Of a stretch of DNA of 64,000 nt, positions 1 to 64,000 are shown in pieces (the stretch's first letter is position 1; each line of letters begins with the position of its first letter). This DNA comes from Planctomycetota bacterium (lineage in GTDB: Bacteria; Planctomycetota; PLA2; JAEUHO01). Made by a program: the position numbers and the translations under genes. The stretch is from positions 320,001 to 384,000 of the forward strand of contig CBDCWP010000021.1 in the NCBI GenBank assembly GCA_965223505.1. The letters run 5' to 3'. The notes beneath the pieces were generated by a model that saw nothing but the letters and a program-made list of their open reading frames with translations, was not told the DNA's origin and did not search any database.

Positions 1-335
1 ACGCGTCGTGGAGCTCCTGTGTTCTCGGGTGGCTGCTCACAGAACTGCCCGAAGTTCGATCACCGTGTTCCATCCGCTATCGACTCCACGTTCCGCAGCT
101 GGCGGAACGAAGAACGGCGCATCGTCTGTTTGCGAGCTCAGGTGCCACCGGCGTCACCGGTGAGACCTCAGCGCGCATTCCGAGACGAAACGTAGGTCAT
201 GCTCTCCTGCCCCACGACTTTGGACGCCCCCTACCCCAGGTTCGCAAAAGTCGCACTCGCCCGCGCGGTGGAACCGTCTCGTGTCGCGGTGTTCATGACT
301 GCCGTCAATGCACCATTCTCCATCGCGCGTCGGGG

Positions 336-364
336 AAGGTACGGCTAGGAAACCTCGTCGTCAA
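336..364 (-). promoter_or_regulatory. Putative sigma70-type promoter (TTGACG-N17-TACCTT) firing leftwards
   Basis: Minus-strand -35 TTGACG (364-359), 17-nt spacer, -10 TACCTT (341-336), in intergenic DNA downstream of the desulfurase. Confidence 0.4.
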
Positions 365-459
365 CGCCGGTTCTCGTTTGCGCTGTCCATGCAGGCGGAA
401 CAATCCATCTCACTCAGAGGACCATACGACAGCCTGTGCCGGGCAGACTGGGGTGTTCC

Positions 460-1617
460 CTACGAAGGACGCGCGAGCGCGCGCAACCGGTTCACGACAC
501 GCGCCAATGTAGCGGCGGCGTGCTTCACTTCTTCGATCGACGTGCCCTCACCGACACTGATTCGAATCGTCATTGCGGCCCGCCGCTTGCTGAAACCCAT
601 CGCCAGAAGGCTGGGACTCGGGTCGGCGCCGCCCAACGCGCACGTACTGCCCGTAGCGACGGCAATTCCCTCGAGATCGAGGTTGATCATCGCCGCTTCA
701 CCCTCGACACCGCCCAGCTCGAGTGTCATCAAACCCGGCAAACGGTGCTCGCCGTGGCCGACGAGGCTCCAGTCGTCGACGGCGCGCAACGCGTCGAGAA
801 AGGTGTCGCCGAGCGCGTCATACGCCGCCGCCCGCTTCGCCTGTTCGGCGCACGCCTCTTCGAGGGCGACCGAGAACGCCGAGCAGGCCGCAACGTTCTC
901 CGCACCGGGCTTGAGCGTCTCTTCCTGCGCCCCGCCGCCGAGTAGCCGCAGCAACTTGACACGGCGCCGCACGTACAGCGCGCCGCTGCCCGGCGGGCCG
1001 CCGAACTTGTAGCCCGAGAACGCCATCAGATCCGCGCCGAGGTCCGACACGCCGCACGGGATCCGACCCGGCGCGAGCGCGGCGTCGCACAGGAGCGGGA
1101 TCTTGCGTTCCCGTAGTGCCGCCGCCACCTCGGGGACCGGCATCAGCGTGCCCGTTTCGTGGTTCGCCGCCATGAGCGCCGCGACCGCGGCCCCTTCGTC
1201 GGTCGCGCGCACGAACTCGCCGGCATCGACGCGGCCCGTGCCGTCGACCGGCACGTGGACCAGCTCGAACCCGCGCATCGCGAGCAGATCGGCAGCTTCC
1301 AGCACGGCCGGATGCTCGACGGCCGACAAGACGACGCGCGTCGACACGGTGTGCCGCGCGTAGGCGGCGCCCTGGAGGGCGAGGTTGGCCGCCGTCGTGC
1401 CGCCGTCCGTGAAGACGATCTCGCGCGGACGCGCACCCAGTGTCTTGGCGACCCGCGAACGCGCCGCCTCGAGCCAGTCCTTCATCAGGCGGCCTTCGGC
1501 ATGGGCCGAGCCCGCGTTGCCGGCGCCGGCGTCGAACACGCGCTGGAAGGCCTCGCGCGCACTCGGAGACATCGGCGCGCAGGCAGCGTGATCGAGATAC
1601 AACCGCTTCTGAGGCAT
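460..1617 (-). CDS. Cysteine desulfurase (IscS/NifS family, PLP-dependent)
   Basis: YLDHAA start, EHPAV, ANHETG, FSGYKFGGP PLP-lysine motif, ATGSTC catalytic Cys loop. Confidence 0.93.
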   Translation of the reverse strand: MPQKRLYLDHAACAPMSPSAREAFQRVFDAGAGNAGSAHAEGRLMKDWLEAARSRVAKTLGARPREIVFTDGGTTAANLALQGAAYARHTVSTRVVLSAVEHPAVLEAADLLAMRGFELVHVPVDGTGRVDAGEFVRATDEGAAVAALMAANHETGTLMPVPEVAAALRERKIPLLCDAALAPGRIPCGVSDLGADLMAFSGYKFGGPPGSGALYVRRRVKLLRLLGGGAQEETLKPGAENVAACSAFSVALEEACAEQAKRAAAYDALGDTFLDALRAVDDWSLVGHGEHRLPGLMTLELGGVEGEAAMINLDLEGIAVATGSTCALGGADPSPSLLAMGFSKRRAAMTIRISVGEGTSIEEVKHAAATLARVVNRLRALARPS

Positions 1618-1743
1618 GTGGATACTCTAGCCGTACGGGTTTTCCACGAACGCACAATGAACGGCGCGGCCGCTGAAATCAGCCGTTGTCGAACCGTCGT
1701 CCGCGTGGTTTCCACCGGATGTTCAACGCGGGAGGGACATCGC

Positions 1744-2391
1744 TTGTCGAACGGCGAGTCACGACGGGGCCGCAAGAGGGCGCCCAACGAGGTGCTCGTG
1801 GTCGACAATTACGATTCCTTCGCCCACAACGCGGTCGACTTGCTCATGCAGCTGGGCGCGCGCGTGTGCGTGCGGCGCAATGACGACATGACGATCGACG
1901 AGGTCGCGGCCGGGTCGTTCGCCGGGATCGTGCTGTCTCCAGGACCGGGGCGTCCGCGCGACGCGGGCATCTGTGTCGACGTCGTGCGGCGGCTCGGCGC
2001 GTTCACCCCGATTCTCGGCATCTGCCTCGGCCACCAGGCCATCGCGCGCGCGTTCGGCGGCCGCGTCGTACGCGCGCGGCAGCCGCTGCACGGAACGGCG
2101 ACGGACGTGGCCCACCGCGGCGCCGGGCTCTTGCGCGGGCTACCCCGACCGTTTCGAGCCGCGCGCTATCACTCGCTCGTCGTCGACCCCGAGCGCCTCG
2201 GGAAGGGCCTGGCGGTCACCTGCCGGTCGCCGGAGGGCGAAATCATGGGACTGCGGCACCGCCGGCATCCCGTCGAGGGTGTCCAGTTCCACCCCGAGAG
2301 CTATATGACTCCGGAAGGGCCCCGCATCCTGGCAGCGTTCCTGCGCAGAGCGGGTCTGCGTCCAAAGAGCGTTCAACAGGTGCTGAGGTAG
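1744..2391 (+). CDS. Anthranilate/aminodeoxychorismate synthase component II (class I glutamine amidotransferase, TrpG/PabA)
   Basis: VDNYDSF, SPGPG, GICLGHQ, RYHSL, GVQFHPES; TTG start at 1744 with GGAGG upstream (ORF track over-extends to 1159). Confidence 0.93.
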   Translation: MSNGESRRGRKRAPNEVLVVDNYDSFAHNAVDLLMQLGARVCVRRNDDMTIDEVAAGSFAGIVLSPGPGRPRDAGICVDVVRRLGAFTPILGICLGHQAIARAFGGRVVRARQPLHGTATDVAHRGAGLLRGLPRPFRAARYHSLVVDPERLGKGLAVTCRSPEGEIMGLRHRRHPVEGVQFHPESYMTPEGPRILAAFLRRAGLRPKSVQQVLR

Positions 2392-2402
2392 GATCCGAGC
2401 TC

Positions 2403-3281
2403 ATGACCACCACCCCCTTCTTCGACCGGCTCGAAGCCGTTCGCGCCGAGCGCAACACCACCCTCTGCGTCGGGATCGACCCGCGCCTCGAACGCATCCC
2501 CGACGAACTTCGCTCCGACGACGTCGAGGCGACACTGACCCGGTTCGGAATCGAGATCTTGGAGCTCACGGCGCCTCACGCCGCCTGCTGGAAGGCCAAC
2601 ATCGGCTTCTTCGAGGCGCACGGGCTGGCAGGCCTGCGCGCCTACGCGGCGCTCACCGCCGAAGCGCGCTCGAAGGGGCTGTTGCTGATCGGCGACGTCA
2701 AGCGCGGAGACATCGGGTCGACCGCTCAGGCCTACGCCAAAGCCCACCTGGCGCCCGGCTCGGACTTGGAGGTGGATGCGATCACCGTCAGCCCCTACCT
2801 GGGCGCCGACGCCCTCGCGCCGTTCATCGACGCGAGCGCCGCGAACGGCAAGGGCATCTACGTGCTCGTACGGACGAGCAACCCCGGCGCGAAGGACTTG
2901 CAGGATCGAGCGCTCGCCGCGACGGGCGCCCTGCTCCACGAGCAGACCGCGGCGCTGGTCGCCGAGCTGGGCGAAGCGACGGTGAGCGTGACGACCGGCC
3001 TCTCCTCGGTCGGCGCGGTGGTCGGCGCGACCGGACCCGACGCCGCGGCGGCCCTGCGCAAGAAGATGCCGCACACGCCCTTCCTGGTGCCCGGGTACGG
3101 GGCGCAGGGCGGCACGGCCGCGGACGTCGCGGTCTGCTACCGCGAGAACGGAAGCGGCGCGGTCATCAACGCATCCCGCTCGGTCACGCACCCGCCGGCG
3201 CCCGACGGCGACTGGCGCGCAGCGGTCGCGGCCGCCGCGCAAGCGGCCCAGGAGGACCTCTATGGCGCCTGCCTTGCTTGA
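2403..3281 (+). CDS. pyrF: Orotidine-5'-phosphate decarboxylase
   Basis: LCVGIDP, DVKRGDIGST, TVSPYLG, RTSNPG, LVPGYGAQGG motifs. Confidence 0.95.
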   Translation: MTTTPFFDRLEAVRAERNTTLCVGIDPRLERIPDELRSDDVEATLTRFGIEILELTAPHAACWKANIGFFEAHGLAGLRAYAALTAEARSKGLLLIGDVKRGDIGSTAQAYAKAHLAPGSDLEVDAITVSPYLGADALAPFIDASAANGKGIYVLVRTSNPGAKDLQDRALAATGALLHEQTAALVAELGEATVSVTTGLSSVGAVVGATGPDAAAALRKKMPHTPFLVPGYGAQGGTAADVAVCYRENGSGAVINASRSVTHPPAPDGDWRAAVAAAAQAAQEDLYGACLA

Positions 3282-4059
3282 ACCGGATCACAAGAGCGAG
3301 CCTTGGTACGTCCGGGCGTTTCGTTCGACCTATCTGCGCGTCTACGCGCACCGGGACGAGGACGAGGCCGAGCGCAACGCGCCGGCCATCGTGAAGCTAC
3401 TCGGTGTGGGCGTCGACGCGCGCGTGCTCGACGTCGCGTGCGGCGAGGGTCGCTACGCACGCGCGCTCCAACGCCGCGGCATGCGCGTCACCGGGGTCGA
3501 CCTGTCTCCCGAGCTGCTGCAAGAAGCGCGCGAGAAGGCGCGCGCGTTGCCCGGCGCGCCGCAGTACGTGCGCTGCGACATTCGGCGCCTGCCGTTCTCG
3601 CGCCAGTTCGATGCCGCGGTGTGCATGTTCACCTCGTTCGGATACTTCGGTGGACAGGCCGACGACGAGGCGATCTTCACCGGCGTCGCGCGCGCGCTCG
3701 TTCGCGGCGGGCGCTTCCTCCTGGACTTCCTGAACGCGCCGCAGGTGCGCGCGAACTTCGTCCCGTACGAGGAGCGTCGCGACGGTGCGTACTTGTTGAA
3801 GTTCGCCCGCCGCATCGAGGAGGACGCGCCCGGCGGCCCGTCGATCTTCAAGCGCGTCGAGGCGATCGACACCGTCGCGGGCGCTCTCGAAGCCGACTAC
3901 GAGGAGCGCGTACGGCTCTACACGTGCGACGAGATCGACACGATGTTGGCGGGCGCGGGTTTGCGGCCCGTCGGCGACCCGCTGGGCGACGTTCAGGGCC
4001 GGCCGTTCGACGAGAACGCGCCGCGCCTGGTGCGCGTGGCGGAACGCGTCGGGGTGTGA
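3262..4059 (+). CDS. Class I SAM-dependent methyltransferase (candidate bacillithiol N-methyltransferase)
   Basis: VLDVACGEGR motif I, GVDLS, FTSFGYF; directly upstream of bshC. Confidence 0.88.
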   Translation: MAPALLEPDHKSEPWYVRAFRSTYLRVYAHRDEDEAERNAPAIVKLLGVGVDARVLDVACGEGRYARALQRRGMRVTGVDLSPELLQEAREKARALPGAPQYVRCDIRRLPFSRQFDAAVCMFTSFGYFGGQADDEAIFTGVARALVRGGRFLLDFLNAPQVRANFVPYEERRDGAYLLKFARRIEEDAPGGPSIFKRVEAIDTVAGALEADYEERVRLYTCDEIDTMLAGAGLRPVGDPLGDVQGRPFDENAPRLVRVAERVGV

Positions 4060-4068
4060 CGCGACGGC

Positions 4069-5688
4069 GTGCGCGTCGAACACCTCGCTCCGGACGACGG
4101 CCCCGCCATGGGGGCTTTCGCGCTCGCGCTGCGTAGCGGCGAAGGAGCGGCGCTGCGATTCCTCGACGCGCCCCCGCGCGACGACGCGACGTGGCGGGCG
4201 GCGCTCGACGAGGCGGCCGCGTGCGTGCGTCCGCTTCCACCGTCCTTGCTCGAGGCCGTCCTCGCCCGTCAAACGACGCTCGGCGCGGGGGCGCTTGCCG
4301 AGGCCAACGCGCGCCGGTTGACCGAGCCCGGCGTCCTGGCGGTTGTCACCGGCCAGCAGCCGGGGTTGTTCGGCGGGCCGCTGCTCACGTTCCACAAGGT
4401 GGCCGGCGCGATCCACCTTGCGCGCCGTCTTCACGCCCTCGGCGGCCCCGCGGTCATTCCCGTGTTCTGGTGCGCATCGGAAGACCATGACTTCGAAGAG
4501 GCCAACCGCGCCGCGGTTCTGGACCGCAAGGGCGAAGCGCGGTCGATGCGCGTCGACATCGAGGGCGACGGTCGGAGCATCTCGGACATCGACGCGCCGA
4601 AGGCAGCCGTCGACGCGGCGCTCGCAGAGCTCGAGGCATCGTTGCCCGACACCGAGCGCGGACGCGCCGCACTCGCGTTGGCGCGCTACGACGAGGGCGA
4701 CGACTTCGCGACCTGGACGGCGAAGACCCTGCTGCGCGTCTTCGGCGACAGTGGGCTCGTCGTCATCGAGCCGCGTGACCTCACCGCCGAGGTGGGTCCC
4801 TCGTGGGGTTGGCTGCTCGACCACGCCGAGACGATCTGCCAAGCCGTCGCGGTTCGCGGGGCCGAGCTGCGGGCGCACGACCTACCCGCGCCGCTGTTGC
4901 CGGGTGACGCTGACACCCCCTTGTTCTTCCGCGAGCGCGCAGGCTCGCGGCGCTTGCGCGTCGGCGTGGCAAGCGAGGCCGTGACCCTGAGGGACCAGCC
5001 GTCCTCGCTCTCCCGCGCGCAACTGCGCGACGTGCTTCTGAGCGAGCCCGAGCGAGGGAGCGGCAACGTCATCGGCCGGGTCTTCGTGCAGAACCGGCTG
5101 CTACCGGTCCTCGCCTACATCGCGGGTCCCACCGAGATCGCGTATCACGCGCAGCTTCGAGCGGCGCACGAGGCCGTGGGCATGCGGGCGCCATTGGCGC
5201 TTCCCCGTCCGGAAGGCACGTGGGTGGATGGAAAGAGCGCCGCGGCGGCGGACGCATTCGATCTCTCGATCGCGCAGGTGCTGCGCGGCGTGACGCCGGC
5301 CGTGCCCGACGACGACGTCGACGCGGCGCTCGCCGAGGCGCGCGAGACATGGCTCTCTCGGTGGCCGGCGCCGGTCGAGGGTCTCGCCGCGTCCGGTGGT
5401 CAGGGGGCCGAGGCGCTCGAGCGGATGCGGACGCGCCTGCTCGCGGCCTGGGACAAGAACGCGCCCCGTGTGCGTGACGCCTTCCATCGGGATCGCGGTG
5501 TGGGCCGCGATCGCTGGCACCGGCTCTCCACCGCGCTCTTCCCGCTCGGCGCGCGCCAGGAGCGGGTGCTGTCGCCGCTCTCGTTCATCGCCCGGTACGG
5601 CGTCGAGCCGATCCGGGAAGGGCTTCTGTCCCTCGACCCGCTCGCACCTGTTCACACCGTCGTTCGGCTGGAGAATGCTGCGTCATGA
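4069..5688 (+). CDS. bshC: Bacillithiol biosynthesis cysteine-adding enzyme BshC
   Basis: VVTGQQPGLFGGPL, PVFWCASEDHDFEE, YIAGPTEIAY, QERVLS motifs. Confidence 0.93.
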   Translation: MRVEHLAPDDGPAMGAFALALRSGEGAALRFLDAPPRDDATWRAALDEAAACVRPLPPSLLEAVLARQTTLGAGALAEANARRLTEPGVLAVVTGQQPGLFGGPLLTFHKVAGAIHLARRLHALGGPAVIPVFWCASEDHDFEEANRAAVLDRKGEARSMRVDIEGDGRSISDIDAPKAAVDAALAELEASLPDTERGRAALALARYDEGDDFATWTAKTLLRVFGDSGLVVIEPRDLTAEVGPSWGWLLDHAETICQAVAVRGAELRAHDLPAPLLPGDADTPLFFRERAGSRRLRVGVASEAVTLRDQPSSLSRAQLRDVLLSEPERGSGNVIGRVFVQNRLLPVLAYIAGPTEIAYHAQLRAAHEAVGMRAPLALPRPEGTWVDGKSAAAADAFDLSIAQVLRGVTPAVPDDDVDAALAEARETWLSRWPAPVEGLAASGGQGAEALERMRTRLLAAWDKNAPRVRDAFHRDRGVGRDRWHRLSTALFPLGARQERVLSPLSFIARYGVEPIREGLLSLDPLAPVHTVVRLENAAS

Positions 5689-6425
5689 GCGATGCCCATC
5701 CGTCCATCGACATCCTGGCGTTCGGTCCGCACCCGGACGACGTCGAGCTGTGCGCGGGCGGGCTCGTGCTCAAGGCGCGGGCGCAGGGCCGAAGCGTCGT
5801 CGTCGTCGACATGACGCGCGGCGAGGCCGGCACGCGCGGCACGCCCGAGACCCGCGAGCAGGAATCGGCGGCGGCATCGAAGCTCATGGAGCTGCACGCG
5901 CGCGAGAACCTGGGCCTTCCGGATGCGCGCGTCCAGGTCGACCTGCCGTCGCTCGAGAAGGTGACGACCGCGATCCGGCGCTGGCGGCCCAAGGTCGTCC
6001 TGTCGCCGTGCCTGCAGGACCGCCATCCCGATCACATCGCCTGTGCCGAGCTCGTGCGGCGTGCGTACTACGGGGCGACGATCGCAAAGGGACTCGGGAG
6101 CGAGCACGCCCCCCACCGGCCCGACGCGCTCATCCAGTACTTCGGACACCTCGAGCCGACACCTTCATTCGTCGTCGACATCTCCGACGTCTGGGAACAG
6201 CGGCTGGAGCTCGCGAAGTGCTACGCGTCCCAGCTGGACGTGAACGAGACGCTCCCGCGAACCAACATCGCGTCGCCTGACTTCATGCAACGCGTCGAAG
6301 CCCGTTACGCGTACTGGGGCGCCAAGATCGGCGCCAGGTACGGCGAGCCGTTCCTCGTCGACCGTCTCATCGCGCTCGACGATCCGGTCGAGACGTTTCG
6401 CAAGCGTGGTTGGCAGGTGCTGTGA
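5685..6425 (+). CDS. bshB1: Bacillithiol biosynthesis deacetylase BshB1 (PIG-L family)
   Basis: AFGPHPDDVEL, TRGEAGTRGTPETR, DRHPDH; lies between bshC and bshA. Confidence 0.92.
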   Translation: MSDAHPSIDILAFGPHPDDVELCAGGLVLKARAQGRSVVVVDMTRGEAGTRGTPETREQESAAASKLMELHARENLGLPDARVQVDLPSLEKVTTAIRRWRPKVVLSPCLQDRHPDHIACAELVRRAYYGATIAKGLGSEHAPHRPDALIQYFGHLEPTPSFVVDISDVWEQRLELAKCYASQLDVNETLPRTNIASPDFMQRVEARYAYWGAKIGARYGEPFLVDRLIALDDPVETFRKRGWQVL

Positions 6426-7543
6426 AGCTCGGCGTCGTCTGCTATCCGACCTTCGGCGGGTCCGGTGTCGTCGCGACGGAGCTGGGTCTCGGACTGGCGC
6501 AGCGCGGCCACGAGGTGCATTTGTTCTCGTACGCGCCCCCCGCCCGGCTCGACTCGTTCGACGAGCACATTCACATGCACGAGGTCGAGGTCTCGTCGTA
6601 TCCGCTCTTCAAGTACCCGCCGTACGACATCGCCTTGGCGTCGCGTCTCGCCGAGGTCGTCGAGGAGGCCGATCTCGACTTCGTGCACGTTCACTACGCG
6701 ATCCCGCACACGCTCGCGGCGCTGCTTGTGAAGGACATCCTCCGTCCGCGGCCCGTACCCGTCGTTACGACGTTGCACGGAACCGACATCACCGTGGTCG
6801 GGCAGGAGCGCTCGTACGAGCGCGTCACACGCTACGCGATCATGAACTCCGACATCGTCACGTCGGTGTCCGAGTACCTGCGCGCCGAGACCGAGCGCAT
6901 GTTCGACATCGACCGCGAGATCGCCGTCATCCCGAACTTCATCGACACCGAGCGGTTCCAGCCCGGCGGCGAACGTGTTCGCGGGTGTTTCTCCAAGGGC
7001 GCCGAGCGTGTACTCATGCACGTGAGCAACTTCCGGCCGGTCAAGCGAGCGGTGCGCGTCGTTGACGCGTTCGCCGAGCTCGCCGCCGACGTGCCGTCGA
7101 CGCTGGTGATGGTCGGCGACGGTCCCGAGCGCGCGCGTTGCGAGGCGCGGGTTCGCAAGCACGGGCTGCGTGATCGCGTGCGGTTCCTCGGCGCCCAGTC
7201 CGGTGTCGAACAGCTGCTGCCGGCCGCCGACGTCTTCCTGCTGCCGTCCGAATACGAGTCCTTCGGTCTCGCGGCGCTGGAGGCGATGGCGTGCGGCGTC
7301 GTGCCGATCGTGACGAACGCCGGCGGGCTTCCGGAGGTGATCCGGCACGATGTGGACGGTCTGCTCGTCCCCGACCCGCAGGTGGGCCAGCTCGGGTCGA
7401 TGACCCGCGATCTGTTGCTCGACGAAGAACGCCTGGCGCGAATGAAGGCGGCGGCGCGCGCGGCGGCGGTCGAGCGCTTCGATCGCCCCCGAATCGTCTC
7501 GCAGTACGAGTCCCTCTACGAGACGCTGTTGGCGGCACGCTGA
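6422..7543 (+). CDS. bshA: N-acetyl-alpha-D-glucosaminyl L-malate synthase BshA (GT4)
   Basis: CYPTFGGSGVVATELG, HVHYAIPH, TTLHGTDIT, HVSNFRPVKR, ESFGLAALEAM; GTG start overlaps the bshB1 stop. Confidence 0.95.
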   Translation: MKLGVVCYPTFGGSGVVATELGLGLAQRGHEVHLFSYAPPARLDSFDEHIHMHEVEVSSYPLFKYPPYDIALASRLAEVVEEADLDFVHVHYAIPHTLAALLVKDILRPRPVPVVTTLHGTDITVVGQERSYERVTRYAIMNSDIVTSVSEYLRAETERMFDIDREIAVIPNFIDTERFQPGGERVRGCFSKGAERVLMHVSNFRPVKRAVRVVDAFAELAADVPSTLVMVGDGPERARCEARVRKHGLRDRVRFLGAQSGVEQLLPAADVFLLPSEYESFGLAALEAMACGVVPIVTNAGGLPEVIRHDVDGLLVPDPQVGQLGSMTRDLLLDEERLARMKAAARAAAVERFDRPRIVSQYESLYETLLAAR

Positions 7544-7603
7544 GTAGGACGATCGGCGAACCCGGAATACCATCGCGCCACGAACCCGGAGATTCCCGTT
7601 CGC

Positions 7604-8449
7604 ATGGCCAAGAGCGATACCGCTTTCGACACCTACCTCAAGGAGATCCAGCAATACGACTTGCTGTCCGCCGACGAGGAAAAGGCGCTGGCGCGACGCA
7701 TCCAGAACCAGGACGTCGACCACGTAGACGCCATGATCGCGCGCAACGAGATGATTCGCGCCAATCTGCGGCTCGTCGTCTCGGTCGCGAAGCGCTACGG
7801 CGGCCGCGGTCTGACGCTCCCCGATCTCGTCGAGGAAGGCAACCTCGGGCTGGTGCACGCGGTGGAGAAGTTCGATCCGACCGTGGGCACGCGGTTCTCG
7901 ACGTACGGCACCTGGTGGATCAAGCAGGCGATTCGGCGCTCGTTGATGAACTCCGTGAAGACCGTTCGCATTCCGTCGTACCTGGTCGAGGAGCTGAACC
8001 GGTGGCGTTCGTTTGCGCGCAAGTTCCAACAGACGCACGGCCGCGAACCCGAAGAGGACGAGCTCGTCAAGGGCATGAACCCCCCGCCGGGCCGCCGCAA
8101 GCTGCTCCTGCGCCTCTTTCGTACGTCCGCGCCCGGCAACGCCTCCGTCTCCCTCGATCTCCTGTTCGAGACGGTCGACGCCGTCGTCGATCCGCGCGCC
8201 GAGCGTCCGGATCTCATCGACTTCGCCGCCTGGGAGCAGGACGGGCTCATGAAGCGCATCGACGACCTGCCTGAGCGCGAAGGCAAGATCCTGCGCCTGC
8301 GCTACGGGCTCGGCGACGTTGAGAGCCCGATGACGCTGCGCGAGATCGCAGCCGAGCTGGGCCTGTCGCGCGAACGCGTGCGACAGCTCGAACATGCCGC
8401 CGTGAAGCGACTGCGGCGTGAGATGGAAGGTCGCCCGAACGAGCGGTGA
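7604..8449 (+). CDS. Sigma-70 family RNA polymerase sigma factor (RpoD/RpoS-like, no region 1.1)
   Basis: YLKEI, ANLRLVVSVAKRY, DLVEEGNLGL, RFSTYGTWWIKQAI, TLREIA..LGLSRERVRQLE. Confidence 0.93.
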   Translation: MAKSDTAFDTYLKEIQQYDLLSADEEKALARRIQNQDVDHVDAMIARNEMIRANLRLVVSVAKRYGGRGLTLPDLVEEGNLGLVHAVEKFDPTVGTRFSTYGTWWIKQAIRRSLMNSVKTVRIPSYLVEELNRWRSFARKFQQTHGREPEEDELVKGMNPPPGRRKLLLRLFRTSAPGNASVSLDLLFETVDAVVDPRAERPDLIDFAAWEQDGLMKRIDDLPEREGKILRLRYGLGDVESPMTLREIAAELGLSRERVRQLEHAAVKRLRREMEGRPNER

Positions 8450-9663
8450 TGAACGCCGCGCTCGATCCGTTTCGACCGCTGGACGTCGTCGAGGCGAGCG
8501 ACATCGCGCACGTCTACGTGCACTACCCGTTCTGCGAGCGCAAGTGTCCCTATTGCGACTTCAATTCGCACGCGGGGCGCGACGCGGAGATCGACCGCTA
8601 CATCGACGCGCTGACGACCGAGGCGCGCGGGTGGCGCGCCCGAACGTCGGTGCAAACGCTGTTCGTCGGTGGCGGCACGCCGACGCATGCAAGCGCGGCC
8701 GCCCTGGATCGGTACCTGTCCGGCGTGATCGAAGCGCTGGGCGCGTCCGCGATCGAGGAGCTGACGATCGAGGCCAACCCGGGCTCGCTCGACCGCGAGA
8801 AGATCCGCGTGCTGAAGCGTGCCGGTGTGAATCGTGTCAGCGTGGGCGTGCAAAGCTTCGACGACCGCCATCTGCGGACGTTGGGGCGCATCCACGACGG
8901 CGCGGAGGCCGTGCGCGCCATACGCATGCTTCGCGAAGAAGGCATGCCGCGCGTTTCGCTCGACCTGATCCTGGCGACGCCGGGGCAGTCGTTACGCGAT
9001 CAGTCCGCCGATCTCGCGCAGGCCGTTGCGCTCGAGCCGGATCACATCAGCGCGTATGTCCTCACCTACGAAGAGGGCACCGCCTTTACACGCATGATGC
9101 GCGAAGGGCGCCTGCCCGCGCCCGAGGAGGAGCGCGAGCTCGATCACCTCGGGCTCGCGGTCGAGCGGCTCGAGGACGCGGGGTACCGGCGGTACGAGAT
9201 CAGCAACTTCGCGCGCCCCGGCGAAGAGAGCCGCCACAATCTCGCGTATTGGACCTATGCGGACTGGATCGGTCTCGGCGCCGGCGCGCACAGTCACGTC
9301 GGCGCGTGGCGATGGAAGAACGTCGACGATCCGGCTCGCTACACGGACGCAATCGAACGGGGCGGCGCGGCCGTCGTCGAGCACCAGCACATCGCTGCGG
9401 AGGATCGCCTCTTCGAGGCGTTGATGATGGGCCTGCGGCTGATCGACGGCGTTTGCATCGACGACGTGGTGGCGCGCACGGGTCTCGATCCCCGGTCTCG
9501 CTACCCGTCGCAGCTCGCGCAGTTCGCGTCGATGGGACTCTTGCGGACGTTCGAGGGGCGGGTCGCGCTCACGACGTCGGGCCTCGACGTCGCCAACGCC
9601 GTCATTCGTTCGTTCCTGCCACAAGTCGTGCCGTCGCCGACCTCGACACCGTCGGCTAGGTAG
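8446..9663 (+). CDS. hemW: Radical SAM heme chaperone HemW (HemN-like)
   Basis: YVHYPFCERKCPYCDFNS CxxxCxxC, GGGTPT, YEISNFA, HNLAYW motif typical of HemW. Confidence 0.88.
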   Translation: MMNAALDPFRPLDVVEASDIAHVYVHYPFCERKCPYCDFNSHAGRDAEIDRYIDALTTEARGWRARTSVQTLFVGGGTPTHASAAALDRYLSGVIEALGASAIEELTIEANPGSLDREKIRVLKRAGVNRVSVGVQSFDDRHLRTLGRIHDGAEAVRAIRMLREEGMPRVSLDLILATPGQSLRDQSADLAQAVALEPDHISAYVLTYEEGTAFTRMMREGRLPAPEEERELDHLGLAVERLEDAGYRRYEISNFARPGEESRHNLAYWTYADWIGLGAGAHSHVGAWRWKNVDDPARYTDAIERGGAAVVEHQHIAAEDRLFEALMMGLRLIDGVCIDDVVARTGLDPRSRYPSQLAQFASMGLLRTFEGRVALTTSGLDVANAVIRSFLPQVVPSPTSTPSAR

Positions 9664-10126
9664 GCTGAAAGCGCCCCTCGACGTACGACGTACCCTTCGG
9701 CGAGAGCTGATAGAGACCGCGCCGGCTGCCCTCCTGGAGATGCCCCAGCTTGCGCTTGAGAATGCCCAACGCGTTGTGGAGGTTCTTCGGGCGATCCAGA
9801 GAGAGCTTTTGGAAGCACCAAACGATGTCCTCCCCGGACACCTCCCGCCGGCCTTGCACGCTTTGGAGGTAATAGATGAAGAGCAAGATGCGATCTTGAA
9901 TGGCGCCGCGGCCCTCGCGCACCGGCCGGGCCGCGTAGAACGACTCGAGCGACTCGGGCGAGCTCACCTCGTCCTCTTCGCTGTCGACCGTCTCGCTGCC
10001 GACCGCGCTCTCCAGGAACTTCCGGAAGCGCTTGACCTGCTTCTCGACGAAGTCCTCGGTCCCGGCGAATTCGAGGTCGACCCCCTCCGCCGTGAATCGG
10101 AAGACCGTCTGCGGATCTTCGACCAT
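9656..10126 (-). CDS. Hypothetical protein, possible C-terminal winged helix
   Basis: Clean ORF with GGAGG RBS; C-terminal 'NLHNALGILKRK..GLYQLSPKG' resembles a wHTH wing. Confidence 0.65.
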   Translation of the reverse strand: MVEDPQTVFRFTAEGVDLEFAGTEDFVEKQVKRFRKFLESAVGSETVDSEEDEVSSPESLESFYAARPVREGRGAIQDRILLFIYYLQSVQGRREVSGEDIVWCFQKLSLDRPKNLHNALGILKRKLGHLQEGSRRGLYQLSPKGTSYVEGRFQPT

Positions 10127-10272
10127 CGAACCCTCCGTTTCGGATTGTAGGCGCCATTGCAGGGGCGGACGGGAACGCAGAAACGGCGCTGATTCGAAGA
10201 CCGCGACACGCTACGCTGGGGCGGTGGAATCCGGCGAGAGCCGGCGATGGAAGGAAGACGGCGCGGCTGCCG

Positions 10273-10746
10273 TTGCGTGGGGATGTCGATGTGAGAACGC
10301 GATTGGAAACGATCCGAGTCGAACGAAGTGTGATTGCCGACGCGCTCGCGATTCACGGCGAGGCGAGGACCGCCGAGCTGGAGCGCGACCCATGCGGCTT
10401 CCTGCTCGGGACCGGGGAGGGGCGAGCGGCAGCCCTGGTCGAGCTGATCGTCGGCTCGAACACGCGCTACGCGCGCGAGACGGGGTTCTCGCTCTCCGCG
10501 ACCGAGCATCGCATCATCGCGGAGAAGGCCCGGCCTGCCGGCCGCCGCGTCGAGGGCCTGTGGGTCGTGCACCGCGACGGCCCCGCTCGACCGAGCCGCA
10601 TGGACCGCGAGACGCTCACGACGTTCGCCGCCGACGGCGGACCGTCACTCCTGCTCGTCGTGGGAATGGGGTCCGGCACGTCGACCGTGGTGCGCGCGTA
10701 CCGATGCCGAGACGATCAGGTGCAAGAGGTGCGCATCCGGACGTAG
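10273..10746 (+). CDS. JAB/MPN (Mov34, M67)-like protein with degenerate metal motif; start uncertain (10273 or 10291)
   Basis: PCGFLLG, N...F.L...E, GLWVVHRDGPARPSRMD aligns with the JAB G..HSHP.....PS..D motif. Confidence 0.6.
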   Translation: MRGDVDVRTRLETIRVERSVIADALAIHGEARTAELERDPCGFLLGTGEGRAAALVELIVGSNTRYARETGFSLSATEHRIIAEKARPAGRRVEGLWVVHRDGPARPSRMDRETLTTFAADGGPSLLLVVGMGSGTSTVVRAYRCRDDQVQEVRIRT

Positions 10747-10789
10747 CCAGGTCCGGCCGTCTGTCCGGCCGGTCCCGTCGACGCGGCGA

Positions 10790-11899
10790 CTACTTCTCCT
10801 TCTTCTCGGCGGCTTCCTTGGACTTGCGCAGGCGCTGGAGCATCTCCTCCAGCATCTTGATCCGCCGCTCGAGCTGCTCCTCGTCGGGGCCGCCCATGCC
10901 GGGCCCCCCCATCGGTCCACCCATCCCGGGAACGCCGCGGCCGAATGGCGCAGCGCCGCGCTCGAGCTCCTTGCGGATCTCGGGCGGGATGGCGTCCTCG
11001 CGCTCCTTTGCGGCTTCTTCGCGGGCCTTGCGCGCATCCAACTGCTGTTTCAGCTCGTCGGCGTGCTTGCGCATCTCTTCCGCGCGCTTCTGCAACTGCT
11101 CCGCCATCTCGAGCGCCTGCTCCGGTGACATCGGGGCGCGGCCGCCCATGCCCATGCCGCGGCCGAAGCCGCCCATGCCGGGGGCGCCCATCCCCATGCC
11201 GCTGCCGCGGCCGAACGGGCCGTGGCGAAGCATTCCGCCGCGGCCGAACCAGCGCCGTCCCTGGCGGCCTTGCGGGACCTCGCGCCAGCCGGAGCCGTCG
11301 TTGACGAAGGTGCGGACCTGGTGCTCGGCGTGCATTCCGCCGGGACCGAACGGGCCGCCCCGCGGACCCATGCCCGGGAAGCCCCCCATCGGACCGTGGC
11401 CGCCCATCAGGCCTCGGAGCATCTCTTCCAGGTGCGGCGACGTGCCGTCACCGAACATGCCGAAGGCGCCCGCGTCGCCACGGCCGCAACGCGGGCAAGG
11501 CTCGTCCTTGGCGCCGCCCTCTCCCAAGGCTCGACCGCGCGGACCCATGGCGTCACGCATGAACTTCCGAATCAACTTCTGAAGGGCCGCCGGGTCGACG
11601 TCTTCACCGAAGAATCCTTCGAGCCCCTTGTTGAACGGGATCGCCGCGTCGCCCTCGATGAGATCCTCGAGGTCGAACTCCTGCATCTTGCCGTCGGGCC
11701 CCAGGATCTTGATGCGGCCCCTGATGACGGTCTTGTCGTTGACGGTCTTGCCGTCCTTCGATTCGATCTCGACCTCTCGACCCTTCTCCGCCTCCGTGGG
11801 CTCGACCTTCTTCTCTCCCTCCTCGTCGGCGAGCGCCAACGACGGTGCGAGAGCGAGCGCCCCCACGAGCAACAGGGCGTACGTCTTGATTCGTCGCAT
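10790..11899 (-). CDS. Secreted Gly/Met/Pro-rich low-complexity protein with coiled coil
   Basis: ATG at 11899 with GGAGA RBS; signal peptide MRRIKTYALLLVGALALAPSLALA; GMGG/GPG repeats; CPRC. Confidence 0.75.
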   Translation of the reverse strand: MRRIKTYALLLVGALALAPSLALADEEGEKKVEPTEAEKGREVEIESKDGKTVNDKTVIRGRIKILGPDGKMQEFDLEDLIEGDAAIPFNKGLEGFFGEDVDPAALQKLIRKFMRDAMGPRGRALGEGGAKDEPCPRCGRGDAGAFGMFGDGTSPHLEEMLRGLMGGHGPMGGFPGMGPRGGPFGPGGMHAEHQVRTFVNDGSGWREVPQGRQGRRWFGRGGMLRHGPFGRGSGMGMGAPGMGGFGRGMGMGGRAPMSPEQALEMAEQLQKRAEEMRKHADELKQQLDARKAREEAAKEREDAIPPEIRKELERGAAPFGRGVPGMGGPMGGPGMGGPDEEQLERRIKMLEEMLQRLRKSKEAAEKKEK

Positions 11900-12032
11900 C
11901 GGTCTTCTCCATCGCAGTTCGGTTGCGGCTCGGAGCGGGCTCATTCGCTGCAGGACATCGGGCCGCCGTCTTGCCTTCCTACGCCCCGCGCGTCCCGACC
12001 GTTGGGCCCAAAACCCCCGTCCGGGGTCCGGA

Positions 12033-12755
12033 TCAGCGGCCGACCAGCAGCCGGTCGCCCAGGATCGGGGGCAGACCCGCGTCGATGATGGTGCGCGCGG
12101 CGGCCTCGATGTCGTATTCGACGCGGCGCATTTCGAGCACACGTGCGTCCGGATCGTAAATCCCGAAAGCCGCCCGTGGATCTTCGTCGCGGGGTTGGCC
12201 GACGCTACCGACGTTGGCGATCGCGAGGCGATCCTCCATCTCGACGGTGTCGTCGATGGTGTACGTCACGGGCGTCCCGTAGAAGAACGTGACGGGAATG
12301 TGGCTGTGGCCGACGAAGCCTGTGCGCGTCGTCCAGCGCCTGGAACGACAGATACGCATCGTAAGGCGTTTGTAAGTAGTCGAAGCGGTCGGGGTCGTGG
12401 ACGGTTCCGTGAGCGAGCGTGATGTCGCGGACGAGTCGCCAGGGCTCGAGGGATCCCAGCCACTTCACGTCCTTGCGGCCGAGCTCATTGCGCGTCCAGT
12501 GAATCGCCGCCCGCGCCCTGCTGATTGAAGTAGTTGAGCGAAAGCCGCCCGGCGACGCCCCAGTCGTGGTTGCCGGCGACCAGGAAGGGGTCCAGCTCGC
12601 GCACCATGTCGATGACGGGCTTCGGGTCGGCGCCGTACCCGACGAGGTCACCCAGGCACAGATATCCGTCGACACCCTCGCGCTCGAGCGCGGCCCGTCA
12701 CGGCCTGCATCGCTTGCAGGTTGCTGTGGATGTCACCGAGAACGCCGTACCGCAA
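12033..12755 (-). pseudogene. Metallophosphoesterase (calcineurin-like) with three +1 frameshifts; probably an intact gene with sequencing errors
   Basis: Motifs GDIHSN, LGDLVGYG, GNHD, HGT, GHSH, NVGSVGQPRD are split across frames by extra Gs near 12695, 12517 and 12333. Confidence 0.85.
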
Positions 12756-12816
12756 CTTCGCTCCGACCGCCTTGCAGCTAGGGCGACAACGGTGTCGCCG
12801 CTACGGGTCCCCTGAT

Positions 12817-13497
12817 CTACGTCCGCGGCTCGACCGGCCGCACCAACGCGAGGGTCAAGAGCAACAGCCCCGCGGTGGCGGCGGAAGTATAGCCCAGCGT
12901 GCTGAGTGCTCCTCCGGTGTCCCGAGGGCCCGGCAGCCAGACGGCAATGGCCGCTCCAACCTTGCCGCCGCCGAGAGTGCTCCATGGCAGGTGGCCGATG
13001 ACCCACAGCGCGAGGACGGCGATCGTCGTCGCGACGGCGTTCCACCTCGTACCGAGCAGCACGACCCACGCCCCCACCATGCCGCATGCACATATACTTG
13101 TAGTTAGCAAGTAATGAAGCGAAGGAAGGCTCACGGCGCCTGTGGCGCTTGTGAGCAGCGCGACGCCGGTGGCGGCGACCACGCCGGCAGCCGTGCCCCC
13201 GACCCAGCGCCCAAGCACGCGGCCGAAGGGGCCTGGCCGCGCGGCATCTGCCGCGAGCGCAAATCCAGAGTCGCCGTCTTCCTCTTGCAGGCGTCCCAGA
13301 ACGGCGAGTGTCACGAGAACGCCGAACAGCTGGCTCGTGCCGACCACGAGGTCGCGCGCTTGGTCCTCCGCACGTTCGATGGCGAGGATCGCAAGCGTAG
13401 TCGCGAACCACCCGGCGAAAGCCCCCACGCCGAGCAGCAGCCATGCGAGCGCGCTCGTGACAGCCTCTCGAAGCGTCGACCTTGCGTATGCCCACAT
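12817..13497 (-). CDS. Integral membrane protein (ABC-2 permease-like)
   Basis: About six hydrophobic segments; start chosen at MWAYARSTLREA, uncertain. Confidence 0.6.
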   Translation of the reverse strand: MWAYARSTLREAVTSALAWLLLGVGAFAGWFATTLAILAIERAEDQARDLVVGTSQLFGVLVTLAVLGRLQEEDGDSGFALAADAARPGPFGRVLGRWVGGTAAGVVAATGVALLTSATGAVSLPSLHYLLTTSICACGMVGAWVVLLGTRWNAVATTIAVLALWVIGHLPWSTLGGGKVGAAIAVWLPGPRDTGGALSTLGYTSAATAGLLLLTLALVRPVEPRT

Positions 13498-13540
13498 GAG
13501 TTCGATGTACCAGCGAACACCGACCAGGTCGACGGGCGAT

Positions 13541-13556
13541 TGTTCCCCGGGGAACA
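13541..13556. promoter_or_regulatory. parS-like 16-bp palindrome TGTTCCCCGGGGAACA, copy 1
   Basis: Perfect palindrome resembling the parS consensus TGTTNCACGTGAAACA, ~240 bp upstream of parB. Confidence 0.75.
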
Positions 13557-13577
13557 TTCGCCGGCATGATTCGACGA

Positions 13578-13593
13578 TGTTCCCCGGGGAACA
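13578..13593. promoter_or_regulatory. parS-like 16-bp palindrome TGTTCCCCGGGGAACA, copy 2
   Basis: Identical second copy starting 37 bp after the first. Confidence 0.75.
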
Positions 13594-13791
13594 TCCGGCC
13601 GCCGTCCCAGCCGATCTATCACGGTGGGGGGGGTTGCGGGAGCCTGGAAGGGAAGGGACCTGAGCGTGGGTCCGTGGCGCAGCCCTTGTGGCTGCCCAAC
13701 CGTGCAGTTGCGCAGCCAGCACACAGTCGGGGAGTTGGCCTACATTGGGTTGGCGACCGACGACGACGTCTTTGAGACCGGAGCAAGAACC

Positions 13792-14682
13792 GTGAAAGCG
13801 AAGCGATTGGGTAGGGGCCTGAGCGGCCTCATTCACCGTACCGAGAAGCCGGCCTCCGGCGAGAAGGTCGTCACGCCGCCGACGCCCAGGCCGGAACGAT
13901 ACCGTGGCCCCGTGCGTGAGCTCTCGCCGGATGAGATCCGTCCGAACCCGTTTCAGCCGCGGGCGAGCTTCGACGTCGGCGAACTGGAGGAGTTGAAGCA
14001 GTCGATCGCCGAGCACGGCATCCTGCAGCCCCTCGCGGTCCGCACGGCGGAGCCCGGCTACGAGGTCATCGCCGGGGAGCGTCGGTTGCGAGCCGCCCGC
14101 GAGCTCGGCCTCGCCAAGGTGCCGGTGCTCGTGCGCGCCGCCACCGACGAAGAGATGCAGACGCTGGCGCTGGTCGAGAACGTGCAGCGTGTCGATCTCA
14201 ATCCGATCGAAAAGGCGCGGGCCCTGAAGGCGATGATGCGCAACTTCAGCTTGACGCAAGAAGACGTAGCCGAGCGCGTTGGCAAGGCGAGAACGACGAT
14301 CGCCAATCTCGTCCGCATCCTCGACTTGCCCGACGTGATCCAGTCAATGGTGGAGGACGGTCAGCTCTCCGCCGCGCACGCGCGGGCGATTCTCCAGGCC
14401 GAGGGCGTCGAGCGTCGGGTGAAGCTCGCCGAGCAGGCCGTGCGAGCCGGCTGGTCCGTTCGCGAAGTCGAGCGACGTGCACGCAAGGGGCCGACGGTGG
14501 GGGCCCGTCGCAAGAGGGGTGTCGAGGCGGACCCCTATGTCGCGGACCTCGAGAACCGCTTGCGGCAGGCCCTGAGCACGCGGGTCAAGATCCGCAAGAA
14601 GCGCGAAGGCGGCACGATCGAGGTGAGCTACCACAACGCCGATGATCTGGATCGGTTGCTCGAGATCCTCGACGCCAGCTAG
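13792..14682 (+). CDS. parB: ParB/Spo0J chromosome partitioning protein
   Basis: LGRGLSGLI, PNPFQPR, GILQPL, IAGERRLRA, LVENVQRVDLNPIE, HTH TQEDVAERVGKARTTIAN; GTG start with GGAG RBS. Confidence 0.95.
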   Translation: MKAKRLGRGLSGLIHRTEKPASGEKVVTPPTPRPERYRGPVRELSPDEIRPNPFQPRASFDVGELEELKQSIAEHGILQPLAVRTAEPGYEVIAGERRLRAARELGLAKVPVLVRAATDEEMQTLALVENVQRVDLNPIEKARALKAMMRNFSLTQEDVAERVGKARTTIANLVRILDLPDVIQSMVEDGQLSAAHARAILQAEGVERRVKLAEQAVRAGWSVREVERRARKGPTVGARRKRGVEADPYVADLENRLRQALSTRVKIRKKREGGTIEVSYHNADDLDRLLEILDAS

Positions 14683-14735
14683 CGCGCTCCTGGGGTGATG
14701 CTAACAGAGTACGAACAGAAGCCAGGGGAAGCCGA

Positions 14736-16106
14736 TTATTTGCCGCCCCCGTCGTCCTTCGGATCCAAGGGGTCGCCGTCTTCGGCGCCGTCGTCCTCGT
14801 CGCCGCCCGCGTCGTTCTTGGGCTCCGGCTTCTCCGGCTCTTCGACGCGCAGCGCGTCACGCTCGAGCGTGGCGAGCTTCTCTTCCTTCGCGGTCACCTC
14901 GGCCTTGTGCTCGGAGGGCGCGTTCGTCGTCACGAGCGCGCCGTCGCGATAGACGAGCACCTTGACGATCTCGACGGGCACCTGCAAGAAGTCGAGCACG
15001 CCGCGCAGCTCGCCGGTGTCGCTGCTGACCTCGGGATCCGACCGCCAGATCTTGGACGACCAGATGCGATCGAGCGTCTCCAGCGACGCATCGTCGATGA
15101 GCTTGCCGACGGGCGTGAAGTCGTAGTCGAGGCTCGGGGACGGCCGACGGCAAACGATGAACTGGGACGGGTGGTCGTACTCGGTCGCGTCGCCGTGCCA
15201 GGCGGACACGATGCCTCGATCGTGGGGGATGCGGTTGCGGGACTCCTCGAGCAGCAAGCTGCCCTGATCCTTGTCCTTGGTGAACTCGATGTGCTGGGTG
15301 GCGTTGAAGGCCTCGGCGCCGCGCGTCGTCTGCGCCCCTGCGCGCAGCCAGTGCTCGAACGGCTCGACGTCGTCGCCCTGCTCGCGCTTCATGAAGAACG
15401 CCGTGCCGTCGTACTCGCCCGCGACAGCTCGCTCGAGAAACGCCTTCGTCCAGTTGGGCGCATCCGTTGCGTACAGGCGCAGGTGCAGATCACCCCGCGT
15501 GGTGCGAAGCACGACGGTCTCGGCGCCGTCCGGCTCCTTGGGCTTGGGCAGATGCTCCTGCTCCCAGGCCCGGTTCTCCTCGAGCCAGTGGATGAACTGG
15601 CGTGTCACGGTGGGGAACCCCGCCGGCTTGAAGTTGGCCCAGTTGAGCTGGAAGTCCGGGAAGTCGTCACGAATCTCCGTTAGGTGTTTGATCGCCTTCT
15701 CGTAGTGGGGCGAGCGCTTGTCGAAATCGAGCGTCGTCTTCATCGACAGGATGTGATCGGCGAGCGTGCGCGCGAGGCGCCAGCGCACGTGCGGCTCGAG
15801 GGCGTCCGGCAGCGTCTTCGCCTGCTCTTCGAGGAACTTCTCGAGGTTGCGGACATAGCGCTCGCGCTGTTCGCCGTAGATGCCGTACGGATCCTGGAAG
15901 ATCGGATCCTGCATCTGGTCCGGCTCGTACTTCTCGCGCAGCGCCGCGTACTTGTCCCAGCGCTCGGCAGCCGCCTCTTCTTCGATCTCCTGGAACAGGA
16001 GAAAGCCCACGACGCCGGCCGCGACGACGACCAGGCCGATCGCGGTCCACTTGATCTTCTTGGCTTGGGAGGCCTTGGCCTCCGCCGCGCCCTGCTCGGA
16101 CTGCAT
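14736..16106 (-). CDS. Membrane-anchored protein with cyclophilin-like (PPIase) domain
   Basis: N-terminal TM helix; VVLRTTRGDLHLRLYATDAP..GEYDGTAF, HDRGIVS, SQFIV, LDYDFTPVGK resemble a cyclophilin fold. Confidence 0.7.
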   Translation of the reverse strand: MQSEQGAAEAKASQAKKIKWTAIGLVVVAAGVVGFLLFQEIEEEAAAERWDKYAALREKYEPDQMQDPIFQDPYGIYGEQRERYVRNLEKFLEEQAKTLPDALEPHVRWRLARTLADHILSMKTTLDFDKRSPHYEKAIKHLTEIRDDFPDFQLNWANFKPAGFPTVTRQFIHWLEENRAWEQEHLPKPKEPDGAETVVLRTTRGDLHLRLYATDAPNWTKAFLERAVAGEYDGTAFFMKREQGDDVEPFEHWLRAGAQTTRGAEAFNATQHIEFTKDKDQGSLLLEESRNRIPHDRGIVSAWHGDATEYDHPSQFIVCRRPSPSLDYDFTPVGKLIDDASLETLDRIWSSKIWRSDPEVSSDTGELRGVLDFLQVPVEIVKVLVYRDGALVTTNAPSEHKAEVTAKEEKLATLERDALRVEEPEKPEPKNDAGGDEDDGAEDGDPLDPKDDGGGK

Positions 16107-16111
16107 GGGGA

Positions 16112-17359
16112 CTACGCTCCTGCGGGCGCCGTGGAGCTGTCACGCTCCCGGTCCGCCACGGTGTTCGGATGGTCGGGGAGCGGGATGAACGAGTGGAGGT
16201 GCTCCAGGTTTCCCGCGCCCTTGATGACGTTGCGTGCGACCACGACCCGTTGGATCTGGTTCGTACCTTCGTAGATCTGCGTGATCTTGGCGTCGCGCAT
16301 GTACTTCTCGATGGGGTAGTCGCGCATGTAGCCGTAGCCGCCGAAGAGTTGGACGGCGTCGGTCGTCACGCGCATGGCGACGTCGGTCGCGAACAGCTTG
16401 CACTGGGCGGCCAGCTTCGTGACGTTCTTCACGCCTGCGTCCGCCGCGCGCGCGGCCGTGTAGACGAGCTGGCGCGCCGCCTCGACCTGGGTCGACATGT
16501 CGGCGAGCATGCCCTGGATCATCTGGAAGTTGGCGATCGACTGCCCGAACTGCTCGCGCTTCATCGTGTACGCCGTGGCGTAGTCGAGCGCCCCCTGGGC
16601 CAGGCCCATGGCCTGCGCCGCGACGCCGGGCCGGGCGTTGTCCAGCGTCATCATCGCGTGCTTGAAGCCCATGCCGGCGCGGCCGCCCAGCAGGCGGTCC
16701 TTCGGGACGCGGACGTCGCGGAAGTGGGTCTCGACGACCGGCACGCAGCGGATGCCCATCTTGTCTTCCGAGCGGCCGATGGTGAATCCGTCATCGCCCT
16801 TCTCGACGATGATCGCGCTGATGCGCCGGCTGCGCGACGTGGGGTCGGTCACGGCGAACACGCTGTAGAGATCCGCCGCGCCGCCGTTGGTCGTCCACTT
16901 CTTGTCGCCGTTCACGACCCAGTGGTCGCCGTCCTCTTCGGCGCTCGTGCTCAGGCCGCCGGCGTCGCTGCCGGCGCCGCGCTCCGAGAGGCAGAAGGCG
17001 CACAGCTTCTCCCCGGCTGCGATCTGCGGCAGGTACTTCTGCTTCTGTTCTTCCGTCCCGCCCAGGAGGATCGGAAACGATCCCAACGCATTGACCGCGA
17101 AGAGCACGCCGACGCCGCCGCAAACGCGGGAGAGTTCTTCGACGACGACGCACAGGTCGAGGACGCTGCCGCCGCTGCCGCCGTAGTTCTCGGGAATCCA
17201 GACGCCGAACAGCCCGGCGTCACGCAAGGCTTCGAGGAACTCCCACGGGTATTCCTGAATCCGGTCGTAGTGCGCGGCGCGCGGGCGGATGACGCGTTCG
17301 GCGACCTCGCGTGCCCGCTCTTTCCATTCGACGGTCTCTTGGCTCAGCAGCTCGTCCAA
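16112..17359 (-). CDS. Acyl-CoA dehydrogenase
   Basis: FCLSERGAGSDA, NGDKKWTTNG, REQFGQSI, QLFGGYGY, RDAKITQIYEGTNQIQR. Confidence 0.95.
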   Translation of the reverse strand: MDELLSQETVEWKERAREVAERVIRPRAAHYDRIQEYPWEFLEALRDAGLFGVWIPENYGGSGGSVLDLCVVVEELSRVCGGVGVLFAVNALGSFPILLGGTEEQKQKYLPQIAAGEKLCAFCLSERGAGSDAGGLSTSAEEDGDHWVVNGDKKWTTNGGAADLYSVFAVTDPTSRSRRISAIIVEKGDDGFTIGRSEDKMGIRCVPVVETHFRDVRVPKDRLLGGRAGMGFKHAMMTLDNARPGVAAQAMGLAQGALDYATAYTMKREQFGQSIANFQMIQGMLADMSTQVEAARQLVYTAARAADAGVKNVTKLAAQCKLFATDVAMRVTTDAVQLFGGYGYMRDYPIEKYMRDAKITQIYEGTNQIQRVVVARNVIKGAGNLEHLHSFIPLPDHPNTVADRERDSSTAPAGA

Positions 17360-17686
17360 AGGGACACCTCCCGATCCGGCGGCTGGCAGAACGAGCCGCG
17401 GCTGTCACGTGACCTGCCAGACAGGTCCATTGAGAGGCGCGTGAGTATAGGAGGGCGCGCGGCCTGGCCCCAGGCGAGCAGGGGGTGCTGGAACGCTGGG
17501 AATTCGGCGCCGCACGGCCCCTACAGGCCGTACGGCGACGGTAGGGCGCCTCGACCGAGGCGCTCGGAAGAGATGGGCGCGGCCCGGCCGCTCTCGGGAA
17601 CGGGCGGCCGGATCACCCGAAGTGGGGGCGGTCAGACGCTCGGAGTCAAGCGCCGGGTCCTAGGGCCTCTCTTCTCGTTCGGCGAG

Positions 17687-18097
17687 TCAGGCGGCCGTCG
17701 CGGCCGGAAGCCGCTGCCGCTTGCTGAAGCCCTCTTCGAGGTGGTGCCAGTAACGCACTTCGCTTTCGCCGCGTCGCCAACACAGATAGACGATCTCGCC
17801 GTCGACGTCGCCGTAGAAGTCGATCCCGCCGTTCTCATAGTCCTTGACCGTGGCGCCGAGGGACTCGACCTCCTCGATCAGGTTCTGGAATCGGTCGAGA
17901 ACCCTGGCGACGTCCTCGTCGCGCCTGCGCAGCTCGAGCTCACGGTTGGCGTCGTTCTCGCCACGAGCCTTTTCGGCCTCGAAGGCCTGCAGAGCGCGGT
18001 TGACGTCCGCGTAGGTGTCCACGATGTCATCCGCAATTCGGGATACGAGGGGCAACATGCGGTTGGCCTCGTCAGGGGTGAAGATCTTGCCTTTCAT
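17687..18097 (-). CDS. DUF2203 family protein
   Basis: FTPDEANRMLPLV, VKD..G.IDF, VYLCWRRGE..VRYWH..EEGF..RQ. Confidence 0.85.
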   Translation of the reverse strand: MKGKIFTPDEANRMLPLVSRIADDIVDTYADVNRALQAFEAEKARGENDANRELELRRRDEDVARVLDRFQNLIEEVESLGATVKDYENGGIDFYGDVDGEIVYLCWRRGESEVRYWHHLEEGFSKRQRLPAATAA

Positions 18098-18706
18098 GGC
18101 TGTGCTCCAGGTGGACGACCGTGGAACCGCAAGATCCGTACCGGAGAGTGCGGCAGAATCGGCCGCCATGACCATGGCGGGCCGACCTGGCCACGAAGGC
18201 CGTGCAATGGGGCTCTCGCCCCGCCACGACCAACTCCGTGGGGTCGGACGTACGGAAGCCTTGCGGGCTCCTCACTTGTTTAGACGTATCCGTGGGCTCG
18301 CCGGATACGGAATTTCGTGTTTTGTTCGCATCCCCTGTCCAGGTTCGACGAAGCGCTTGGCACGCGGCGGTAACGACGTAACCCCCGTTGCCACAGAACC
18401 CTACGCTCGCGGGGTGGCCCTGTTTGGGTTGGGCAAAATGTGTGCAAGACACCTGGCCGACCCCGGCGCAGGTACGCGTGGTCCCCGATCGAGGACACCC
18501 AATTGATCGTTTCGTGCGGTCTCGCGCCCGCGCATCGAGCGAAGTTGGGCGTGCGGATCGGCACGGAGCCCCGTTCGACCGGGAAACCCCCGGCGGTGAG
18601 CTTGGACCCTGCCCCGGCGAACCCTATGTTCTTGGGTTCGCTTGTGTTTCGCCGCCCCTTGGTGGGGGCGCGGGGCGCGGCACGCCGGTTAGGGAGAGCC
18701 CCCGTA

Positions 18707-19711
18707 GTGGACGACAAACTCCGCTCCATCCAAGAGTACGTCTATGCCAAGTACATCGAAGGCAGCGGTGCGCCTCCGATCGACGAGGTGGACGCCGTCG
18801 CGTACCTCGAGCAGTACTTCGCGCACGAGGACCGCGCCAACGACCCCGACTGCTTCTATGTCGGGATCATCTGCTTCGAGCTCGGCTACGAGATGGAAGA
18901 GCGCCAAGAGGAGTTCTTCCGGAAGGCGAAGTACTACCTCGAGCGCCACCGCGCGCTGACCGGCGAAGAGTGGGACGCGATCGACGACCGTCTGCTCGAC
19001 CTCGACGAGTACTTCGCCGAACGCGGCATCGAAGTCGAGTCGGCGCCGTTGCCCGAGCAGGCCGAGCCGCCGATGGCGCCCGTGGGCGTCAAGGAGATCG
19101 AAGATCACGGGCCGATGATGTTGGTCGCCGGTGGCAGCTTTCTCTTCGGCCCCGAGAACCAGAAGGTCAACGAGCCCGCGTTCTACATCGACAAGTTCCC
19201 CGTCACGAACCGCGAGTACGAAGCGTTTTGTCGCGCAACCGGCTATCGCTTTCCGAAGTACTGGGGCGACAAGCGATTCAACAACCCCGAAGCGCCCGTC
19301 GTCGGCGTGAGCGTTGCCGACGCGCAGAAGTTCAGCCGCTGGGTCGGCAAGCAGCTGCCGTCGGAAGCGCAGTGGGAAAAGGCGTGTCGAGGCATCGATG
19401 GACGGGTCTACCCGTGGGGCGATGACGACGTGACCGACGAGCGCGCGTGCCACGGACAAGATCCGGCGGAAGGCGGAACGCACCCCGTCACCGACACGAC
19501 GGAATCCGACAGCCCCTACGGCGTTCGGGATCTCGTCGGCAACGTGTGGGAGTGGACGTCGTCCACGCTCAACGACATCGAGACGGTCAACGTGATCAAG
19601 GGCGGTTGCTACAACGATCCGCCCGGGCTGCTGGTCTCGCACCTTCGGCTGGAAGCGGTGCCGAAGGACAAGTTCGAGACCATCGGCTTTCGGTGCGTGA
19701 AGAGCGCTTGA
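18707..19711 (+). CDS. Formylglycine-generating enzyme (FGE-sulfatase/SUMF1) domain protein with acidic N-terminal domain
   Basis: FYIDKFPVTN, PVVGVS, LPSEAQWEKACRG, YPWG, SPYGVRDLVGNVWEW, IGFRCV; GTG start at 18707. Confidence 0.88.
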   Translation: MDDKLRSIQEYVYAKYIEGSGAPPIDEVDAVAYLEQYFAHEDRANDPDCFYVGIICFELGYEMEERQEEFFRKAKYYLERHRALTGEEWDAIDDRLLDLDEYFAERGIEVESAPLPEQAEPPMAPVGVKEIEDHGPMMLVAGGSFLFGPENQKVNEPAFYIDKFPVTNREYEAFCRATGYRFPKYWGDKRFNNPEAPVVGVSVADAQKFSRWVGKQLPSEAQWEKACRGIDGRVYPWGDDDVTDERACHGQDPAEGGTHPVTDTTESDSPYGVRDLVGNVWEWTSSTLNDIETVNVIKGGCYNDPPGLLVSHLRLEAVPKDKFETIGFRCVKSA

Positions 19712-20598
19712 GCGCGCCCGGCCCCGTCGCGGTGGGGCTGATTCGACCGTTCACCCTGCTCGCGCCCGCGGTCGGCGTCGTGACCGGCGCGCTCGTCGCG
19801 AAAGGCGCAGGCGCCTCCGGTTGGCATTGGCCTCCGGTGGTTTGGGGTGTCGTGTCCGCCATGTTCGCCACGGCGGCGAGCAACACCTGGAACCAGGCGT
19901 TCGACGCGCCTCTCGATCGCATCAACAAGCCCCGGCGTCCCATTCCGGCGGGCCGCATCTCGGCGCGCAACGCGCTGGCGCTCGGCCACGCCATGGCCGC
20001 CGCGGCGCTCGTGTGCGGCTGGTTCGCGTCGGTGCCGTTCTTCGTCTGCGTCGCCGTGGGCGTCGTCGCCACGTGGATCTACAGCGCGCCGCCGCTGCGC
20101 ACGAAGCGCCTCGCGCTCGGCGCGCTGCTGACCATGGCGATCCCGCGTGGACTGCTCGTGCCGGTCGCCGGATGGGGCACGCTGGCGCCCGTCGACACGC
20201 CGGATCCGTGGGCGCTGGGCGCCGTGACCTTCCTCTTCGTGCTCGGCGCGTCGGCGACCAAGGACTTCGCCGACATCGAGGGCGACCGGGAGCACGGCTG
20301 CCGCACGCTCCCCGTCCTCCTGGGCCCGGCCCGGGCGGCGCGGCTCATTGCGCCGTTCTTGATCGTCCCGTTTCTGCTGTATCCGTTGTTCGCAGCTGCC
20401 GGGTGGCTGACGGCGCCCATGCTCCATGTGGGCGTGCTCGCAGGCGTGCTTTCGGCGCTGGGCGCGGCGGCGGCATTCGCTCTGCTGCGCGATCCCGCGG
20501 CGCTGGCGCGTCGCGGCGGCAATCACCCGGCGTGGGCGATGATGTACCTGCTCATGCTCGGCGCGCACGCCGGGAGCGCGCTCGCCTACAACGTCTGA
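19708..20598 (+). CDS. UbiA family prenyltransferase
   Basis: LIRPFTL, NQAFDAPLDRINKPRRPIPAGR, YSAPPLRTKR, KDFADIEGDREHGCRTLP; TTG start overlaps upstream stop. Confidence 0.9.
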   Translation: MSAPGPVAVGLIRPFTLLAPAVGVVTGALVAKGAGASGWHWPPVVWGVVSAMFATAASNTWNQAFDAPLDRINKPRRPIPAGRISARNALALGHAMAAAALVCGWFASVPFFVCVAVGVVATWIYSAPPLRTKRLALGALLTMAIPRGLLVPVAGWGTLAPVDTPDPWALGAVTFLFVLGASATKDFADIEGDREHGCRTLPVLLGPARAARLIAPFLIVPFLLYPLFAAAGWLTAPMLHVGVLAGVLSALGAAAAFALLRDPAALARRGGNHPAWAMMYLLMLGAHAGSALAYNV

Positions 20599-20626
20599 TC
20601 GAACGACCCGTCGACCAGGGGCGCCA

Positions 20627-22414
20627 CTACTCCTTGCCCAGGCGCTCGAGTACGAAGTTCAGCGCCAGGCGCTGGGACGCGATCGTCCCCGAGAGGTTGC
20701 CCGCTTCCTGGAAGTAGTGCCCCATGGCATGCAGCACGCGTCCGTTGCCGTGTTCGAAGGTCACGACGACCGCGCCGTTGCCGCGCAACAACACGTCGCG
20801 CAGGTACGCGCTTTCGATCAGGACCTTGACCTTCTTCTCGTTCTTGATGAGCACGTCGTACGAGGACTGCTCGAGCCACCAGCGCGCCTTGGCCGTTCGC
20901 AGGAACACGCCCTTCAACAGCGGGTCGTTCTCCCGGCCCTTTGCCGGCGCGATGTCGATGATGTACTCCTTCGCGAGCGGTGCCGTCGATCCGCGCGTGC
21001 GCACGTAGCCCGGCAACGCGTGCACGAGCACGTGATCGATGCCCCAGTCCGTCGTGAAGAGGTAGCCGCCGTTCTTGACGAAATCGCGAACTCGTTTCGC
21101 GATGCGCTTCGTATGACGCGGCGGTAGCGCCTCGCCGCAGTTCCAGAAGAGGCACTTGTAGTCCTCGAAGTCGACCGCCTGCTTCGAGATCAGGTGATAC
21201 GGATCCTTCTTCGTGTACGGGAGCTCGAGCGCATCGAGCACCTTGTGCATGTGATCGAAGGCGCCGCTGATGACGAGAATGTCCTTCTTCTTGATGCGCT
21301 TGAGGTAGTCGCCGCGTCCCGCGCCGCCGCGGCCGACCAGTGACCGCACGATGTCCGCGGCGCGTTTATTGACCGCGTCCTTGCTGCCGTCGGTGAACTT
21401 CTTCTCGAGGTCGGCCTGTTTCGGCACGTTCGGCTGCACCGGCTTGCTGCGCGGCCGGAGCAACAGATGCCGCGGCGCGAGCCCGATGTCGACCGGCTGC
21501 ATTTTGTCCAGCGGTCCGTCGGGTTCGGGCAACGGCGGGTCGTCGCGATCCGACTCGAGCTTCTGGTCGAGCGGGCTGGGCTCGTCCGGGATCTCGGGCG
21601 TCTCGGGGAGCTCCGAGTCCTCGGTGAGCATCTCCGGCAGCGACTCGTGCGGCTCCTCGAACCCGACGTCGTCGTCCGGCGAAACCATGGCCGCCTTGAA
21701 CGAGTGGCTCTTGCCGTCGTTCGCGGGACCTTGATTGGTGGGGATCAACATCAGGATGACGAAGATCAGCGCGTGGACGGCGCAAGAGATCATGAAGAAC
21801 GGCGCGCGTTTGAGCTGCTGGTAGAGCTCGTCGCCGAAGTTCTGCTGCCGGGCCATCAAGCGCGTCACGGCCTCGCTGTGCTCGCTCGTCTCCGTGGTCG
21901 CGGCTGCGGCCGCGGCGGGGGCCGTGGGCTGGGTCTGCTTGGCAGGCCGCTTCTTGGGTTGCGGCTTGTCGGCCCTCGGAAGCGTGGGCGTCTGCCGCGC
22001 GGTGGGGCCGGCGGTCGTCGACGCCGCCGTGGGGGCGTCTGCGCGCCGCGGGGCCCGGCGCGTCTCGGGCTCCTTGACCTCGAACGTGGCGGCCGGGGCG
22101 CCCTCGTCATACCCGCCGAACACGGGCGCTGCATCCGCCCCCGGCTCCTGGGGCAGCATGCCGGCGAGCTGAATCCGGGCGTTCCCGACGGCGATGGCAT
22201 CGCCGACCCGAAGGCGGCGCTGCAGCCCCGCGGCCCCGTCGAGCTGGTCGATCAGCACGGTCGAGCCCTCGCGCCGCAGCGCCAGCTCGCGCCGGCCCCA
22301 GCCGGCGTCGGCGAGCGTGAAGTCCGCAGTCGGATCCGAGCCGAGCAGCAGCTCGCGCTTCTCGGTCCGAATCTCGTGCGTCTCGCTTCCGACGGTGATG
22401 CGCAGGACGATCAA
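20627..22414 (-). CDS. Hypothetical membrane protein: FHA-like N-terminus, Pro/Ala linker, TM helix, GATase-like C-terminal domain
   Basis: N-terminal beta-rich 'LLLGSDPTADF..LRVGDAIAVG'; SCAVHALIFVILMLI TM; C-terminal 'FWNCG..FVKNGGYLFTTDW..GNGRVLH'. Confidence 0.6.
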   Translation of the reverse strand: MIVLRITVGSETHEIRTEKRELLLGSDPTADFTLADAGWGRRELALRREGSTVLIDQLDGAAGLQRRLRVGDAIAVGNARIQLAGMLPQEPGADAAPVFGGYDEGAPAATFEVKEPETRRAPRRADAPTAASTTAGPTARQTPTLPRADKPQPKKRPAKQTQPTAPAAAAAATTETSEHSEAVTRLMARQQNFGDELYQQLKRAPFFMISCAVHALIFVILMLIPTNQGPANDGKSHSFKAAMVSPDDDVGFEEPHESLPEMLTEDSELPETPEIPDEPSPLDQKLESDRDDPPLPEPDGPLDKMQPVDIGLAPRHLLLRPRSKPVQPNVPKQADLEKKFTDGSKDAVNKRAADIVRSLVGRGGAGRGDYLKRIKKKDILVISGAFDHMHKVLDALELPYTKKDPYHLISKQAVDFEDYKCLFWNCGEALPPRHTKRIAKRVRDFVKNGGYLFTTDWGIDHVLVHALPGYVRTRGSTAPLAKEYIIDIAPAKGRENDPLLKGVFLRTAKARWWLEQSSYDVLIKNEKKVKVLIESAYLRDVLLRGNGAVVVTFEHGNGRVLHAMGHYFQEAGNLSGTIASQRLALNFVLERLGKE

Positions 22415-22589
22415 GCTGGACGAGCTCCCCGCACCCTTGGATCGGCAGCGGGCCTGTGCGGCGAAAGTGACGCCGCTGCCATTCCTATTGAACGCACCAA
22501 AGCGTAGCAAGGCTGCAGCGAGCCCCGAGATTCACGCAATTCCCCGTCGACCCGGCCTCGCAGGCCGGGGCCTGGGGCCTTCGGCCCCG

Positions 22590-23663
22590 TCAGCTCCGGC
22601 GGCGTCCCAGGTCCGCCAAACCGCCGATGAACGGCAGGATGAACGCGTAGTGCCGGCTCCAGAGGGTGTAGCCGGCCGCCTCGAGCCCCCCCTGATGCGG
22701 CGTCAACGTCAGGAAATACGGCTGTCCGCGGCCGTGGTGATAGACCGCCAGGACGACGCCGATGACGACGGCGAACATCAGGAACGCCGCCAGATGGCCG
22801 GTCCAGCGGCCGCATCCCAGCAATCCCATGACGCCGAGCGCGAAGACGAACAGCATCATCGTCTGGGGAATCGAGGCGAGGAGCACGTCCAGGCGCAGCC
22901 AGAAACCGCGCGGGAGCCAGCTCTGCAGCGTGGGGTGCACGTAGTACGTGTACGCCTCGTTCGAGCTCAGGGTCACCGGTAGATCGATGTAGGAATCGAT
23001 CGTTCCGAACGCCTGACAGCGGTACGCCGTCGGATCTTCGCCCGCGGCTTGCAGCGTCGAGCTCGGCAGCGGCATGAAGAGCAGGCTTGCCAGCAGACAC
23101 AAGACGAGCAGCAACACGAGGCGCGAAGACGAACCCTCCGGGTTCCGCATGAGCAGCGCGCCCGCCGTCAGTGTGCCGGTGAGCGCGAAGAGCAAGATGT
23201 AGAGCTCGTCGCCGGATGGGGTGAACGCGACGAAGGCGAGCGCGCCCCAGATCGTCGCCCACGTGCCGCGCGAGCGGCCGGCCGGAAGAAACGCCGCCGT
23301 CAGGAACGCGATGGCGATCAGGCTCAGGCCCACGCAGATGCCGTGCGGCCGTGTCCAGCCCAGCTCGAAGTTGCCGTCGGCGCCTTGGAAGACCTCCCAT
23401 GGCCAGCCCATGTTCTCCGCTCCGAGGACGCGGTGCGCGAAGTCGGGATTGAACTGCGCGAAGAGCGCGAAGGTCGTCAGCAGGAATCCGCACCCGTAGT
23501 AGAAGCGCGGCGCGGCGAACGGCGCCGCGATCGCGCCGAACACCCTGCGGGTCCGTCCACGTTCATCGTCCGCGGCGCCCTCGCCGCCGTCCATCGTCGT
23601 CGCGGGCTGGAACGGCTCCGTGCCGACACTCGGTTCCAGGTCGAAGGGACTCGTGCCCGTCAT
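22590..23663 (-). CDS. Multi-pass membrane hypothetical protein
   Basis: Many hydrophobic helices; overlaps the upstream paralog-like gene by 4 nt. Confidence 0.7.
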   Translation of the reverse strand: MTGTSPFDLEPSVGTEPFQPATTMDGGEGAADDERGRTRRVFGAIAAPFAAPRFYYGCGFLLTTFALFAQFNPDFAHRVLGAENMGWPWEVFQGADGNFELGWTRPHGICVGLSLIAIAFLTAAFLPAGRSRGTWATIWGALAFVAFTPSGDELYILLFALTGTLTAGALLMRNPEGSSSRLVLLLVLCLLASLLFMPLPSSTLQAAGEDPTAYRCQAFGTIDSYIDLPVTLSSNEAYTYYVHPTLQSWLPRGFWLRLDVLLASIPQTMMLFVFALGVMGLLGCGRWTGHLAAFLMFAVVIGVVLAVYHHGRGQPYFLTLTPHQGGLEAAGYTLWSRHYAFILPFIGGLADLGRRRS

Positions 23664-24562
23664 GCCTGCACCTCCGTGGGCACGCGCCGGCGAAGGTCGG
23701 AGAGGCCGAAGCAGCCGAGCAGGAAGAGCAGGACGCCGTGCTCGATCGAGGAGGACCAGAGCTGCCGGGCGAACGCCTGCACGTCCGGGTCCGGGCTCGT
23801 CGCCGTCTCGAAGATGTCGACCGCGAGGGGCATGACCATCGCGACGATGAGCACGACGAACGTCCAGAAGAGGAACGTCCTGCGCTTGAACCCGACGAAC
23901 GCCATGAACCCGACGATCGCCGCCCCGAACATCAACAGCTGCGGCGCAATGACCTTGGCGGCGTAGCGAGGGGAGTAGCCACGTTCGACGCCCAGGTCGT
24001 CACCCTGCACCCACATCTGCACGTCCTCGAAGAAGATCTTCAGTCGTGCTTGGTCCGGACCGACGTTCATCACCTCGAACCCGACGGCGTGCTGCACGAC
24101 GAGAAAGAACGCCCCGATTCCCGCCAGCACGCGGCCGCGTTCCCAGCCACCTTTGGTAGGCGCGGTCGCGAGCCCCGCGCCCAGCACGATCAACGCGGCG
24201 AACTCGCCGAGGTTGAACCGCTGAATCGTGAATCCCGCATGCGCACCCGAGCAGTGGACGATCAGGATGATCGCGAAGATCAGCACGCCCACCGCGCGAA
24301 GGTAGTACTGCCGGGTGAACGCCATGGCCAGCGCCCAGATGCCGGCGGCGACCCACATGAGAAACACGACCTTGACGAGCCAATCCGACGTCCCTCGGGC
24401 AAACATCTCCCACGGCCACATGTTGCCCTTTGCCCCGAAGGACGGGTTCGCAGTGAGGAACGTCGCGAAGATCATCAAGAAGCCCGTCACCGCCAGCGCC
24501 GGCGACGTGCGGTCGTCTTCCGGCTCGGTCATGACAGGCGGCGTTTCGAGCGGCTGCGACAT
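23660..24562 (-). CDS. Multi-pass membrane hypothetical protein
   Basis: Many hydrophobic helices; shares NP.F...WPWE and C-terminal GL.DL.RR motifs with the downstream gene. Confidence 0.7.
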   Translation of the reverse strand: MSQPLETPPVMTEPEDDRTSPALAVTGFLMIFATFLTANPSFGAKGNMWPWEMFARGTSDWLVKVVFLMWVAAGIWALAMAFTRQYYLRAVGVLIFAIILIVHCSGAHAGFTIQRFNLGEFAALIVLGAGLATAPTKGGWERGRVLAGIGAFFLVVQHAVGFEVMNVGPDQARLKIFFEDVQMWVQGDDLGVERGYSPRYAAKVIAPQLLMFGAAIVGFMAFVGFKRRTFLFWTFVVLIVAMVMPLAVDIFETATSPDPDVQAFARQLWSSSIEHGVLLFLLGCFGLSDLRRRVPTEVQA

Positions 24563-24613
24563 GGAGCGTCATTTGAGCAAGCCCCTGCGGGCCCGCCAAG
24601 CGCATCCGGAGAA

Positions 24614-25156
24614 TTACCGCAGGCGATCGTAGGCAGCTCGCAGGCGTTTGAACTTCTGCTCTGCCAGCGCCTGAAACTCGTCGTCGAGATGGGCGACTTT
24701 GTCGGGGTGGCAGGTGAGGGAACGTTCGCGAAATGCCTGGTCGATTGCGGCTTCGTCAGCAGTCGCGCCGATGCCGAGGACCTCGAGCGCCTCGGCGATG
24801 CTCATCCTCTCGTCGCCTTCCGCCGCGTCGGTTTCGTCCGACGGCGACGACGCCGGGTCTCGAGGCGGCAGCTCCGGCTCGGGGACCTCGTGCACGCGAT
24901 TTGCGTCGGCCGGTTCGCCGGTGACCCAAGGAGGGCGTCGTTCCTCCGGCGGAACGTGCCGCGGAGGCGGCTTGCCGGGCGGTGCGTAGCGGCCCTCGCC
25001 GTGGGGAATCAGCCGCAGCTTCTTGTGGCAGCCCGGGCACAGGAACTCGACGAGCGGGCCGCCGGCCGCGGCGCGCCGGGGGCGCAGGATGCCGACGCCC
25101 GCGACCTCGGACGACGTGTACGGACGCGAGCATCGGGGGCAGGAGCCGATCTCCAT
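24614..25156 (-). CDS. J-domain (DnaJ class C) protein with N-terminal Zn ribbon
   Basis: CPRC...CPGC at the N-terminus; ALEVLGI..AIDQAFRERSLTCHPDKV..F..L..AY J domain at the C-terminus. Confidence 0.85.
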   Translation of the reverse strand: MEIGSCPRCSRPYTSSEVAGVGILRPRRAAAGGPLVEFLCPGCHKKLRLIPHGEGRYAPPGKPPPRHVPPEERRPPWVTGEPADANRVHEVPEPELPPRDPASSPSDETDAAEGDERMSIAEALEVLGIGATADEAAIDQAFRERSLTCHPDKVAHLDDEFQALAEQKFKRLRAAYDRLR

Positions 25157-25321
25157 GCGCGGAATTCTAGCCCACACGGACGCGCCCACGGCTTGACGAT
25201 CGGCGCGATTGGGCCAACATCTCGGGTTCGTCGGCGGAGAGACCCGCCGGCGGTGAGTCCCGAAGCCCCTGAGCGGTCGGCCTCGAACACCTCGGGGGGC
25301 GGGCGCGTCGAAGGGAAAGCC

Positions 25322-25447
25322 ATGAAGATCCGCACACGCAACACCACGAAGAAGCGGGCCAAGGTCGGGTTCCGCGCGCGCATGCGGACCAAGGCCGGTC
25401 GCAAGATCGTCAACCGTCGCCGTCGCCTGCGCGGCACGTTCCCGTAG
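25322..25447 (+). CDS. rpmH: 50S ribosomal protein L34 (41 aa, divergent N-terminus)
   Basis: MKIRTRNTTKKRAKVGFRARMRTKAGRKIVNRRRRLRGTFP contains the L34 signature GFRARM.T..GR.....RR. Confidence 0.88.
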   Translation: MKIRTRNTTKKRAKVGFRARMRTKAGRKIVNRRRRLRGTFP

Positions 25448-25547
25448 GCGCGAGTCCCGGGCCCGCGCGCCACGCACGCACCGGCACGATTCGAAGGCGT
25501 CCGTCGCGCCGCGATTCCCTCTTGGGGTACGCTCGCAGCGAGGTCGC

Positions 25548-26528
25548 ATGAGCGCTCGAGACGGGCAGACGAGTCGCAGAGGGTTCTTGAAGGGCGCCGC
25601 TGCCGCCGCCGGCGCGGCGGTCTACCTGCCGGCCGTCGCCGCCGCGGAGCCGGACCGCGCTGCCATGCCGATGCGTACGTTCGGCAAGACCGACTGCAAG
25701 GTGTCCTTGTTCGGTCTGGGCTGCTATCCGCTCGGCGCGCTGCGCGATCCGGACGAAGGGTCGGCGCTCGTCGTGCGCGCGCTCGATGGCGGCTGCAACT
25801 ACATCGACACGGCTCCGAGCTACAAGAACGGGAACAGCGAGCGCCGCGTCGGCAACGCGCTCCGGCAGCGCAAGCGCAGCGACGTCTTCCTGGCGACCAA
25901 GACGCTCGAACGCACGGCGGACGGCGCGCGCCGGGAGCTCGAACAGAGCCTGAAACGGCTGAAGGTCGACGCGGTCGATCTCATCCAGATCCACGCCGTG
26001 CGAACGGAGTCCGATCTCGCACGCGTGCTCGACTTGAAGCGCGGGCCGCTCCCGGGCCTGCTGAAGGCGAAGGAAGAGAAGCTGGTCCGCTTCATCGGCG
26101 TCACCGGTCACACCGACCCCACCGTCATGCGCAAGACGTTCGAGGGGTGGGGGTTCGACTCGATCCTCTTTCCGCTCAACTGCGTCGACCCCAATCACCG
26201 CACCAAGACCGATCCGCCGGAGCGACTGTCGTTCGTCGAGGAGACCTTGCCCGCCGCCGTGAAGAATGGTCTGGCACGCGTCGCCATGAAGGTCTTCGCG
26301 TCCGGGCGGCTGCCGAAGAAGGGCATCAGCGCCGAGCAGTGCCTGCGCTACACCTACGGTCTCGACATCGCGACGTGCACCGTCGGCTGCAAGACCGAAG
26401 CGGAGGTCGATCTCGCCTTGGGCGTCGCGAAGGCGTTCAAGCCCCTCTCCGCCGAGGCGTCGAAGGCGCTCGTCGAGTCGACACGCCCGTACCGGGGCAA
26501 GTCGACCGAGTGGTACAAGCGCGCGTAG
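25548..26528 (+). CDS. Tat-exported aldo/keto reductase
   Basis: SRRGFLK twin-arginine signal; NYIDTAPSY, FLATK, LEQSLKRLKVDAVDLIQIH, RFIGVTGH. Confidence 0.9.
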   Translation: MSARDGQTSRRGFLKGAAAAAGAAVYLPAVAAAEPDRAAMPMRTFGKTDCKVSLFGLGCYPLGALRDPDEGSALVVRALDGGCNYIDTAPSYKNGNSERRVGNALRQRKRSDVFLATKTLERTADGARRELEQSLKRLKVDAVDLIQIHAVRTESDLARVLDLKRGPLPGLLKAKEEKLVRFIGVTGHTDPTVMRKTFEGWGFDSILFPLNCVDPNHRTKTDPPERLSFVEETLPAAVKNGLARVAMKVFASGRLPKKGISAEQCLRYTYGLDIATCTVGCKTEAEVDLALGVAKAFKPLSAEASKALVESTRPYRGKSTEWYKRA

Positions 26529-26622
26529 CGGGAGCGAGCCCGTCGATTCGCGGCAAAGCCCCCGTGAAGCGGTACCCTGCGAATCGTCCGCGAGAAGGGC
26601 CTCGCGGTCTGGAGGCGACCCC

Positions 26623-27657
26623 GTGCAACGCGCCATCGTGACCTTCATCCTTCTCATCGTCGTCATCGTGGCGTTGCTCGTCGCGTTCGGCGTGTTCGAG
26701 TCTCCCGAAGAAGCGCCCCCGAACGGCGGCGAGGAGCCGAACGAAACCGGCGCCACCGAGAACGGCACCGAGAGCGGCTTGCGTCCCACCACGCCGACGG
26801 AGATGCCCGACGCGGAGCTGCTCGACCTGGACAGCCCGTCCAAGGTCCTCTTCATCTCTCGCCGCCCGATGACCGCCAACAAGTACATGACGAACCAGTG
26901 GCCTTCGATTCCGGGTCTGAGCTTCCAGTCCTGGTACCTGTACGACGAACGCTCGACCGAGAGCGTCGTCCACGACATGGACCCGCTGACGTCCGCGCCG
27001 ACCGCTTCGTTGCTCGCCGACGAAGACTTCGATCTGCTGGTCATCGACAACTTCGATCCGGCCAAGTTTCCCGACACCTTCTGGAGTCGCGTGAAGGAGC
27101 GCGTCGAGAGCGGAAGGATGGGCTTGCTCGCGCTGGTCCAGCTGCCGCTGCGCGACGACGGGACGAAGACGGAGCCGTTGTTGGAGCATCAGTTCCTCAC
27201 GCACCCGATCGTCAAGACGCTCATGCCGGTCAAGTCGGCGAAGCAGGTGCGCGGCGATCCCACGACGGGACTCATCGCCGGCAGCTTCCGCAAGCGCCGG
27301 CCCTTCAAAGTCTCCGAAGCGGGGCAGCGCCACATCGCGACGCGGCTGACCGAGTGGCCGACCTGGAGTCCCCGGATCTGGGAGGCGTGGGGCGAAGGCA
27401 AGGGGGCCTTGACGACGATCTTCGGCTATCCGGTCGAAGAGGTGGCCGACGGAGCGAGAGTGCTGCTCTCCATCGACGGTGGCGGCGAGCCGGACGTGCC
27501 GGTCGTGATCGTCGGGGACGAGAGCAAGGGCGCTCGCGTGATGTGGGTGGGAACCCCCGAGTGGAGCTGGGAAGCGCACTTCGACGCGACGAAGTCGAAG
27601 CGCATGGCGACGGTCGTTCGCAACATCACCGTCTGGGCCGCGGGGGCCCGGAAGTAA
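26623..27657 (+). CDS. Membrane-anchored hypothetical protein (GATase-like fold possible)
   Basis: N-terminal TM helix; FDLLVIDN, GMGLL, PVVIVGDESKGARVMWVG. Confidence 0.65.
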   Translation: MQRAIVTFILLIVVIVALLVAFGVFESPEEAPPNGGEEPNETGATENGTESGLRPTTPTEMPDAELLDLDSPSKVLFISRRPMTANKYMTNQWPSIPGLSFQSWYLYDERSTESVVHDMDPLTSAPTASLLADEDFDLLVIDNFDPAKFPDTFWSRVKERVESGRMGLLALVQLPLRDDGTKTEPLLEHQFLTHPIVKTLMPVKSAKQVRGDPTTGLIAGSFRKRRPFKVSEAGQRHIATRLTEWPTWSPRIWEAWGEGKGALTTIFGYPVEEVADGARVLLSIDGGGEPDVPVVIVGDESKGARVMWVGTPEWSWEAHFDATKSKRMATVVRNITVWAAGARK

Positions 27658-27660
27658 CGC

Positions 27661-30600
27661 CTACTCGCCCTGCGTCCGGCGCTTGGCGCGGCGCACCACG
27701 ATGTCGAGCCAGCCGCGTTCGTCGAGCGGCTCGAAGTACGGATCGGCCCTCACCTCGGCTTCGAGGTGCGGCGCCCGCACCAGGGCCTCCTCGAGCGCGC
27801 GCGCCGCGGGCGTGAGCCGGTTCAGCGCCGCGTAGGCCTGTGCGAGATGCAGGAAGGGATCCGCGTCGTGCTGGTCCGGCGCGAGGAGCAGCGGCCGTCG
27901 CAGCAGCATCAACGCCTCCTGCGGGCGGTCGCGCTTGAGCAGGACGTAGGCCAACGGATCCAACGTCTCGACGCGCGGCTCGTCGCGAACGCGTTGCTCC
28001 AGGTGCACGGCCCGCCGCGCTGCGTCCTCCGCGAGCGCGAGGTTGAAGTCCACACGCGCGCGTAGAAGAGCGACGGTTCGCAGAACGAATGCGTCCCCCG
28101 GCGCCCTGAGAATGGCGCGGCGGAACGCGGCTTCGGCAAGGGCGTCTTCGCCGTCGGCGGCGTGCACCTGTCCGCGCAAGGCGTCGAGCTTCGCGCGCGC
28201 GTACGTCCGGAGGTCGTACTTGGCCTCTTCGTAGTTGCGACGCGCGATGATGCGGACCACGGTCTCCTGCGCGCGCACGGCGTCGGTGTAGCGCCCCGCT
28301 CGGGCGAACACGTCGGCGCGCCGTGACGCCGATGCGTAGTCGGCGATTCCGTCGACCGGCGCCAGACGGCGAATGTAGCGCTCGACCGTCTCCGCGGCGC
28401 GCGGGCGAGCGCCGTCGCGCTCGTCGCGAAGCACGAGCGCGATCTTGAAGAGATACACGTCAGGAAACAGCGCGAGCGAGCTCGACTTGTGCGCCGATTC
28501 GAGCACCTTGCCCAACACGTCCGAGAGCGTCTCGTCGTCGGCGGTTCGAAGCTGCGCGAGAATGCGGCTCGCCTCCGGCGTCAGTACGTGATAGAGGCCC
28601 TCGGCGGTGTGCTCCAGATAGGGGAGCGGCGCAGGGGCGCGCGCCGCCGAGCCGACGCCGCCGGCGAAGAGCATGGAGCGCTGACGATCCGCCGCTTTCG
28701 TTGCGTACGTCGCCATCTGCGGGAGGAACAACAGCGCACCGAGCGCTTCGATGGACGCTTTCGACTTCGTTCTCATCACGCCGTACGCGAGCGCGCCGGC
28801 TCGATGCACGAACGGCTTCGTCGGCGCGCTGTCCGGATCGAGGTTCGCGGTGACGCCGTAGTACGTCTGCAGCTCGCTTTGCAGCGCGCCCAGCAACGCC
28901 TTCGCGGCGGCGGCGTCCCCCTCGACCCCGACGGCGCCGGCAACGAGCCACTGCAACATGCCGTCCTGGTTCCAGCCTTCCGGCGTCTCGGCCGCCGGAT
29001 TTGCGGGCGCGCCCTGGACCGACGTTCCGTACAACCAGGCGGCGAGCCGGCTACGGGCCTTCGGGCGCACGCGGCCGATCAACATGCGCGCGGCGACGAG
29101 TCGCACGCCGATCTGCACCAACGGGTCGAGTGTGGTTTCGACGACGGCGCTCTCGATCTTGTCCCACGGCTGGAAGCGCAAGGCACGCAACACGTCCTGG
29201 GCGAGGCCGACCTCGTCGTTCTCGGTGCTGTCGGCCAGCGCTTTGCCGTTACGCGCGAGTACCAGGATCGGCAGCAGGAGATCCGCGAGATCGGGAGCGC
29301 CCGGGTGATCGAGGGAGGCCACCGCGGTGAGCCACGACTTGCGTGCGTTCGGTGCGAGCAGGCGGCGCCAGAACGCCGTGATCTCGTCGCCGCGGTGTCG
29401 CCATCGACCTTCCAGGACGTCCGTTACGGGACCGAGGAACCGCGGCTCCTTGTCCAGTGTCGCCGCGATCGACAGCGCGAAGTCGACGGCCGCGTTCACC
29501 GCCGCCTCACCGCGCACGTCTTTGAGCTGCCGCAGCCACGCCTCCTGGCTGCGCGGGTGATCCGCCTGTTCCCAGACCTCGCGCACGTAGCGCACCGCGC
29601 GCTGCGGGTCTGTCACGACCCACGCGATCAACAGCGCCTCGCGTGCCTGGTCGAAGCGCGGCGCGACCGCTTCGAGCAACGCCTGGGTGCGCTCGGTGCG
29701 AACGTCGCGCCGTCGCGGGTCGGCCACGATGGCAAGCGCCGCTCGCTGCAGCGGCCAGCGGGGCTCGGCCAACGCGCGCTCGAGCAGTGTCCATCCGAGG
29801 TCGTCGATCGGTTCCCCGACGACGGGCGCGAGCCGCAGATCGGCGCGCTGGTAGGCGTCGGTTCCTTCGCGAAAGAGATCTTCGATGAGGATCGCGCGCG
29901 CCTCGGGCTCGGGGCGCCGTTCGAGCACGTCGATGGCGCGCAGCCGCAGCTCGACGGCCTCGGCATGAAGCGTCTCCCGTAGGAGCGGCAGCGCCCAGGA
30001 GGCGGGCTCTCCCACGAGCGCGTTCACGATGTCGAGCTTCAAGTAGACGGGCGCGTCGCTCGCCAGGATCTTGCGCGCGAGCCCTTCGTCACCGACGCGC
30101 TTCCAGCGGCTCAGGACCTCGCTTGCTTCCAATCGCAGGAAGCGCTGTCGGAACGGCAGCTTTGCGCGCGCCGCCTCCGTCTCGGCGTCGCCCGGCGCGA
30201 TCAGCTCGTGCAACACCGGCAGCGCCAGCTCCGGACCGAGCTCGCGGATGAGCACGATGCCGTGGCGCGGATAGAAGAACGCGCCGGCCTTGAGCCGCGT
30301 GAGGACGGGTTCGATGATCGGCGCGCCGAAGTCCGGCAGCCGCAGACGCAGCTTGTGCTCGGGAATGGCCGTGTCGAGATACGGGTCCATGTCCACCGGC
30401 CGCGCGATCCAGTCCACCATGCGTTCGAGCGCCCACGTGCGGTCCTCGTCCGTCGCGTCGGCGTGCTCGTACAGCGTGAGCGCCGCGTCGATGGCGATGC
30501 GGCGCAGGTGCACGCTGTCGTAGCCGTACTGCGGCGCACCCAGTGCCCAGCGGCGCAGCCCGGCGATGAAGTCGCCGCTGCCGTTCTCGAGGATCAAGAG

Positions 30601-31347
30601 GCGCAGTGTCTTCGGATCGGCGCCGACGCCCGGCTGTGCGAGCAGGTGCGATGCCTCCGATCGAACGGCGGCGGTGCGTCCGTGCAGATAGCCGTCCCGC
30701 GCCAGCGCGAGAACCGCGGCGCCGCGGTCGCCCGTTCGCAGGTGCGAACGAAGTCGATACGCGTGAAGGGACGACTCGCGGTCGGTCGGAAGCTCGCAGC
30801 GCGCCGTCACGGCTTCTGCCGCCTCCGACGCGAAGAGCGATCGCAGCGCCGCGGCGCGCACGCCTGACACGTCGTCGCGCGCCAGCGTTTCGAGCGCGCC
30901 GACCGCATCGATCGTGCGTCCGCGCCCCAGGCCTTCGGCCGCGATCATGCGCAGCACCGGACGGCGCTCCTTCGCCGCGCGAAGGAGCAGCAGGTCGGCC
31001 TCTTCGTGGTCGCTCACCGAGACGATCTGCAACAGGATCGGAAGCGCGCTACGCGGCACGCCGCCCCTGGCGAGTCGCGTCGCGACGGCCTGCAACCCGA
31101 CGTCGTCGAGCAACACGAGCAGCTTGCGCGACCACTCGAAGCCGTCACGAAACGGCGGCGAGCACAGGACGGTGATGGCGCTGTTGGCGAGCGCGCGCTC
31201 CGTCTCCGTCGGGACGACCGCGGCGATGCCTTCGGGAACGGGTCCGTAGGAGACCGCGTCGTCGTCAGCGCGCGCCGGTTGCGCACCGAGCGTGGGCAGC
31301 AGCGCGAGCAGCACGCCCCACAATCCGAGAGCGCGACGCACGATCAC
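27661..31347 (-). CDS. Large secreted HEAT/TPR repeat protein
   Basis: Signal peptide; HEAT-like LRMIAAEGLG/VRAAALRSL repeats; C-terminal TPRs; GTG start at 31347 overlaps the nnrD stop. Confidence 0.75.
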   Translation of the reverse strand: MIVRRALGLWGVLLALLPTLGAQPARADDDAVSYGPVPEGIAAVVPTETERALANSAITVLCSPPFRDGFEWSRKLLVLLDDVGLQAVATRLARGGVPRSALPILLQIVSVSDHEEADLLLLRAAKERRPVLRMIAAEGLGRGRTIDAVGALETLARDDVSGVRAAALRSLFASEAAEAVTARCELPTDRESSLHAYRLRSHLRTGDRGAAVLALARDGYLHGRTAAVRSEASHLLAQPGVGADPKTLRLLILENGSGDFIAGLRRWALGAPQYGYDSVHLRRIAIDAALTLYEHADATDEDRTWALERMVDWIARPVDMDPYLDTAIPEHKLRLRLPDFGAPIIEPVLTRLKAGAFFYPRHGIVLIRELGPELALPVLHELIAPGDAETEAARAKLPFRQRFLRLEASEVLSRWKRVGDEGLARKILASDAPVYLKLDIVNALVGEPASWALPLLRETLHAEAVELRLRAIDVLERRPEPEARAILIEDLFREGTDAYQRADLRLAPVVGEPIDDLGWTLLERALAEPRWPLQRAALAIVADPRRRDVRTERTQALLEAVAPRFDQAREALLIAWVVTDPQRAVRYVREVWEQADHPRSQEAWLRQLKDVRGEAAVNAAVDFALSIAATLDKEPRFLGPVTDVLEGRWRHRGDEITAFWRRLLAPNARKSWLTAVASLDHPGAPDLADLLLPILVLARNGKALADSTENDEVGLAQDVLRALRFQPWDKIESAVVETTLDPLVQIGVRLVAARMLIGRVRPKARSRLAAWLYGTSVQGAPANPAAETPEGWNQDGMLQWLVAGAVGVEGDAAAAKALLGALQSELQTYYGVTANLDPDSAPTKPFVHRAGALAYGVMRTKSKASIEALGALLFLPQMATYATKAADRQRSMLFAGGVGSAARAPAPLPYLEHTAEGLYHVLTPEASRILAQLRTADDETLSDVLGKVLESAHKSSSLALFPDVYLFKIALVLRDERDGARPRAAETVERYIRRLAPVDGIADYASASRRADVFARAGRYTDAVRAQETVVRIIARRNYEEAKYDLRTYARAKLDALRGQVHAADGEDALAEAAFRRAILRAPGDAFVLRTVALLRARVDFNLALAEDAARRAVHLEQRVRDEPRVETLDPLAYVLLKRDRPQEALMLLRRPLLLAPDQHDADPFLHLAQAYAALNRLTPAARALEEALVRAPHLEAEVRADPYFEPLDERGWLDIVVRRAKRRTQGE

Positions 31348-32237
31348 ACGTCTTTCCGCGCGCCCGGACGCACCCGTTCGGCGAGCGCACGCGGGATCGC
31401 GGCGGCGATCTCGGTTGCCAGGACGCCCCGGTCGGTCGTCTGCGCCAACAGGTCCGCGGCGGCGCCGTGAACGTGCACGGCCAGACAGGCCGACGCGAAC
31501 GCGTCCAGTGCGTTCGCCTCCATCTGCGCGATCAGCGCCCCGATGACACCCGCCAACACGTCGCCCGTTCCGCCGCTCGCGAGCACCGGCCCACCGGTAC
31601 GGTTCCGAAACATGCGTGTGCCGTCGGTGACGATGGTTCCGGGGCCCTTCAGGACCGTGACGGCGCCGGAGGCCTGTGCGATCTGAACCGCCGCCGCTTC
31701 GCGATCGGTCTTCACCGCCGCCGACGTGACGCCGAGCAGCCGCGCGGCTTCGCCTTCGTGCGGCGTGAGCACGGTCGGTCCCGGCCGCTCCTTCAGGGCT
31801 TCGAGGCGCTCGTTCCACGCGAAGAGTCCATCCGCATCCACGATCAGCGGACGTTGCGCGTCGTGCGCGAACTCGCGCACGACGCGCAACGTCGTCGCGT
31901 GACGCCCGGCGCCGGGCCCCAGCACGACCGCGTCCCACTGTGCAACCAGCGTGCGCAGCGACTCGAGCGCGGCTTCGCCCAGGCCGCCCTCGGCGTTTTC
32001 CGGCAGCCCTGTCGTGGTGGCCTCCGCCTGGAACCCGGCCACGACGTCCTGAATCGAGCCCGGCACGGCGATCTTCACGAGGCCCGCGCCGGCGCGCAGC
32101 GCACCCAGCGCGGCCATGGCGGGGGCGCCGGCCAGATTGCGGCTGCCGCCAACGACCAGCACGCGGCCGGTCGTGACCTTGTTCGCGTCGTCGGGGCGCG
32201 GAGGAAGGAACGGAGGCTCGTCGAAGGCTTCGACCAC
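31344..32237 (-). CDS. nnrD: ADP-dependent NAD(P)H-hydrate dehydratase
   Basis: NK...GRVLVVGGS, GAGLV, LGPGAG, VDADGL, LTPHEGEAARL, LKGPGT, LASGGTGDVLAG. Confidence 0.92.
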   Translation of the reverse strand: MVEAFDEPPFLPPRPDDANKVTTGRVLVVGGSRNLAGAPAMAALGALRAGAGLVKIAVPGSIQDVVAGFQAEATTTGLPENAEGGLGEAALESLRTLVAQWDAVVLGPGAGRHATTLRVVREFAHDAQRPLIVDADGLFAWNERLEALKERPGPTVLTPHEGEAARLLGVTSAAVKTDREAAAVQIAQASGAVTVLKGPGTIVTDGTRMFRNRTGGPVLASGGTGDVLAGVIGALIAQMEANALDAFASACLAVHVHGAAADLLAQTTDRGVLATEIAAAIPRALAERVRPGARKDV

Positions 32238-32271
32238 GAAGAAATGGTATCCGCGCGGGTCGCGAGCGGGG

Positions 32272-33270
32272 TCAGACGCAGAGCTCGAGCCGCCCGACCT
32301 CCTCCTTGCGGTAGTTGTGAAGCACCGGGAACCCCGTGCGTCTGCCCAGCTCCTCGGCCTCGGCGTCCGTGATGACGCCGCGCCGGCGCAGGAGCTCCGT
32401 GACCAGCAGCTTGTAGCCGCGGTCGTTGCCGCCTTCGATCTTGACCGCCAGCGCGAGCGTGCGGCTCGGGACCACGAGGGCGTGCACGCCCTCCGCGCCG
32501 CCCTTGGCGGCGATGTCGGCGCCGGTCGCATCCATCAGATCGAAGTCGAAGCGACCCGTGCCCGCGACCATGAAGGGGTGCGCGAGCATCGCCTGCGTCA
32601 CGCGCGTTGCGGCGGCGGCCAGGTCGGCCGCAAGCCCGTCCGGACAGCCCGTGCGCAGCACCGACTGCGCGAGGTTGCGAAGCGGCAGGGCGAACGTCGG
32701 CGCGCCGCATCCGTCGACGGCGACCTGGATCTCGCTCGGGTCGAGACCGGCGAACGCCGCGATCTGCGCGTGGATCGCTCGTTGCACGGGATGCAGCGGA
32801 TCGAGATACGTGTCGATCGGCGCGCCCATGTGCTTGGCGGCGGCGAGCATGCCGGCGTGCTTGCCGGAGCAGTTCGACCAGATCGCGCGCGGCTCGTCGC
32901 GTTCGCGCTGCTGCGCGCGCGCGGTGGCCGGATGGATGGACCAGTGCGGACCGCACTGCAGATCGCCGGGCCGAAGGCCCGCCTTTTGGAGAATCGACCG
33001 GACGCACTCGAGGTGACGCGGCTCGGCGTTGTGACTTCCGGCCATGAGCGCGAGCTCGGCGTCGTCGAAGCCGAACGCGTCGGCGGCGCCCGACGTGACG
33101 ACGACGAGCGTCTGCAGCGGCTTGCTGGCGGATCGGTAGAAGGTGTGAAGTTCCGGGTTGCCCGCGACCATCGGCTCCACGCCCTCCTCCAGGAGCACGA
33201 AGGCGCCTCGGTGCAGCGACTCCTGCGCACCGCCGCGCATCACGCGAAGCAGGGGGACGACGTCGGACAT
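32272..33270 (-). CDS. Asparaginase II family (Rhizobium-type L-asparaginase)
   Basis: ESLHRG, RSASKPLQ, GSHNAE, NCSGKHAGML, DGCGAP, AKGGAEGV, KIEGG. Confidence 0.9.
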   Translation of the reverse strand: MSDVVPLLRVMRGGAQESLHRGAFVLLEEGVEPMVAGNPELHTFYRSASKPLQTLVVVTSGAADAFGFDDAELALMAGSHNAEPRHLECVRSILQKAGLRPGDLQCGPHWSIHPATARAQQRERDEPRAIWSNCSGKHAGMLAAAKHMGAPIDTYLDPLHPVQRAIHAQIAAFAGLDPSEIQVAVDGCGAPTFALPLRNLAQSVLRTGCPDGLAADLAAAATRVTQAMLAHPFMVAGTGRFDFDLMDATGADIAAKGGAEGVHALVVPSRTLALAVKIEGGNDRGYKLLVTELLRRRGVITDAEAEELGRRTGFPVLHNYRKEEVGRLELCV

Positions 33271-33350
33271 GGCGCCCAGTGGACCATTCACCCGCCCGCC
33301 CTTGGTAGGATCCGTCGCGCCGCCGTTCGATGGCGTTAGGAGTCCTCGTC

Positions 33351-33753
33351 GTGATCGAGATGAAGCTGAAAAGCATCAAGATCAACGACACCGGCGACCG
33401 GCAGTACATCGGACTGGTCGAGAAGGACGGCGGCCGCGCGTTGACGATCGTCATCGGCTACCTGGAGGTGCAGGCGATCAGCCGTTCGATCAATCAGGTG
33501 AAGCTCGAGCGGGCCGATGACCCACGACCTCACGAGCGCGATCATCGGCGCGACGGGATGCAGGCTCGAGCGCGTCGAGGTCACGGAGCTCAGGGACGGG
33601 ACCTTCTACGCGATGGTTCGGCTGCGCAAGTCCGACGGCGAGGTCGCGGAGATCGACGCGCGGCCGAGCGACGCGATCGCCCTCGCCAGCGCCCTCGGCG
33701 CGCCCATCTTCGTGGCCGAGGACGTCCTGGCCGAAGCGGCCATCGACGAGTAG
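33351..33753 (+). pseudogene. Bifunctional nuclease (DUF151) with one +1 frameshift; likely a sequencing error
   Basis: LTIVIGYLEVQAI...ER / PMTHDL, GTFYA, IDARPSDAIALA; extra G in GGG at 33511-33513. Confidence 0.85.
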
Positions 33754-33839
33754 GGGCCCAGGGCCCTCGTTCCGTCCTTGAGTCGCAGGCCATTCGCATC
33801 GATCTGCGCTAGCATTTCAGGCGATTCGGAGATTTCGCC

Positions 33840-34739
33840 ATGCGCACGTTGATGACCTCTGTTTGTGTGCTCGCCCTCGCCGCCTTCTTCGCCCCGACGG
33901 TGGACGCCGCGCCGGATGGCTGGCATCCCAACCTGGAGAAGGGCCTCGAAGCGGCCAAGAAGAGCGGCAAGCCGCTCCTGGTGGTCACCGGCTGGGCGCC
34001 GAACATATGAGCGCCCTGCGATAACTGGCGTGCCCAGGTTCAAGAAAGCGACGATCTCAAGAAGCTCCTGCACAAGGTCGAGCCGGTCGAGTGGTGCTAC
34101 GACGGCCTCGGCGGTTCGATCATCAAGTGGACGATGGAGGAGGGCGGCAGCCCGAGCGACCACCCGAGCATCCTCGCCTTTCTCGTGCATCGCGACGGCA
34201 CCTCGTACAGCCGGCTCGACGGCGGCAAGCAGTACGCCGCCGGTTCGTTCACAGGCTGGCTCGAAGACACGCTGAAGGCGTATGAGAAGGACCATCCGAG
34301 CACGCGCATGCCGTTCGTGACCGCCGACGTGAAGGTACGCGGCGACGGAACGGAGCGTGAGGCGAGCTGCGCGGCGCTCGACGAGGCGCTCGAAGCCGGC
34401 AAGCCGGTGTTGCTCTACGTCGGCCGCGAGACCTTCGAGGCGAAGGACAAGGCCGCGAAGAAGGAGAACAAGGCGGCGCGCAAATTCGAGAAGACGACGC
34501 TCAACTCGAAGACGGCCGCGAAGGTCACCGAAGGCTGGGTGCTGTTGCGTGTGGACATGGCGAACGAAGTCCATGCCGTGCTGGCGGCCAAGTACGACGT
34601 GAAGGCGGCGCCGACGCTCTTGATGTTCGTGCCGGGCGCCGAGAAGCCGGAAGACCTCAAGAAGGTCAGCGGCAACGCGCTGGCGTACAAGATGAAGAAG
34701 GTCGTCGAGCAGCTGAAGTCGGGCGGCGACGAGGAGTAG
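33840..34739 (+). CDS. Secreted tandem thioredoxin-fold protein with in-frame UGA in a UxxC motif (putative selenoprotein, 299 aa)
   Basis: ATG 33840, signal peptide, WHPNLEKGLEAAKKSGKPLLVVTGWAPNI-TGA(34008-34010)-APC; reads in frame into ORF 34134-34739. Confidence 0.85.
34023..34040 (+). promoter_or_regulatory. Candidate bacterial SECIS hairpin
   Basis: AAC-TGG-[CGTGC]-CCA-g-GTT stem-loop; the loop begins 18 nt after the UGA and has G at loop position 2. Confidence 0.55.
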
Positions 34740-34745
34740 CGCCGT

Positions 34746-35111
34746 CTACGTCTTCTCGAAGGCCTTGCGGGCGTCAGCCGCGGTCTCGACGATCTTGAAG
34801 TGATCGTCGAGCTTGGTGAGACGCAGCACCTCGCCAACGCCGCGCGGCACGGCGGCCAGGATCACGCCGCCGTCCTTGGTCTGCGCCTGGCGGTCGACGT
34901 CGATGAGGACGCTGAGCATCTGCGACGAGACCTGCGTCAGCGCGCCCATGTCGATGATGAGCTTGGGCCGGTCGGCCTGGTCGCACACGTCTTCCAGGAC
35001 GCTCCGGACGGACTCGATGACGGGCGCGTCTGCCAACCAGCCGACGGTGAATTCGGCGGTGTGGATGTCCTCGCCATGGTGCGCGACGACGACCGGCGGC
35101 TGCTCGCCCAT
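34746..35111 (-). CDS. STAS domain protein (anti-sigma factor antagonist)
   Basis: LIIDMGALTQVSSQMLSVLI, GEVLRLTKLD..F.I. Confidence 0.88.
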   Translation of the reverse strand: MGEQPPVVVAHHGEDIHTAEFTVGWLADAPVIESVRSVLEDVCDQADRPKLIIDMGALTQVSSQMLSVLIDVDRQAQTKDGGVILAAVPRGVGEVLRLTKLDDHFKIVETAADARKAFEKT

Positions 35112-35187
35112 TGCGTTCTCTCCGAGGGAAGTCGGAGATGATACGCGAACGATTGCCGAGCGCCGAACCGCGCGTTCCAGCCCTGCG

Positions 35188-35688
35188 CTAGGGTTTGCGC
35201 TTCAGGTCGAAGGTCTGAACCTTGTCGCTGCCGCCGTGCGGATCGGAGAGCGTGACCACGAGGTTGTCGTCCGCCTTGCGATGGAAGACGATGCGCGTGG
35301 GGAAGTCCTTCTTCGGGTTGTCGAACGTGGCCTGCTTCTCCCCCGGCTTGCACTCGGCGAGGGTGAAGCCGCCGGCCTTCTTCCCGCCCGGGTAGGGCTG
35401 GTAGTGGAACGTGTCGCCCCGCACCTCGAAGACCTCGAACTCGAAGAAAGCCGTCTTGCCGTCCTTGAGCAGCCTGCTGTGGCTGAGGATCTTGCCGCCT
35501 TCAGGCGTGCTGTAGTACGCCTCGAAGGTGCCGCCCCACATGGCGCCCTGCCACGTACCCGCAAGCCAGGTCATCGACGCCAACGCGTCGGCGGCCTTCA
35601 GCGGCTTGGGTTCGTCTTCGGTTCTCGCGTTGGATGCGAGGAGCGTGATCGAGAGGAGCACGAGCAGAGTTGCGGCGAAACGTCGCAT
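35188..35688 (-). CDS. Secreted DUF6265-like protein
   Basis: Signal peptide; WLAGTWQG, FFEFE, FDNPKKDFPTRIVF; GGAGG RBS. Confidence 0.75.
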   Translation of the reverse strand: MRRFAATLLVLLSITLLASNARTEDEPKPLKAADALASMTWLAGTWQGAMWGGTFEAYYSTPEGGKILSHSRLLKDGKTAFFEFEVFEVRGDTFHYQPYPGGKKAGGFTLAECKPGEKQATFDNPKKDFPTRIVFHRKADDNLVVTLSDPHGGSDKVQTFDLKRKP

Positions 35689-35731
35689 GAGAGGACCTCC
35701 GAGGGAGGCGCCAAGGTATCGCCGTCGGTGC

Positions 35732-36538
35732 TCAAGGATTGGAAGGATGCGACACGCCCGTGGCGAAGGCATCGGCGAAACCGGGCTGCTCCGCGACATA
35801 GCGGGCGGGCGTCGTGCCGGCGATGAGCCGGAAGTCGCGAATGAGGTGGGACTGGTCGAAGTAGCCCGCGCCGGCGGCGAGGCCGGCCCAGCCTTCGGCG
35901 GGCAAGCCGTCGTCGAGGACCGAGATGACCCGCTGGAGTCGGCAGATGCGCGCGAAGTGACGCGGCGCGAGACCGACCTCGCGGCGGAACCGGCGCTCGA
36001 GGGTGCGGCGGCCGACGGACAGGGACGCGGCGAGATCGAACACGGTCGTCGCGTCCTTGGCGAGCCGTCGTGCGGCCTCCGCGATCAGGCCGTCCGAACG
36101 AAGCGGACGCGCGTCGAGGAGCGCTCGTTCGATTCGCCGGATGCGCTCGTACGGGTCGGGCGCCTCGTTCGCTCGTCGAAGCCGGGTGTACAGCCCCGGT
36201 CGTACCTGGCGCAGGCACACGTCGAGATCGGTGAGCTCGTGCATGGGCGTGCCGAGCACGAGATGGAGTCCTGCGGGTTCGAAGCGAATGCCCAGCAGGT
36301 CGATGCCGCCGGTGGGGGCGATCTCGATGGCGCCGCTCAGCTGTCCGACGAGCAGTACGCGGGCTTGCGTGCGTTCGTCGCGGCGAAAGCGGTCGGCGCG
36401 GTTGAGCACGATCTCGGTGCAGCCGTCGGGCACGACGCGATCGGGCGTGTTCGGCGGTGCGTCGTGATCGAGGAGGTGCCAGAAGCAGCGAACGATCTGT
36501 CGCAGCTCGGCGCGGGGGATGACCTCGCGGTAGTGCAC
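35732..36538 (-). CDS. AraC family transcriptional regulator (DUF6597-like N-terminus)
   Basis: VVPDGCTEIV, GIRFEPAG, RTLERRF..VGLAP, GYFDQSHLIRDF. Confidence 0.9.
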   Translation of the reverse strand: MHYREVIPRAELRQIVRCFWHLLDHDAPPNTPDRVVPDGCTEIVLNRADRFRRDERTQARVLLVGQLSGAIEIAPTGGIDLLGIRFEPAGLHLVLGTPMHELTDLDVCLRQVRPGLYTRLRRANEAPDPYERIRRIERALLDARPLRSDGLIAEAARRLAKDATTVFDLAASLSVGRRTLERRFRREVGLAPRHFARICRLQRVISVLDDGLPAEGWAGLAAGAGYFDQSHLIRDFRLIAGTTPARYVAEQPGFADAFATGVSHPSNP

Positions 36539-36570
36539 CGCGGAAGTCTACGCCAAGCGGCGAGCACGCA

Positions 36571-38667
36571 TCAGCGCGCGTCTCGCTCGGCGCGGGCCGC
36601 CTCGATCTCGGAGAGCGCGGCCTTGGCGACCTCGTGCCGGGGGTCGAGCTCGAGCGCCCGCTCGAGTGCCTTCTCCGCATCGACGTACTCGCCGGCTTCC
36701 TTGTACTGGCGCGCCAGGCGGATCCACGGAGCCGCGGTGTCGTGTCGGACGGACACCGCCGCGAACGCATGTCGCGTGGCACGCCGGTCTTCGACCGCCG
36801 CGAGGGCGCGGGCGAGCCGCAGGTTGATCCAGTAGTCGTTCGGATGCCGTTTCTGCCACTCCTGGAGGAAGGACACGGCTTCCTCCTCGCGCCCCATCCG
36901 TTCCAGGCGCAGGCCGACCTCGCTCACGAGGACGAGCGGCAGCGCGTCGCCCTGCGCGCGGGCCACCGCCAGCAGCTCGTCGTCGTCGGCGGTCGTGAGC
37001 GCCGCGCGCGCCTCGGCGCTGGACGCGTCCAGCTCGCAAGCGACCTCGTAGAGCGCTCGCCAACCCAAGCTCTCCAGTTCGTCGGAGTCCTTGCGCAGCA
37101 TGCTCCAGAATCCGATGCTCGCCGCGAAGCTCTTGGAGACGTCGGAGTTCGCCATCCGGTCGCGGCTCTTCGCAACCGAGCCGAAGCGGCGTGCAAAGAC
37201 CTCCGAGAACGCCGCGTCCACCGCCCGGTCTTCTTCCTCCCGCGAGAGGTCTTCGCCGGGCCGACCGCCGCGATAGAGCGAGCGGATCTCCTCGAGCTCC
37301 GCGAGGAACGCCTGGTCGTCTTCTTGCACGCGAAGTGCGTCCATCGCCGCGTCGGCCTCGGCCCGGAGGTCCTTGTAGGCGAACGGGTCGCCGCCGAGGC
37401 CCTGGGCGTGCTTCGCCGCTTCGAGCGCCTCGGTCCACTTGCCGGCCGCGCCGAGCCGGGCCGCCTTGTCGAGCGCGGCCTCGATCGCGGCCCGCCGGTC
37501 GCTCTCGCGTGCGCTCCGATCGGCGTCCATCCAGAGCAGGACGCCGCCGCCGATCAGGAACACCGTGAGCACGACGGTCGCGATCAACGCCGTCTGCCGG
37601 CGCGATCGCCGCTGCTCCTCGGCCCGGCCGCGTGCCATGAGCGCACGCTTTTGGGCGCGGTGCGCGCGTCCGGAGCTCGACGTCAGCGTGGTGGCCACCT
37701 CGTCCGCGAGGATCTGCGCGCTGCGCGGCCGATCCTTGGGAAGCGGTTCGAGGCATGCGAGGCAGAGCTTCACGAGCTGCTCGTTGCCCTTGCAGGCGCG
37801 CAGGCGCTTGTGGGCGCCCTCGAGCTTGGCGTGCTTGGCCGCCTGGCGGCGCTGGTCGGCCGTTCCCGTGTAGGGCGGCGCGCCGGTGAGGATCTCACAG
37901 AGGATGGCGCCGAGGCTGAAGATGTCGCTGCGCTCGTCGAGCGTCTCGATGTGTCCGATGGCCTGTTCGGGCGGCATGTATCCGGGCGTGCCGAGCGCCG
38001 ACCCGGCGACGGAGTCGGATCCGTCCCCCCCCGAGCCCACGGTCGAGATCATGGTGAGGTCGACCGAAGCGCGCATCGCGAGCCGCTCGTCGGCGACACC
38101 GCCCTTCGGCATCACACGGGCGAAGCCCCAGTCGACGACTTTGACGACGCCGTAGTCGCCGAGCATCACGTTGGCGGGCTTCAAGTCGCGGTGGACGACA
38201 CCGCGCACGTGCGCGTACGTCATCGTCCGGCAGACCTCCCGAAACGCCGAGAGCAACGCGCGCTGGTCTTCGTTGACGTTGGAGCGTTGCGCGAGTCGGG
38301 CTGCGAGCGTGTCGCCCTTGACGAGATTCATGGCGAAGAACGGCCGGCCGTCGGCTCGAAGCCCGAGCTCGTACACGGGGACGATGCCCGGATGCTGGAG
38401 CTGTCCCCCGATCTGCGCTTCCTCGATGAAGCGCTGGACCATCTCGGGTGTTTTCGTGTGTTCCTCGAGCAGCACCTTCAACGCCACCTCGCGGCCGAGG
38501 TCGTTGTCGCGGCCCCGGTACACGACGCCGACGGCGCCACGGGCAAGCGGGCCGATGAGCTCGTAGCGCTCCTCGTTGCCACCCGGTCGCCGCGCGCCCT
38601 CGAGGTCGATGCGCGGCGCGTTCTTCCCCATGTCTTCGAGACGGCTGAAGATGCTCTTGTCGCTCAC
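36571..38667 (-). CDS. Membrane Ser/Thr protein kinase with TPR repeats
   Basis: [45 protein letters not shown] helix, TPRs; GTG start overlaps upstream stop. Confidence 0.92.
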
Positions 38668-41600
38668 CGCTTGCCCTTCTGCACGAGGCGAATGAGCTCG
38701 TCGACGTCCGACCAGTACTGCTTCCACTCGTCGGGCCGATCGAGCGCGTCGCGGACGACCTTGAGATCCGGGTCACGCTGGGAGTGGGGGAGCCGCATCC
38801 GCAGGAAGTCCGGATCGCTCTCGACGAGCTTGCGACAGAGCTCGAGGTCGGCGCGCAGCCACGCCAGCGCTTGCGCGTGATGCTCCTTCCCTGCCAGCAC
38901 CGCCGAGCAGGCTGCGTTGTACAAGCGGTTCGTCTTCACGTCGGCGGCGACGTCGGCATCGGACGCGAACGCTTCCGCATACAGACGCGTCGAACCCGCG
39001 TAGTCTTTCTTGTGCCGTGCGACCTCGGCGAACGCGACCTTCTCCTCCGCGTCGGCCGGCTTCTTCTTGCCGGCAAGCACGTCGGGCAGCGCTTTGGCGA
39101 GCTCGATCGACTTCTTGACATTCTCGAGCGCGGCGGCGTAGTTCGGAAGCTCGTCGACGATCTTCGACAGCTCCTCAGCCGACTCATCGAACAGCCCCTC
39201 GTGCCACAGTTGGATGCCGAGCCGGCCTCGCGCGATGGGATCATCGGGCGAGAGCTCCACCGCCTTGCGGTGCATCGCGAGCGACTCCTTCGAGGCGCCC
39301 ATCTCGGCCAGCAGGAGACCGAGCCGGGACCATGCCGGCACGAAGTTGACGTTGATGTTCAGGCAGTCGCGGAACGCCTTCTCGGCTTCCTCCCGATCCC
39401 CCGCGCCGGCATGGGCGATACCGAGCAGGTGGTACGATCGAAACGATCGTGAGTTGCCCTTGAGGCTCTCCTCGAGCACCTCCACCGCCTGGTCGAAGTT
39501 CGACTGCCGGTTCAGCACGTCCCCGAGCACCATCGCTACGTACCAGTGCTGCTCGCCCAGCGAGCGCGACCGCTCGATCTCTCTCCGGGCCTTGTCGAGC
39601 TCGTTCTTCTCCAGATGCGCGATGCCCAAGAGCGCGTGGGCCCGCGCGTGCGTGTCATCGAGCGCGACGACCTTCGTGAACCACTCGATCGCGCCGTCGG
39701 GGTCCGCCGTCTGCAACGCCATCCGGCCGACGCCGAGCGTTGCTTCCAAGTGCTCGGGATCCGCCTTTGCGGCAGCCTCGAATTCCCTTCGCGCGGCCTT
39801 GCGGTCCCCGAGCGTCTCGTAGAGCTGAGCGAGGGCCAGGGGGTGCCGCACCTTCGCGTCCGGCTCGCGGTCGACGTTGACGAATCGGCGGTGGGCGGCG
39901 ATCGCGTCGGTGCGATCGCCACGCAACGCGTGGATCCGCGCCAGCTCGCGGAACGTCGCGGCGAGCGTCGGTGCGCGTCGGGTGCCTTCCCGCGCGGCCT
40001 CCAGCGCGCCCTCGAGGTTGTTCTGTCGGGAACGCGCCCTGGCCAGGTAGACGTAGTTCCACCCGTTCGTCGGATCGAGCTCCACGCCCTCCTCCGCTTC
40101 GGTCTCGGCGCGGGACGGGTCGCCGGACGCGAGCAGCGTGTCGGCCAGCCGGGCGCGGGCCTCGGCGTTGCGCGGCGCGAACTCCACGGCGCTGCGCGCG
40201 GCGTCGAGCGCAGCGGTGACGTTGCCCCGGTCGAGGTGGATCCGGCTCAGATGCACGTAGGGCGCGGCGATCGTCGGAGCGAGCTCGATGGCGTTGTCGT
40301 ACGCGTCGATCGCCTCGTCGAGCCGCTCCTTCATCTGGAACGCGTAGCCGAGGGTGACGTAGGCGCCGTGCTGGTGCTTGTCCATCCGGATCGCTTGTCG
40401 GGTGACCTCGATGGCCTTGTCGTAGTCCTCGAGCTCGATGTAGCAGCGCCCGATCTCGGCGTGCGCGAGCGCGGAGTCCTTGCCCCGCTCTCGGGCCTCT
40501 CGGATCGCCGCACGGGCCTCGTCGGGATCGTTGTTGCGTGCGTACGACAGCGCGAGGCCGACGTTCGCCGACCACGAGTCCGTGGAATGTGTGAGCGCCT
40601 GCTTGAACGCGTCGATCGCGCGATCGTCGTCACCGAGGTGTTCCGAGAGGATCACACCGCGGCGCACCAGGAAACCCTCGTCGTCGGGTTGGACCTTCAG
40701 GGCCGCCTCGATGGTGGCGAGCGCGGCCTTCGGGTTGTGCGCGTGAAGCTGCGCGTCCGCGAGTCGGTTGTAGGCGTCGATGTAACCCGGCGTGAGCTTT
40801 ACGACGCGGCCGAACGCGTGCGCGGCGTCTTCGAACTCGCCGGCGCTGGCGAGGCACAGGCCGAGGTTGTACCAACCGACGTCCACCTCGGGCCGCAGAG
40901 CGACCGCGGCGTTCGCGTGCCGGATCGCCAGCTCCAGCTGCGCCAGTGCTGCGTCGACCTCGTCTGGGTCGTCCTCGGCGATGGCCAGCTCGCGCGCGGC
41001 CAACGCAATCCGGATGTGGATCATGATCTCGTCCGGATGCCTGCGATTCCACGGCAGCAGGAAGTCGATCGCATCCTGTGGGCGGCCGAGGTCGATGAGG
41101 TTCATGGCGACCTGCGAAACCAGCGCGAGCGGGAGCATGTCGCCGCGCGCCTCCACGGCTTCGAGCAGCGCGTCGCCGTCCTCGGTGACGAGGGCGTCCC
41201 GGATCTCGATGCTCGCCGGATCGATTTCCCGGGCCAGCGTGTCGAGCGAGCGCCAGTCGGATCCTTCGAGGGCCGGCATCGTCTTCCGCAGCCAGCACCA
41301 GTAGCCGATGTTGGCGGCGAACTCGGGCGCGTGCCGCGATGCGCGCAGTCGCTCCTGGCCGCCCCCGATCGAGCCGAAGCGACTCTCGAACGCGGTGGCG
41401 TAGGCGGCATCCATCGCCTTGTGGCGGTCGCCGGGCCGATCCCATGTCTCGGGCGCCATGGCGACCAGCCCCGTCCCGCCGCCGGCGCCGGTGACGGTCT
41501 TCGTGCTGCCCGGCGCGAGGTTGCGGATGGCGACCAGCTCCGCCAGGAGCGCGTCGTCCTGCTCGCGAATGGCGAGCTGCTTCGCGTGCTCGGCCTGCTC

Positions 41601-43052
41601 GGATTCGAGGCGCTCGAGCGCCGCCCGCGCTTCGGTGTCGTCGACGCCTTCCGATCGGGCGACATCCACGGCCCGCTGCGCCGACGCGACGGCGCCGGCC
41701 CAGTCGCCGATCACCTCGTGCTTGCCGGCTTCGCGCAGCGCTTCGGCGACCAACGGCGCCGCCCGCGCTTCGCGCGCATCGCGTGCGCCCTTCCACCACA
41801 GGTACCCGCCGCCCATCGCGATGATCGAGATCGCGGCAACGGCGCTGAGCGTGAGCACGTTCTTGCGTTTCCTGCGCTCCTTCGCGATGCGATTCTCGGC
41901 CTCGAGCGCGTCGAGCTCCGACTTCAGCGCCTCGCTCTCGACCGCGGCGAAGTGTGCCGCCATGCGTTCTTCGACGATGCCGGCGTGGCGCGGACGATCG
42001 GGAGGCAGCGGCTGGAGGCAGTCCCGACACAGCTTCTTCAGCGGCTCCGGGGCGTCGGCGGCGTCGAGCCGTGCGTACGCGTCGTCGAGGCGGCACTGGG
42101 TCGCCGCGACGAGCTGGTCGCGGACCTCGCCGGTGTAGGGCGCTTCGCCGGTCAGGATCTCGCACAGGATCGCTCCGAGCGAGAACACGTCGGCGCGTTC
42201 GTCGAGGTCGTCCACGCGACCGAGCGCCTGCTCGGGCGGCATGTACGCGGGCGTCCCCATGACGCTTCCCGCCATCGAGTCCGATCTACCCGAGCTACGA
42301 AGTGTGGCGATGATCGTGCCGTCGGCCTGGCGCGCGACCTCGTCGCGTCCGATCACCTTGCCGAAGCCCCAGTCGACGACGAGCACCTCGCCGAACGAGC
42401 CGATCATGATGTTCGCCGGCTTCAGGTCTCGGTGGATGACGCGGCGCGAGTGCGTGTAGGCGATGGTGAGGGCGACGGCCTCGAAGACGCTCAGGAGGTC
42501 GATGCCCTTCGGGTTGCTCTGCAGCAGGTCGGCGAGGGTGCGCCCCTTGATCAGCTTCATCGAGAAGCTCGGCCGTCCGTCGGACTGGAGCCCGAGTCCG
42601 TACACCGGGACGATGCCGGGGTGTTGCAGCTGCCCGCCGACCTGCGCCTCTTCGATGAAGCGCGCGACCACGTCCTCGCGCTCGGCGAACTCGGGGCGGA
42701 GCACCTTCAGCGCGATGTCGCGGTTCAGGTCCCGGTCGCGCCCGCGGTAGACGATCCCGATCCCTCCGCGCGCGATCTCGCCGACGATGTGGAACCGGCT
42801 GTCGCTGGCCGCCTCCTCCTCCTTGCGCTGGAAGACGAGCCGCTCTTCGCCGTCCTGCGGCTCCCGGAGCAGGATGCTGCCGTCGAGATTGTGGAGCCTC
42901 GAAATCGCGACGAGGATGCTCTCCCCGGTCTCCCTGGGGAACGGCTCGAAGGCCTCTCCCTCGCGCGGCTCGCCCGAAGCGTCTTCGCGGGGCTGGTTCG
43001 TCGGCTCATTCGAGCTCACTTCGGCGGGATCGTCGGGCCGGTCGTCTTTCAT
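38664..43052 (-). CDS. Large membrane Ser/Thr protein kinase with many TPR repeats
   Basis: [37 protein letters not shown] helix, long TPR array, C-terminal YNAAC motif. Confidence 0.93.
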
Positions 43053-43059
43053 GTGCGGC

Positions 43060-44655
43060 CTACTTCTCTCGCTGGACGTACTTGCCGCGCCCGATCTCGG
43101 CGAGCTTTTGGAGGAAGAGCTCGTCGACGTCCTTGCCGTGTCCGATTCCGATCACGTGGATGCGTGCGTTCGCGACGGAGTTCCAGTCGCGAACCGCTTC
43201 CAGGATGCGTTCGGGGTCGGTGACCTTGCCGCCGGTCGGCTTCCCGTCGGTGAGGAAGAAGATCGTGTCGAAGTCGGGCGTGCCCGTTCCGCGGAGGATC
43301 AACCGGAAGCCGGCTTCGAGCGCGTCGTGGATGTTGGTGAGACCCACGGGCTTGATCTCGTTGATCCAGCGGCTCAGCTTTTTCTTCGTCGTGTCATTGG
43401 CGTGCACGACGCTTCGCGCGCTCCAGGGTACGACGCTGTGGTTGAACACGATCACGTTGAAGTAGGCGCCGTCGTCCAGGCCGTTCACGGCGCCGGAGAG
43501 CTCTTCTCGGAGCGTGACGATCTTGGCGTCGTCTCCACCCGGTCGGCCGCGCTTGCCCGGCGCCCAGTTCATGGACGCGGACACGTCGACGATGTAGAGC
43601 AGTCGATTGCTGAACGTGTGGATCCCGTAGAACGTCTTGCTCTTGTCTTCCGGAACGACCGTTGGCGTCGGACAGGGGTCGGGGGGCATTTGGAACGACT
43701 CCTCGGCGTCCGTCCACCACGCGGACCACGGCTCGAAGTAGGGGCCGTGCGTCTGGCCTGTCATCGACACGAGGGCTTCGCGCGCGTCGTCGCGCAGGCG
43801 GCCGAGGTTGTCACGCTTCAGGAAGTCGATCATCGGCGCGATGCCGCGCCGGTCGTGCATGAGCTGGATCGCGGCGATGGCGGCCGCCACCAGCAGGAAC
43901 TCACTGGTCGCCAGCTCGAGGAACGAGAATGCCCGCTCGAGCACGAGGCCGTCGCGGCGTCCGGCGAGCGCGTTGAGTGCCGCGACCCGCGACGTCAGCG
44001 CGACGTCGGGGTTGCCGAGAGCGACGTGGAGCTCCTTGGTGACCGCCGGGCGTGCGACGGGCGCCAGCGTGTCCATCCAGCGCATCGGGCCTTCGGGATC
44101 CTTGCCTTCGAGCCACAACGAGCGCAGATCGAGCAACGCCGTCTCCAGGTCTTCGTCGGGCAGCTTCCGGAGAATCGATGCCGCGACGTCGGTGGCCGAG
44201 TCCAACAGCGCCCGATTGGCCCACCAGTGGTTCTCGAACGCTCTGGCGGCCGTGCGCGCCTCGTCGAGCTGCTTGGAGAGCTTGCGCTCCGCCTTGTTGA
44301 AGGCCTCCATGTCGCGTTCGGAGCGTTGGCTCTCCTCGAACTTGCGTCGGATGGCATCGAGCTTGTCGAGCAGCTTCTCGTACTCGCGTTCGGCCCGCTC
44401 CTGCGCGTTGCCGATCTTGTCGCCTTCCGCCCGCACCTTCCGGTAGCCGTTGAGCAGCTCTTTGAGTGCTTCGGCCTCCGGGCGTCCTCGAAGGCTCTCG
44501 AACGCCCTGGCCTTCTCGCCCGCGTTCTTCGACTTGAGCCGAGCCTTGAAGGCGTCTCGCGCCGTGCTCCACGGCGGAAGGGACCCATCGGTGTGCGCGA
44601 CGGAGCCGGTGCAGAGCATCGCCCCGAGCATGAAGATCGTCAGAAGAGTTCGCAT
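43060..44655 (-). CDS. Secreted coiled-coil/HEAT + von Willebrand A domain protein
   Basis: Signal peptide; [18 protein letters not shown] (DxSxS), [27 protein letters not shown]. Confidence 0.85.
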
Positions 44656-44937
44656 CGGCGGCTGATTCTAGGCTATTTCGGGTGCCGACGCGTGGCCTCA
44701 GGGCGCGCGGATTCTCGGCATCCGCCCGGAAGGACCGGGTCTTGCGGGACGACCCGCCACCCGCCTAACGCCGCAAGAACGACACGAGTCGTTGGAGCCG
44801 ACGTTCGGCGCACGAGGACGGACCATCGACTCCAATCGGCGGGCCCTGGGGGAGCGGCGGCCGGCGCCTGCCCAGCGCCGTCAGAACGACACGAGTGGAC
44901 GACTTCGCGGCTACGATCCCCATGCTCCGCCCGGCGC

Positions 44938-45027
44938 GGAGGGATGGCCGAGTGGTCGAAGGCACCGGTTTTGAAAACCGGCGTACCCTCACAGGTACCG
45001 CGAGTTCGAATCTCGCTCCCTCCGCCA
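44938..45027 (+). tRNA. tRNA-Ser(TGA), 90 nt, CCA encoded; island integration site
   Basis: GGAGGGA/TCCCTCC acceptor stem, CCGGT-TTTGAAA-ACCGG anticodon arm, long variable arm, GTTCGAAT T loop, GCCA end. Confidence 0.95.
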
Positions 45028-45131
45028 TTACATGGCCCTTAGAGGCCGATTCCGCGCGTTTCAGCTCCGTCGGCGGGGGCCGTCACTCGTCCACCCGGAC
45101 GCGCTCAGGGGTGCCGAAGCGCGCCTAGATC

Positions 45132-45151
45132 GTTCCCCAGTAGTTCCCCAG
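45132..45151 (+). repeat. Tandem GTTCCCCAG x2, candidate integrase arm-type sites (left end)
   Basis: GTTCCCCAG-TA-GTTCCCCAG; related inverted pair CTGGGAAAC/CTGGCGAAG at 58562-58582. Confidence 0.5.
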
Positions 45152-45305
45152 CGTGGCCGTCGTGCGTCACGAGTCCACGCCACCGGCTATGCTCGGGACC
45201 GAAGAGATGGCCTCAGGTTCTGCGCCGGTGTCTACGGCGGGGCGGGTCGAGGTGGTGAGCGATGGGGAAGAGGCGGAGCCAGATGCTCGGAGGGCAGGTG
45301 CGGCG

Positions 45306-46448
45306 GTGAGTCTGATCGACCAGATGCTCGCAAGCCCGCCAGGAGACATGGGTGGGGCGATCGCGGCGAACCGCCTCGCCTACCAGCGGCTTTGGGCGAT
45401 CTGCCGGATCTTGGAGCTGCACGGTGGCGGCCAGGACTATCGGATCGTGTTCGAGTGGCACGATGACGTCTTGGAGCTTGATTCGGCGAGCGCTCCGAGT
45501 GCCGTGACTCTGTATCAGGTGAAGACCCGCAAGGGGGCAAAGGCCTACACCGCGGGAGAACTGACAAGGAGGCACGGCAAAAAGAACCCGCGCTCATGGC
45601 TCGGAAAGCTAGTCGCCCATGGATTTGGCGCATTCAAGGCCTCGGTGGCGAGCATGGTGTTCGTGAGCGCGCCCGGGTGCAAGTTGAAGATGGGCGACGG
45701 GACTGCCTGTTTGGATGCGCCCAGGGCGTGCCTCATCCACGCTGATGAAGATACGCTCGAGGAGATCAAGACCAAGCTCGCGACCGAACTCGGCGTCAAG
45801 GAGGCTCAGCTTCCGCTTGATCGTGTCTTCCTTTGGAACGCTGGCCTGGACTTGGACGACACCGAGAGCCATACGCTTGGCCGGCTCGCGCGGTTTCTCG
45901 AGGAGCACTTCCCAAAGGTCGTAGATGCGAACGCTCTGTTGAAGACGCTGCTGCGCGAGGCGAACCGCCGATCGTGCAAGGAGGCCCACCCAGCTTCGGA
46001 AGCCGAGCTATACGCCGAGCGGTCCATCGCCCGGGCGGACCTCGCCAAGATGCTCACCGACGCGGGGGCCTATGTCGGTCTGGACGCCTTGCGCGACAGC
46101 ATCGAGCGGCGCCTAAACGCAGACGGTGTGCCCCCCGGCGTCGTGGTCCGCACACTGCTAGAGTGCGAGACGTACTGGCTGGATCGCCGCGCAGACTCCT
46201 CGGCCCTCCTAGCCGATTCAAGGCAGCAGGTCATGGAGCGGGTCCGAGAACTCCTCTCCGCTGCCCCCGAGTCAGCCTCGACGCTATCCGATGTCGTGGG
46301 CCGGTGCCTTGCGCCGAAGACGCAGGAACTCGGCGCGCTTGAGGGTGCCAAGAGTACGACCTACATGAAGGCCATGGTCATGGTGGAGTTCTATGAGCAA
46401 TCACACGTTCCGCCGGCTGATTCGCAGCCTGAGGATCCGCGCGCATGA
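45306..46448 (+). CDS. lmuA: Lamassu effector LmuA-like protein (Cap4/DUF4297 dsDNA endonuclease)
   Basis: GG..A...YQ..WA, FEWHDDV, YQVKT PD-(D/E)xK-type motif; overlaps the SMC-like ATPase gene; start inferred at GTG 45306. Confidence 0.82.
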   Translation: MSLIDQMLASPPGDMGGAIAANRLAYQRLWAICRILELHGGGQDYRIVFEWHDDVLELDSASAPSAVTLYQVKTRKGAKAYTAGELTRRHGKKNPRSWLGKLVAHGFGAFKASVASMVFVSAPGCKLKMGDGTACLDAPRACLIHADEDTLEEIKTKLATELGVKEAQLPLDRVFLWNAGLDLDDTESHTLGRLARFLEEHFPKVVDANALLKTLLREANRRSCKEAHPASEAELYAERSIARADLAKMLTDAGAYVGLDALRDSIERRLNADGVPPGVVVRTLLECETYWLDRRADSSALLADSRQQVMERVRELLSAAPESASTLSDVVGRCLAPKTQELGALEGAKSTTYMKAMVMVEFYEQSHVPPADSQPEDPRA

Positions 46449-48154
46449 GCGACTTGCGATTCGAAAGCATCAGGCTGGTGTCGTTCCTAGAGCGAAAGTC
46501 GAGGCTGATCGAGTTCCACCCAGAGATGACCGCACTGGTCGGAGCGAACGGAAGAGGTAAGTCCGCGATCCTGAAGTCCTTGTACGCCACGTTGGGCGCC
46601 AACCCCTGGAAGGTCACCAGGGGGTGGCGAGAGGCGGGCGTACATAGCTGCCTAACCTTCACGCTTGGGGGCAGGCGGTTTCGAATGCTGCACGATGGGT
46701 CAACCCACACCCTGTTCGGTGAAGGCGACGAGGTGGTCGGGATGTTCGCAACGCATGGCGCGCTGGCTGAGTTCTACGTGCAGTTCCTTCGCTTCCCGAT
46801 GCGCCTTCAAACGCGGGAAGGGCCTGGGCGACAGGCGTACCCCGCGATGCTCTTCTTGCCCTACTACTTCGACCAAGACAAGAGTTGGGGGGACCCGTGG
46901 CTGTCGTTCCAGGGGCTGACGGCGTTCCGCGATCACCGTAGACATGCCGCACAATTTCATGCGGGCATTCGTCCGAAGGAGTATTACGACGCACTGGCGA
47001 GTCGAGACGCCGCGCAGTCGCGCGTCGGAGAGCACGTGTATCAGCGCAAGGTACTCAAGCGCACCTTGACTGAGGTGCGGAGAAGGATGGGGGTCGCAGA
47101 CTTCGACTTGGACCTAGATCGCTTCAAGGAGGAGTTGGCCGAACTCTTGGAACTATGTGAGGAGCTGCGGGCAAGGGAGCAGGAGTACAAGGCCAAACTC
47201 CTTAAACTCTACGACAAGAGGTCCGTACTCGAGACCCAGCTCGCCGTGGGTGGGAACGCGCTGGCGGAACTGCAGGCCGACACAACTTTCGCTGATCGGT
47301 TGAGTGAGGCAGAGGTGATGTGTCCCACCTGCGGATCCACGCATCTCAATGACTTTGGAGCACGCTTCCAGATCGCCGCGGATGAAGGGCGCTGCCGCGC
47401 CCTGGTGGCGGATGTGCAGACGCAGCTCTTGAAGCTGCGGGTCAAGATCGAGCGGTTGGAGCAGGAGACGTCTGCCGCGGGCCATGAGCTGTCGCAGGTG
47501 CAGCAGTTGCTTGAGCGAAAGCAGGCGGATGTCAAGCTGCATGACTTGCTTCGGAGCGAAGGGCGAGCCGAGTTGAGGGACGTCCTAGCCTCAGAGGTGT
47601 CTGAGCTTGACAAGCAGGCGGGCGAAGCAACGGCGCAGGTGGAGAGCGCTGTCGAGACGATCAGGGCACTCACTGACAAAGAGCGAGCCAGGAAGACTCG
47701 TGCAGAGTGGCAAGGCTTGTTCCATCGCAATCTCAGCGAGCTTGGTGTTGACGAGGTGGTGCCCGATTCGACGCGGCAAATGTGGTCGCCGATTCAGGCG
47801 AGTGGGTCCCGGACTCCTCGCGCGCTCTTGGCGTTCTACTTCAGTTTCTTGGAACTCGCGCGCCGGCACTCCACGAGCACCTTCTGTCCCATCGTCATCG
47901 ACTCGCCCAAGCAGCAGGACCCCGATTCGGCCAACTGGCAGCGGATGCTCGCGTTCATACGTGACCGCAGACCCTCGGGAGCGCAGATTGTCCTCTCGGC
48001 AACGGACCTCGCGGGCGTGGACATGGGGGGCTCCGTGATCGAGCTGTTGGAGCATCGCCAAGTGCTGTCAACGGATGAGTATGCGGACGGTGCCGCGGAA
48101 GTCTCCGCCCTTCTCGACATCGCGAGCCGATTCGCGGAGGAGCAGGGAGCCTAG
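46445..48154 (+). CDS. lmuB: Lamassu LmuB-like SMC/Rad50 ATPase
   Basis: Walker A GANGRGKS, YFDQD, coiled coils with central CPTC zinc hook, SGS signature, Walker B IVIDSPKQQD. Confidence 0.85.
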   Translation: MSDLRFESIRLVSFLERKSRLIEFHPEMTALVGANGRGKSAILKSLYATLGANPWKVTRGWREAGVHSCLTFTLGGRRFRMLHDGSTHTLFGEGDEVVGMFATHGALAEFYVQFLRFPMRLQTREGPGRQAYPAMLFLPYYFDQDKSWGDPWLSFQGLTAFRDHRRHAAQFHAGIRPKEYYDALASRDAAQSRVGEHVYQRKVLKRTLTEVRRRMGVADFDLDLDRFKEELAELLELCEELRAREQEYKAKLLKLYDKRSVLETQLAVGGNALAELQADTTFADRLSEAEVMCPTCGSTHLNDFGARFQIAADEGRCRALVADVQTQLLKLRVKIERLEQETSAAGHELSQVQQLLERKQADVKLHDLLRSEGRAELRDVLASEVSELDKQAGEATAQVESAVETIRALTDKERARKTRAEWQGLFHRNLSELGVDEVVPDSTRQMWSPIQASGSRTPRALLAFYFSFLELARRHSTSTFCPIVIDSPKQQDPDSANWQRMLAFIRDRRPSGAQIVLSATDLAGVDMGGSVIELLEHRQVLSTDEYADGAAEVSALLDIASRFAEEQGA

Positions 48155-48353
48155 TTCGGTCGAGTCCCGCGGTCGTCCTCCCCCACGTGGCAGCGCCCTC
48201 CCGGCCTCTTCACGCGTGGCGCCGTCGCGCCTAGTGGCTTGACAGCCGCCGACTCTGCGGACACAAGTGGTGCCCGGCTCGTACCTTAGGCGAGCCGCAG
48301 CCGACGAAGTGCCTAGCGCGGGCCGCCTGATGGCGCGCGAGCAAGGGGGCGGG

Positions 48354-49838
48354 TTGATCACGGGAGAACTACGGTCCAAGGTTGACCGCATCTGGGACAC
48401 GATGTGGTCCGGCGGGATCTCGAATCCGCTCTCGGTCATCGAGCAGTTGACCTACCTGCTCTTCATCAAGCGGCTGGACGAGCTCCAGACCTTGAAGGAG
48501 CGGAAGGCAGCGCGCACGAAGAAGCCGATCGAGGATCCGATCTTCGGGCCGGACCAAGACGAATTCCGCTGGTCCCGGTTCAAAGAGACGGCGCCCGAGG
48601 TCATGTTCGCGACTGTCAAGGACGAGGTCTTCCCATTCATCAAGACCCTCGGGCAGAAGGACGACGACGACGGAGAGGGGGCGTCGACCTACACGCACCA
48701 CATGAAGGACGCGATCTTCATGTTCCCGAAGGCCAGCCTCCTGGCGAACGTGGTCGACCAGCTCGACGGCATCGAGATGGCCGACATCGACACGAAGGGC
48801 GACCTCTACGAGTACATGCTCGGGAAGATCGCGAGCGCCGGGCAAAACGGTCAGTTCCGAACGCCGCGCCACATCATCAAGCTCATGGTCGATATGACGA
48901 CGCCGACGCCGAAGGATGTGATCTGCGATCCCGCGTGTGGAACCGCGGGATTCCTCATTGCCGCTTCCGAATACATGAAGGAACACCACGGCGACGCGAT
49001 CTACAAGGACGCCGTATCCCGTCACCGCTTCAACGAACGGACCTTCCACGGCTACGACTTCGACAGCACAATGCTCCGAATCGGGAGCATGAATATGCTG
49101 CTCCACGGGGTCGAGAACCCGGACATTCGATATCGGGATTCGCTTGCGCAGGCCGACGATGACGACGCCGAGAGGTTCTCGTTGGTGCTGGCCAATCCGC
49201 CGTTCGCCGGAAGTCTGGACTACGAGTCGACCGCGAAGGATCTGCTCCAGGTCGTCAAGACGAAGAAGACCGAGCTCCTGTTCTTGGCGCTATTCCTCCG
49301 TCTGCTGCAGATCGGGGGACGCGCCGCCGTCATCGTCCCCGACGGCGTTCTGTTCGGTTCGTCCAAGGCACACAAGGCGCTGCGGAAGATGCTCGTCGAG
49401 GATCAGAAACTCGACGCCGTGATCTCGATGCCCTCGGGGGTGTTTAAGCCGTACGCCGGTGTCTCGACGGCGATCCTCGTCTTCACGAAAACGAACTCGG
49501 GCGGCACCGACAACGTCTGGTTCTACGACATGCGGGCGGACGGCTTCTCACTCGACGACAAGCGCACGCCGCAACCGGGGAAGACTGACCTCCCCGACAT
49601 CCTCGAGCGCTGGAAGAGCCGGGACGCCGAGGGCGATCGAGCGCGGGCCGACCCGAGCTTCCTGGTCCCGAAGGCTGAGATCGCGGAGAACGACTACGAC
49701 CTCTCGATCAATCGCTACAAGGAGGTGGTGTACGAGCCGGTCGAGTACGACCCACCGAGTGTGATCCTGGATCGGCTGGCGCAGCTCGAGGACGAGATCG
49801 CGAAAAAGCGTGAGAAACTCGAGGGCCTGCTCGGATGA
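48354..49838 (+). CDS. hsdM: Type I R-M methyltransferase subunit
   Basis: ITGELRSKVDRIW, GQFRTPRHII, DPACGTAGF, NPPF; TTG start at 48354. Confidence 0.95.
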   Translation: MITGELRSKVDRIWDTMWSGGISNPLSVIEQLTYLLFIKRLDELQTLKERKAARTKKPIEDPIFGPDQDEFRWSRFKETAPEVMFATVKDEVFPFIKTLGQKDDDDGEGASTYTHHMKDAIFMFPKASLLANVVDQLDGIEMADIDTKGDLYEYMLGKIASAGQNGQFRTPRHIIKLMVDMTTPTPKDVICDPACGTAGFLIAASEYMKEHHGDAIYKDAVSRHRFNERTFHGYDFDSTMLRIGSMNMLLHGVENPDIRYRDSLAQADDDDAERFSLVLANPPFAGSLDYESTAKDLLQVVKTKKTELLFLALFLRLLQIGGRAAVIVPDGVLFGSSKAHKALRKMLVEDQKLDAVISMPSGVFKPYAGVSTAILVFTKTNSGGTDNVWFYDMRADGFSLDDKRTPQPGKTDLPDILERWKSRDAEGDRARADPSFLVPKAEIAENDYDLSINRYKEVVYEPVEYDPPSVILDRLAQLEDEIAKKREKLEGLLG

Positions 49839-51007
49839 GGCCTAGTGAGCGCCCCATCGGCGACCTGGTCGACAAGTGCGCGACCTGGAACCCGAAGCAC
49901 AACGGCTGCGACACCTTTGACTACATCGACCTCAGTTCGGTCGACAAGGACGTCAAGGCGATCACCGCAGTCGAACGCCAGGCGTGTTCAGAAGCGCCGA
50001 GTAGGGCGCGGCAATTGGTCGAGTCTGGGGATGTCTTGGTGGCGACCGTTCGACCCAATCTCAACGGGGTGGCTCTCGTGGGTCCTCCTCACGGCGGAAT
50101 GACGGCTTCCACGGGATACTGTGTCCTTCGCCCCAAGGGGTGGCTGCTCGACTCCCACTACCTGTTTCATTGGGTGAGAACCAGCGCATTCGTCGAGCGC
50201 ATGGTGAAGATGGCGACGGGAGCCAACTACCCCGCTGTGTCCGATGCGAAGGTCAGGCGTTCGGGCATTCCCTACGTTCCCATAGCCGAGCAGAAGCGGA
50301 TCGCCGCGATCCTGGATGCGGCGGACGCCTTGCGGGCCAAGCGCCGCGAGTCCCTCGCCGAGCTCGACGCGCTCGTTCAATCCGTCTTCCTCGACATGTT
50401 TGGGGACCCCGTCACCAATCCGATGGGGTGGGAGATGGGCTCCCTCAAAGATGTCACGGAGAAGATCACCGATGGCACACACAAGACACCTGCGTACACC
50501 GAGTCTGGGATCGAGTTCCTCTCCGCGAAGGATGTAAGGGACGGTGAAATCCGGTGGAATACCGGGAAGTTCATCAGCCCTGAAGAGCATGCACACCTCA
50601 TCAGGAGGTGCAATCCAGAGCCGGGTGACCTGCTCTTGGCCAAGAGCGGATCACTGGGGTCTGTGGCGGTCATCGACAGGGACCATGAGTTCAGCTTGTT
50701 CGAGAGTCTGTGCCTCATCAAGCGTGATTCAAAGAGGGTCGACGCCTCCTTTCTCGCATGCATGCTTGGAAACCCGACGATGCAGGTGCATCTGCTGCGA
50801 AAGAACAAGGGTGTCGCGGTTAGACACCTACATCTCGTAGATATCCGTGGACTTCAGATTCTGGTGCCACCGATGCGTCTGCAGCGCGAATTCGCTGCCA
50901 TCGTGGCAGCCGTTCAGGAGCAGAGACTCAGGCAGCGGGAGCATCTAGCCGAACTCGACACCCTCTTTGGGTCCCTGCAGGTCCGCGCCTTCGACGGAGA
51001 GTTGTAG
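49835..51007 (+). CDS. hsdS: Type I R-M specificity subunit
   Basis: Two TRDs; PIAEQKRIAAILD, FLDMFGDPVTNPMGW, PPMRLQREFA..LFGSLQVRAFDGEL. Confidence 0.93.
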   Translation: MRPSERPIGDLVDKCATWNPKHNGCDTFDYIDLSSVDKDVKAITAVERQACSEAPSRARQLVESGDVLVATVRPNLNGVALVGPPHGGMTASTGYCVLRPKGWLLDSHYLFHWVRTSAFVERMVKMATGANYPAVSDAKVRRSGIPYVPIAEQKRIAAILDAADALRAKRRESLAELDALVQSVFLDMFGDPVTNPMGWEMGSLKDVTEKITDGTHKTPAYTESGIEFLSAKDVRDGEIRWNTGKFISPEEHAHLIRRCNPEPGDLLLAKSGSLGSVAVIDRDHEFSLFESLCLIKRDSKRVDASFLACMLGNPTMQVHLLRKNKGVAVRHLHLVDIRGLQILVPPMRLQREFAAIVAAVQEQRLRQREHLAELDTLFGSLQVRAFDGEL

Positions 51008-51012
51008 GCCCC

Positions 51013-54000
51013 ATGGACGTGTCGGCCAACTTCGACTTCCTGAAGCAGGAGTTCTTCCATGCTGCGGAAAGCGCGAGCTACGCCGAACACCAGGTCTACC
51101 GCGATCCACGCGCTGCCTGTTTCCACGCCCGACACGCCCTCGAACGAGTCGTCTCCCGCGTCTTCAAGGTCGACAAGACTCTCGATCCGCCGAAGACGAC
51201 AAACCTCGACGGCTACCTGCACGACGCGTCGTTCCGTAAGCTGGTCCCCGAAGCGGTCTGGCAGAAGGCCGAGTACGTCCGCAAGGCGGGAAACCGCGCC
51301 GTCCACGGCAAGATGATGCCGTCACCGGAGGCGGCCCTGGCAGTGGTCAAGGAGCTGTTCCACGTCTTCTACTGGGCCGGGCGCACCTACCTACGAAGGG
51401 GTGCCGAGGAGCTCAAGGGGCGAAACTACGACGAGGCCCTGGTCCCGCGATCGACGCCCACATCAGACCCGGCTAGCGTGGCGGAGCTGGAGGTGCTGAA
51501 GGCCAAACTCGACACAGCGGACGCCGAACGTCAGGAGCAGGAGGCGGAGCTCAAGAAGCTGCGGGAGCGCATCGCCGCGATCAAGGCCGAGAATGAGGCC
51601 GTCCCTGACGCCCACGACTGGAACGAGGCCGAGACCCGAAAGCGCCTGATTGACCTGGAGCTCCGTCGAGCAGGCTGGACCCTCGAGGGGGAGGACGACC
51701 GCGAGTACCTCGTCACCGGCATGCCCAACATTGACGAGAAGGGCTACGCCGACTACGTCCTCTGGGGCAATGACGGCAAGCCCCTCGGCGTCGTTGAGGC
51801 GAAGAAGACGATGGTCGACCCCAAGGTCGGCCGGCAGCAGGCGAAGCTCTACGCCGACTGCCTGCAAAAGATGCACGGCCAGCGCCCGATCATCTTCTAC
51901 ACGAACGGGTACACGACCCACGTCTGGGACGATGCCTTCTATCCGCAGCGAGAGGTCGCCGGGTTCTACAAGAAGGACGAGCTCGAGACGCTGGTCCGGC
52001 GGCGCGAGCAGCGCAAGCCCCTAGACGTCGCCCAGGTGAAGGACGCGATCGTCGAGCGGTACTACCAAAAGCGGGCGATCGGGAGCATCTCGCAGCAGTT
52101 CGTCGAGGCTCGTCGAACGGCGCTCCTGGTCATGGCAACCGGGACCGGAAAGACGCGAACGGCAATCGCACTCGTGGACCTGCTCCAGCGCGCAGGATGG
52201 GTGAAACGGGCCCTGTTCCTGGCCGATCGTGTCTCGCTGGTGAACCAGGCCGTGGGGGCGTTCAAGGCGCACCTTCCCGAGTCGAGTCCCGTGAACCTCG
52301 TCACTGAGAAGGACAAGACGGGGCGGGTGTATGTCTGCACCTATCCCACGACGATGGGGCTGATCGACGAGACGAAGGGGGACGAAGCCCGGTTCGGCGT
52401 CGGTCACTTCGACCTTGTGATTATCGACGAGGCCCACCGCTCGGTGTATCAGAAGTACAGCGCGATCTTCCGGTACTTCGACTCCCTACTGGTCGGCCTC
52501 ACGGCTACCCCGCGCGAGGACATCGACCGCAACACATACGAGCTCTTCGACTTGGTCTCCGGCATGCCGACGGACGCCTACGAGCTGGAGACTGCCGTCC
52601 AGGACGGCTACCTCGTTCCGCCTCGGGTCGAACAGGTTGACCTTAAGTTCCCGCGGGAAGGCATCGAGTACGACTCCCTCTCGGACGAGGAGAAGGAGCA
52701 GTGGGAGAGCCTGGACTGGGGCGACGACGCGACTCCGGGCGGGTTCCCACCCGGCGTAAGCGCATCGTCGGTCAACAACTGGCTGTTCAACAAGGACACG
52801 GTCGACAAGGTCCTCCAGCACGTGATGGAGCGCGGGCACAAGGTCGAAGGCGGGGACCGCCTCGCCAAGACGATCATCTTCGCGAGGAACCACGAGCACG
52901 CCGCCTTCATCGAGGAGCGATTCGATCACCACTACCCCAAGCACGCCGGCCACTTCGCCCGCGTCATCGACAATCAGGCGAAGTACCCGCAGAGCCTGAT
53001 CGACGACTTCTCGCAGAAGGACAAGGCGCCACACATCGCGATCTCGGTAGACATGCTGGACACGGGCATCGACGTGCCGGAGGTCGCGAACCTAGTCTTC
53101 TTCAAGCCCGTGTACTCGAAGATCAAGTTCTGGCAGATGATCGGGCGCGGGACGCGCCTCTGTCCCGACCTGTTCGGGCCGGGGAAGGACAAACAGGACT
53201 TCCGGGTCTTCGACTTCTGCTTCAACTTCGACTTCTTCCGTGAGAACCCAGACGGGATCGAAGGCGGAGCCACCGTTCCCCTCGCTACGCGCCTCTTCCG
53301 TGCGCGTGTCGAGATGCTCTCGAAGGTGCAGGCCGACGCCAAACTCAACCCCAGTGGCAAGCTCGGGACCTCGCTCACGACGCAGCTGCGTGACGAAGTC
53401 GCCGGCATGAACCGAGAGAACTTCATCGTTCGGATGCATCGGGAGGCCGTCGAGCGCTTCCGTGGGCCGGATGCCTGGGACAAGCTCACCGACGAGGACA
53501 GGGTGGCGCTCGATCGGCTGGCCGAACTGCCGAGCGAGATCGAGACGGATGAGATCGAATCGCGCCACTTCGACCTGACGGCGCTCCGGATGCAGCTCGC
53601 GTTCGCCGAGGGGGACCACGGCACGTTCGAACGGCACCGGCAGAGGGTTATCGAGATCGCCCAGCTCCTCGAGGACAAGTCCGCGATCCCGGCCGTCAAG
53701 GCCCAGCTTCCGTACCTTGCGTCGATCCAAACAGACGGCTTCTGGGACGGGCTGAACCTCGACCTGCTCGAAGACCTCCGCCTTCGCCTTCGTGGTCTGA
53801 TGCCGTTCCTCGACAGAACGAAGCGGAAGATCGTCTACACGGACCTCCAAGACGAGGTGAAGTGCGTCCGAGAAGGGGAGATCTTCCAGGTCCCGAAGAT
53901 GACGGGCGTCCAGTACGCGAAGAAGGTCGCTGAGTACCTCGAAGGCCACCGGAACCACATCGTGATCCACCGCCTGCGGAACAACGAGCCGCTCACGGAA

Positions 54001-54381
54001 TCGGACCTCGCGGGCTTGGAGACTGCCCTCGTCGAGATCGGCGAGGAGCAGGGCGAGGAACTCTTGGCCGGGCTCTTGGCGCGGAGTGAGGCCCCGTCGC
54101 TCGCCTACTTCATCCGGGAACTGGTGGGGCTGGACCGGGCGGCTTCACAGGCTGCGTTCTCCGAGTTCCTCTCCGACCGAAGTCTGACGCCCAAGCAGAT
54201 CCGGTTCGTGGAGATGGTCATCGACCAGTTGACGTCCCGGGGCGTAATGGGCGCGGGCGCACTCTACGAGCCTCCGTTCACGAGCATCCACGACGGCGGG
54301 CCGGAGGACTTGTTTGCCGGCAAGCAGAACGTGATCGACGGGATCTTCGAGCGGCTCGACGCCATCGCTTCACAGCTGTGA
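51013..54381 (+). CDS. hsdR: Type I R-M restriction subunit (EcoAI/EcoEI-like, DUF4145-like N-terminus)
   Basis: ADYVL..VEAK nuclease motif, MATGTGKT, DEAHRS, GLTATP, DTGIDVP, QMIGRGTR. Confidence 0.95.
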   Translation: MDVSANFDFLKQEFFHAAESASYAEHQVYRDPRAACFHARHALERVVSRVFKVDKTLDPPKTTNLDGYLHDASFRKLVPEAVWQKAEYVRKAGNRAVHGKMMPSPEAALAVVKELFHVFYWAGRTYLRRGAEELKGRNYDEALVPRSTPTSDPASVAELEVLKAKLDTADAERQEQEAELKKLRERIAAIKAENEAVPDAHDWNEAETRKRLIDLELRRAGWTLEGEDDREYLVTGMPNIDEKGYADYVLWGNDGKPLGVVEAKKTMVDPKVGRQQAKLYADCLQKMHGQRPIIFYTNGYTTHVWDDAFYPQREVAGFYKKDELETLVRRREQRKPLDVAQVKDAIVERYYQKRAIGSISQQFVEARRTALLVMATGTGKTRTAIALVDLLQRAGWVKRALFLADRVSLVNQAVGAFKAHLPESSPVNLVTEKDKTGRVYVCTYPTTMGLIDETKGDEARFGVGHFDLVIIDEAHRSVYQKYSAIFRYFDSLLVGLTATPREDIDRNTYELFDLVSGMPTDAYELETAVQDGYLVPPRVEQVDLKFPREGIEYDSLSDEEKEQWESLDWGDDATPGGFPPGVSASSVNNWLFNKDTVDKVLQHVMERGHKVEGGDRLAKTIIFARNHEHAAFIEERFDHHYPKHAGHFARVIDNQAKYPQSLIDDFSQKDKAPHIAISVDMLDTGIDVPEVANLVFFKPVYSKIKFWQMIGRGTRLCPDLFGPGKDKQDFRVFDFCFNFDFFRENPDGIEGGATVPLATRLFRARVEMLSKVQADAKLNPSGKLGTSLTTQLRDEVAGMNRENFIVRMHREAVERFRGPDAWDKLTDEDRVALDRLAELPSEIETDEIESRHFDLTALRMQLAFAEGDHGTFERHRQRVIEIAQLLEDKSAIPAVKAQLPYLASIQTDGFWDGLNLDLLEDLRLRLRGLMPFLDRTKRKIVYTDLQDEVKCVREGEIFQVPKMTGVQYAKKVAEYLEGHRNHIVIHRLRNNEPLTESDLAGLETALVEIGEEQGEELLAGLLARSEAPSLAYFIRELVGLDRAASQAAFSEFLSDRSLTPKQIRFVEMVIDQLTSRGVMGAGALYEPPFTSIHDGGPEDLFAGKQNVIDGIFERLDAIASQL

Positions 54382-54436
54382 TCGGGGGCTGGGTAGGGTG
54401 GCGACCCGAGGTAACTCCGCTGCATCCGGCCTTCTT

Positions 54437-54721
54437 CTACGAATCCCTTAGCGTCACCGGCGTGGTGTCGCGACAGAGAAGATCCATGTGAAGCCCGGAT
54501 ACGATTTCGTGTGCCAGGCGGAGCGCGTCCTCAGCACTCGGCTGTCGAGGAACGGTGGGTAGGTCTTCAGGCTCATCGACCATGGGGCCGGAGCGCTTGC
54601 CGAATCTGTGAATCGAAACCCCCCACGCGGACTGCACTGGGGACGTGACGAGGAGGTACCTGAACCTCGGCTCCCGAGGTTCCTCACGGCTATAGAAACA
54701 GACGACCTGATGAGTGTGCAC
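54437..54721 (-). CDS. Small hypothetical protein (94 aa)
   Basis: GTG start with GGAG RBS; lies between the two hsdR tail copies. Confidence 0.45.
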   Translation of the reverse strand: MHTHQVVCFYSREEPREPRFRYLLVTSPVQSAWGVSIHRFGKRSGPMVDEPEDLPTVPRQPSAEDALRLAHEIVSGLHMDLLCRDTTPVTLRDS

Positions 54722-55027
54722 GTCTACTCCGGCCTCCCGTCACGGCGTTGACGAACGGATCATCGCAAACGAGCAGCATCAGATGCCCACCGCGGAAGGC
54801 CTCGGGCTTGTCCAGCAGGCTTCGAGCGACGAGCTTCTCCGGGGCGAAGTCTGTCTCAAGGGCCTGCAGGCGATCGAAGATCCCCTCGATGACCTGTTCC
54901 TTGCCGCCGAACAGCTCGTCCGGGCCGCCAGCGTGCAGGCTCGTGAACGGTGCCTCGTAGAGCGCCGAGGCTTCCATGATCCCCCTCGCGGTGAGCTGGT
55001 CGATCACCATCTCCACGAACCGGATCT
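54690..55027 (-). pseudogene. Inverted second copy of the hsdR 3' end (alternative C-terminal domain, no start of its own)
   Basis: IRFVEMVIDQLTARGIMEASALYEAPFTSLHAGGPDELFGGKEQVIEGIFDRL vs the HsdR tail IRFVEMVIDQLTSRGVMGAGALYEPPFTSIHDGGPEDLFAGKQNVIDGIFERL. Confidence 0.85.
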
Positions 55028-55352
55028 CGCCGAGGAGTGGCAGCCCCGCGGGGGGATGGAGCGGCTCCTCATTGACAAGCTGGCCCAGGCAAGCACCGAG
55101 GAGATGCGCTGGTTGGAGCAGGCGGTTTCCCGGCGGGCCGTGCAGTACTCGGAGTCGGGCCGCAAGCACCGTGAGACCGGCCGCCGCAGCACCCCCCGCG
55201 TGGACTTCGCCGCCGCGACGGACCAGGCGATGGCGATGGCCGATCGCTGGAACCGGATCTTCTGTCGCACCCTTCGGGCGCTGCGGGACCTGCGCCGGTT
55301 CTCCGTGACGGTCAACATCCAGGGGCCGGGTCAGGTCAACGTGGGGCGATGA
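55028..55352 (+). pseudogene. 5'-truncated hypothetical gene of mobile-element type
   Basis: Protein-like reading EEWQPRGGMERLLIDKLAQ...ADRWNRIFCRTLRALRDLRR..VNIQGPGQVNVG starts abruptly at the hsdR-fragment junction. Confidence 0.5.
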
Positions 55353-55376
55353 CGTGGCCAGTACCTTTGGTTTCAA

Positions 55377-55540
55377 GGCCCATCCTCAAATAGTGAGGGC
55401 GGTGATTTAGGCAGCTAGGCTTTCTCGCCCGTAATTTTAGGATGAGGCCAAAAAACTAAACCCCGGATGTTCCAAGGCTAGGAAGCTAGCATTATCCGCA
55501 AATAAGTATAGGATATTCGCCGAATCCTAAAATAAGGAGG
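55377..55540 (+). promoter_or_regulatory. AT-rich regulatory region with repeated ATCCTxAAATA-like boxes upstream of fic-int
   Basis: ATCCTCAAATA 55382, inverted ATCCTAAAA 55435-55443, ATCCGCAAATAAG 55494, ATCCTAAAATAAG 55524; AGGAGG RBS. Confidence 0.55.
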
Positions 55541-55544
55541 GCAG

Positions 55545-56765
55545 ATGCGCAGCGAGGACTTCGGCTCCCGGAGCCCGGGCCAGCTCGTCCCCACAGAGGG
55601 CGGCGTTGACGCCTACGTGCCGAATCCCCTTCCGCCGCACGAGGGGGCATGGTCCAGCGTCGCCACCATGAGGGCGCTGGCCAAGGCCGAGAACGCCCTG
55701 GGACAGCTCGTGGGGACGGCCCGGCACGACCTACTGAACCCGCATCTCGTCGCGGCCCCGCTGATCCGGCGTGAGGCGATCATCTCGAGTCGCATCGAAG
55801 GCACCTACACGACCCCCAGGCAGTTGGCGCTGATCGAAGCCGAGCCCGAGAAGGAAGGCGGCAAGGGGCGGCGCATCGCCGCCGAGGACGAGGCGCGAGA
55901 GGTACTCAACTACGTTCGAGCAGTCGAGTACGGCTTCACGCGGCTGGATACGCTCCCCATGTCCAAGCGCCTCATGCGGGAGTTGCACGAGATCCTGATG
56001 AAGGGGGTGCGCGGTGGGCGCGAGCGGCCTGGCCAGTTCCGCGACCGACAGAATTACATCGCCAAGGAAGGCGACACGATTCAGAAGGCCCGTTTCGTGC
56101 CTCCCCCCGTGGCGGAGATGGAGCAGGGGCTGGACGACCTGGAAAGGTACATGCATCGGCCGCAGACGGACGAGTCGCTGCCGTTGCTGATCGACCTCGC
56201 GCTCGTGCACTACCAGTTCGAGACCCTTCACCCCTTCCGGGACGGTAACGGTCGCATCGGCCGCCTGATGGTCCCTCTCATCCTCAGTCAACACGGGAGG
56301 CTCGCCACGCCCCTCCTGTTCGTCAGTGGCTACTTGGAGCAGCACAAGCGGCGCTACATGGACCTGCTGCTCAAGGTGAGCATGGAGGGGGCGTGGCTTG
56401 AGTGGATCGAGTTCTTCCTAGATGCCGTAAGGGCCTCGGCGGTCGACGGTGCGAATCGTGCCAAACGGCTGCTGGCCTTGCGCCAGGAGTACGTGAACAA
56501 GGTCCAGTCTGCGAGGTCGTCCGCGCTACTGGTCAAGCTCATCGACGAGCTGTTTCACCGTCCCTCCATCACGTTCGGAGAGGCTGCCGAGTTGCTCGGC
56601 GTGACGCCTGCGGCCGCGAACGCGAACGTGCGGAAGCTGCAAGAGGCCGGGGTGCTCACGGAGATCACCGGCCAAGCCAGGAACATGATCTTCGCCGCGC
56701 AGGGCATCTTCGAGCTTGTGCATGACTCGGGGGATGACGGTACGGCCGAGAGCAGTCAGGAGTAG
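55545..56765 (+). CDS. Fic family protein (class II, N-terminal inhibitory motif, C-terminal HTH)
   Basis: HPFRDGNGRIGR Fic motif; SSRIEG inhibitory motif; HYQFETLHPF. Confidence 0.93.
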   Translation: MRSEDFGSRSPGQLVPTEGGVDAYVPNPLPPHEGAWSSVATMRALAKAENALGQLVGTARHDLLNPHLVAAPLIRREAIISSRIEGTYTTPRQLALIEAEPEKEGGKGRRIAAEDEAREVLNYVRAVEYGFTRLDTLPMSKRLMRELHEILMKGVRGGRERPGQFRDRQNYIAKEGDTIQKARFVPPPVAEMEQGLDDLERYMHRPQTDESLPLLIDLALVHYQFETLHPFRDGNGRIGRLMVPLILSQHGRLATPLLFVSGYLEQHKRRYMDLLLKVSMEGAWLEWIEFFLDAVRASAVDGANRAKRLLALRQEYVNKVQSARSSALLVKLIDELFHRPSITFGEAAELLGVTPAAANANVRKLQEAGVLTEITGQARNMIFAAQGIFELVHDSGDDGTAESSQE

Positions 56766-56768
56766 GCC

Positions 56769-57980
56769 ATGAAGCGTCGCCCGTTCGGTTCCATCATCCA
56801 GCGCCCGCCTAGGCCTGGCTACTACGTGACCTTCGTGTGGGGCGGTCGCCGCATCAAGCGGTCGGCGGGTCCGACCAAGGCCGCCGCCAGGAAGAAGCTC
56901 GCCGCAGCCGAGGCGCTGCTCAAGGGCGGCGTGGACCTCAACGAGGTGCTGGCCGAGGTGTTCGGTGACTTCCACGGCACGCGACTCACGTTCCGCGAAG
57001 CCGCGCCTCTTTACTTGGAGTACGCGCAGGGTCGCAAGAAGGAGTCCACGTTGCGCGGCGACGTGCCGCGCCTGCGCGTCCTCTGTCGTTCCCAGTGGTC
57101 AGGCAAGTACCTCGCGCAGATCGAACCCCGCGACTTCCTCCCGTGGATCGACGAGCGGCAGAAGTCGCGGGAGGTCGTCAAGGAGAAGCGCGTCCGTGGT
57201 GACGACGGGAAGATGCGCACCGAGAAGGTCAAGAAGGTGGTGCCGGGCGCGTCGGGCGCGACCGTCAACCGGGATCTGACCCTCGCCTCCGCCGTGTTCC
57301 AGTGGGCGATCCGCGCCGGGTATGTAGACGAGAACCCCGTGCGCAAGGTTGAGCGGTTCTCCGAGAAGGGGCGCAAGCGCGAGACGTACCTCGACGCCAA
57401 GGAGTGCCATGCCCTCATCGACGAGTGCTCGCCCGTGCTGCGGCCCGTCGTCCTGGCGGCGCTGCACACCGGGATGCGACGCGGTGAGATCCTGTCGCTC
57501 GCGTGGCGGACCGTGGACCTCAATCGCGACGAGATCCACATCGAGGCCGTCAACGAGAAGGCTGGCCGCGGTCGCGTCATCCCCCTGACCGACGACCTTC
57601 TGGCCACCCTCAAGGCGCTGAAGGCGTCCAGGCCCCGCCCTGCGCTGGACGGCAGCGACTCCGTATTCACGGACAAGGCGGGCAAGAAGATCACGCCCTC
57701 GTGCCTGCGGCGCATGTTCGAGCCCACCGTGGCTCGCTGTGAGGGGCTGCCGGTGCCGAAGCGAGAGGCCCTGCGCTTCCACGACCTCCGCCACACTGCG
57801 GCATCGCTGATGGTCAGCGGAGGCGTGCCGATCTTCGACGTGGCCAAGATCCTCGGGCACTCCACGGTGTCCGTGACCATGCGCTACGCGCATTTCGCGC
57901 CCGAAGCAGGGCGGGCGGCCATCGAGCGACTTTCATCTGCCCTTGCGCGGAGCGGTGGCCAAGAAGCCCGGACCGGATAG
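56769..57980 (+). CDS. Tyrosine recombinase/integrase
   Basis: TGMRRGE (R), EKAG (K), FHDLRHT (HxxR), ILGHS (H), TMRYAH (Y); N-terminal arm-binding-like domain. Confidence 0.95.
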   Translation: MKRRPFGSIIQRPPRPGYYVTFVWGGRRIKRSAGPTKAAARKKLAAAEALLKGGVDLNEVLAEVFGDFHGTRLTFREAAPLYLEYAQGRKKESTLRGDVPRLRVLCRSQWSGKYLAQIEPRDFLPWIDERQKSREVVKEKRVRGDDGKMRTEKVKKVVPGASGATVNRDLTLASAVFQWAIRAGYVDENPVRKVERFSEKGRKRETYLDAKECHALIDECSPVLRPVVLAALHTGMRRGEILSLAWRTVDLNRDEIHIEAVNEKAGRGRVIPLTDDLLATLKALKASRPRPALDGSDSVFTDKAGKKITPSCLRRMFEPTVARCEGLPVPKREALRFHDLRHTAASLMVSGGVPIFDVAKILGHSTVSVTMRYAHFAPEAGRAAIERLSSALARSGGQEARTG

Positions 57981-58044
57981 GCCGCGGGCCTCCCGGACTT
58001 GGAGGCGATGAGCGTGCTTGCAATGAGGCGTTCGGATAACTGCC

Positions 58045-58431
58045 CTATAGCTGCCAGAGTGCTGCTTCAAGAGCGGCGGCTACATCCGGGGCCGCGGCTC
58101 CGCGTTTGGCGAGCCGCCGTCGAAGGCCGCCTGCGACGAGGCCGCGGGGAATAGGCATCACGGCCGTCGCCAGGAAGAAGCCGACCCACAGGCCCACGGC
58201 CCAGCGCCAATCCCACGTAATCCAGATGTAGACGAGCAGACCCCAGCGGGCCAGTCTCGACAGCCATAGCAGGGGAAACCACGAGGGGAGTAGCAGTTGG
58301 GCAGCCGCCTCCTCTGGGACGCCGGTCGTTCGCACTAGTTCCAACGCCACGCGTTGGATGCAAAACCCAACAGCCTCAAATGCGGCCAGTCCGGCGTAGC
58401 AAGCCAGCAAGAGGTATTGATGCTCAGTCAT
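58045..58431 (-). CDS. Small membrane hypothetical protein
   Basis: GGGGAGGAG RBS; three hydrophobic Trp-rich segments. Confidence 0.65.
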   Translation of the reverse strand: MTEHQYLLLACYAGLAAFEAVGFCIQRVALELVRTTGVPEEAAAQLLLPSWFPLLWLSRLARWGLLVYIWITWDWRWAVGLWVGFFLATAVMPIPRGLVAGGLRRRLAKRGAAAPDVAAALEAALWQL

Positions 58432-58632
58432 GTACTGCTCGCTCCTCCCCGGAGAAGGCTACAGCGAGTCACTCGCTGGTGCTTCGGGGGGGGCACGTTG
58501 GACCGAGGCTTGAGTCCACCAGGGCGAACCAGAAGCGTCTGGTTGTGCGCGCTCGCACCCCCTGGGAAACCCCCTGGCGAAGTGCGATGTGTGTAACTCG
58601 CGCACCGTGAAGGCCTTGTGCAAGTCGGGCGT

Positions 58633-58694
58633 CGGTTTTGAAAACCGGCGTAGGGTCACACCTACCGGGGGTTCGAATCCCTCTCCCTCCGCCA
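58633..58694 (+). repeat. Displaced 3' portion of tRNA-Ser(TGA) (distal att site)
   Basis: Anticodon loop, variable arm, T arm and TCCCTCCGCCA are present; the 5' acceptor strand and D arm are absent. Confidence 0.9.
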
Positions 58695-58928
58695 CATTCA
58701 CGCGGCTGCCGCAATCCGGCGTTGGAGTCGCGCTCGGGGTTCTTCCCTACCCACCAGCGATGCCGCGAACGGGCGCGCTCGAGCGAACCGACCGTGTGCG
58801 CCCCCGGTGGCGAGTACTCGTCGCCACTTGCTCGAATGTTCTGGTTCGCACCACCGCTGACGACTTGTCCAAACTGCTGGGCCGGTACACCGGGTCGGAC
58901 GAGGCAGCTGCTCCTGCCGACTGCCGAG

Positions 58929-60152
58929 TCAATTCTCCTCGAAGCAATACCAGATGATTCTACGAGAGAAGGGGTCCCGCTGCACCAGGAGGAGGTTGGT
59001 GTGCTCCGGAGCGCGGCTACTCTCCTTGCTGTCACTGCAGTACCAGTCGAAGCGGGGGGAGGCAATACGCGCCCACCTCCTTTGGCCCTTTCGAACCCCC
59101 ATTCCGGCGACCCACAGCACCGGCTTGCTGCAGCGATCTACTTTCTTGCCCAGGTACGTATGTCGTTTCTGACGCTCGCCCTTCGGATTGCGGCTTCTGA
59201 TGCCGATTTCCGCGCTGTAGACGGCACTGCCGGCACCGGCCATTCGCAGCGCGACGAGCTGCGACCCCTTGTACGGAATGGTGTGATGGTGGAACGCACG
59301 GCGCGTAGCGAGAATCGTAGTGGCGTCCTTGGGGTCGGGGAACCCGATGTTGGCCAGCGGAATCACCACCACGTGGATGAGCCCGGATGTATTCGTCGCG
59401 GACACCACGAAGCCGCCGATTACTTCGCCACGTGTGCGTTCCCAGTCGAGGAACGCCTTCTCTGGATCCATGAGCGTCATTGCTCGTCCGTGCGTAGCTT
59501 GGATCGGCTTGCGTTTCGGCAGACCAGAGCGCGCCGCGACAAGGGCGCGCCGGAACGCTTGCGTCGGCATCGCGCGTTTCTTCCCGTCCTGCTCCATGAT
59601 TGCAACGACGACGTGGACCGCACCTCCTGGATGGAGAATGTCTGAATGGAGCAGGGGAAAGCGCAGGGGGACCCGGTCGCGGTTGGTCCACGAACCGAGA
59701 CTGCGCGCAACGTGCCCCTGCGAGAACTCGTAGTAGTCGGCCCACCTAGGATCTCTGGCATCGAACCCCGGACGCGTGAGCGTGCCACCAAGCGACACCC
59801 GGATGCGGCGTGGCAGGCGGGCGCTTTCCGTGGAGTGGTTCCCCTCGATGGGGCCGGTTGACTTCTTGTACAGGACGAAGACCTCGTCGCGGCCGGCGCC
59901 ACCGCCACCGTCGGTTCCCGTGGCCCACAGGCCGCCCGTCTCGGGCCTCTCGGGAGTCAGTCGGTGGCACTTGAGTTCGTGGATGTAGATGTCCACGATG
60001 GCCCTACCGGGCTTGTGCGGGGGTTTCACGGTGCCGGGCCGCCTCGGAACCACCTTGCCCGGCGGCGAGTCCTCATCGGCCCCGGTAGAAGATCCTTGGC
60101 CCAGGGTGGCCAGCAGTACGGTGATGATCAGGATCTTGGAACGGGAATCCAT
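58929..60152 (-). CDS. Secreted hypothetical protein with Cys-containing C-terminal domain
   Basis: Signal-like MDSRSKILIITVLLATLG; long uninterrupted ORF; no family recognised. Confidence 0.6.
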   Translation of the reverse strand: MDSRSKILIITVLLATLGQGSSTGADEDSPPGKVVPRRPGTVKPPHKPGRAIVDIYIHELKCHRLTPERPETGGLWATGTDGGGGAGRDEVFVLYKKSTGPIEGNHSTESARLPRRIRVSLGGTLTRPGFDARDPRWADYYEFSQGHVARSLGSWTNRDRVPLRFPLLHSDILHPGGAVHVVVAIMEQDGKKRAMPTQAFRRALVAARSGLPKRKPIQATHGRAMTLMDPEKAFLDWERTRGEVIGGFVVSATNTSGLIHVVVIPLANIGFPDPKDATTILATRRAFHHHTIPYKGSQLVALRMAGAGSAVYSAEIGIRSRNPKGERQKRHTYLGKKVDRCSKPVLWVAGMGVRKGQRRWARIASPRFDWYCSDSKESSRAPEHTNLLLVQRDPFSRRIIWYCFEEN

Positions 60153-60205
60153 GGCGGTTCCTCTGGACAAGCACGTGGATCTTGACACGGCGAGTGCTAC
60201 TGCAC

Positions 60206-60657
60206 TGATCTGCCCCCGATGAGTGTGCCACCTGGCAACTCACAAGGCTGCTCCCACGGCCAGGTCCGCGGGTAGCCAAGCTGCCGGCGCCGGCGGCTGG
60301 TAACCGGGCGAACTGTGCGGCCTGAAGTGGTTGTACTCCCAGCGCCAGCGTTCGATCAACACCTGGGCTTCCTTCAGGGTGTAGAAGATCTCGCCGTTGA
60401 GCAGCTCGTCGCGCAGCGAGCCGTTGAAGCGCTCGTTGAACCCGTTCTCCCACGGGCTCCCGGGCTCGATGAACAGGGTCCGGACGCCCAGCCCCGCCAG
60501 CCACTCGCGCACGGCCCGCGCGGTGAACTCGCTGCCATTGTCGCTCCTCAAGTGCCCCGGGATCCCGCGCTCGGCCATCAGCTCGCTGAGGCAGTCCAGC
60601 ACGTCATGCGAGCAAAGGCGCCTGGCGACGCGGATCGCCAGGCACTCGCGCGTGTAG
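60206..60657 (-). mobile_element. IS3-family remnant: 3' part of the transposase plus one terminal inverted repeat
   Basis: [47 protein letters not shown]; terminus TGATCTGCCCCCGATGAGTGTGCCAC at 60206-60231; 5' part missing. Confidence 0.85.
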
Positions 60658-60885
60658 CGCGCTCCTTCCACCAGTCGCTCTTCTCTCCCTGTTCCAGGAT
60701 CGCGACGAGGTCAGACGCGCTGGCGAACCGCTCGTCCCGGTCCTCGGCGGTCAGGGTCTGCACGACCTCCTCGAAGAAGGGACTCAACTGCGGGTTCACG
60801 TCCCCCGCCTTCCGGGGCTCCACGTCGAGGATGTTGCGCAGCACCTTGCTCGCGTCCTTGTCTCGATACGGATGCTGACCCGTCG
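60658..60885 (-). pseudogene. Internal fragment of a Ser/Thr kinase gene (C-lobe)
   Basis: TGQHPY..VLRNIL..P...[27 protein letters not shown] matches kinase subdomains IX-XI; fused directly to the IS remnant. Confidence 0.65.
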
Positions 60886-61044
60886 CTGAAGCGGCGTGGG
60901 CGAGCCGGACGAGATCGTCTGCCTGTCGAGTTCTCGAACCAGATGGTCAGCAGGTCGTAGCGGGTAGCACACCTCACCACCACACCGACAGTCGACGGAC
61001 TCGATCCGGGCGGGCGATCGCCCCCAGGAGCGCCCCTGCTGGTG

Positions 61045-64000
61045 TCATCGTCCGTCAGGGTCGAGCAGGTGGGCAAAGGCGCTGCGTTTCTCCGGCGTGA
61101 AGTCGCGCTGGAGCCGCTCGTCGGCGAGCGCAAGCAGATCCGCCGTACGCAACGGCCAGATCCTCGCCGCCTCATCCTGGTAGCCCGTGATGAGCCGCGT
61201 TCCGTCGGGAGAGAAGTTCGCGACCCAAAGATCCCCTGCCAGGCGTGTACGCGACTCACCGTGCGAGCCGCGGAACGCCGCCCGAGGCGTGCCGTCCGCG
61301 TTCCAGAGGCGTGCCGATCCATCACCCGACACCGTCACGATCTGCGTGCCGTCCGGGGAGAAGGTCGCCCAGCGCACGGTGGTTGTGCGGCCGCGGAGCA
61401 CCTGGAGGAGATGCCCCTCGGCATCCCACAGTCGCGCCGTGTGATCGAGGCTCGCGGTGACGATCCGTGAGCCGTCCGGTGAGTAGACCGCCGACCACAC
61501 GACCGTCTCGTGCCCCTCGAGCCTGACGAGGAGCCTTCCTTGCAGGTCGTAGATCATCGCGTTGCCGTCGCCGCAGGCGACCAGGATCCGCGTACCGTCC
61601 GGCGAGAACGACGCCCACCGGACCGTGCCTGCCGACACGTCGATCGTCAACAGCTCCTGCCCCTTCAGGTCCCAGACCCGTGCGGTACGGTCCCGCCCTC
61701 CGGTGAGGATGCGGCGGCCGTCCGGCGAGAAGACGGCGGAGAACACCTGACCCGCGTGGCCGTCGATGGTCAGGATCGGTCGCCCGTCGACGCTCCACAA
61801 GCGGACGTCCGGCCCAGCGATGAGGACCTGGGTGCCGTCGGGAGAGAAGACGCCCGATCGTGGCGCAGCACCCGTGCAATCCCATGAGGCGAGTTGACGT
61901 CCCTGCGTGTCCCAGATGCGCGCGCGTCCCTTGCGGGAGCTCGTGAGGATCCGGTCCCCCTGCGGCGAATAGACCGCCGTCACGACGTTGCTTTCATGCC
62001 CGCGGAGGACGCCCCGATCGATAGCACGCAGGTCCCAGAGCCACGCGCTTGCGTCGCGGGACACGGTGAGCACATGCGAGCGGTCGGGTGCGAAGACTGC
62101 GTCGAGCATGCGAATCCTGTGTCCGCGCAGCCGAGCCACCTCGTGGCCGTCGGGCGTCCAGACCTGGGCGCAGCGGTTGCCTTGGGACCTGGTCAGGATC
62201 CGTTCGCCGTCGGCGGAGAAGGACACGCCCAGCACCTGACCGCCGAATGGACGAAACTCGCCGAGATCGCTGCCGTCCGCGCTCCAGAGACGCGCCGACT
62301 CATCCTCCGACGCGGTCACGATGCGCCCATCGACCGGTGAGACATCGAGGGCGAGGATCGGGCCGCGGTGTCCCTTGAGGAGAGCCACCAACTGGCCGTC
62401 ATGCCCCCAGATCCGGGCGGTTCCGTCCTGCGAGGCCGTCACGATCCGCTCGCCCTCGGGCGTGAACGCCGCCGCCAGGACCGGACCCGTGTGGCCGCGC
62501 AGCACCTGCAGCTCGTCGCCCGCCGCGCTCCAGATGCGTGCCGTCCCATCCGCGGAAGCCGTGAGGATGCGTTGGCCGTCCGCGGACCACGCGGCCAGGC
62601 CGACGGCCTCCTCGTGCCCCCGAAGGACGGCCTGCTCGCCCCCAGCCAGGTCCCACACGCGCGCCGGGCCTTCGGCGGAGGCCGTGAGCACACGGTCCGC
62701 TTGCGGTGAGAACCCGGCCCAGGTGAGGGGCTGCTCGTGCCCCCGCAGGACGGCGAGTTCGCTGCCCTGCGCATCCCATACGCGAGCCGTCCCGTCTTTC
62801 GAGGCCGTGACGATGTGCAAGCCGTCCGGCGAGAAGGCGCCGATCACCAGATCGTCCTCGTGACCGCGCAGGACAGCCAGTTCCCGGCCCGTGAGGTCCC
62901 ACAGGCGCGCGGTCTCGTCCTCCCCTGCCGTGAGGATGCGCGTGCCGTCCGGCGCGAAGACCCCACCGCGGATGGGGCCCACATGGCCCAGCAGGCGGGC
63001 GGCCTCCATCGGACGCGCGAGGGCCTCCTGCAAGCGTGAGAGCGAGGCGAAGTTCGCGTCCATCCGCACCGCCTCGCGCGCCAGCAGGAGCCCCTGCATG
63101 GGGAACGCGGGGCCGTGCTCGGCCGAGGCCGCGGCAAGGGCCATGCTCCGTGATCGCCGGCTGCGCTCGCCAGCCAGCCTCTCGGCCTCGAGCGCCCGGT
63201 CCCGCTCGTGCGTGACAGAGAAGACGAACAGCGTGGTCAGGCAGCCGATCAGGGCAAGCGCCGCGATCGCCGTCGCGGCGACGGCCCGGTTGCGCTGCAT
63301 CCACTTGCGAAACTCGATGAGGGGCCCCACGCGATAGGCCTCCACGACCCGCCCCTCCAGGAAGTGCTTCAAGTCGCGGCCGAGGTCGCTCGCGGATGCG
63401 TATCGCTCGCCGGGGTCGCGCGCCATCGCCTTCGTCGCAAGCGCGACCAGCTCCGGCGGTGCCTTCGGCGCGCGTTCGGCGAGGGGCGTGGGTGGCCCCG
63501 CCGCCTGGGCGAGGAGCACGTCCCTCGCCGTCCGGTGCTTGGACGGATCGGCGTACGGGGCGTGCCCCGCAAGCAGTTGGTAGAGCATGGCCCCGATCGA
63601 ATAGACGTCGCTGCGCGCGTCGACACCGAGCCCCGCGGCCTGCTCGGGTGCGATGTACAGCGGGGTCCCCAGGATGTCGCCGACCCCCGTGAGCTCCCGG
63701 GCACCCGGCGAGCCCGGTTCGGCCATGCGCCCTGTCGTGACGAGCGTGAAGGCCGCCTCCGCCGGGTGGCTCGCTGGCGCCGGTGTCTCGCGGCCCAGGA
63801 CCTTGGCGAGGCCCCAGTCCATCACATACACCTCACCGAACTTCCCGACCATGATGTTGGCCGGCTTCAGATCGCGGTGAATCACGCCCTTGCCGTGGGC
63901 GAACGCCAGCGTGTCGCAGATGCGGCTGAAGACCTGCAGCACACGCGCCTGGGTCCACTCCGGGTCGGAGCCCTCGGCGACGCTTCGAAAGACGTCCCCG
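61045..64000 (-). CDS. Ser/Thr protein kinase with WD40 repeats (5' end beyond the window)
   Basis: [27 protein letters not shown] helix, many GH...FSPDG..TAS.DGTARxW repeats; frame open to the window edge. Confidence 0.93.
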   Translation of the reverse strand, partial: GDVFRSVAEGSDPEWTQARVLQVFSRICDTLAFAHGKGVIHRDLKPANIMVGKFGEVYVMDWGLAKVLGRETPAPASHPAEAAFTLVTTGRMAEPGSPGARELTGVGDILGTPLYIAPEQAAGLGVDARSDVYSIGAMLYQLLAGHAPYADPSKHRTARDVLLAQAAGPPTPLAERAPKAPPELVALATKAMARDPGERYASASDLGRDLKHFLEGRVVEAYRVGPLIEFRKWMQRNRAVAATAIAALALIGCLTTLFVFSVTHERDRALEAERLAGERSRRSRSMALAAASAEHGPAFPMQGLLLAREAVRMDANFASLSRLQEALARPMEAARLLGHVGPIRGGVFAPDGTRILTAGEDETARLWDLTGRELAVLRGHEDDLVIGAFSPDGLHIVTASKDGTARVWDAQGSELAVLRGHEQPLTWAGFSPQADRVLTASAEGPARVWDLAGGEQAVLRGHEEAVGLAAWSADGQRILTASADGTARIWSAAGDELQVLRGHTGPVLAAAFTPEGERIVTASQDGTARIWGHDGQLVALLKGHRGPILALDVSPVDGRIVTASEDESARLWSADGSDLGEFRPFGGQVLGVSFSADGERILTRSQGNRCAQVWTPDGHEVARLRGHRIRMLDAVFAPDRSHVLTVSRDASAWLWDLRAIDRGVLRGHESNVVTAVYSPQGDRILTSSRKGRARIWDTQGRQLASWDCTGAAPRSGVFSPDGTQVLIAGPDVRLWSVDGRPILTIDGHAGQVFSAVFSPDGRRILTGGRDRTARVWDLKGQELLTIDVSAGTVRWASFSPDGTRILVACGDGNAMIYDLQGRLLVRLEGHETVVWSAVYSPDGSRIVTASLDHTARLWDAEGHLLQVLRGRTTTVRWATFSPDGTQIVTVSGDGSARLWNADGTPRAAFRGSHGESRTRLAGDLWVANFSPDGTRLITGYQDEAARIWPLRTADLLALADERLQRDFTPEKRSAFAHLLDPDGR

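Follow-up and report, generated by a model that had tools for sequence, protein, structure and literature searches.

A conserved in-frame UGA in the gene of a predicted exported selenoprotein with two thioredoxin folds from Planctomycetota

The locus described here lies in the window, i.e. the whole stretch of 64,000 nucleotides that was analysed, and its features are collected in Table 1. Read directly from the window sequence, a single frame of 299 codons runs on the + strand from the ATG at 33840 to a TAG at 34737-34739. Its sole internal stop is the TGA at 34008-34010, and the frame is otherwise free of defects. The ATG stands 8 nt downstream of a Shine-Dalgarno-like GGAG. In a mechanical list of open reading frames the same region appears as two separate ORFs, one of 56 aa (33840-34010) and one of 201 aa (34134-34739). 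The original prediction held that the frame of the longer ORF extends back to ATG 33840 with one TGA inside, and direct translation confirmed this. The read-through product starts with MRTLMTSVCVLALAAFFAPTVDA/AP, continues with GLEAAKKSGKPLLVV and reads NI-U-A-P-C around the stop; the stretch up to the active site is GLEAAKKSGKPLLVVTGWAPNI-U-APC-DNWR.

Table 1. Features of the selenoprotein locus (positions are those of the window).
Feature	Position	Strand	Basis
Shine-Dalgarno-like GGAG	33828..33831	+	sequence reading; ATG 33840 8 nt downstream
Full selenoprotein CDS, 299 codons + TAG, UGA = Sec at codon 57	33840..34739	+	identical structure in orthologs
Predicted Sec-type signal peptide (MR, hydrophobic run, VDA/A)	33840..33908	+	sequence inference
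N-terminal catalytic Trx fold, residues 25-152, Thioredoxin_7-like	33912..34295	+	PF13899, VIA
In-frame TGA, selenocysteine codon U57	34008..34010	+	TGA in orthologs, Cys in other homologs
TGC, resolving Cys60 of UxxC	34017..34019	+	invariant alignment column
Candidate bacterial SECIS core: CUGG stem, CGUGC loop, CCAG stem	34025..34037	+	folding and ortholog comparison
201-aa ORF of gene callers, artefact of stopping at the UGA	34134..34739	+	ORF list; P0002
C-terminal Trx fold, residues 156-289, without CxxC, DsbD-gamma-like	34305..34706	+	VIA, invariant columns

The product had been proposed to consist of two thioredoxin folds, and the AlphaFold2 model, VIA and Foldseek agree on this architecture. 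The N terminus, where the signal peptide is predicted, is hydrophobic in all 14 aligned orthologs. Pfam PF13899 (Thioredoxin_7) matches residues 28-78 with 33.5 bits (gathering cut-off 27), and the active site of this N-terminal domain reads W-x4-U-A-P-C-D-x-W-R. The AlphaFold2 model, based on an 11-row alignment, has a mean pLDDT of 86.6 and a pTM of 0.77; only residues 1-22 fall below 50. In this model U57 lies between a strand (46-51) and a helix (58-68), i.e. at the canonical thioredoxin active-site position. With residues 25-152 as the query, VIA-align gave as its best match 3f9u_B (Z 12.8), which is the C-terminal domain of a protein that is exported and related to cytochrome c biogenesis; DsbH, AGR3 and thioredoxins came next. 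A sequence search of the PDB returned 3fk8_A as its sole match (E 0.0017).

For the C-terminal half, the domain searches gave sub-threshold thioredoxin matches only, with PF00085 covering residues 224-284. The structural comparison of residues 156-289 found DsbD gamma (1vrs_D, Z 12.6, 22% identity) and also many thioredoxins. No CxxC is present in residues 156-299, that region being occupied by G195-R196...D203, and an invariant Ala-Pro (257-258) is found at the thioredoxin cis-proline position. This half was originally described as a Cys-less second thioredoxin fold. The lack of a CxxC was borne out, but "Cys-less" is slightly too strong a term, since Cys177 is present and is kept in 10 of the 14 aligned orthologs. 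Between strands 2 and 3 the protein also carries a long insertion, Y-D-G-L-x-G-x-I-I-x-W-T, which is conserved. The alpha0-beta1 motif A..GKP.L is all that the sequences of both halves have in common (a single pairwise comparison, E 0.044), a resemblance that is suggestive of an internal duplication but is not proof of it.

The best Foldseek matches, extending over 256-297 columns, were proteins with two Trx domains (ERp72 a0a, PDI, ERp57 and QSOX1) at TM scores of 0.24-0.34, which are low because like parts stand in a different mutual orientation. The protein resembles the PDI a-b modules (ERp72 a0a 3idv, ERp27, QSOX1 Trx1-Trx2, ERdj5) in that an active Trx domain is followed by a redox-inactive one. 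It differs from them in that the identity is 10-16% and in that the modules belong to eukaryotic ER proteins, none of which has Sec. On the model, the likeness is an architectural one, i.e. of proteins that would work alike, and is no evidence of common descent.

The conservation of the TGA was investigated by a six-frame search of 41 genomes, i.e. the window's own and 40 relatives. A full-length match was found in 14 of them (the window's own included), at 43-62% protein identity and with exactly one TGA in each; 4 further weak and partial matches among the same 41 genomes are non-members. In all 14 orthologs the TGA falls in one alignment column, within the motif W-x4-U-x-[PS]-C-[DE]-x-W-R. 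Conservation of the protein is seen on both sides of this column: G35, A38, P45, T50 and W52 are invariant before it, and C60, D61, W63, Y87, L90, G92, I95, W97, T98, P109 and others after it. Conservation of the protein likewise extends through the stretch of 41 codons that separates the TGA from ATG 34134 (E81, V83, E84, Y87, D88, G89, L90, G92, I95, W97 and T98).

Of 401 sampled genomes of the phylum, again with the window's own genome included, 27 gave a match at E ≤ 1e-10. In the rows with almost complete coverage of the profile, a single TGA is seen 17 times and no TGA 4 times. This sample added six full-length Sec forms (G121, G097, G144, G181, G289 and G260) and four Cys forms with CGSC, CASC or CNSC at the site (G245, a second copy in G121, G214 and G230), so that the genomes searched hold 20 Sec and 4 Cys full-length copies. 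Three further Sec forms (G100, G136 and G353) have only the N-domain, followed by a different, helical C-terminal region. Two of the new loci are damaged or incomplete, the copy in G313 being disrupted and that in G381 split across contig ends. All 12 family loci with a taxon label come from Planctomycetota or Planctomycetia MAGs.

Cys forms were also found in the protein collections. In a collection of 5.8 billion proteins there were 26 matches, and only two of them, P0020 and P0024, are full length; both have PF13899 and carry cysteine at the site (...CNSCDTWR and ...CNTCDTWQ, respectively). A profile search of 1.84 billion protein representatives gave 211 matches at E ≤ 0.001, 43 of them at E ≤ 1e-30. 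Of 19 representatives fetched, 13 are full-length or near-full-length forms with Cys at the site and 2 are shorter, partial Cys forms. P0089, which consists of an N-domain and a helical tail, apparently has Ser in the U57 column. The homologs thus have TGA or Cys at the aligned codon and are conserved as coding sequence on both sides of it. The TGA had been placed exactly at the first Cys of a CxxC, and this was confirmed by the Thioredoxin_7 match and by the Cys homologs.

The relationship of the two forms was examined in a quick maximum-likelihood tree of 38 rows (22 Sec, 16 Cys), in which the N-domain-only forms served as the root; the rows excluded were L072, which is disrupted, L074, which is partial, and L077, which is a distant Trx7. 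The Sec and Cys forms are intermixed on this tree. The fewest changes that explain their distribution are 6, and the well-supported branches force at least 4.

The way in which the family appears in public data follows the codon closely. The window's own product is present in the collection of 5.8 billion proteins only as the 201-aa piece (P0002), which is one of 24 matches with lengths of 198-239 aa whose alignment is confined to the C-terminal 62-78% of the query. Among the 150 matches listed of the 211 obtained with the profile, about 33 are proteins of 45-90 aa that stop at profile position 55-57, and about 38 begin at profile position 68-76. Three N-terminal fragments among the 19 fetched proteins end one residue before the U57 column. 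Judging from where they end and begin, the short N-terminal and the C-terminal database proteins are the two halves left by halting at the UGA. The suspicion that standard annotation truncates the gene was thus correct, public gene calls being split exactly at the codon.

The same division is what one would see if the UGA were a true stop, with a gene for a secreted peptide of 56 residues followed by a separate protein of 201 residues starting at 34134, and this is exactly what the ORF finders and the public gene calls give. Such a stop, however, would divide one and the same Trx fold, separating strand 1 from helix 1, and the downstream piece would be left without a signal peptide and without half of a domain. 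Moreover, the codons between the two ORFs are conserved as protein, and 17 Cys forms run through the site uninterrupted. We consider two separate genes very improbable. The stretch 33840-34739 is very probably a genuine selenoprotein gene that is truncated by annotation.

An error of sequencing or assembly, or a recent nonsense mutation that has left a pseudogene, would also place a TGA in an otherwise intact frame. The draft state of the assembly (44 contigs) and the split frame of the bifunctional-nuclease gene upstream, near 33513, would both fit such an error. Nevertheless, the same TGA is found in full-length forms from other genomes at the protein identities given above, and the rest of the frame is undamaged. 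Logan contigs obtained for two runs of a single sample span 34008-34010 and show no differing letter, i.e. they read TGA and not TGC or TGT, although this agreement is not independent support because the sample is possibly the source of the assembly. An error or a pseudogene is therefore an extremely remote explanation, and we retain the reading of an intact selenoprotein gene.

The genome itself (5.15 Mb in 44 contigs, 92% complete) was searched for the selenocysteine machinery. Three protein components score above their curated cut-offs, i.e. selA (436.7 bits), selB (335.7 bits) and selD (338.1 bits). The selD gene lies directly after selA and has an in-frame TGA of its own, in GAGGU. The tRNA-Sec scores 69.2 bits (gathering score 47) and was reported by ARAGORN as tRNA-SeC with anticodon TCA. 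All components that the original prediction asked for in the genome, i.e. selA, selB, selD and tRNA-Sec, are thus present. TGA is at the same time an ordinary terminator: it ends 30 of the 61 long open frames in the window, a list that includes spurious antisense frames, and it is the true stop of the gene in 3 of the 14 orthologs. The recoding at codon 57 is therefore site-specific. At least five more Thioredoxin_7-type frames of the same genome have a TGA at the redox motif, including a DsbD-like frame (DWUATC), two Trx7/PDZ-like frames (UEPU and CVPU), a VPGUSTC protein and a HUPHC protein.

These data bear on the possibility that near-cognate or suppressor decoding inserts a standard amino acid (Trp, Cys or Gly) at the UGA in place of Sec. 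The weakness of the local SECIS, described below, would agree with it. On the other side, the genome has a complete selABCD set in which selD is itself of the selenoprotein type, the only alternative residue in the homologs is the Cys of a CxxC redox site, further Trx7-type genes of the genome have TGA at their redox motifs, and TGA serves elsewhere as a normal stop. A standard residue at this position is highly unlikely, and decoding as selenocysteine remains the preferred reading.

Bacterial SECIS elements are located just 3' of the UGA. A hairpin had been noted at this place, with arms at 34023-34028 and 34034-34040, the loop CGTGC at 34029-34033 and 18 nt between the UGA and the loop. The location, the loop and the spacing were confirmed as stated. 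As to the stem, only the core of 4 bp (CUGG/CCAG) is favourable, at -4.1 kcal/mol in the window copy, whereas the bulged form of 6 bp has a poorer energy of -1.3 kcal/mol and did not stand as drawn. The 53 nt 3' of the UGA fold no better than shuffled sequences (z +0.85; 159 of 200 shuffles fold equally well), and the same region of the window copy folds worse than synonymous recodings of its peptide (z +2.46). The hairpin of the window copy by itself is therefore no evidence for a SECIS, as it has 4 bp and folds no better than chance.

The published constraints for a bSECIS are a loop of 3-9 nt, a stem of at least 4 bp, a G in the first two loop positions, a spacing of 16-37 nt and an MFE of -7.5 or lower (PMC13188914, Fig. 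2 legend). The window copy has a 5-nt CGUGC loop, a 4-bp stem, a spacing of 18 nt and an MFE of -9.7 to -10.5. All 23 Sec forms agree with these constraints, but so do 68% of mock codons, i.e. the model is a permissive one. The median hairpin energy is -8.8 kcal/mol in the Sec forms and -3.0 kcal/mol at 6165 mock codons of the same genes, and a hairpin of -7 kcal/mol or lower occurs in 65% of the Sec forms as against 19% of the mock codons. In this comparison the hairpin of the window copy, at -2.5 kcal/mol, is poorer than the background median. Most Sec forms have a stem of 5-8 bp and a loop 18-19 nt after the UGA. The mean stem is 6.0 bp, compared with 3.06 bp expected from synonymous recoding, and in-register pairing is found in 81.4% of 140 cells, compared with 25-47% when the partner is slid.

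It could still be that the protein is a selenoprotein while the hairpin at 34025-34037 is not a functional SECIS, SelB recognising another or larger target and the hairpin being kept for the sake of the T/N-W-R-D/A-Q-V peptide. Several results point in this direction. The covariation fails to reach significance (the observed pairing is matched by 79 of 500 column shuffles, and double changes occur at 2 pairs only), and RNAalifold did not recover the helix from 20 Sec forms. In 22 Sec forms the folding energy of the whole region is not below that of synonymous recodings (mean z -0.34). An Rfam scan of 33800-34300 at E ≤ 10 returned no bacterial SECIS family, the matches being limited to two chance ones of snoRNA-like and lncRNA-like type. 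The small stem of the window copy and the permissiveness of the bSECIS model fit this explanation as well. Moreover, the same hairpin is present in 3 of the 4 genomic Cys forms, and its conservation may thus partly reflect the T-W-R-D-Q-V peptide, or the hairpin may be a fossil in those copies.

The synonymous sites give a different picture. The U of the loop is supplied by the codon of Arg64. In 16 of 20 Sec forms this codon is CGT, which is rare in the background (36 of 371, about 10%), and no other synonymous column of the 131 analysed deviates strongly. In the stem, Thr is encoded by ACC in 11 of 11 cases (background 33%) and Ala by GCC in 10 of 10 (background 40%). In L026 and L057 a stem of 6 bp is retained in a shifted register despite different amino acids, and in the N-domain-only subfamily the hairpin is displaced by 6 nt in the 3' direction but likewise has a CGUG loop. 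The codon choice and the relocated hairpins count against a hairpin that is kept mainly for its peptide. In balance, the hairpins of the orthologs and the bias at synonymous sites speak for the SECIS that had been proposed, with the qualification that the element is weak in the window copy. Given that the gene encodes a selenoprotein, we regard the small hairpin as its probable SECIS, and a target elsewhere, though it deserves some weight, as unlikely.

The neighbourhood of the gene was compared on both flanks. A bifunctional-nuclease gene lies upstream in a syntenic position in 9 of 25 loci, all of them from the window's own family; in the window this gene, just upstream of the selenoprotein gene, is split between two reading frames near 33513. 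A SoxA/TsdA-type cytochrome c is found upstream in 6 loci, mostly of family f55, and the downstream genes, on the opposite strand, include a STAS gene, a DUF6265 gene and Ser/Thr kinases. No gene partner is conserved across the whole family in the loci compared, therefore no function can be deduced from the neighbourhood.

Thioredoxin-fold selenoproteins with a UxxC motif are the commonest class of selenoproteins. The closest resemblance of the present protein is to the Thioredoxin_7 (PF13899) and DsbD gamma-type domains (PDB 1vrs, 2fwh and 3f9u), with which it shares the fold of both halves (Z 12.6-12.8), the alpha0-beta1 motif "A..GKP.L..", a redox motif that opens helix 1 and predicted export. 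Unlike DsbD, it has no membrane domain and its first Cys is replaced by Sec; unlike DsbD gamma, it has tandem domains, the second of which lacks a CxxC, and the long conserved insert. Low scores were obtained with the DsbD model NF001419 (18.8 bits, cut-off 330) and the TsoB model NF045694 (21.9 bits, cut-off 805), only the C-terminal Trx domain aligning in both cases.

The best NCBIfam match is NF041199, a Trx7/PDZ (seleno)protein, yet it reaches 24.2 bits only (cut-off 300), and no PDZ match is found in the window protein. Both are exported Trx7 selenoproteins of planctomycete type, and copies of NF041199 occur in the same genome; the difference is that NF041199 has CxxU and a PDZ tail, while the window protein has UxxC and a second Trx fold. 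The model NF041382, for a VPGUxxT thioredoxin-like (seleno)protein, scored 18.4 bits (cut-off 350), the motif of the window protein being PNIUAPC and not VPGU. No NCBIfam model reached its cut-off, and the models for HUIPC-motif and other Trx-like selenoproteins were absent from the matches even at E ≤ 1.

With the Sec thioredoxin, thiol:disulfide interchange, DsbG-like, SaoT and HUIPC-motif families, as far as these are covered in the consulted part of a review (PMC13188914), the window protein shares the Trx fold, the UxxC with Sec in the place of the attacking Cys, and the interconversion of Sec and Cys forms. It differs from them in that it belongs to PF13899, not to PF00085 or PF13098, and has a two-domain architecture and flanking motifs of its own. 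In most of Table 1 of the same 2026 review of prokaryotic selenoproteomes, no family is given that is based on PF13899 with UxxC or that has two Trx domains (PMC13188914). A full-text search of the literature turned up no account of a two-Trx UxxC selenoprotein from planctomycetes. The suggestion that the family is uncatalogued is thus supported as far as NCBIfam, most of that table and the literature search reach, and we conclude that it probably is uncatalogued. Metagenomic surveys may have included it among proteins with the generic name "thioredoxin-like". This is a new family, but of a known kind, i.e. a Trx-fold UxxC selenoprotein, and not new biology.

Taken as a whole, the locus very probably consists of one gene for an exported, UGA-decoding selenoprotein of 299 residues from an uncultured planctomycete, with two Trx folds and a likely role in periplasmic thiol-disulfide chemistry. 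The UGA at 34008-34010 would be decoded as selenocysteine by the genome's own SelA, SelB, SelD and tRNA-Sec, most likely steered by the small hairpin whose CGUG-type loop begins 18 nt 3' of it. After cleavage of the signal peptide, the mature protein, presumably exported, would consist of the two thioredoxin folds. The first, Thioredoxin_7/DsbD-gamma-like fold would carry the redox centre, U57-A-P-C60, at the N terminus of helix 1. Sec takes the place of the attacking Cys in Trx folds, and the position of U57 at the N terminus of helix 1 suggests that Sec is the attacking residue and that Cys60 resolves the selenenylsulfide. The second fold would be redox-inactive and might serve as a module that binds a substrate or a partner, like the b domains of PDI.

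As to the direction of the reaction, an attacking Sec and a resolving Cys that is preceded by Pro are characters of Trx-type sites that reduce or isomerise (CGPC, CVPC, CEPC). By this analogy, and from the combination of an exported UAPC domain with an inactive Trx domain, the protein can be read as most likely a periplasmic thiol-disulfide reductase or isomerase, which would cycle via a Sec57-Cys60 selenenylsulfide. Recharging by a system of the DsbD/CcdA type is possible; the DsbD-like gamma domain of the same genome reads WUATC.

A wider reading, which we put forward tentatively and which may well prove too far-reaching, is that the protein is the founding member of an uncatalogued, mostly Sec-using family restricted to Planctomycetota, a periplasmic counterpart of the PDI a-b modules with a minimal SECIS. 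If this were true, Sec would act as the attacking residue while a degenerate second Trx domain would choose the substrate, and a minimal hairpin (4-7 bp, CGUG loop) would serve as the SECIS, so that the lower limit of what is accepted by SelB would have to be set further down.

A systematic annotation error is corrected for this family, which is present in public data almost only as "hypothetical protein" fragments of 45-90 aa and about 200-240 aa. The very small conserved hairpin is a handy test case for SECIS requirements outside Proteobacteria. With its repeated switches between Sec and Cys, the family offers natural pairs in which the benefit of Sec to an extracytoplasmic oxidoreductase can be studied. 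The bacterial selenoproteome gains one more family, in a phylum that is seemingly rich in selenoproteins of the Trx7 type.

The small candidate SECIS stem-loop just 3' of the Sec codon is retained in the Cys-form genes L061, L062 and L068 of the family, and in two of these three a G-C swap relative to the Sec forms is found at two third-codon positions. The hairpin of these Cys forms may be a fossil SECIS element, or it may have another role. A Sec form and a Cys form of the family coexist in one genome, G121 (loci L057 and L078). We note that one copy (L072 / L080, contig G313:C9) is disrupted: its N-terminal conserved part is followed by about 100 codons of unrelated reading before the C-terminal conserved part begins, and a second TGA is present. 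This copy may be decaying, or the assembly may be at fault.

In a sister subfamily the same N-terminal domain, with its Sec, is joined not to the second thioredoxin fold but to a helical tail some 200 residues long, in which a C-x-x-C-R motif is conserved. The members of this subfamily are L073 (genome G100), L075 (G136), the partial L074 and the database protein P0089, in which Sec seems to be replaced by Ser.

With respect to gene neighbourhood, in six loci, mostly of family f55, a small SoxA/TsdA-type cytochrome c gene is found on the same strand, at a distance of about 0.8 kb upstream. In the window the selenoprotein gene is adjoined on its upstream side by a bifunctional-nuclease (BFN_dom) gene shared by two reading frames with a break near 33513, one frame corresponding to homolog residues 65-118 and the next to residues 119-193. 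This split is either a frameshifted pseudogene or a draft-assembly indel error.

Features of the window, of its genome (G000) and of the cytochrome c loci
Feature	Location	Strand	Remark
BFN_dom gene	window 33351-33753	+	
Large Ser/Thr-kinase-TPR protein	window 36571-38727	-	flanking locus
Large Ser/Thr-kinase-TPR protein	window 38664-43052	-	flanking locus
TPR protein	window 27661-31938	-	1425 aa; flanking locus
tRNA-Ser	window 44938-45027	+	anticodon TGA
selA then selD (L001, L018)	G000:C8:37088-39232		directly adjoining
DsbD-like membrane protein (L081)	G000:C11:7320-7583		in-frame TGA
Thioredoxin_7-type frame (L085)	G000 C21:458938-459168		FRUEPUKDC
Thioredoxin_7-type frame (L088)	G000 C7:128944-129189		FRCVPUVGC
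Thioredoxin_7-type frame (L089)	G000 C34:130121-130381		VPGUSTC
Thioredoxin_7-type frame (L090)	G000 C21:278203-278469		KKHUPHC
Cytochrome c ORF	L044:2826-3236		matching ORFs in L047, L049, L063, L064, L068

The selD gene of G000 also contains an in-frame TGA (GAGGU), and a long hairpin follows it. L081 looks like a Sec version of DsbD, its TGA giving the motif DWUATC in the C-terminal thioredoxin domain. Besides L081, four Thioredoxin_7-type frames of this genome have TGA at their redox motifs (twice in the FRUEPUKDC frame). G000 looks rich in exported Thioredoxin_7 selenoproteins. It is conceivable that L081 acts as an electron donor to periplasmic thioredoxin-like proteins.

Follow-up and report, generated by a model that had tools for sequence, protein, structure and literature searches.

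A serine tRNA gene of probable host/island chimeric origin at a 13.7-kb defense island in a planctomycete genome

INTRODUCTION

Genomic islands that integrate into tRNA genes have been cataloged on a large scale. The survey by Hudson, Lau and Williams (2015, PMC4383910) classes 2083 of 3919 islands as anticodon centered and records 125 tandem arrays. Islands of this kind, as described there, lie with their tyrosine integrase between a regenerated tRNA gene and a displaced 3' fragment that has the same orientation. In most pairs the halves are identical or nearly so, and in the anticodon-centered class the block of identity starts in the anticodon stem.

A tRNA can also be rebuilt with a variant 3' half. 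For mycobacteriophage Boilgate and its attB-4 site in tRNA-Lys(TTT), the core shared by attP and attB extends over the tRNA's 3' half and includes five single-nucleotide differences, and when the strands are exchanged to the left of the first of these mismatches, the tRNA that results at attL is functional and bears the phage version (mBio 2024, PMC10865867). The same paper describes tRNA-dependent lysogeny, in which integration targets a tRNA gene that is essential and single copy and the common core is short; the tRNA is then not rebuilt, and the phage brings a whole tRNA gene.

Here, we describe a 13.7-kb island at the tRNA-Ser(TGA) gene of a metagenome-assembled genome (MAG) from the Planctomycetota, whose mobile elements have been little described. 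The window that we analyzed is a 64,000-nucleotide (nt) stretch of contig CBDCWP010000021.1 (assembly GCA_965223505.1, positions 320,001 to 384,000). The locus shares with the islands of the 2015 survey (PMC4383910) the regenerated tRNA, the co-oriented fragment, the intervening tyrosine integrase, and the start of the identity block in the anticodon stem. Unlike most pairs described there, its two halves show 9 mismatches in the 42 positions that follow the core, and its arms bear motifs of two element types. For a chimeric host/element tRNA, Boilgate provides a direct precedent (PMC10865867), but it is a phage of an actinobacterium studied by experiment, whereas the present case is a phage-less defense island in a planctomycete MAG, known from sequence alone; it also involves more differences, almost all of them in compensated pairs. 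The essential single-copy target and short common core recall tRNA-dependent lysogeny as described in that paper, but in the present case the tRNA is rebuilt and the island is devoid of tRNA genes. That a tRNA can be rebuilt with a variant half has been documented before, and the event considered here is a textbook outcome and not a new mechanism.

RESULTS

The comparison set comprised 29 genomes of one family, namely, the source genome (G000), which is the sole member of its genus, and 28 others (given G numbers below). ARAGORN detected a single tRNA gene in the window, tRNA-Ser(tga) at 44938 to 45027 on the plus strand, and none in the island. This gene, which forms attL, is also the only tRNA-Ser(tga) among the 63 tRNAs of the assembly, and its product folds as a cloverleaf (-39.9 kcal/mol). 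A repeat search paired positions 44961 to 45027 with 58628 to 58694 as a direct repeat of 67 nt with 84% identity and a spacing of 13,667 nt. Within this repeat, a 20-nt core is identical at both ends (44966 to 44985 and 58633 to 58652, plus strand) and comprises the anticodon loop, preceded by 4 nt from the 5' strand of its stem and followed by the 3' strand and 4 further nt. The core 20-mer has two exact copies in the window, compared with none expected from 100 shuffles, and the T-loop-to-CCA pattern likewise has two exact copies against an expectation of none.

Downstream of the core, the two copies part ways. The 3' half of the working gene (44986 to 45027, plus strand) has the variable arm GTACC/GGTAC, the T stem GCGAG/CTCGC, the acceptor strand, and CCA, while the displaced fragment that forms attR (58633 to 58694, plus strand) consists of the core and a 3' half typical of the family, with GTAGG/CCTAC and GGGGG/CCCTC. 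Over the last 62 nt there are nine mismatches, every one of them 3' of the core. Two variable-stem pairs are reversed between the copies (C-G against G-C). In the T stem, the gene has C-G and the fragment G.U at pair 50-64, and A-U and G-C, respectively, at pair 52-62. The ninth mismatch is a single base of the variable loop. A shared 20-bp core with compensated differences had been reported in the preliminary description, and both observations hold with exact coordinates; eight of the nine changes fall in four base pairs that are paired in both copies. The acceptor stem and discriminator base are the same with either half, and the cloverleaf geometry is unchanged; the natural gene of G014, whose 3' part equals the G000 fragment, has the same cloverleaf at -39.6 kcal/mol.

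Between gene and fragment, the GC content is 0.60 to 0.65, compared with 0.68 to 0.72 in the surroundings. The length of 13.7 kb lies within the 2 to 200 kb of Islander-type islands, and the low GC and the defense genes give it the foreign composition and cargo of such islands. On the plus strand, a gene for a LmuA-like Cap4-nuclease effector (45153 to 46448; Pfam PF14130, E = 8e-32; PADLOC LmuA, E = 3e-51) overlaps by 4 nt a gene for an LmuB-like SMC-type ATPase (46445 to 48154; PADLOC LmuB, E = 1e-169, full length), and the adjoining LmuA effector and LmuB indicate a Lamassu system. The genes of a type I restriction-modification system are clustered after it, also on the plus strand: those for the methylase HsdM (48267 to 49838; Pfam N6_Mtase, E = 4e-66; PADLOC MTase_I, E = 8e-191), the specificity subunit HsdS (49835 to 51007), and the restriction subunit HsdR (51013 to 54381), the latter two recognized by both Pfam and PADLOC. 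Past a minus-strand open reading frame (ORF) of uncertain status (54690 to 55376) lies a plus-strand gene for a Fic protein of the SoFic type that has a winged helix at its C terminus (55545 to 56765; Pfam and PADLOC). The G012 copy is 90% identical to this protein, and those in G020 and G041, which adjoin tRNA-Ser(TGA) pieces, are 97% identical. The cargo thus matches the PADLOC models of defense islands with Lamassu, type I restriction-modification, and SoFic, at E values of 3e-51 to 8e-191, and compared with such islands we saw no unusual cargo.

The last well-supported gene of the island encodes an "A-type" tyrosine integrase (56769 to 57980, plus strand; Pfam PF00589, E = 1e-28, above the cut-off), with relatives at 38 to 59% identity in Planctomycetota MAGs. 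It lies at the end distal to the working tRNA, on the fragment side. Between it and attR, a minus-strand ORF of 128 amino acids (58045 to 58431) has no match in Pfam, PADLOC, or NCBIfam and may not be a gene.

The order of tRNA, cargo, integrase, arm, and fragment is that of a standard attL/attR pair, with an intact tRNA, a co-oriented 3' fragment, and a tyrosine recombinase in between. The same layout recurs in G014, with a homologous arm and with an integrase gene that has 80% nucleotide identity over 641 nt, and at two MAG loci, L048 and L051, with integrases that are 59% and 53% identical. Among the 19 planctomycete loci retrieved, L048 and L051 are the only ones with tRNA-Ser(TGA) upstream. 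The core of G000 starts at base two of the anticodon stem, with the same start in L048, L051, and G014; identity that begins in this stem and runs toward the 3' end marks an anticodon-centered crossover.

Judging from the arrangement of the repeats, the integration crossover must lie inside the 20-nt core at 44966 to 44985. We infer the direction of the event from the standard topology, in which attL is B-O-P' and attR is P-O-B'. The island's tyrosine integrase would have recombined inside the anticodon stem-loop of the sole tRNA-Ser(TGA) gene, the original 3' half would have been displaced by 13.7 kb to become the fragment at 58633 to 58694, and the gene would have been rebuilt from the host 5' part and the 3' half borne on the left arm of the island. 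The working tRNA-Ser(TGA), composed of a host 5' part, the common core, and an island-borne 3' half, is thus in all probability a host/island chimera in which integration displaced the family-typical half. It would differ from its predecessor by four compensated pairs and one loop base because the island's half came from another tRNA-Ser(TGA) lineage.

To assess the provenance of the two halves, we compared them across the family. The half found in the fragment (58653 to 58694), and not that found in the gene (44986 to 45027), is the version that relatives have, at 98% identity or more in 11 of the 28 other genomes: it is 100% identical to the gene of G014 and 98% identical to genes or fragments in 10 further genomes. 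Three genomes (G001, G017, and G022) combine a 5' half identical to that of G000 with a 3' half of the family-typical type. This distribution supports the proposal of the preliminary description that the fragment is the original host half and the gene a chimera, where "original" means the half that the target had at the last integration. A family-typical look alone is no proof of host origin, since related elements also carry native-looking halves or flanks: the G014 island is flanked by 690-nt repeats with 88% identity, and in G020 the element-side intact gene is followed by a 32-nt trailer that looks native.

The half now resident in the gene has few counterparts. Its 28-nt T arm and acceptor occur exactly in 2 of the 28 other family genomes, G008 and G020. 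G008, of genus g9, has the GCGAG-type T arm in two fragments and in a gene that an integrase follows 142 nt downstream; in G020, the same 28 nt belong to a fragment fused to a truncated integrase. The entire half, with the variable loop left free, had no match in the GTDB species representatives, the exact half had none in metagenome contigs, and a relaxed pattern had none in viral contigs. The donor search suggested in the preliminary description led no further than the T arm and acceptor, which equal those of genus g9 (G008) and of the G020 fragment, and left the whole half unmatched. The sole metagenome match to the relaxed pattern, taken without the acceptor strand, is an unrelated low-GC tRNA-Ser(GCT) and not a donor.

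Differences between the halves on this scale are uncommon. In all seven of the other pairs that align without length change (G014, G044, G022, G019, G043, L048, and L051), the halves differ at zero or one position after the core; rebuilt and displaced tRNA-Ser(TGA) halves are markedly different in G000, G020, and G008. These comparisons support the view that the resident half stems from a different tRNA-Ser(TGA) lineage than that of the host; the resident half itself is rare and element linked.

The arms of the island point to a further complication. The left (P') arm (45028 to 45152, plus strand) shares homology with the DNA that follows tRNA-Ser(TGA) in G022, G044, and G004, and a paired GTTCCCC motif (45132 and 45143) stands at +105 and +116 in all four genomes; the half that this arm abuts in G000 is different from those in the other three. 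The right (P) arm (58557 to 58632, plus strand) has the paired motif ACCCCCTGG at 58557 and 58569 and is homologous to the fragment-side arm of G014 (79% over 142 nt). Two copies of ACCCCCT are present in the right arms of G000 and G014 and in the left arm of G020. G022 has GTTCCC[CG] twice on both arms beside its own integrase (35% identical to that of G000), as would a single coherent element; G000 alone combines two motif types. In addition, nucleotide homology to the G020 element (91%) begins at 55088, within the ORF at 54690 to 55376, which is likely to be the seam between two modules of the island.

On the strength of these two short paired motifs, we lean toward reading the island as a fusion of two elements that both target the tRNA-Ser(TGA) site. 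The left module would comprise the GTTCCCC arm motif, the variant tRNA half, Lamassu, and type I restriction, having lost its own integrase, and the right module would comprise SoFic, the integrase, and the arm motif ACCCCCTGG. Queries with the integrases of G022, G008, and G041 matched the known integrase gene alone, with no second integrase remnant in the island. If the island is composite, its arms are mismatched to its single integrase, and it may be poorly excisable.

No empty site or island-free congener is present among the 29 family genomes. In a tblastx comparison of the tRNA-Ser(TGA) flanks of 14 family genomes with G000, no downstream flank was shared, which left no basis for a model of the empty site. 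Of the upstream flanks, just those of two genus-g5 genomes map close by, about 10 kb upstream. We also searched for junctions in the assembled contigs of four public runs from one study, which contain the locus and in which all contigs end at the repeats. No contig of these runs bridges the site as attB or attP, and no excised circle was seen among them. Apparent contig joints between about 44963 to 44984 and 58660 to 58669, with 12 to 35 extra letters, proved to be serine tRNAs of other organisms.

The right flank bears on whether the fragment is the host's own. The chimera could be real and the fragment nonetheless the half of an earlier, decayed element in a tandem array, the original half having been lost. 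Tandem arrays at tRNA-Ser(TGA) are indeed evident in G020 and probable in G008, and the GC content stays at island-like values until about 60.5 kb, beyond the fragment. The 2.3 kb to its right, which are not demonstrably core DNA, hold a transposase remnant and an orphan ORF of 419 amino acids with no homologue in the 28 family genomes. Moreover, the fragment loop GTCACAC is otherwise confined to the element-side genes of G014 and G020, with GTCAAAC in six other genomes. We nevertheless regard this history as unlikely. Neither 58695 to 64000 nor the next 20 kb contains an integrase, Fic gene, arm motif, or further fragment, and a single loop base separates the fragment from the commonest native type. 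The flank itself begins with 13 nt, CATTCACGCGGCT (58695 to 58707, plus strand), that resemble the trailers of tRNA-Ser(TGA) in G009 and G020 and of a G043 fragment, a likeness to native trailers that spans only about 13 to 23 nt; in G009, no tRNA-Ser(TGA) fragment was detected.

The roles of the two halves might also be reversed, the GCGAG half being native and the family-typical fragment having arrived with the integrase module, with the swap running the other way or the working gene left untouched. G008 lends this some color: its 5' half is exactly that of G000, and both its gene and two fragments have the GCGAG T arm, so that some lineage of the family may have this type natively. RpoB identity to G000, over the parts compared, is 82% for G008 and about 81 to 89% for carriers of the typical half, with no sharp separation. 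The architecture of the locus makes this reversal highly improbable, however. Site-specific integration sets the element's half beside element DNA, and the resident half directly abuts an arm homologous to element arms in three genomes; the fragment, in turn, ends a conserved integrase arm, as in G014, L048, and L051, and no candidate right end has a GCGAG-type fragment. Still less credible is that the halves were identical at integration and that the nine differences arose later in place. Displaced fragments are free to decay, and nothing more specific speaks for such divergence, but a fragment that matches the functional G014 gene completely and 10 others at 98% has not decayed. Divergence in place would also need four compensated double changes while the core and 5' part stayed identical to those of relatives, and it sits poorly with the zero or one difference in the seven comparable pairs.

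DISCUSSION

A chimeric origin of tRNA-Ser(TGA) would make this locus a clean, well-bounded case in which an essential single-copy tRNA derives partly from the host and partly from a mobile element. The analysis also delimits a 13.7-kb island that stacks three anti-phage systems and identifies tRNA-Ser(TGA) as an integration hot spot in at least five genera of one family. For annotation, it indicates that displaced tRNA fragments may diverge considerably from the resident gene, so that searches based on near identity would miss such islands.

A broader possibility is that anticodon-loop islands in this planctomycete family shuttle tRNA 3' halves between hosts and have generated much of the diversity that tRNA-Ser genes show in the T stem and variable arm. 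An island would take up the half of one host, in some cases together with adjoining DNA (as in G014), and insert it in the next. Hints in this direction are the markedly different halves in G000, G020, and G008 and the joining of one left arm to different halves. The T stem offers another: it is invariant in tRNA-Ser(GGA) (27 of 27 genomes), the sole serine isoacceptor for which no fragment was seen, and comes in four to five types in each of the three fragment-bearing isoacceptors. On this evidence, we consider such shuttling speculative and rather doubtful. If it were true, this diversity would be due largely to island traffic rather than point mutation, and the movement of tRNA halves between lineages by islands would affect how tRNA gene evolution is read.

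tRNA-Ser(TGA) itself is not exceptional in T-stem diversity, an idea that we rejected: at 0.23 to 0.26 differences per site, it is not above CGA (0.17 to 0.21) and GCT (0.21 to 0.24), and GGA alone stands apart. The suggestion in the preliminary description that the new half might alter susceptibility to other integrases or tRNA nucleases is speculative. T-stem pair 50-64 is among the pairs that tune EF-Tu binding. Since the swap in G000 alters this pair, the exchange of a half need not be neutral.

Two versions of one tRNA 3' half

ARAGORN calls a single tRNA gene in the 64-kb window, tRNA-Ser(TGA) at 44938-45027 (here the working gene), and a second version of its last 62 nt, in the same orientation, occupies 58633-58694 (here the fragment). 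A repeat search of the window returned the pair as a 67-nt direct repeat of 84% identity with a spacing of 13,667 nt. Both copies share a 20-nt core (44966-44985 and 58633-58652) which, like the pattern running from the T loop to CCA, occurs exactly twice in the 64 kb, compared with none expected from 100 shuffles. The copies mismatch at 9 of 62 positions, every one of them 3' of the core. Two pairs of the variable stem are inverted, from C-G in the working gene to G-C in the fragment; T-stem pair 50-64 is C-G versus G.U, pair 52-62 is A-U versus G-C, and one base of the variable loop differs. Eight of the nine mismatches fall in these four pairs, paired in both versions, which bears out the structure-preserving changes claimed in the preliminary description. 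A cloverleaf is predicted for the working gene (-39.9 kcal/mol), and the same fold (-39.6 kcal/mol) is predicted for the natural gene of family genome G014, which has the fragment's exact sequence as its 3' part.

Probable host and donor halves

The preliminary description had read the working gene as a host/island chimera and the fragment as the original host 3' half. The source genome (G000), that of an uncultured planctomycete, stands alone in its genus among 29 family genomes, and the comparison drew on other genera. The 62-nt fragment version shows 100% identity to the G014 gene and 98% to genes or fragments from G041, G004, G017, G044, G022, G015, G009, G043, G020, and G001; it is thus matched at 98 to 100% in 11 of the 28 other family genomes, and at 90 to 94% in four more. 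G001, G017, and G022 combine exactly the 5' half of G000 with a 3' half of the fragment type, one loop base apart. In contrast, the 28-nt T arm plus acceptor of the working gene is exact in only 2 of the 28, G008 and G020. In G008 it occurs in the tRNA gene, which has an integrase 142 nt downstream on the opposite strand, and in two fragments; in G020 its carrier is a fragment joined to a truncated integrase. Since the fragment type is widespread and the working gene's half is rare, the version at 44986-45027 does not emerge as that of island-free relatives, and the chimeric reading is supported.

A search for the donor by means of the working gene's 3' half was successful only for these 28 nt. 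The whole half had no match in GTDB species representatives or metagenome contigs, and a relaxed pattern had none in viral contigs. The sole relaxed-pattern match in metagenomes was rejected as a donor, being an unrelated tRNA-Ser(GCT).

Its family-typical type supports the fragment as the host's half, but the word "original" needs qualification, as an older, decayed element may have been present to its right, an option that we regard as improbable. On that side, the first 13 to 23 nt after the fragment resemble the trailer following the gene in G009, where no tRNA-Ser(TGA) fragment was detected, and in its congener G020, as well as a G043 fragment; past these nucleotides, the right flank gives no guidance. 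An orphan 419-aa open reading frame (ORF) occupies 58929-60188 (minus strand); its start is signal-peptide-like, it matches no family, and the 28 family genomes contain no homologue of it. Next come the remnant of a truncated rve-type transposase (60240-60671, minus strand) and then a WD40 Ser/Thr kinase that belongs to a family of host paralogues. The island is bordered left and right by large Ser/Thr kinases carrying TPR or WD40 repeats (38664-43052 and 61045-63942, both minus strand), and paralogues with 68 to 77% nucleotide similarity follow a few kilobases further on (L046:735-3890 and 6697-10827). About 26 kb downstream of the fragment, outside the window, a degenerate tRNA-Ser-like stretch (G000:C21:404780-404860; L047:780-860), uncalled by ARAGORN, keeps a D-arm, a family-typical variable arm (GTCAAAC loop), and a T arm; it is without a 5' acceptor strand, and its anticodon arm is replaced.

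The same layout in relatives

Among 19 planctomycete loci from an integrase search, two, both from metagenome-assembled genomes (MAGs), have tRNA-Ser(TGA) upstream of the integrase (L048, 59% identity; L051, 53%), and both carry a co-oriented fragment just downstream of it. The family genome G014 has the same order as G000, with 80% nucleotide identity over 641 nt of the integrase and 79% over 142 nt between the arm beside its fragment and 58557-58697. Other clade members neighbor tRNA-Arg, tRNA-SeC, or tRNA-Thr. The order tRNA, integrase, and fragment is normal for a G000-type integrase, and the attP order of the clade is therefore integrase, arm, core, and tRNA 3' half. Upon integration, such an attP supplies the working gene with the half that it carries, and the half of the host ends up beside the integrase. 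In the window, the integrase adjoins the fragment at the island's far end, away from the working gene.

The locus is present in four sequencing runs of one study, as assembled contigs only; these stop at 44964/44983 and 58662/58674, and none spans the site. The listed joints contain 12 to 35 extra letters and derive from serine tRNAs of other community members; they speak neither for nor against excision.

In the G014 island (L044:2890-3580 and 12510-13195), the bracketing repeats run about 690 nt past the tRNA at 88% identity. The G014 element therefore carries a copy of a host-like downstream flank, as if captured via aberrant excision from a related host. In G020, the upstream flank and the tRNA 5' half (positions 1 to 39, 100% identical; L041:11499-11569) are present a second time, 1.2 kb before the intact tRNA-Ser(TGA). 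This copy ends abruptly within the anticodon loop and resembles a scar left by an element that rebuilds the 5' half.

Function and rarity of the divergent halves

Only one of the 63 tRNA genes in the G000 assembly (92% complete) is a tRNA-Ser(TGA), and the chimera must therefore be functional. Serine identity depends on variable-arm length, the acceptor strand, and the discriminator base and is not known to depend on the sequence of the arm; the two versions agree in all three features. Where gene and fragment align with no change in length, mismatches after the core number 0 in G044, G022, L048, and L051 and 1 in G014, G019, and G043; all seven pairs thus lie at 0 to 1, versus 9 in G000. The halves are also strongly different in G020 and G008, where unequal variable-arm lengths make ungapped counts not meaningful; divergent halves at this hot spot are therefore not confined to G000.

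As a control on the broader idea of island-driven turnover of 3' halves, we compared all four serine isoacceptors across the family. T-stem diversity for TGA (0.23 to 0.26 differences per site) is close to that for CGA and GCT. TGA, CGA, and GCT have 4 to 5 T-stem types each, versus a single type (GCAGG/CCTGT) for GGA in 27 of 27 genomes; displaced fragments were seen for the first three, and none was seen for GGA. This pattern, drawn from four isoacceptors in related genomes, is suggestive of islands driving the turnover.

Anticodon-centered integration sites form the larger class, with tandem arrays known (PMC4383910); another account summarizes the sublocation rule and, for ICEAfe1, the 19-bp anticodon-loop requirement (bioRxiv 10.1101/2020.11.02.365908). 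In mycobacteriophage Boilgate, attP and tRNA-Lys(TTT) have a 43-bp core in common that contains five single-nucleotide differences; when strands are exchanged to the left of the first of these, attL holds a functional tRNA, a direct precedent for the variant half in G000 (PMC10865867). The G000 event is a well-marked case of an already known type of integration. The term "chimeric tRNA" appeared in none of the papers listed by a full-text literature search, which was not designed to prove the absence of further cases. What the locus adds is an apparently composite island, a family-wide tRNA-Ser(TGA) hot spot, and a weak hint that islands transfer tRNA halves from lineage to lineage.

A possibly composite island

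GC content is 0.60 to 0.65 over about 45.0 to 60.5 kb, versus 0.68 to 0.72 on both sides. On the plus strand, the island encodes an LmuA-like Cap4 nuclease (45153-46448), an LmuB-like SMC ATPase (46445-48154), HsdM, HsdS, and HsdR (48267-54381), a SoFic-type Fic protein (55545-56765), and a tyrosine integrase (56769-57980) whose nearest relatives (38 to 59% identity) are all from Planctomycetota MAGs.

Immediately 3' of the working gene, 125 nt are alignable with the sequence that follows tRNA-Ser(TGA) in G022, G044, and G004, and a paired motif, GTTCCC[CG], stands at +105/+116 in 4 of 4 genomes, G000 included; these 125 nt are therefore element DNA common to islands of another genus. In G022 each arm has the pair, at +105/+116 past the gene and at -78/-67 ahead of the fragment, where it adjoins G022's own integrase, 35% identical to that of G000. 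The right arm of G000 instead carries two copies of ACCCCCT (-76/-64 before the fragment), as does G014 (-75/-63); in G020, they follow the gene (+107/+119). The G020 element is 91% identical to G000 in nucleotides over 55088-56998 (Fic, 97%; integrase N terminus, 89%). Given these two short motifs, we somewhat favor a composite, in which the left arm comes from one element type and the right arm, together with the integrase, from a second. The simplest history would start with a double insertion at this tRNA, after which the inner junction and one integrase were lost; a search of the island found no second integrase remnant. If so, it was the Lamassu and restriction module, rather than the resident integrase, that brought in the variant half, and the island may have difficulty excising.

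The seam may lie at the ORF containing 55088, where the G020 homology starts. Toward its C terminus, this ORF (54690-55376, minus strand) resembles an EcoEI_R_C domain, and toward its N terminus it matches an ORF that precedes the G020 Fic gene; it is probably a fusion at the seam of the two island modules. In other genera, a Fic gene like the window's directly follows a tRNA-Ser(TGA) fragment (G041, L202:193-3047; 97% identical) or gene (G012, L198:1130-2900; 90%), and the mobile backbone seems to be a small Fic-integrase module. Elsewhere in G000 (C43:10939-12299), an integrase with 52% identity to the neighbor of the G008 tRNA-Ser(TGA) comes after a tRNA-SeC gene, probably a second island in the same genome.
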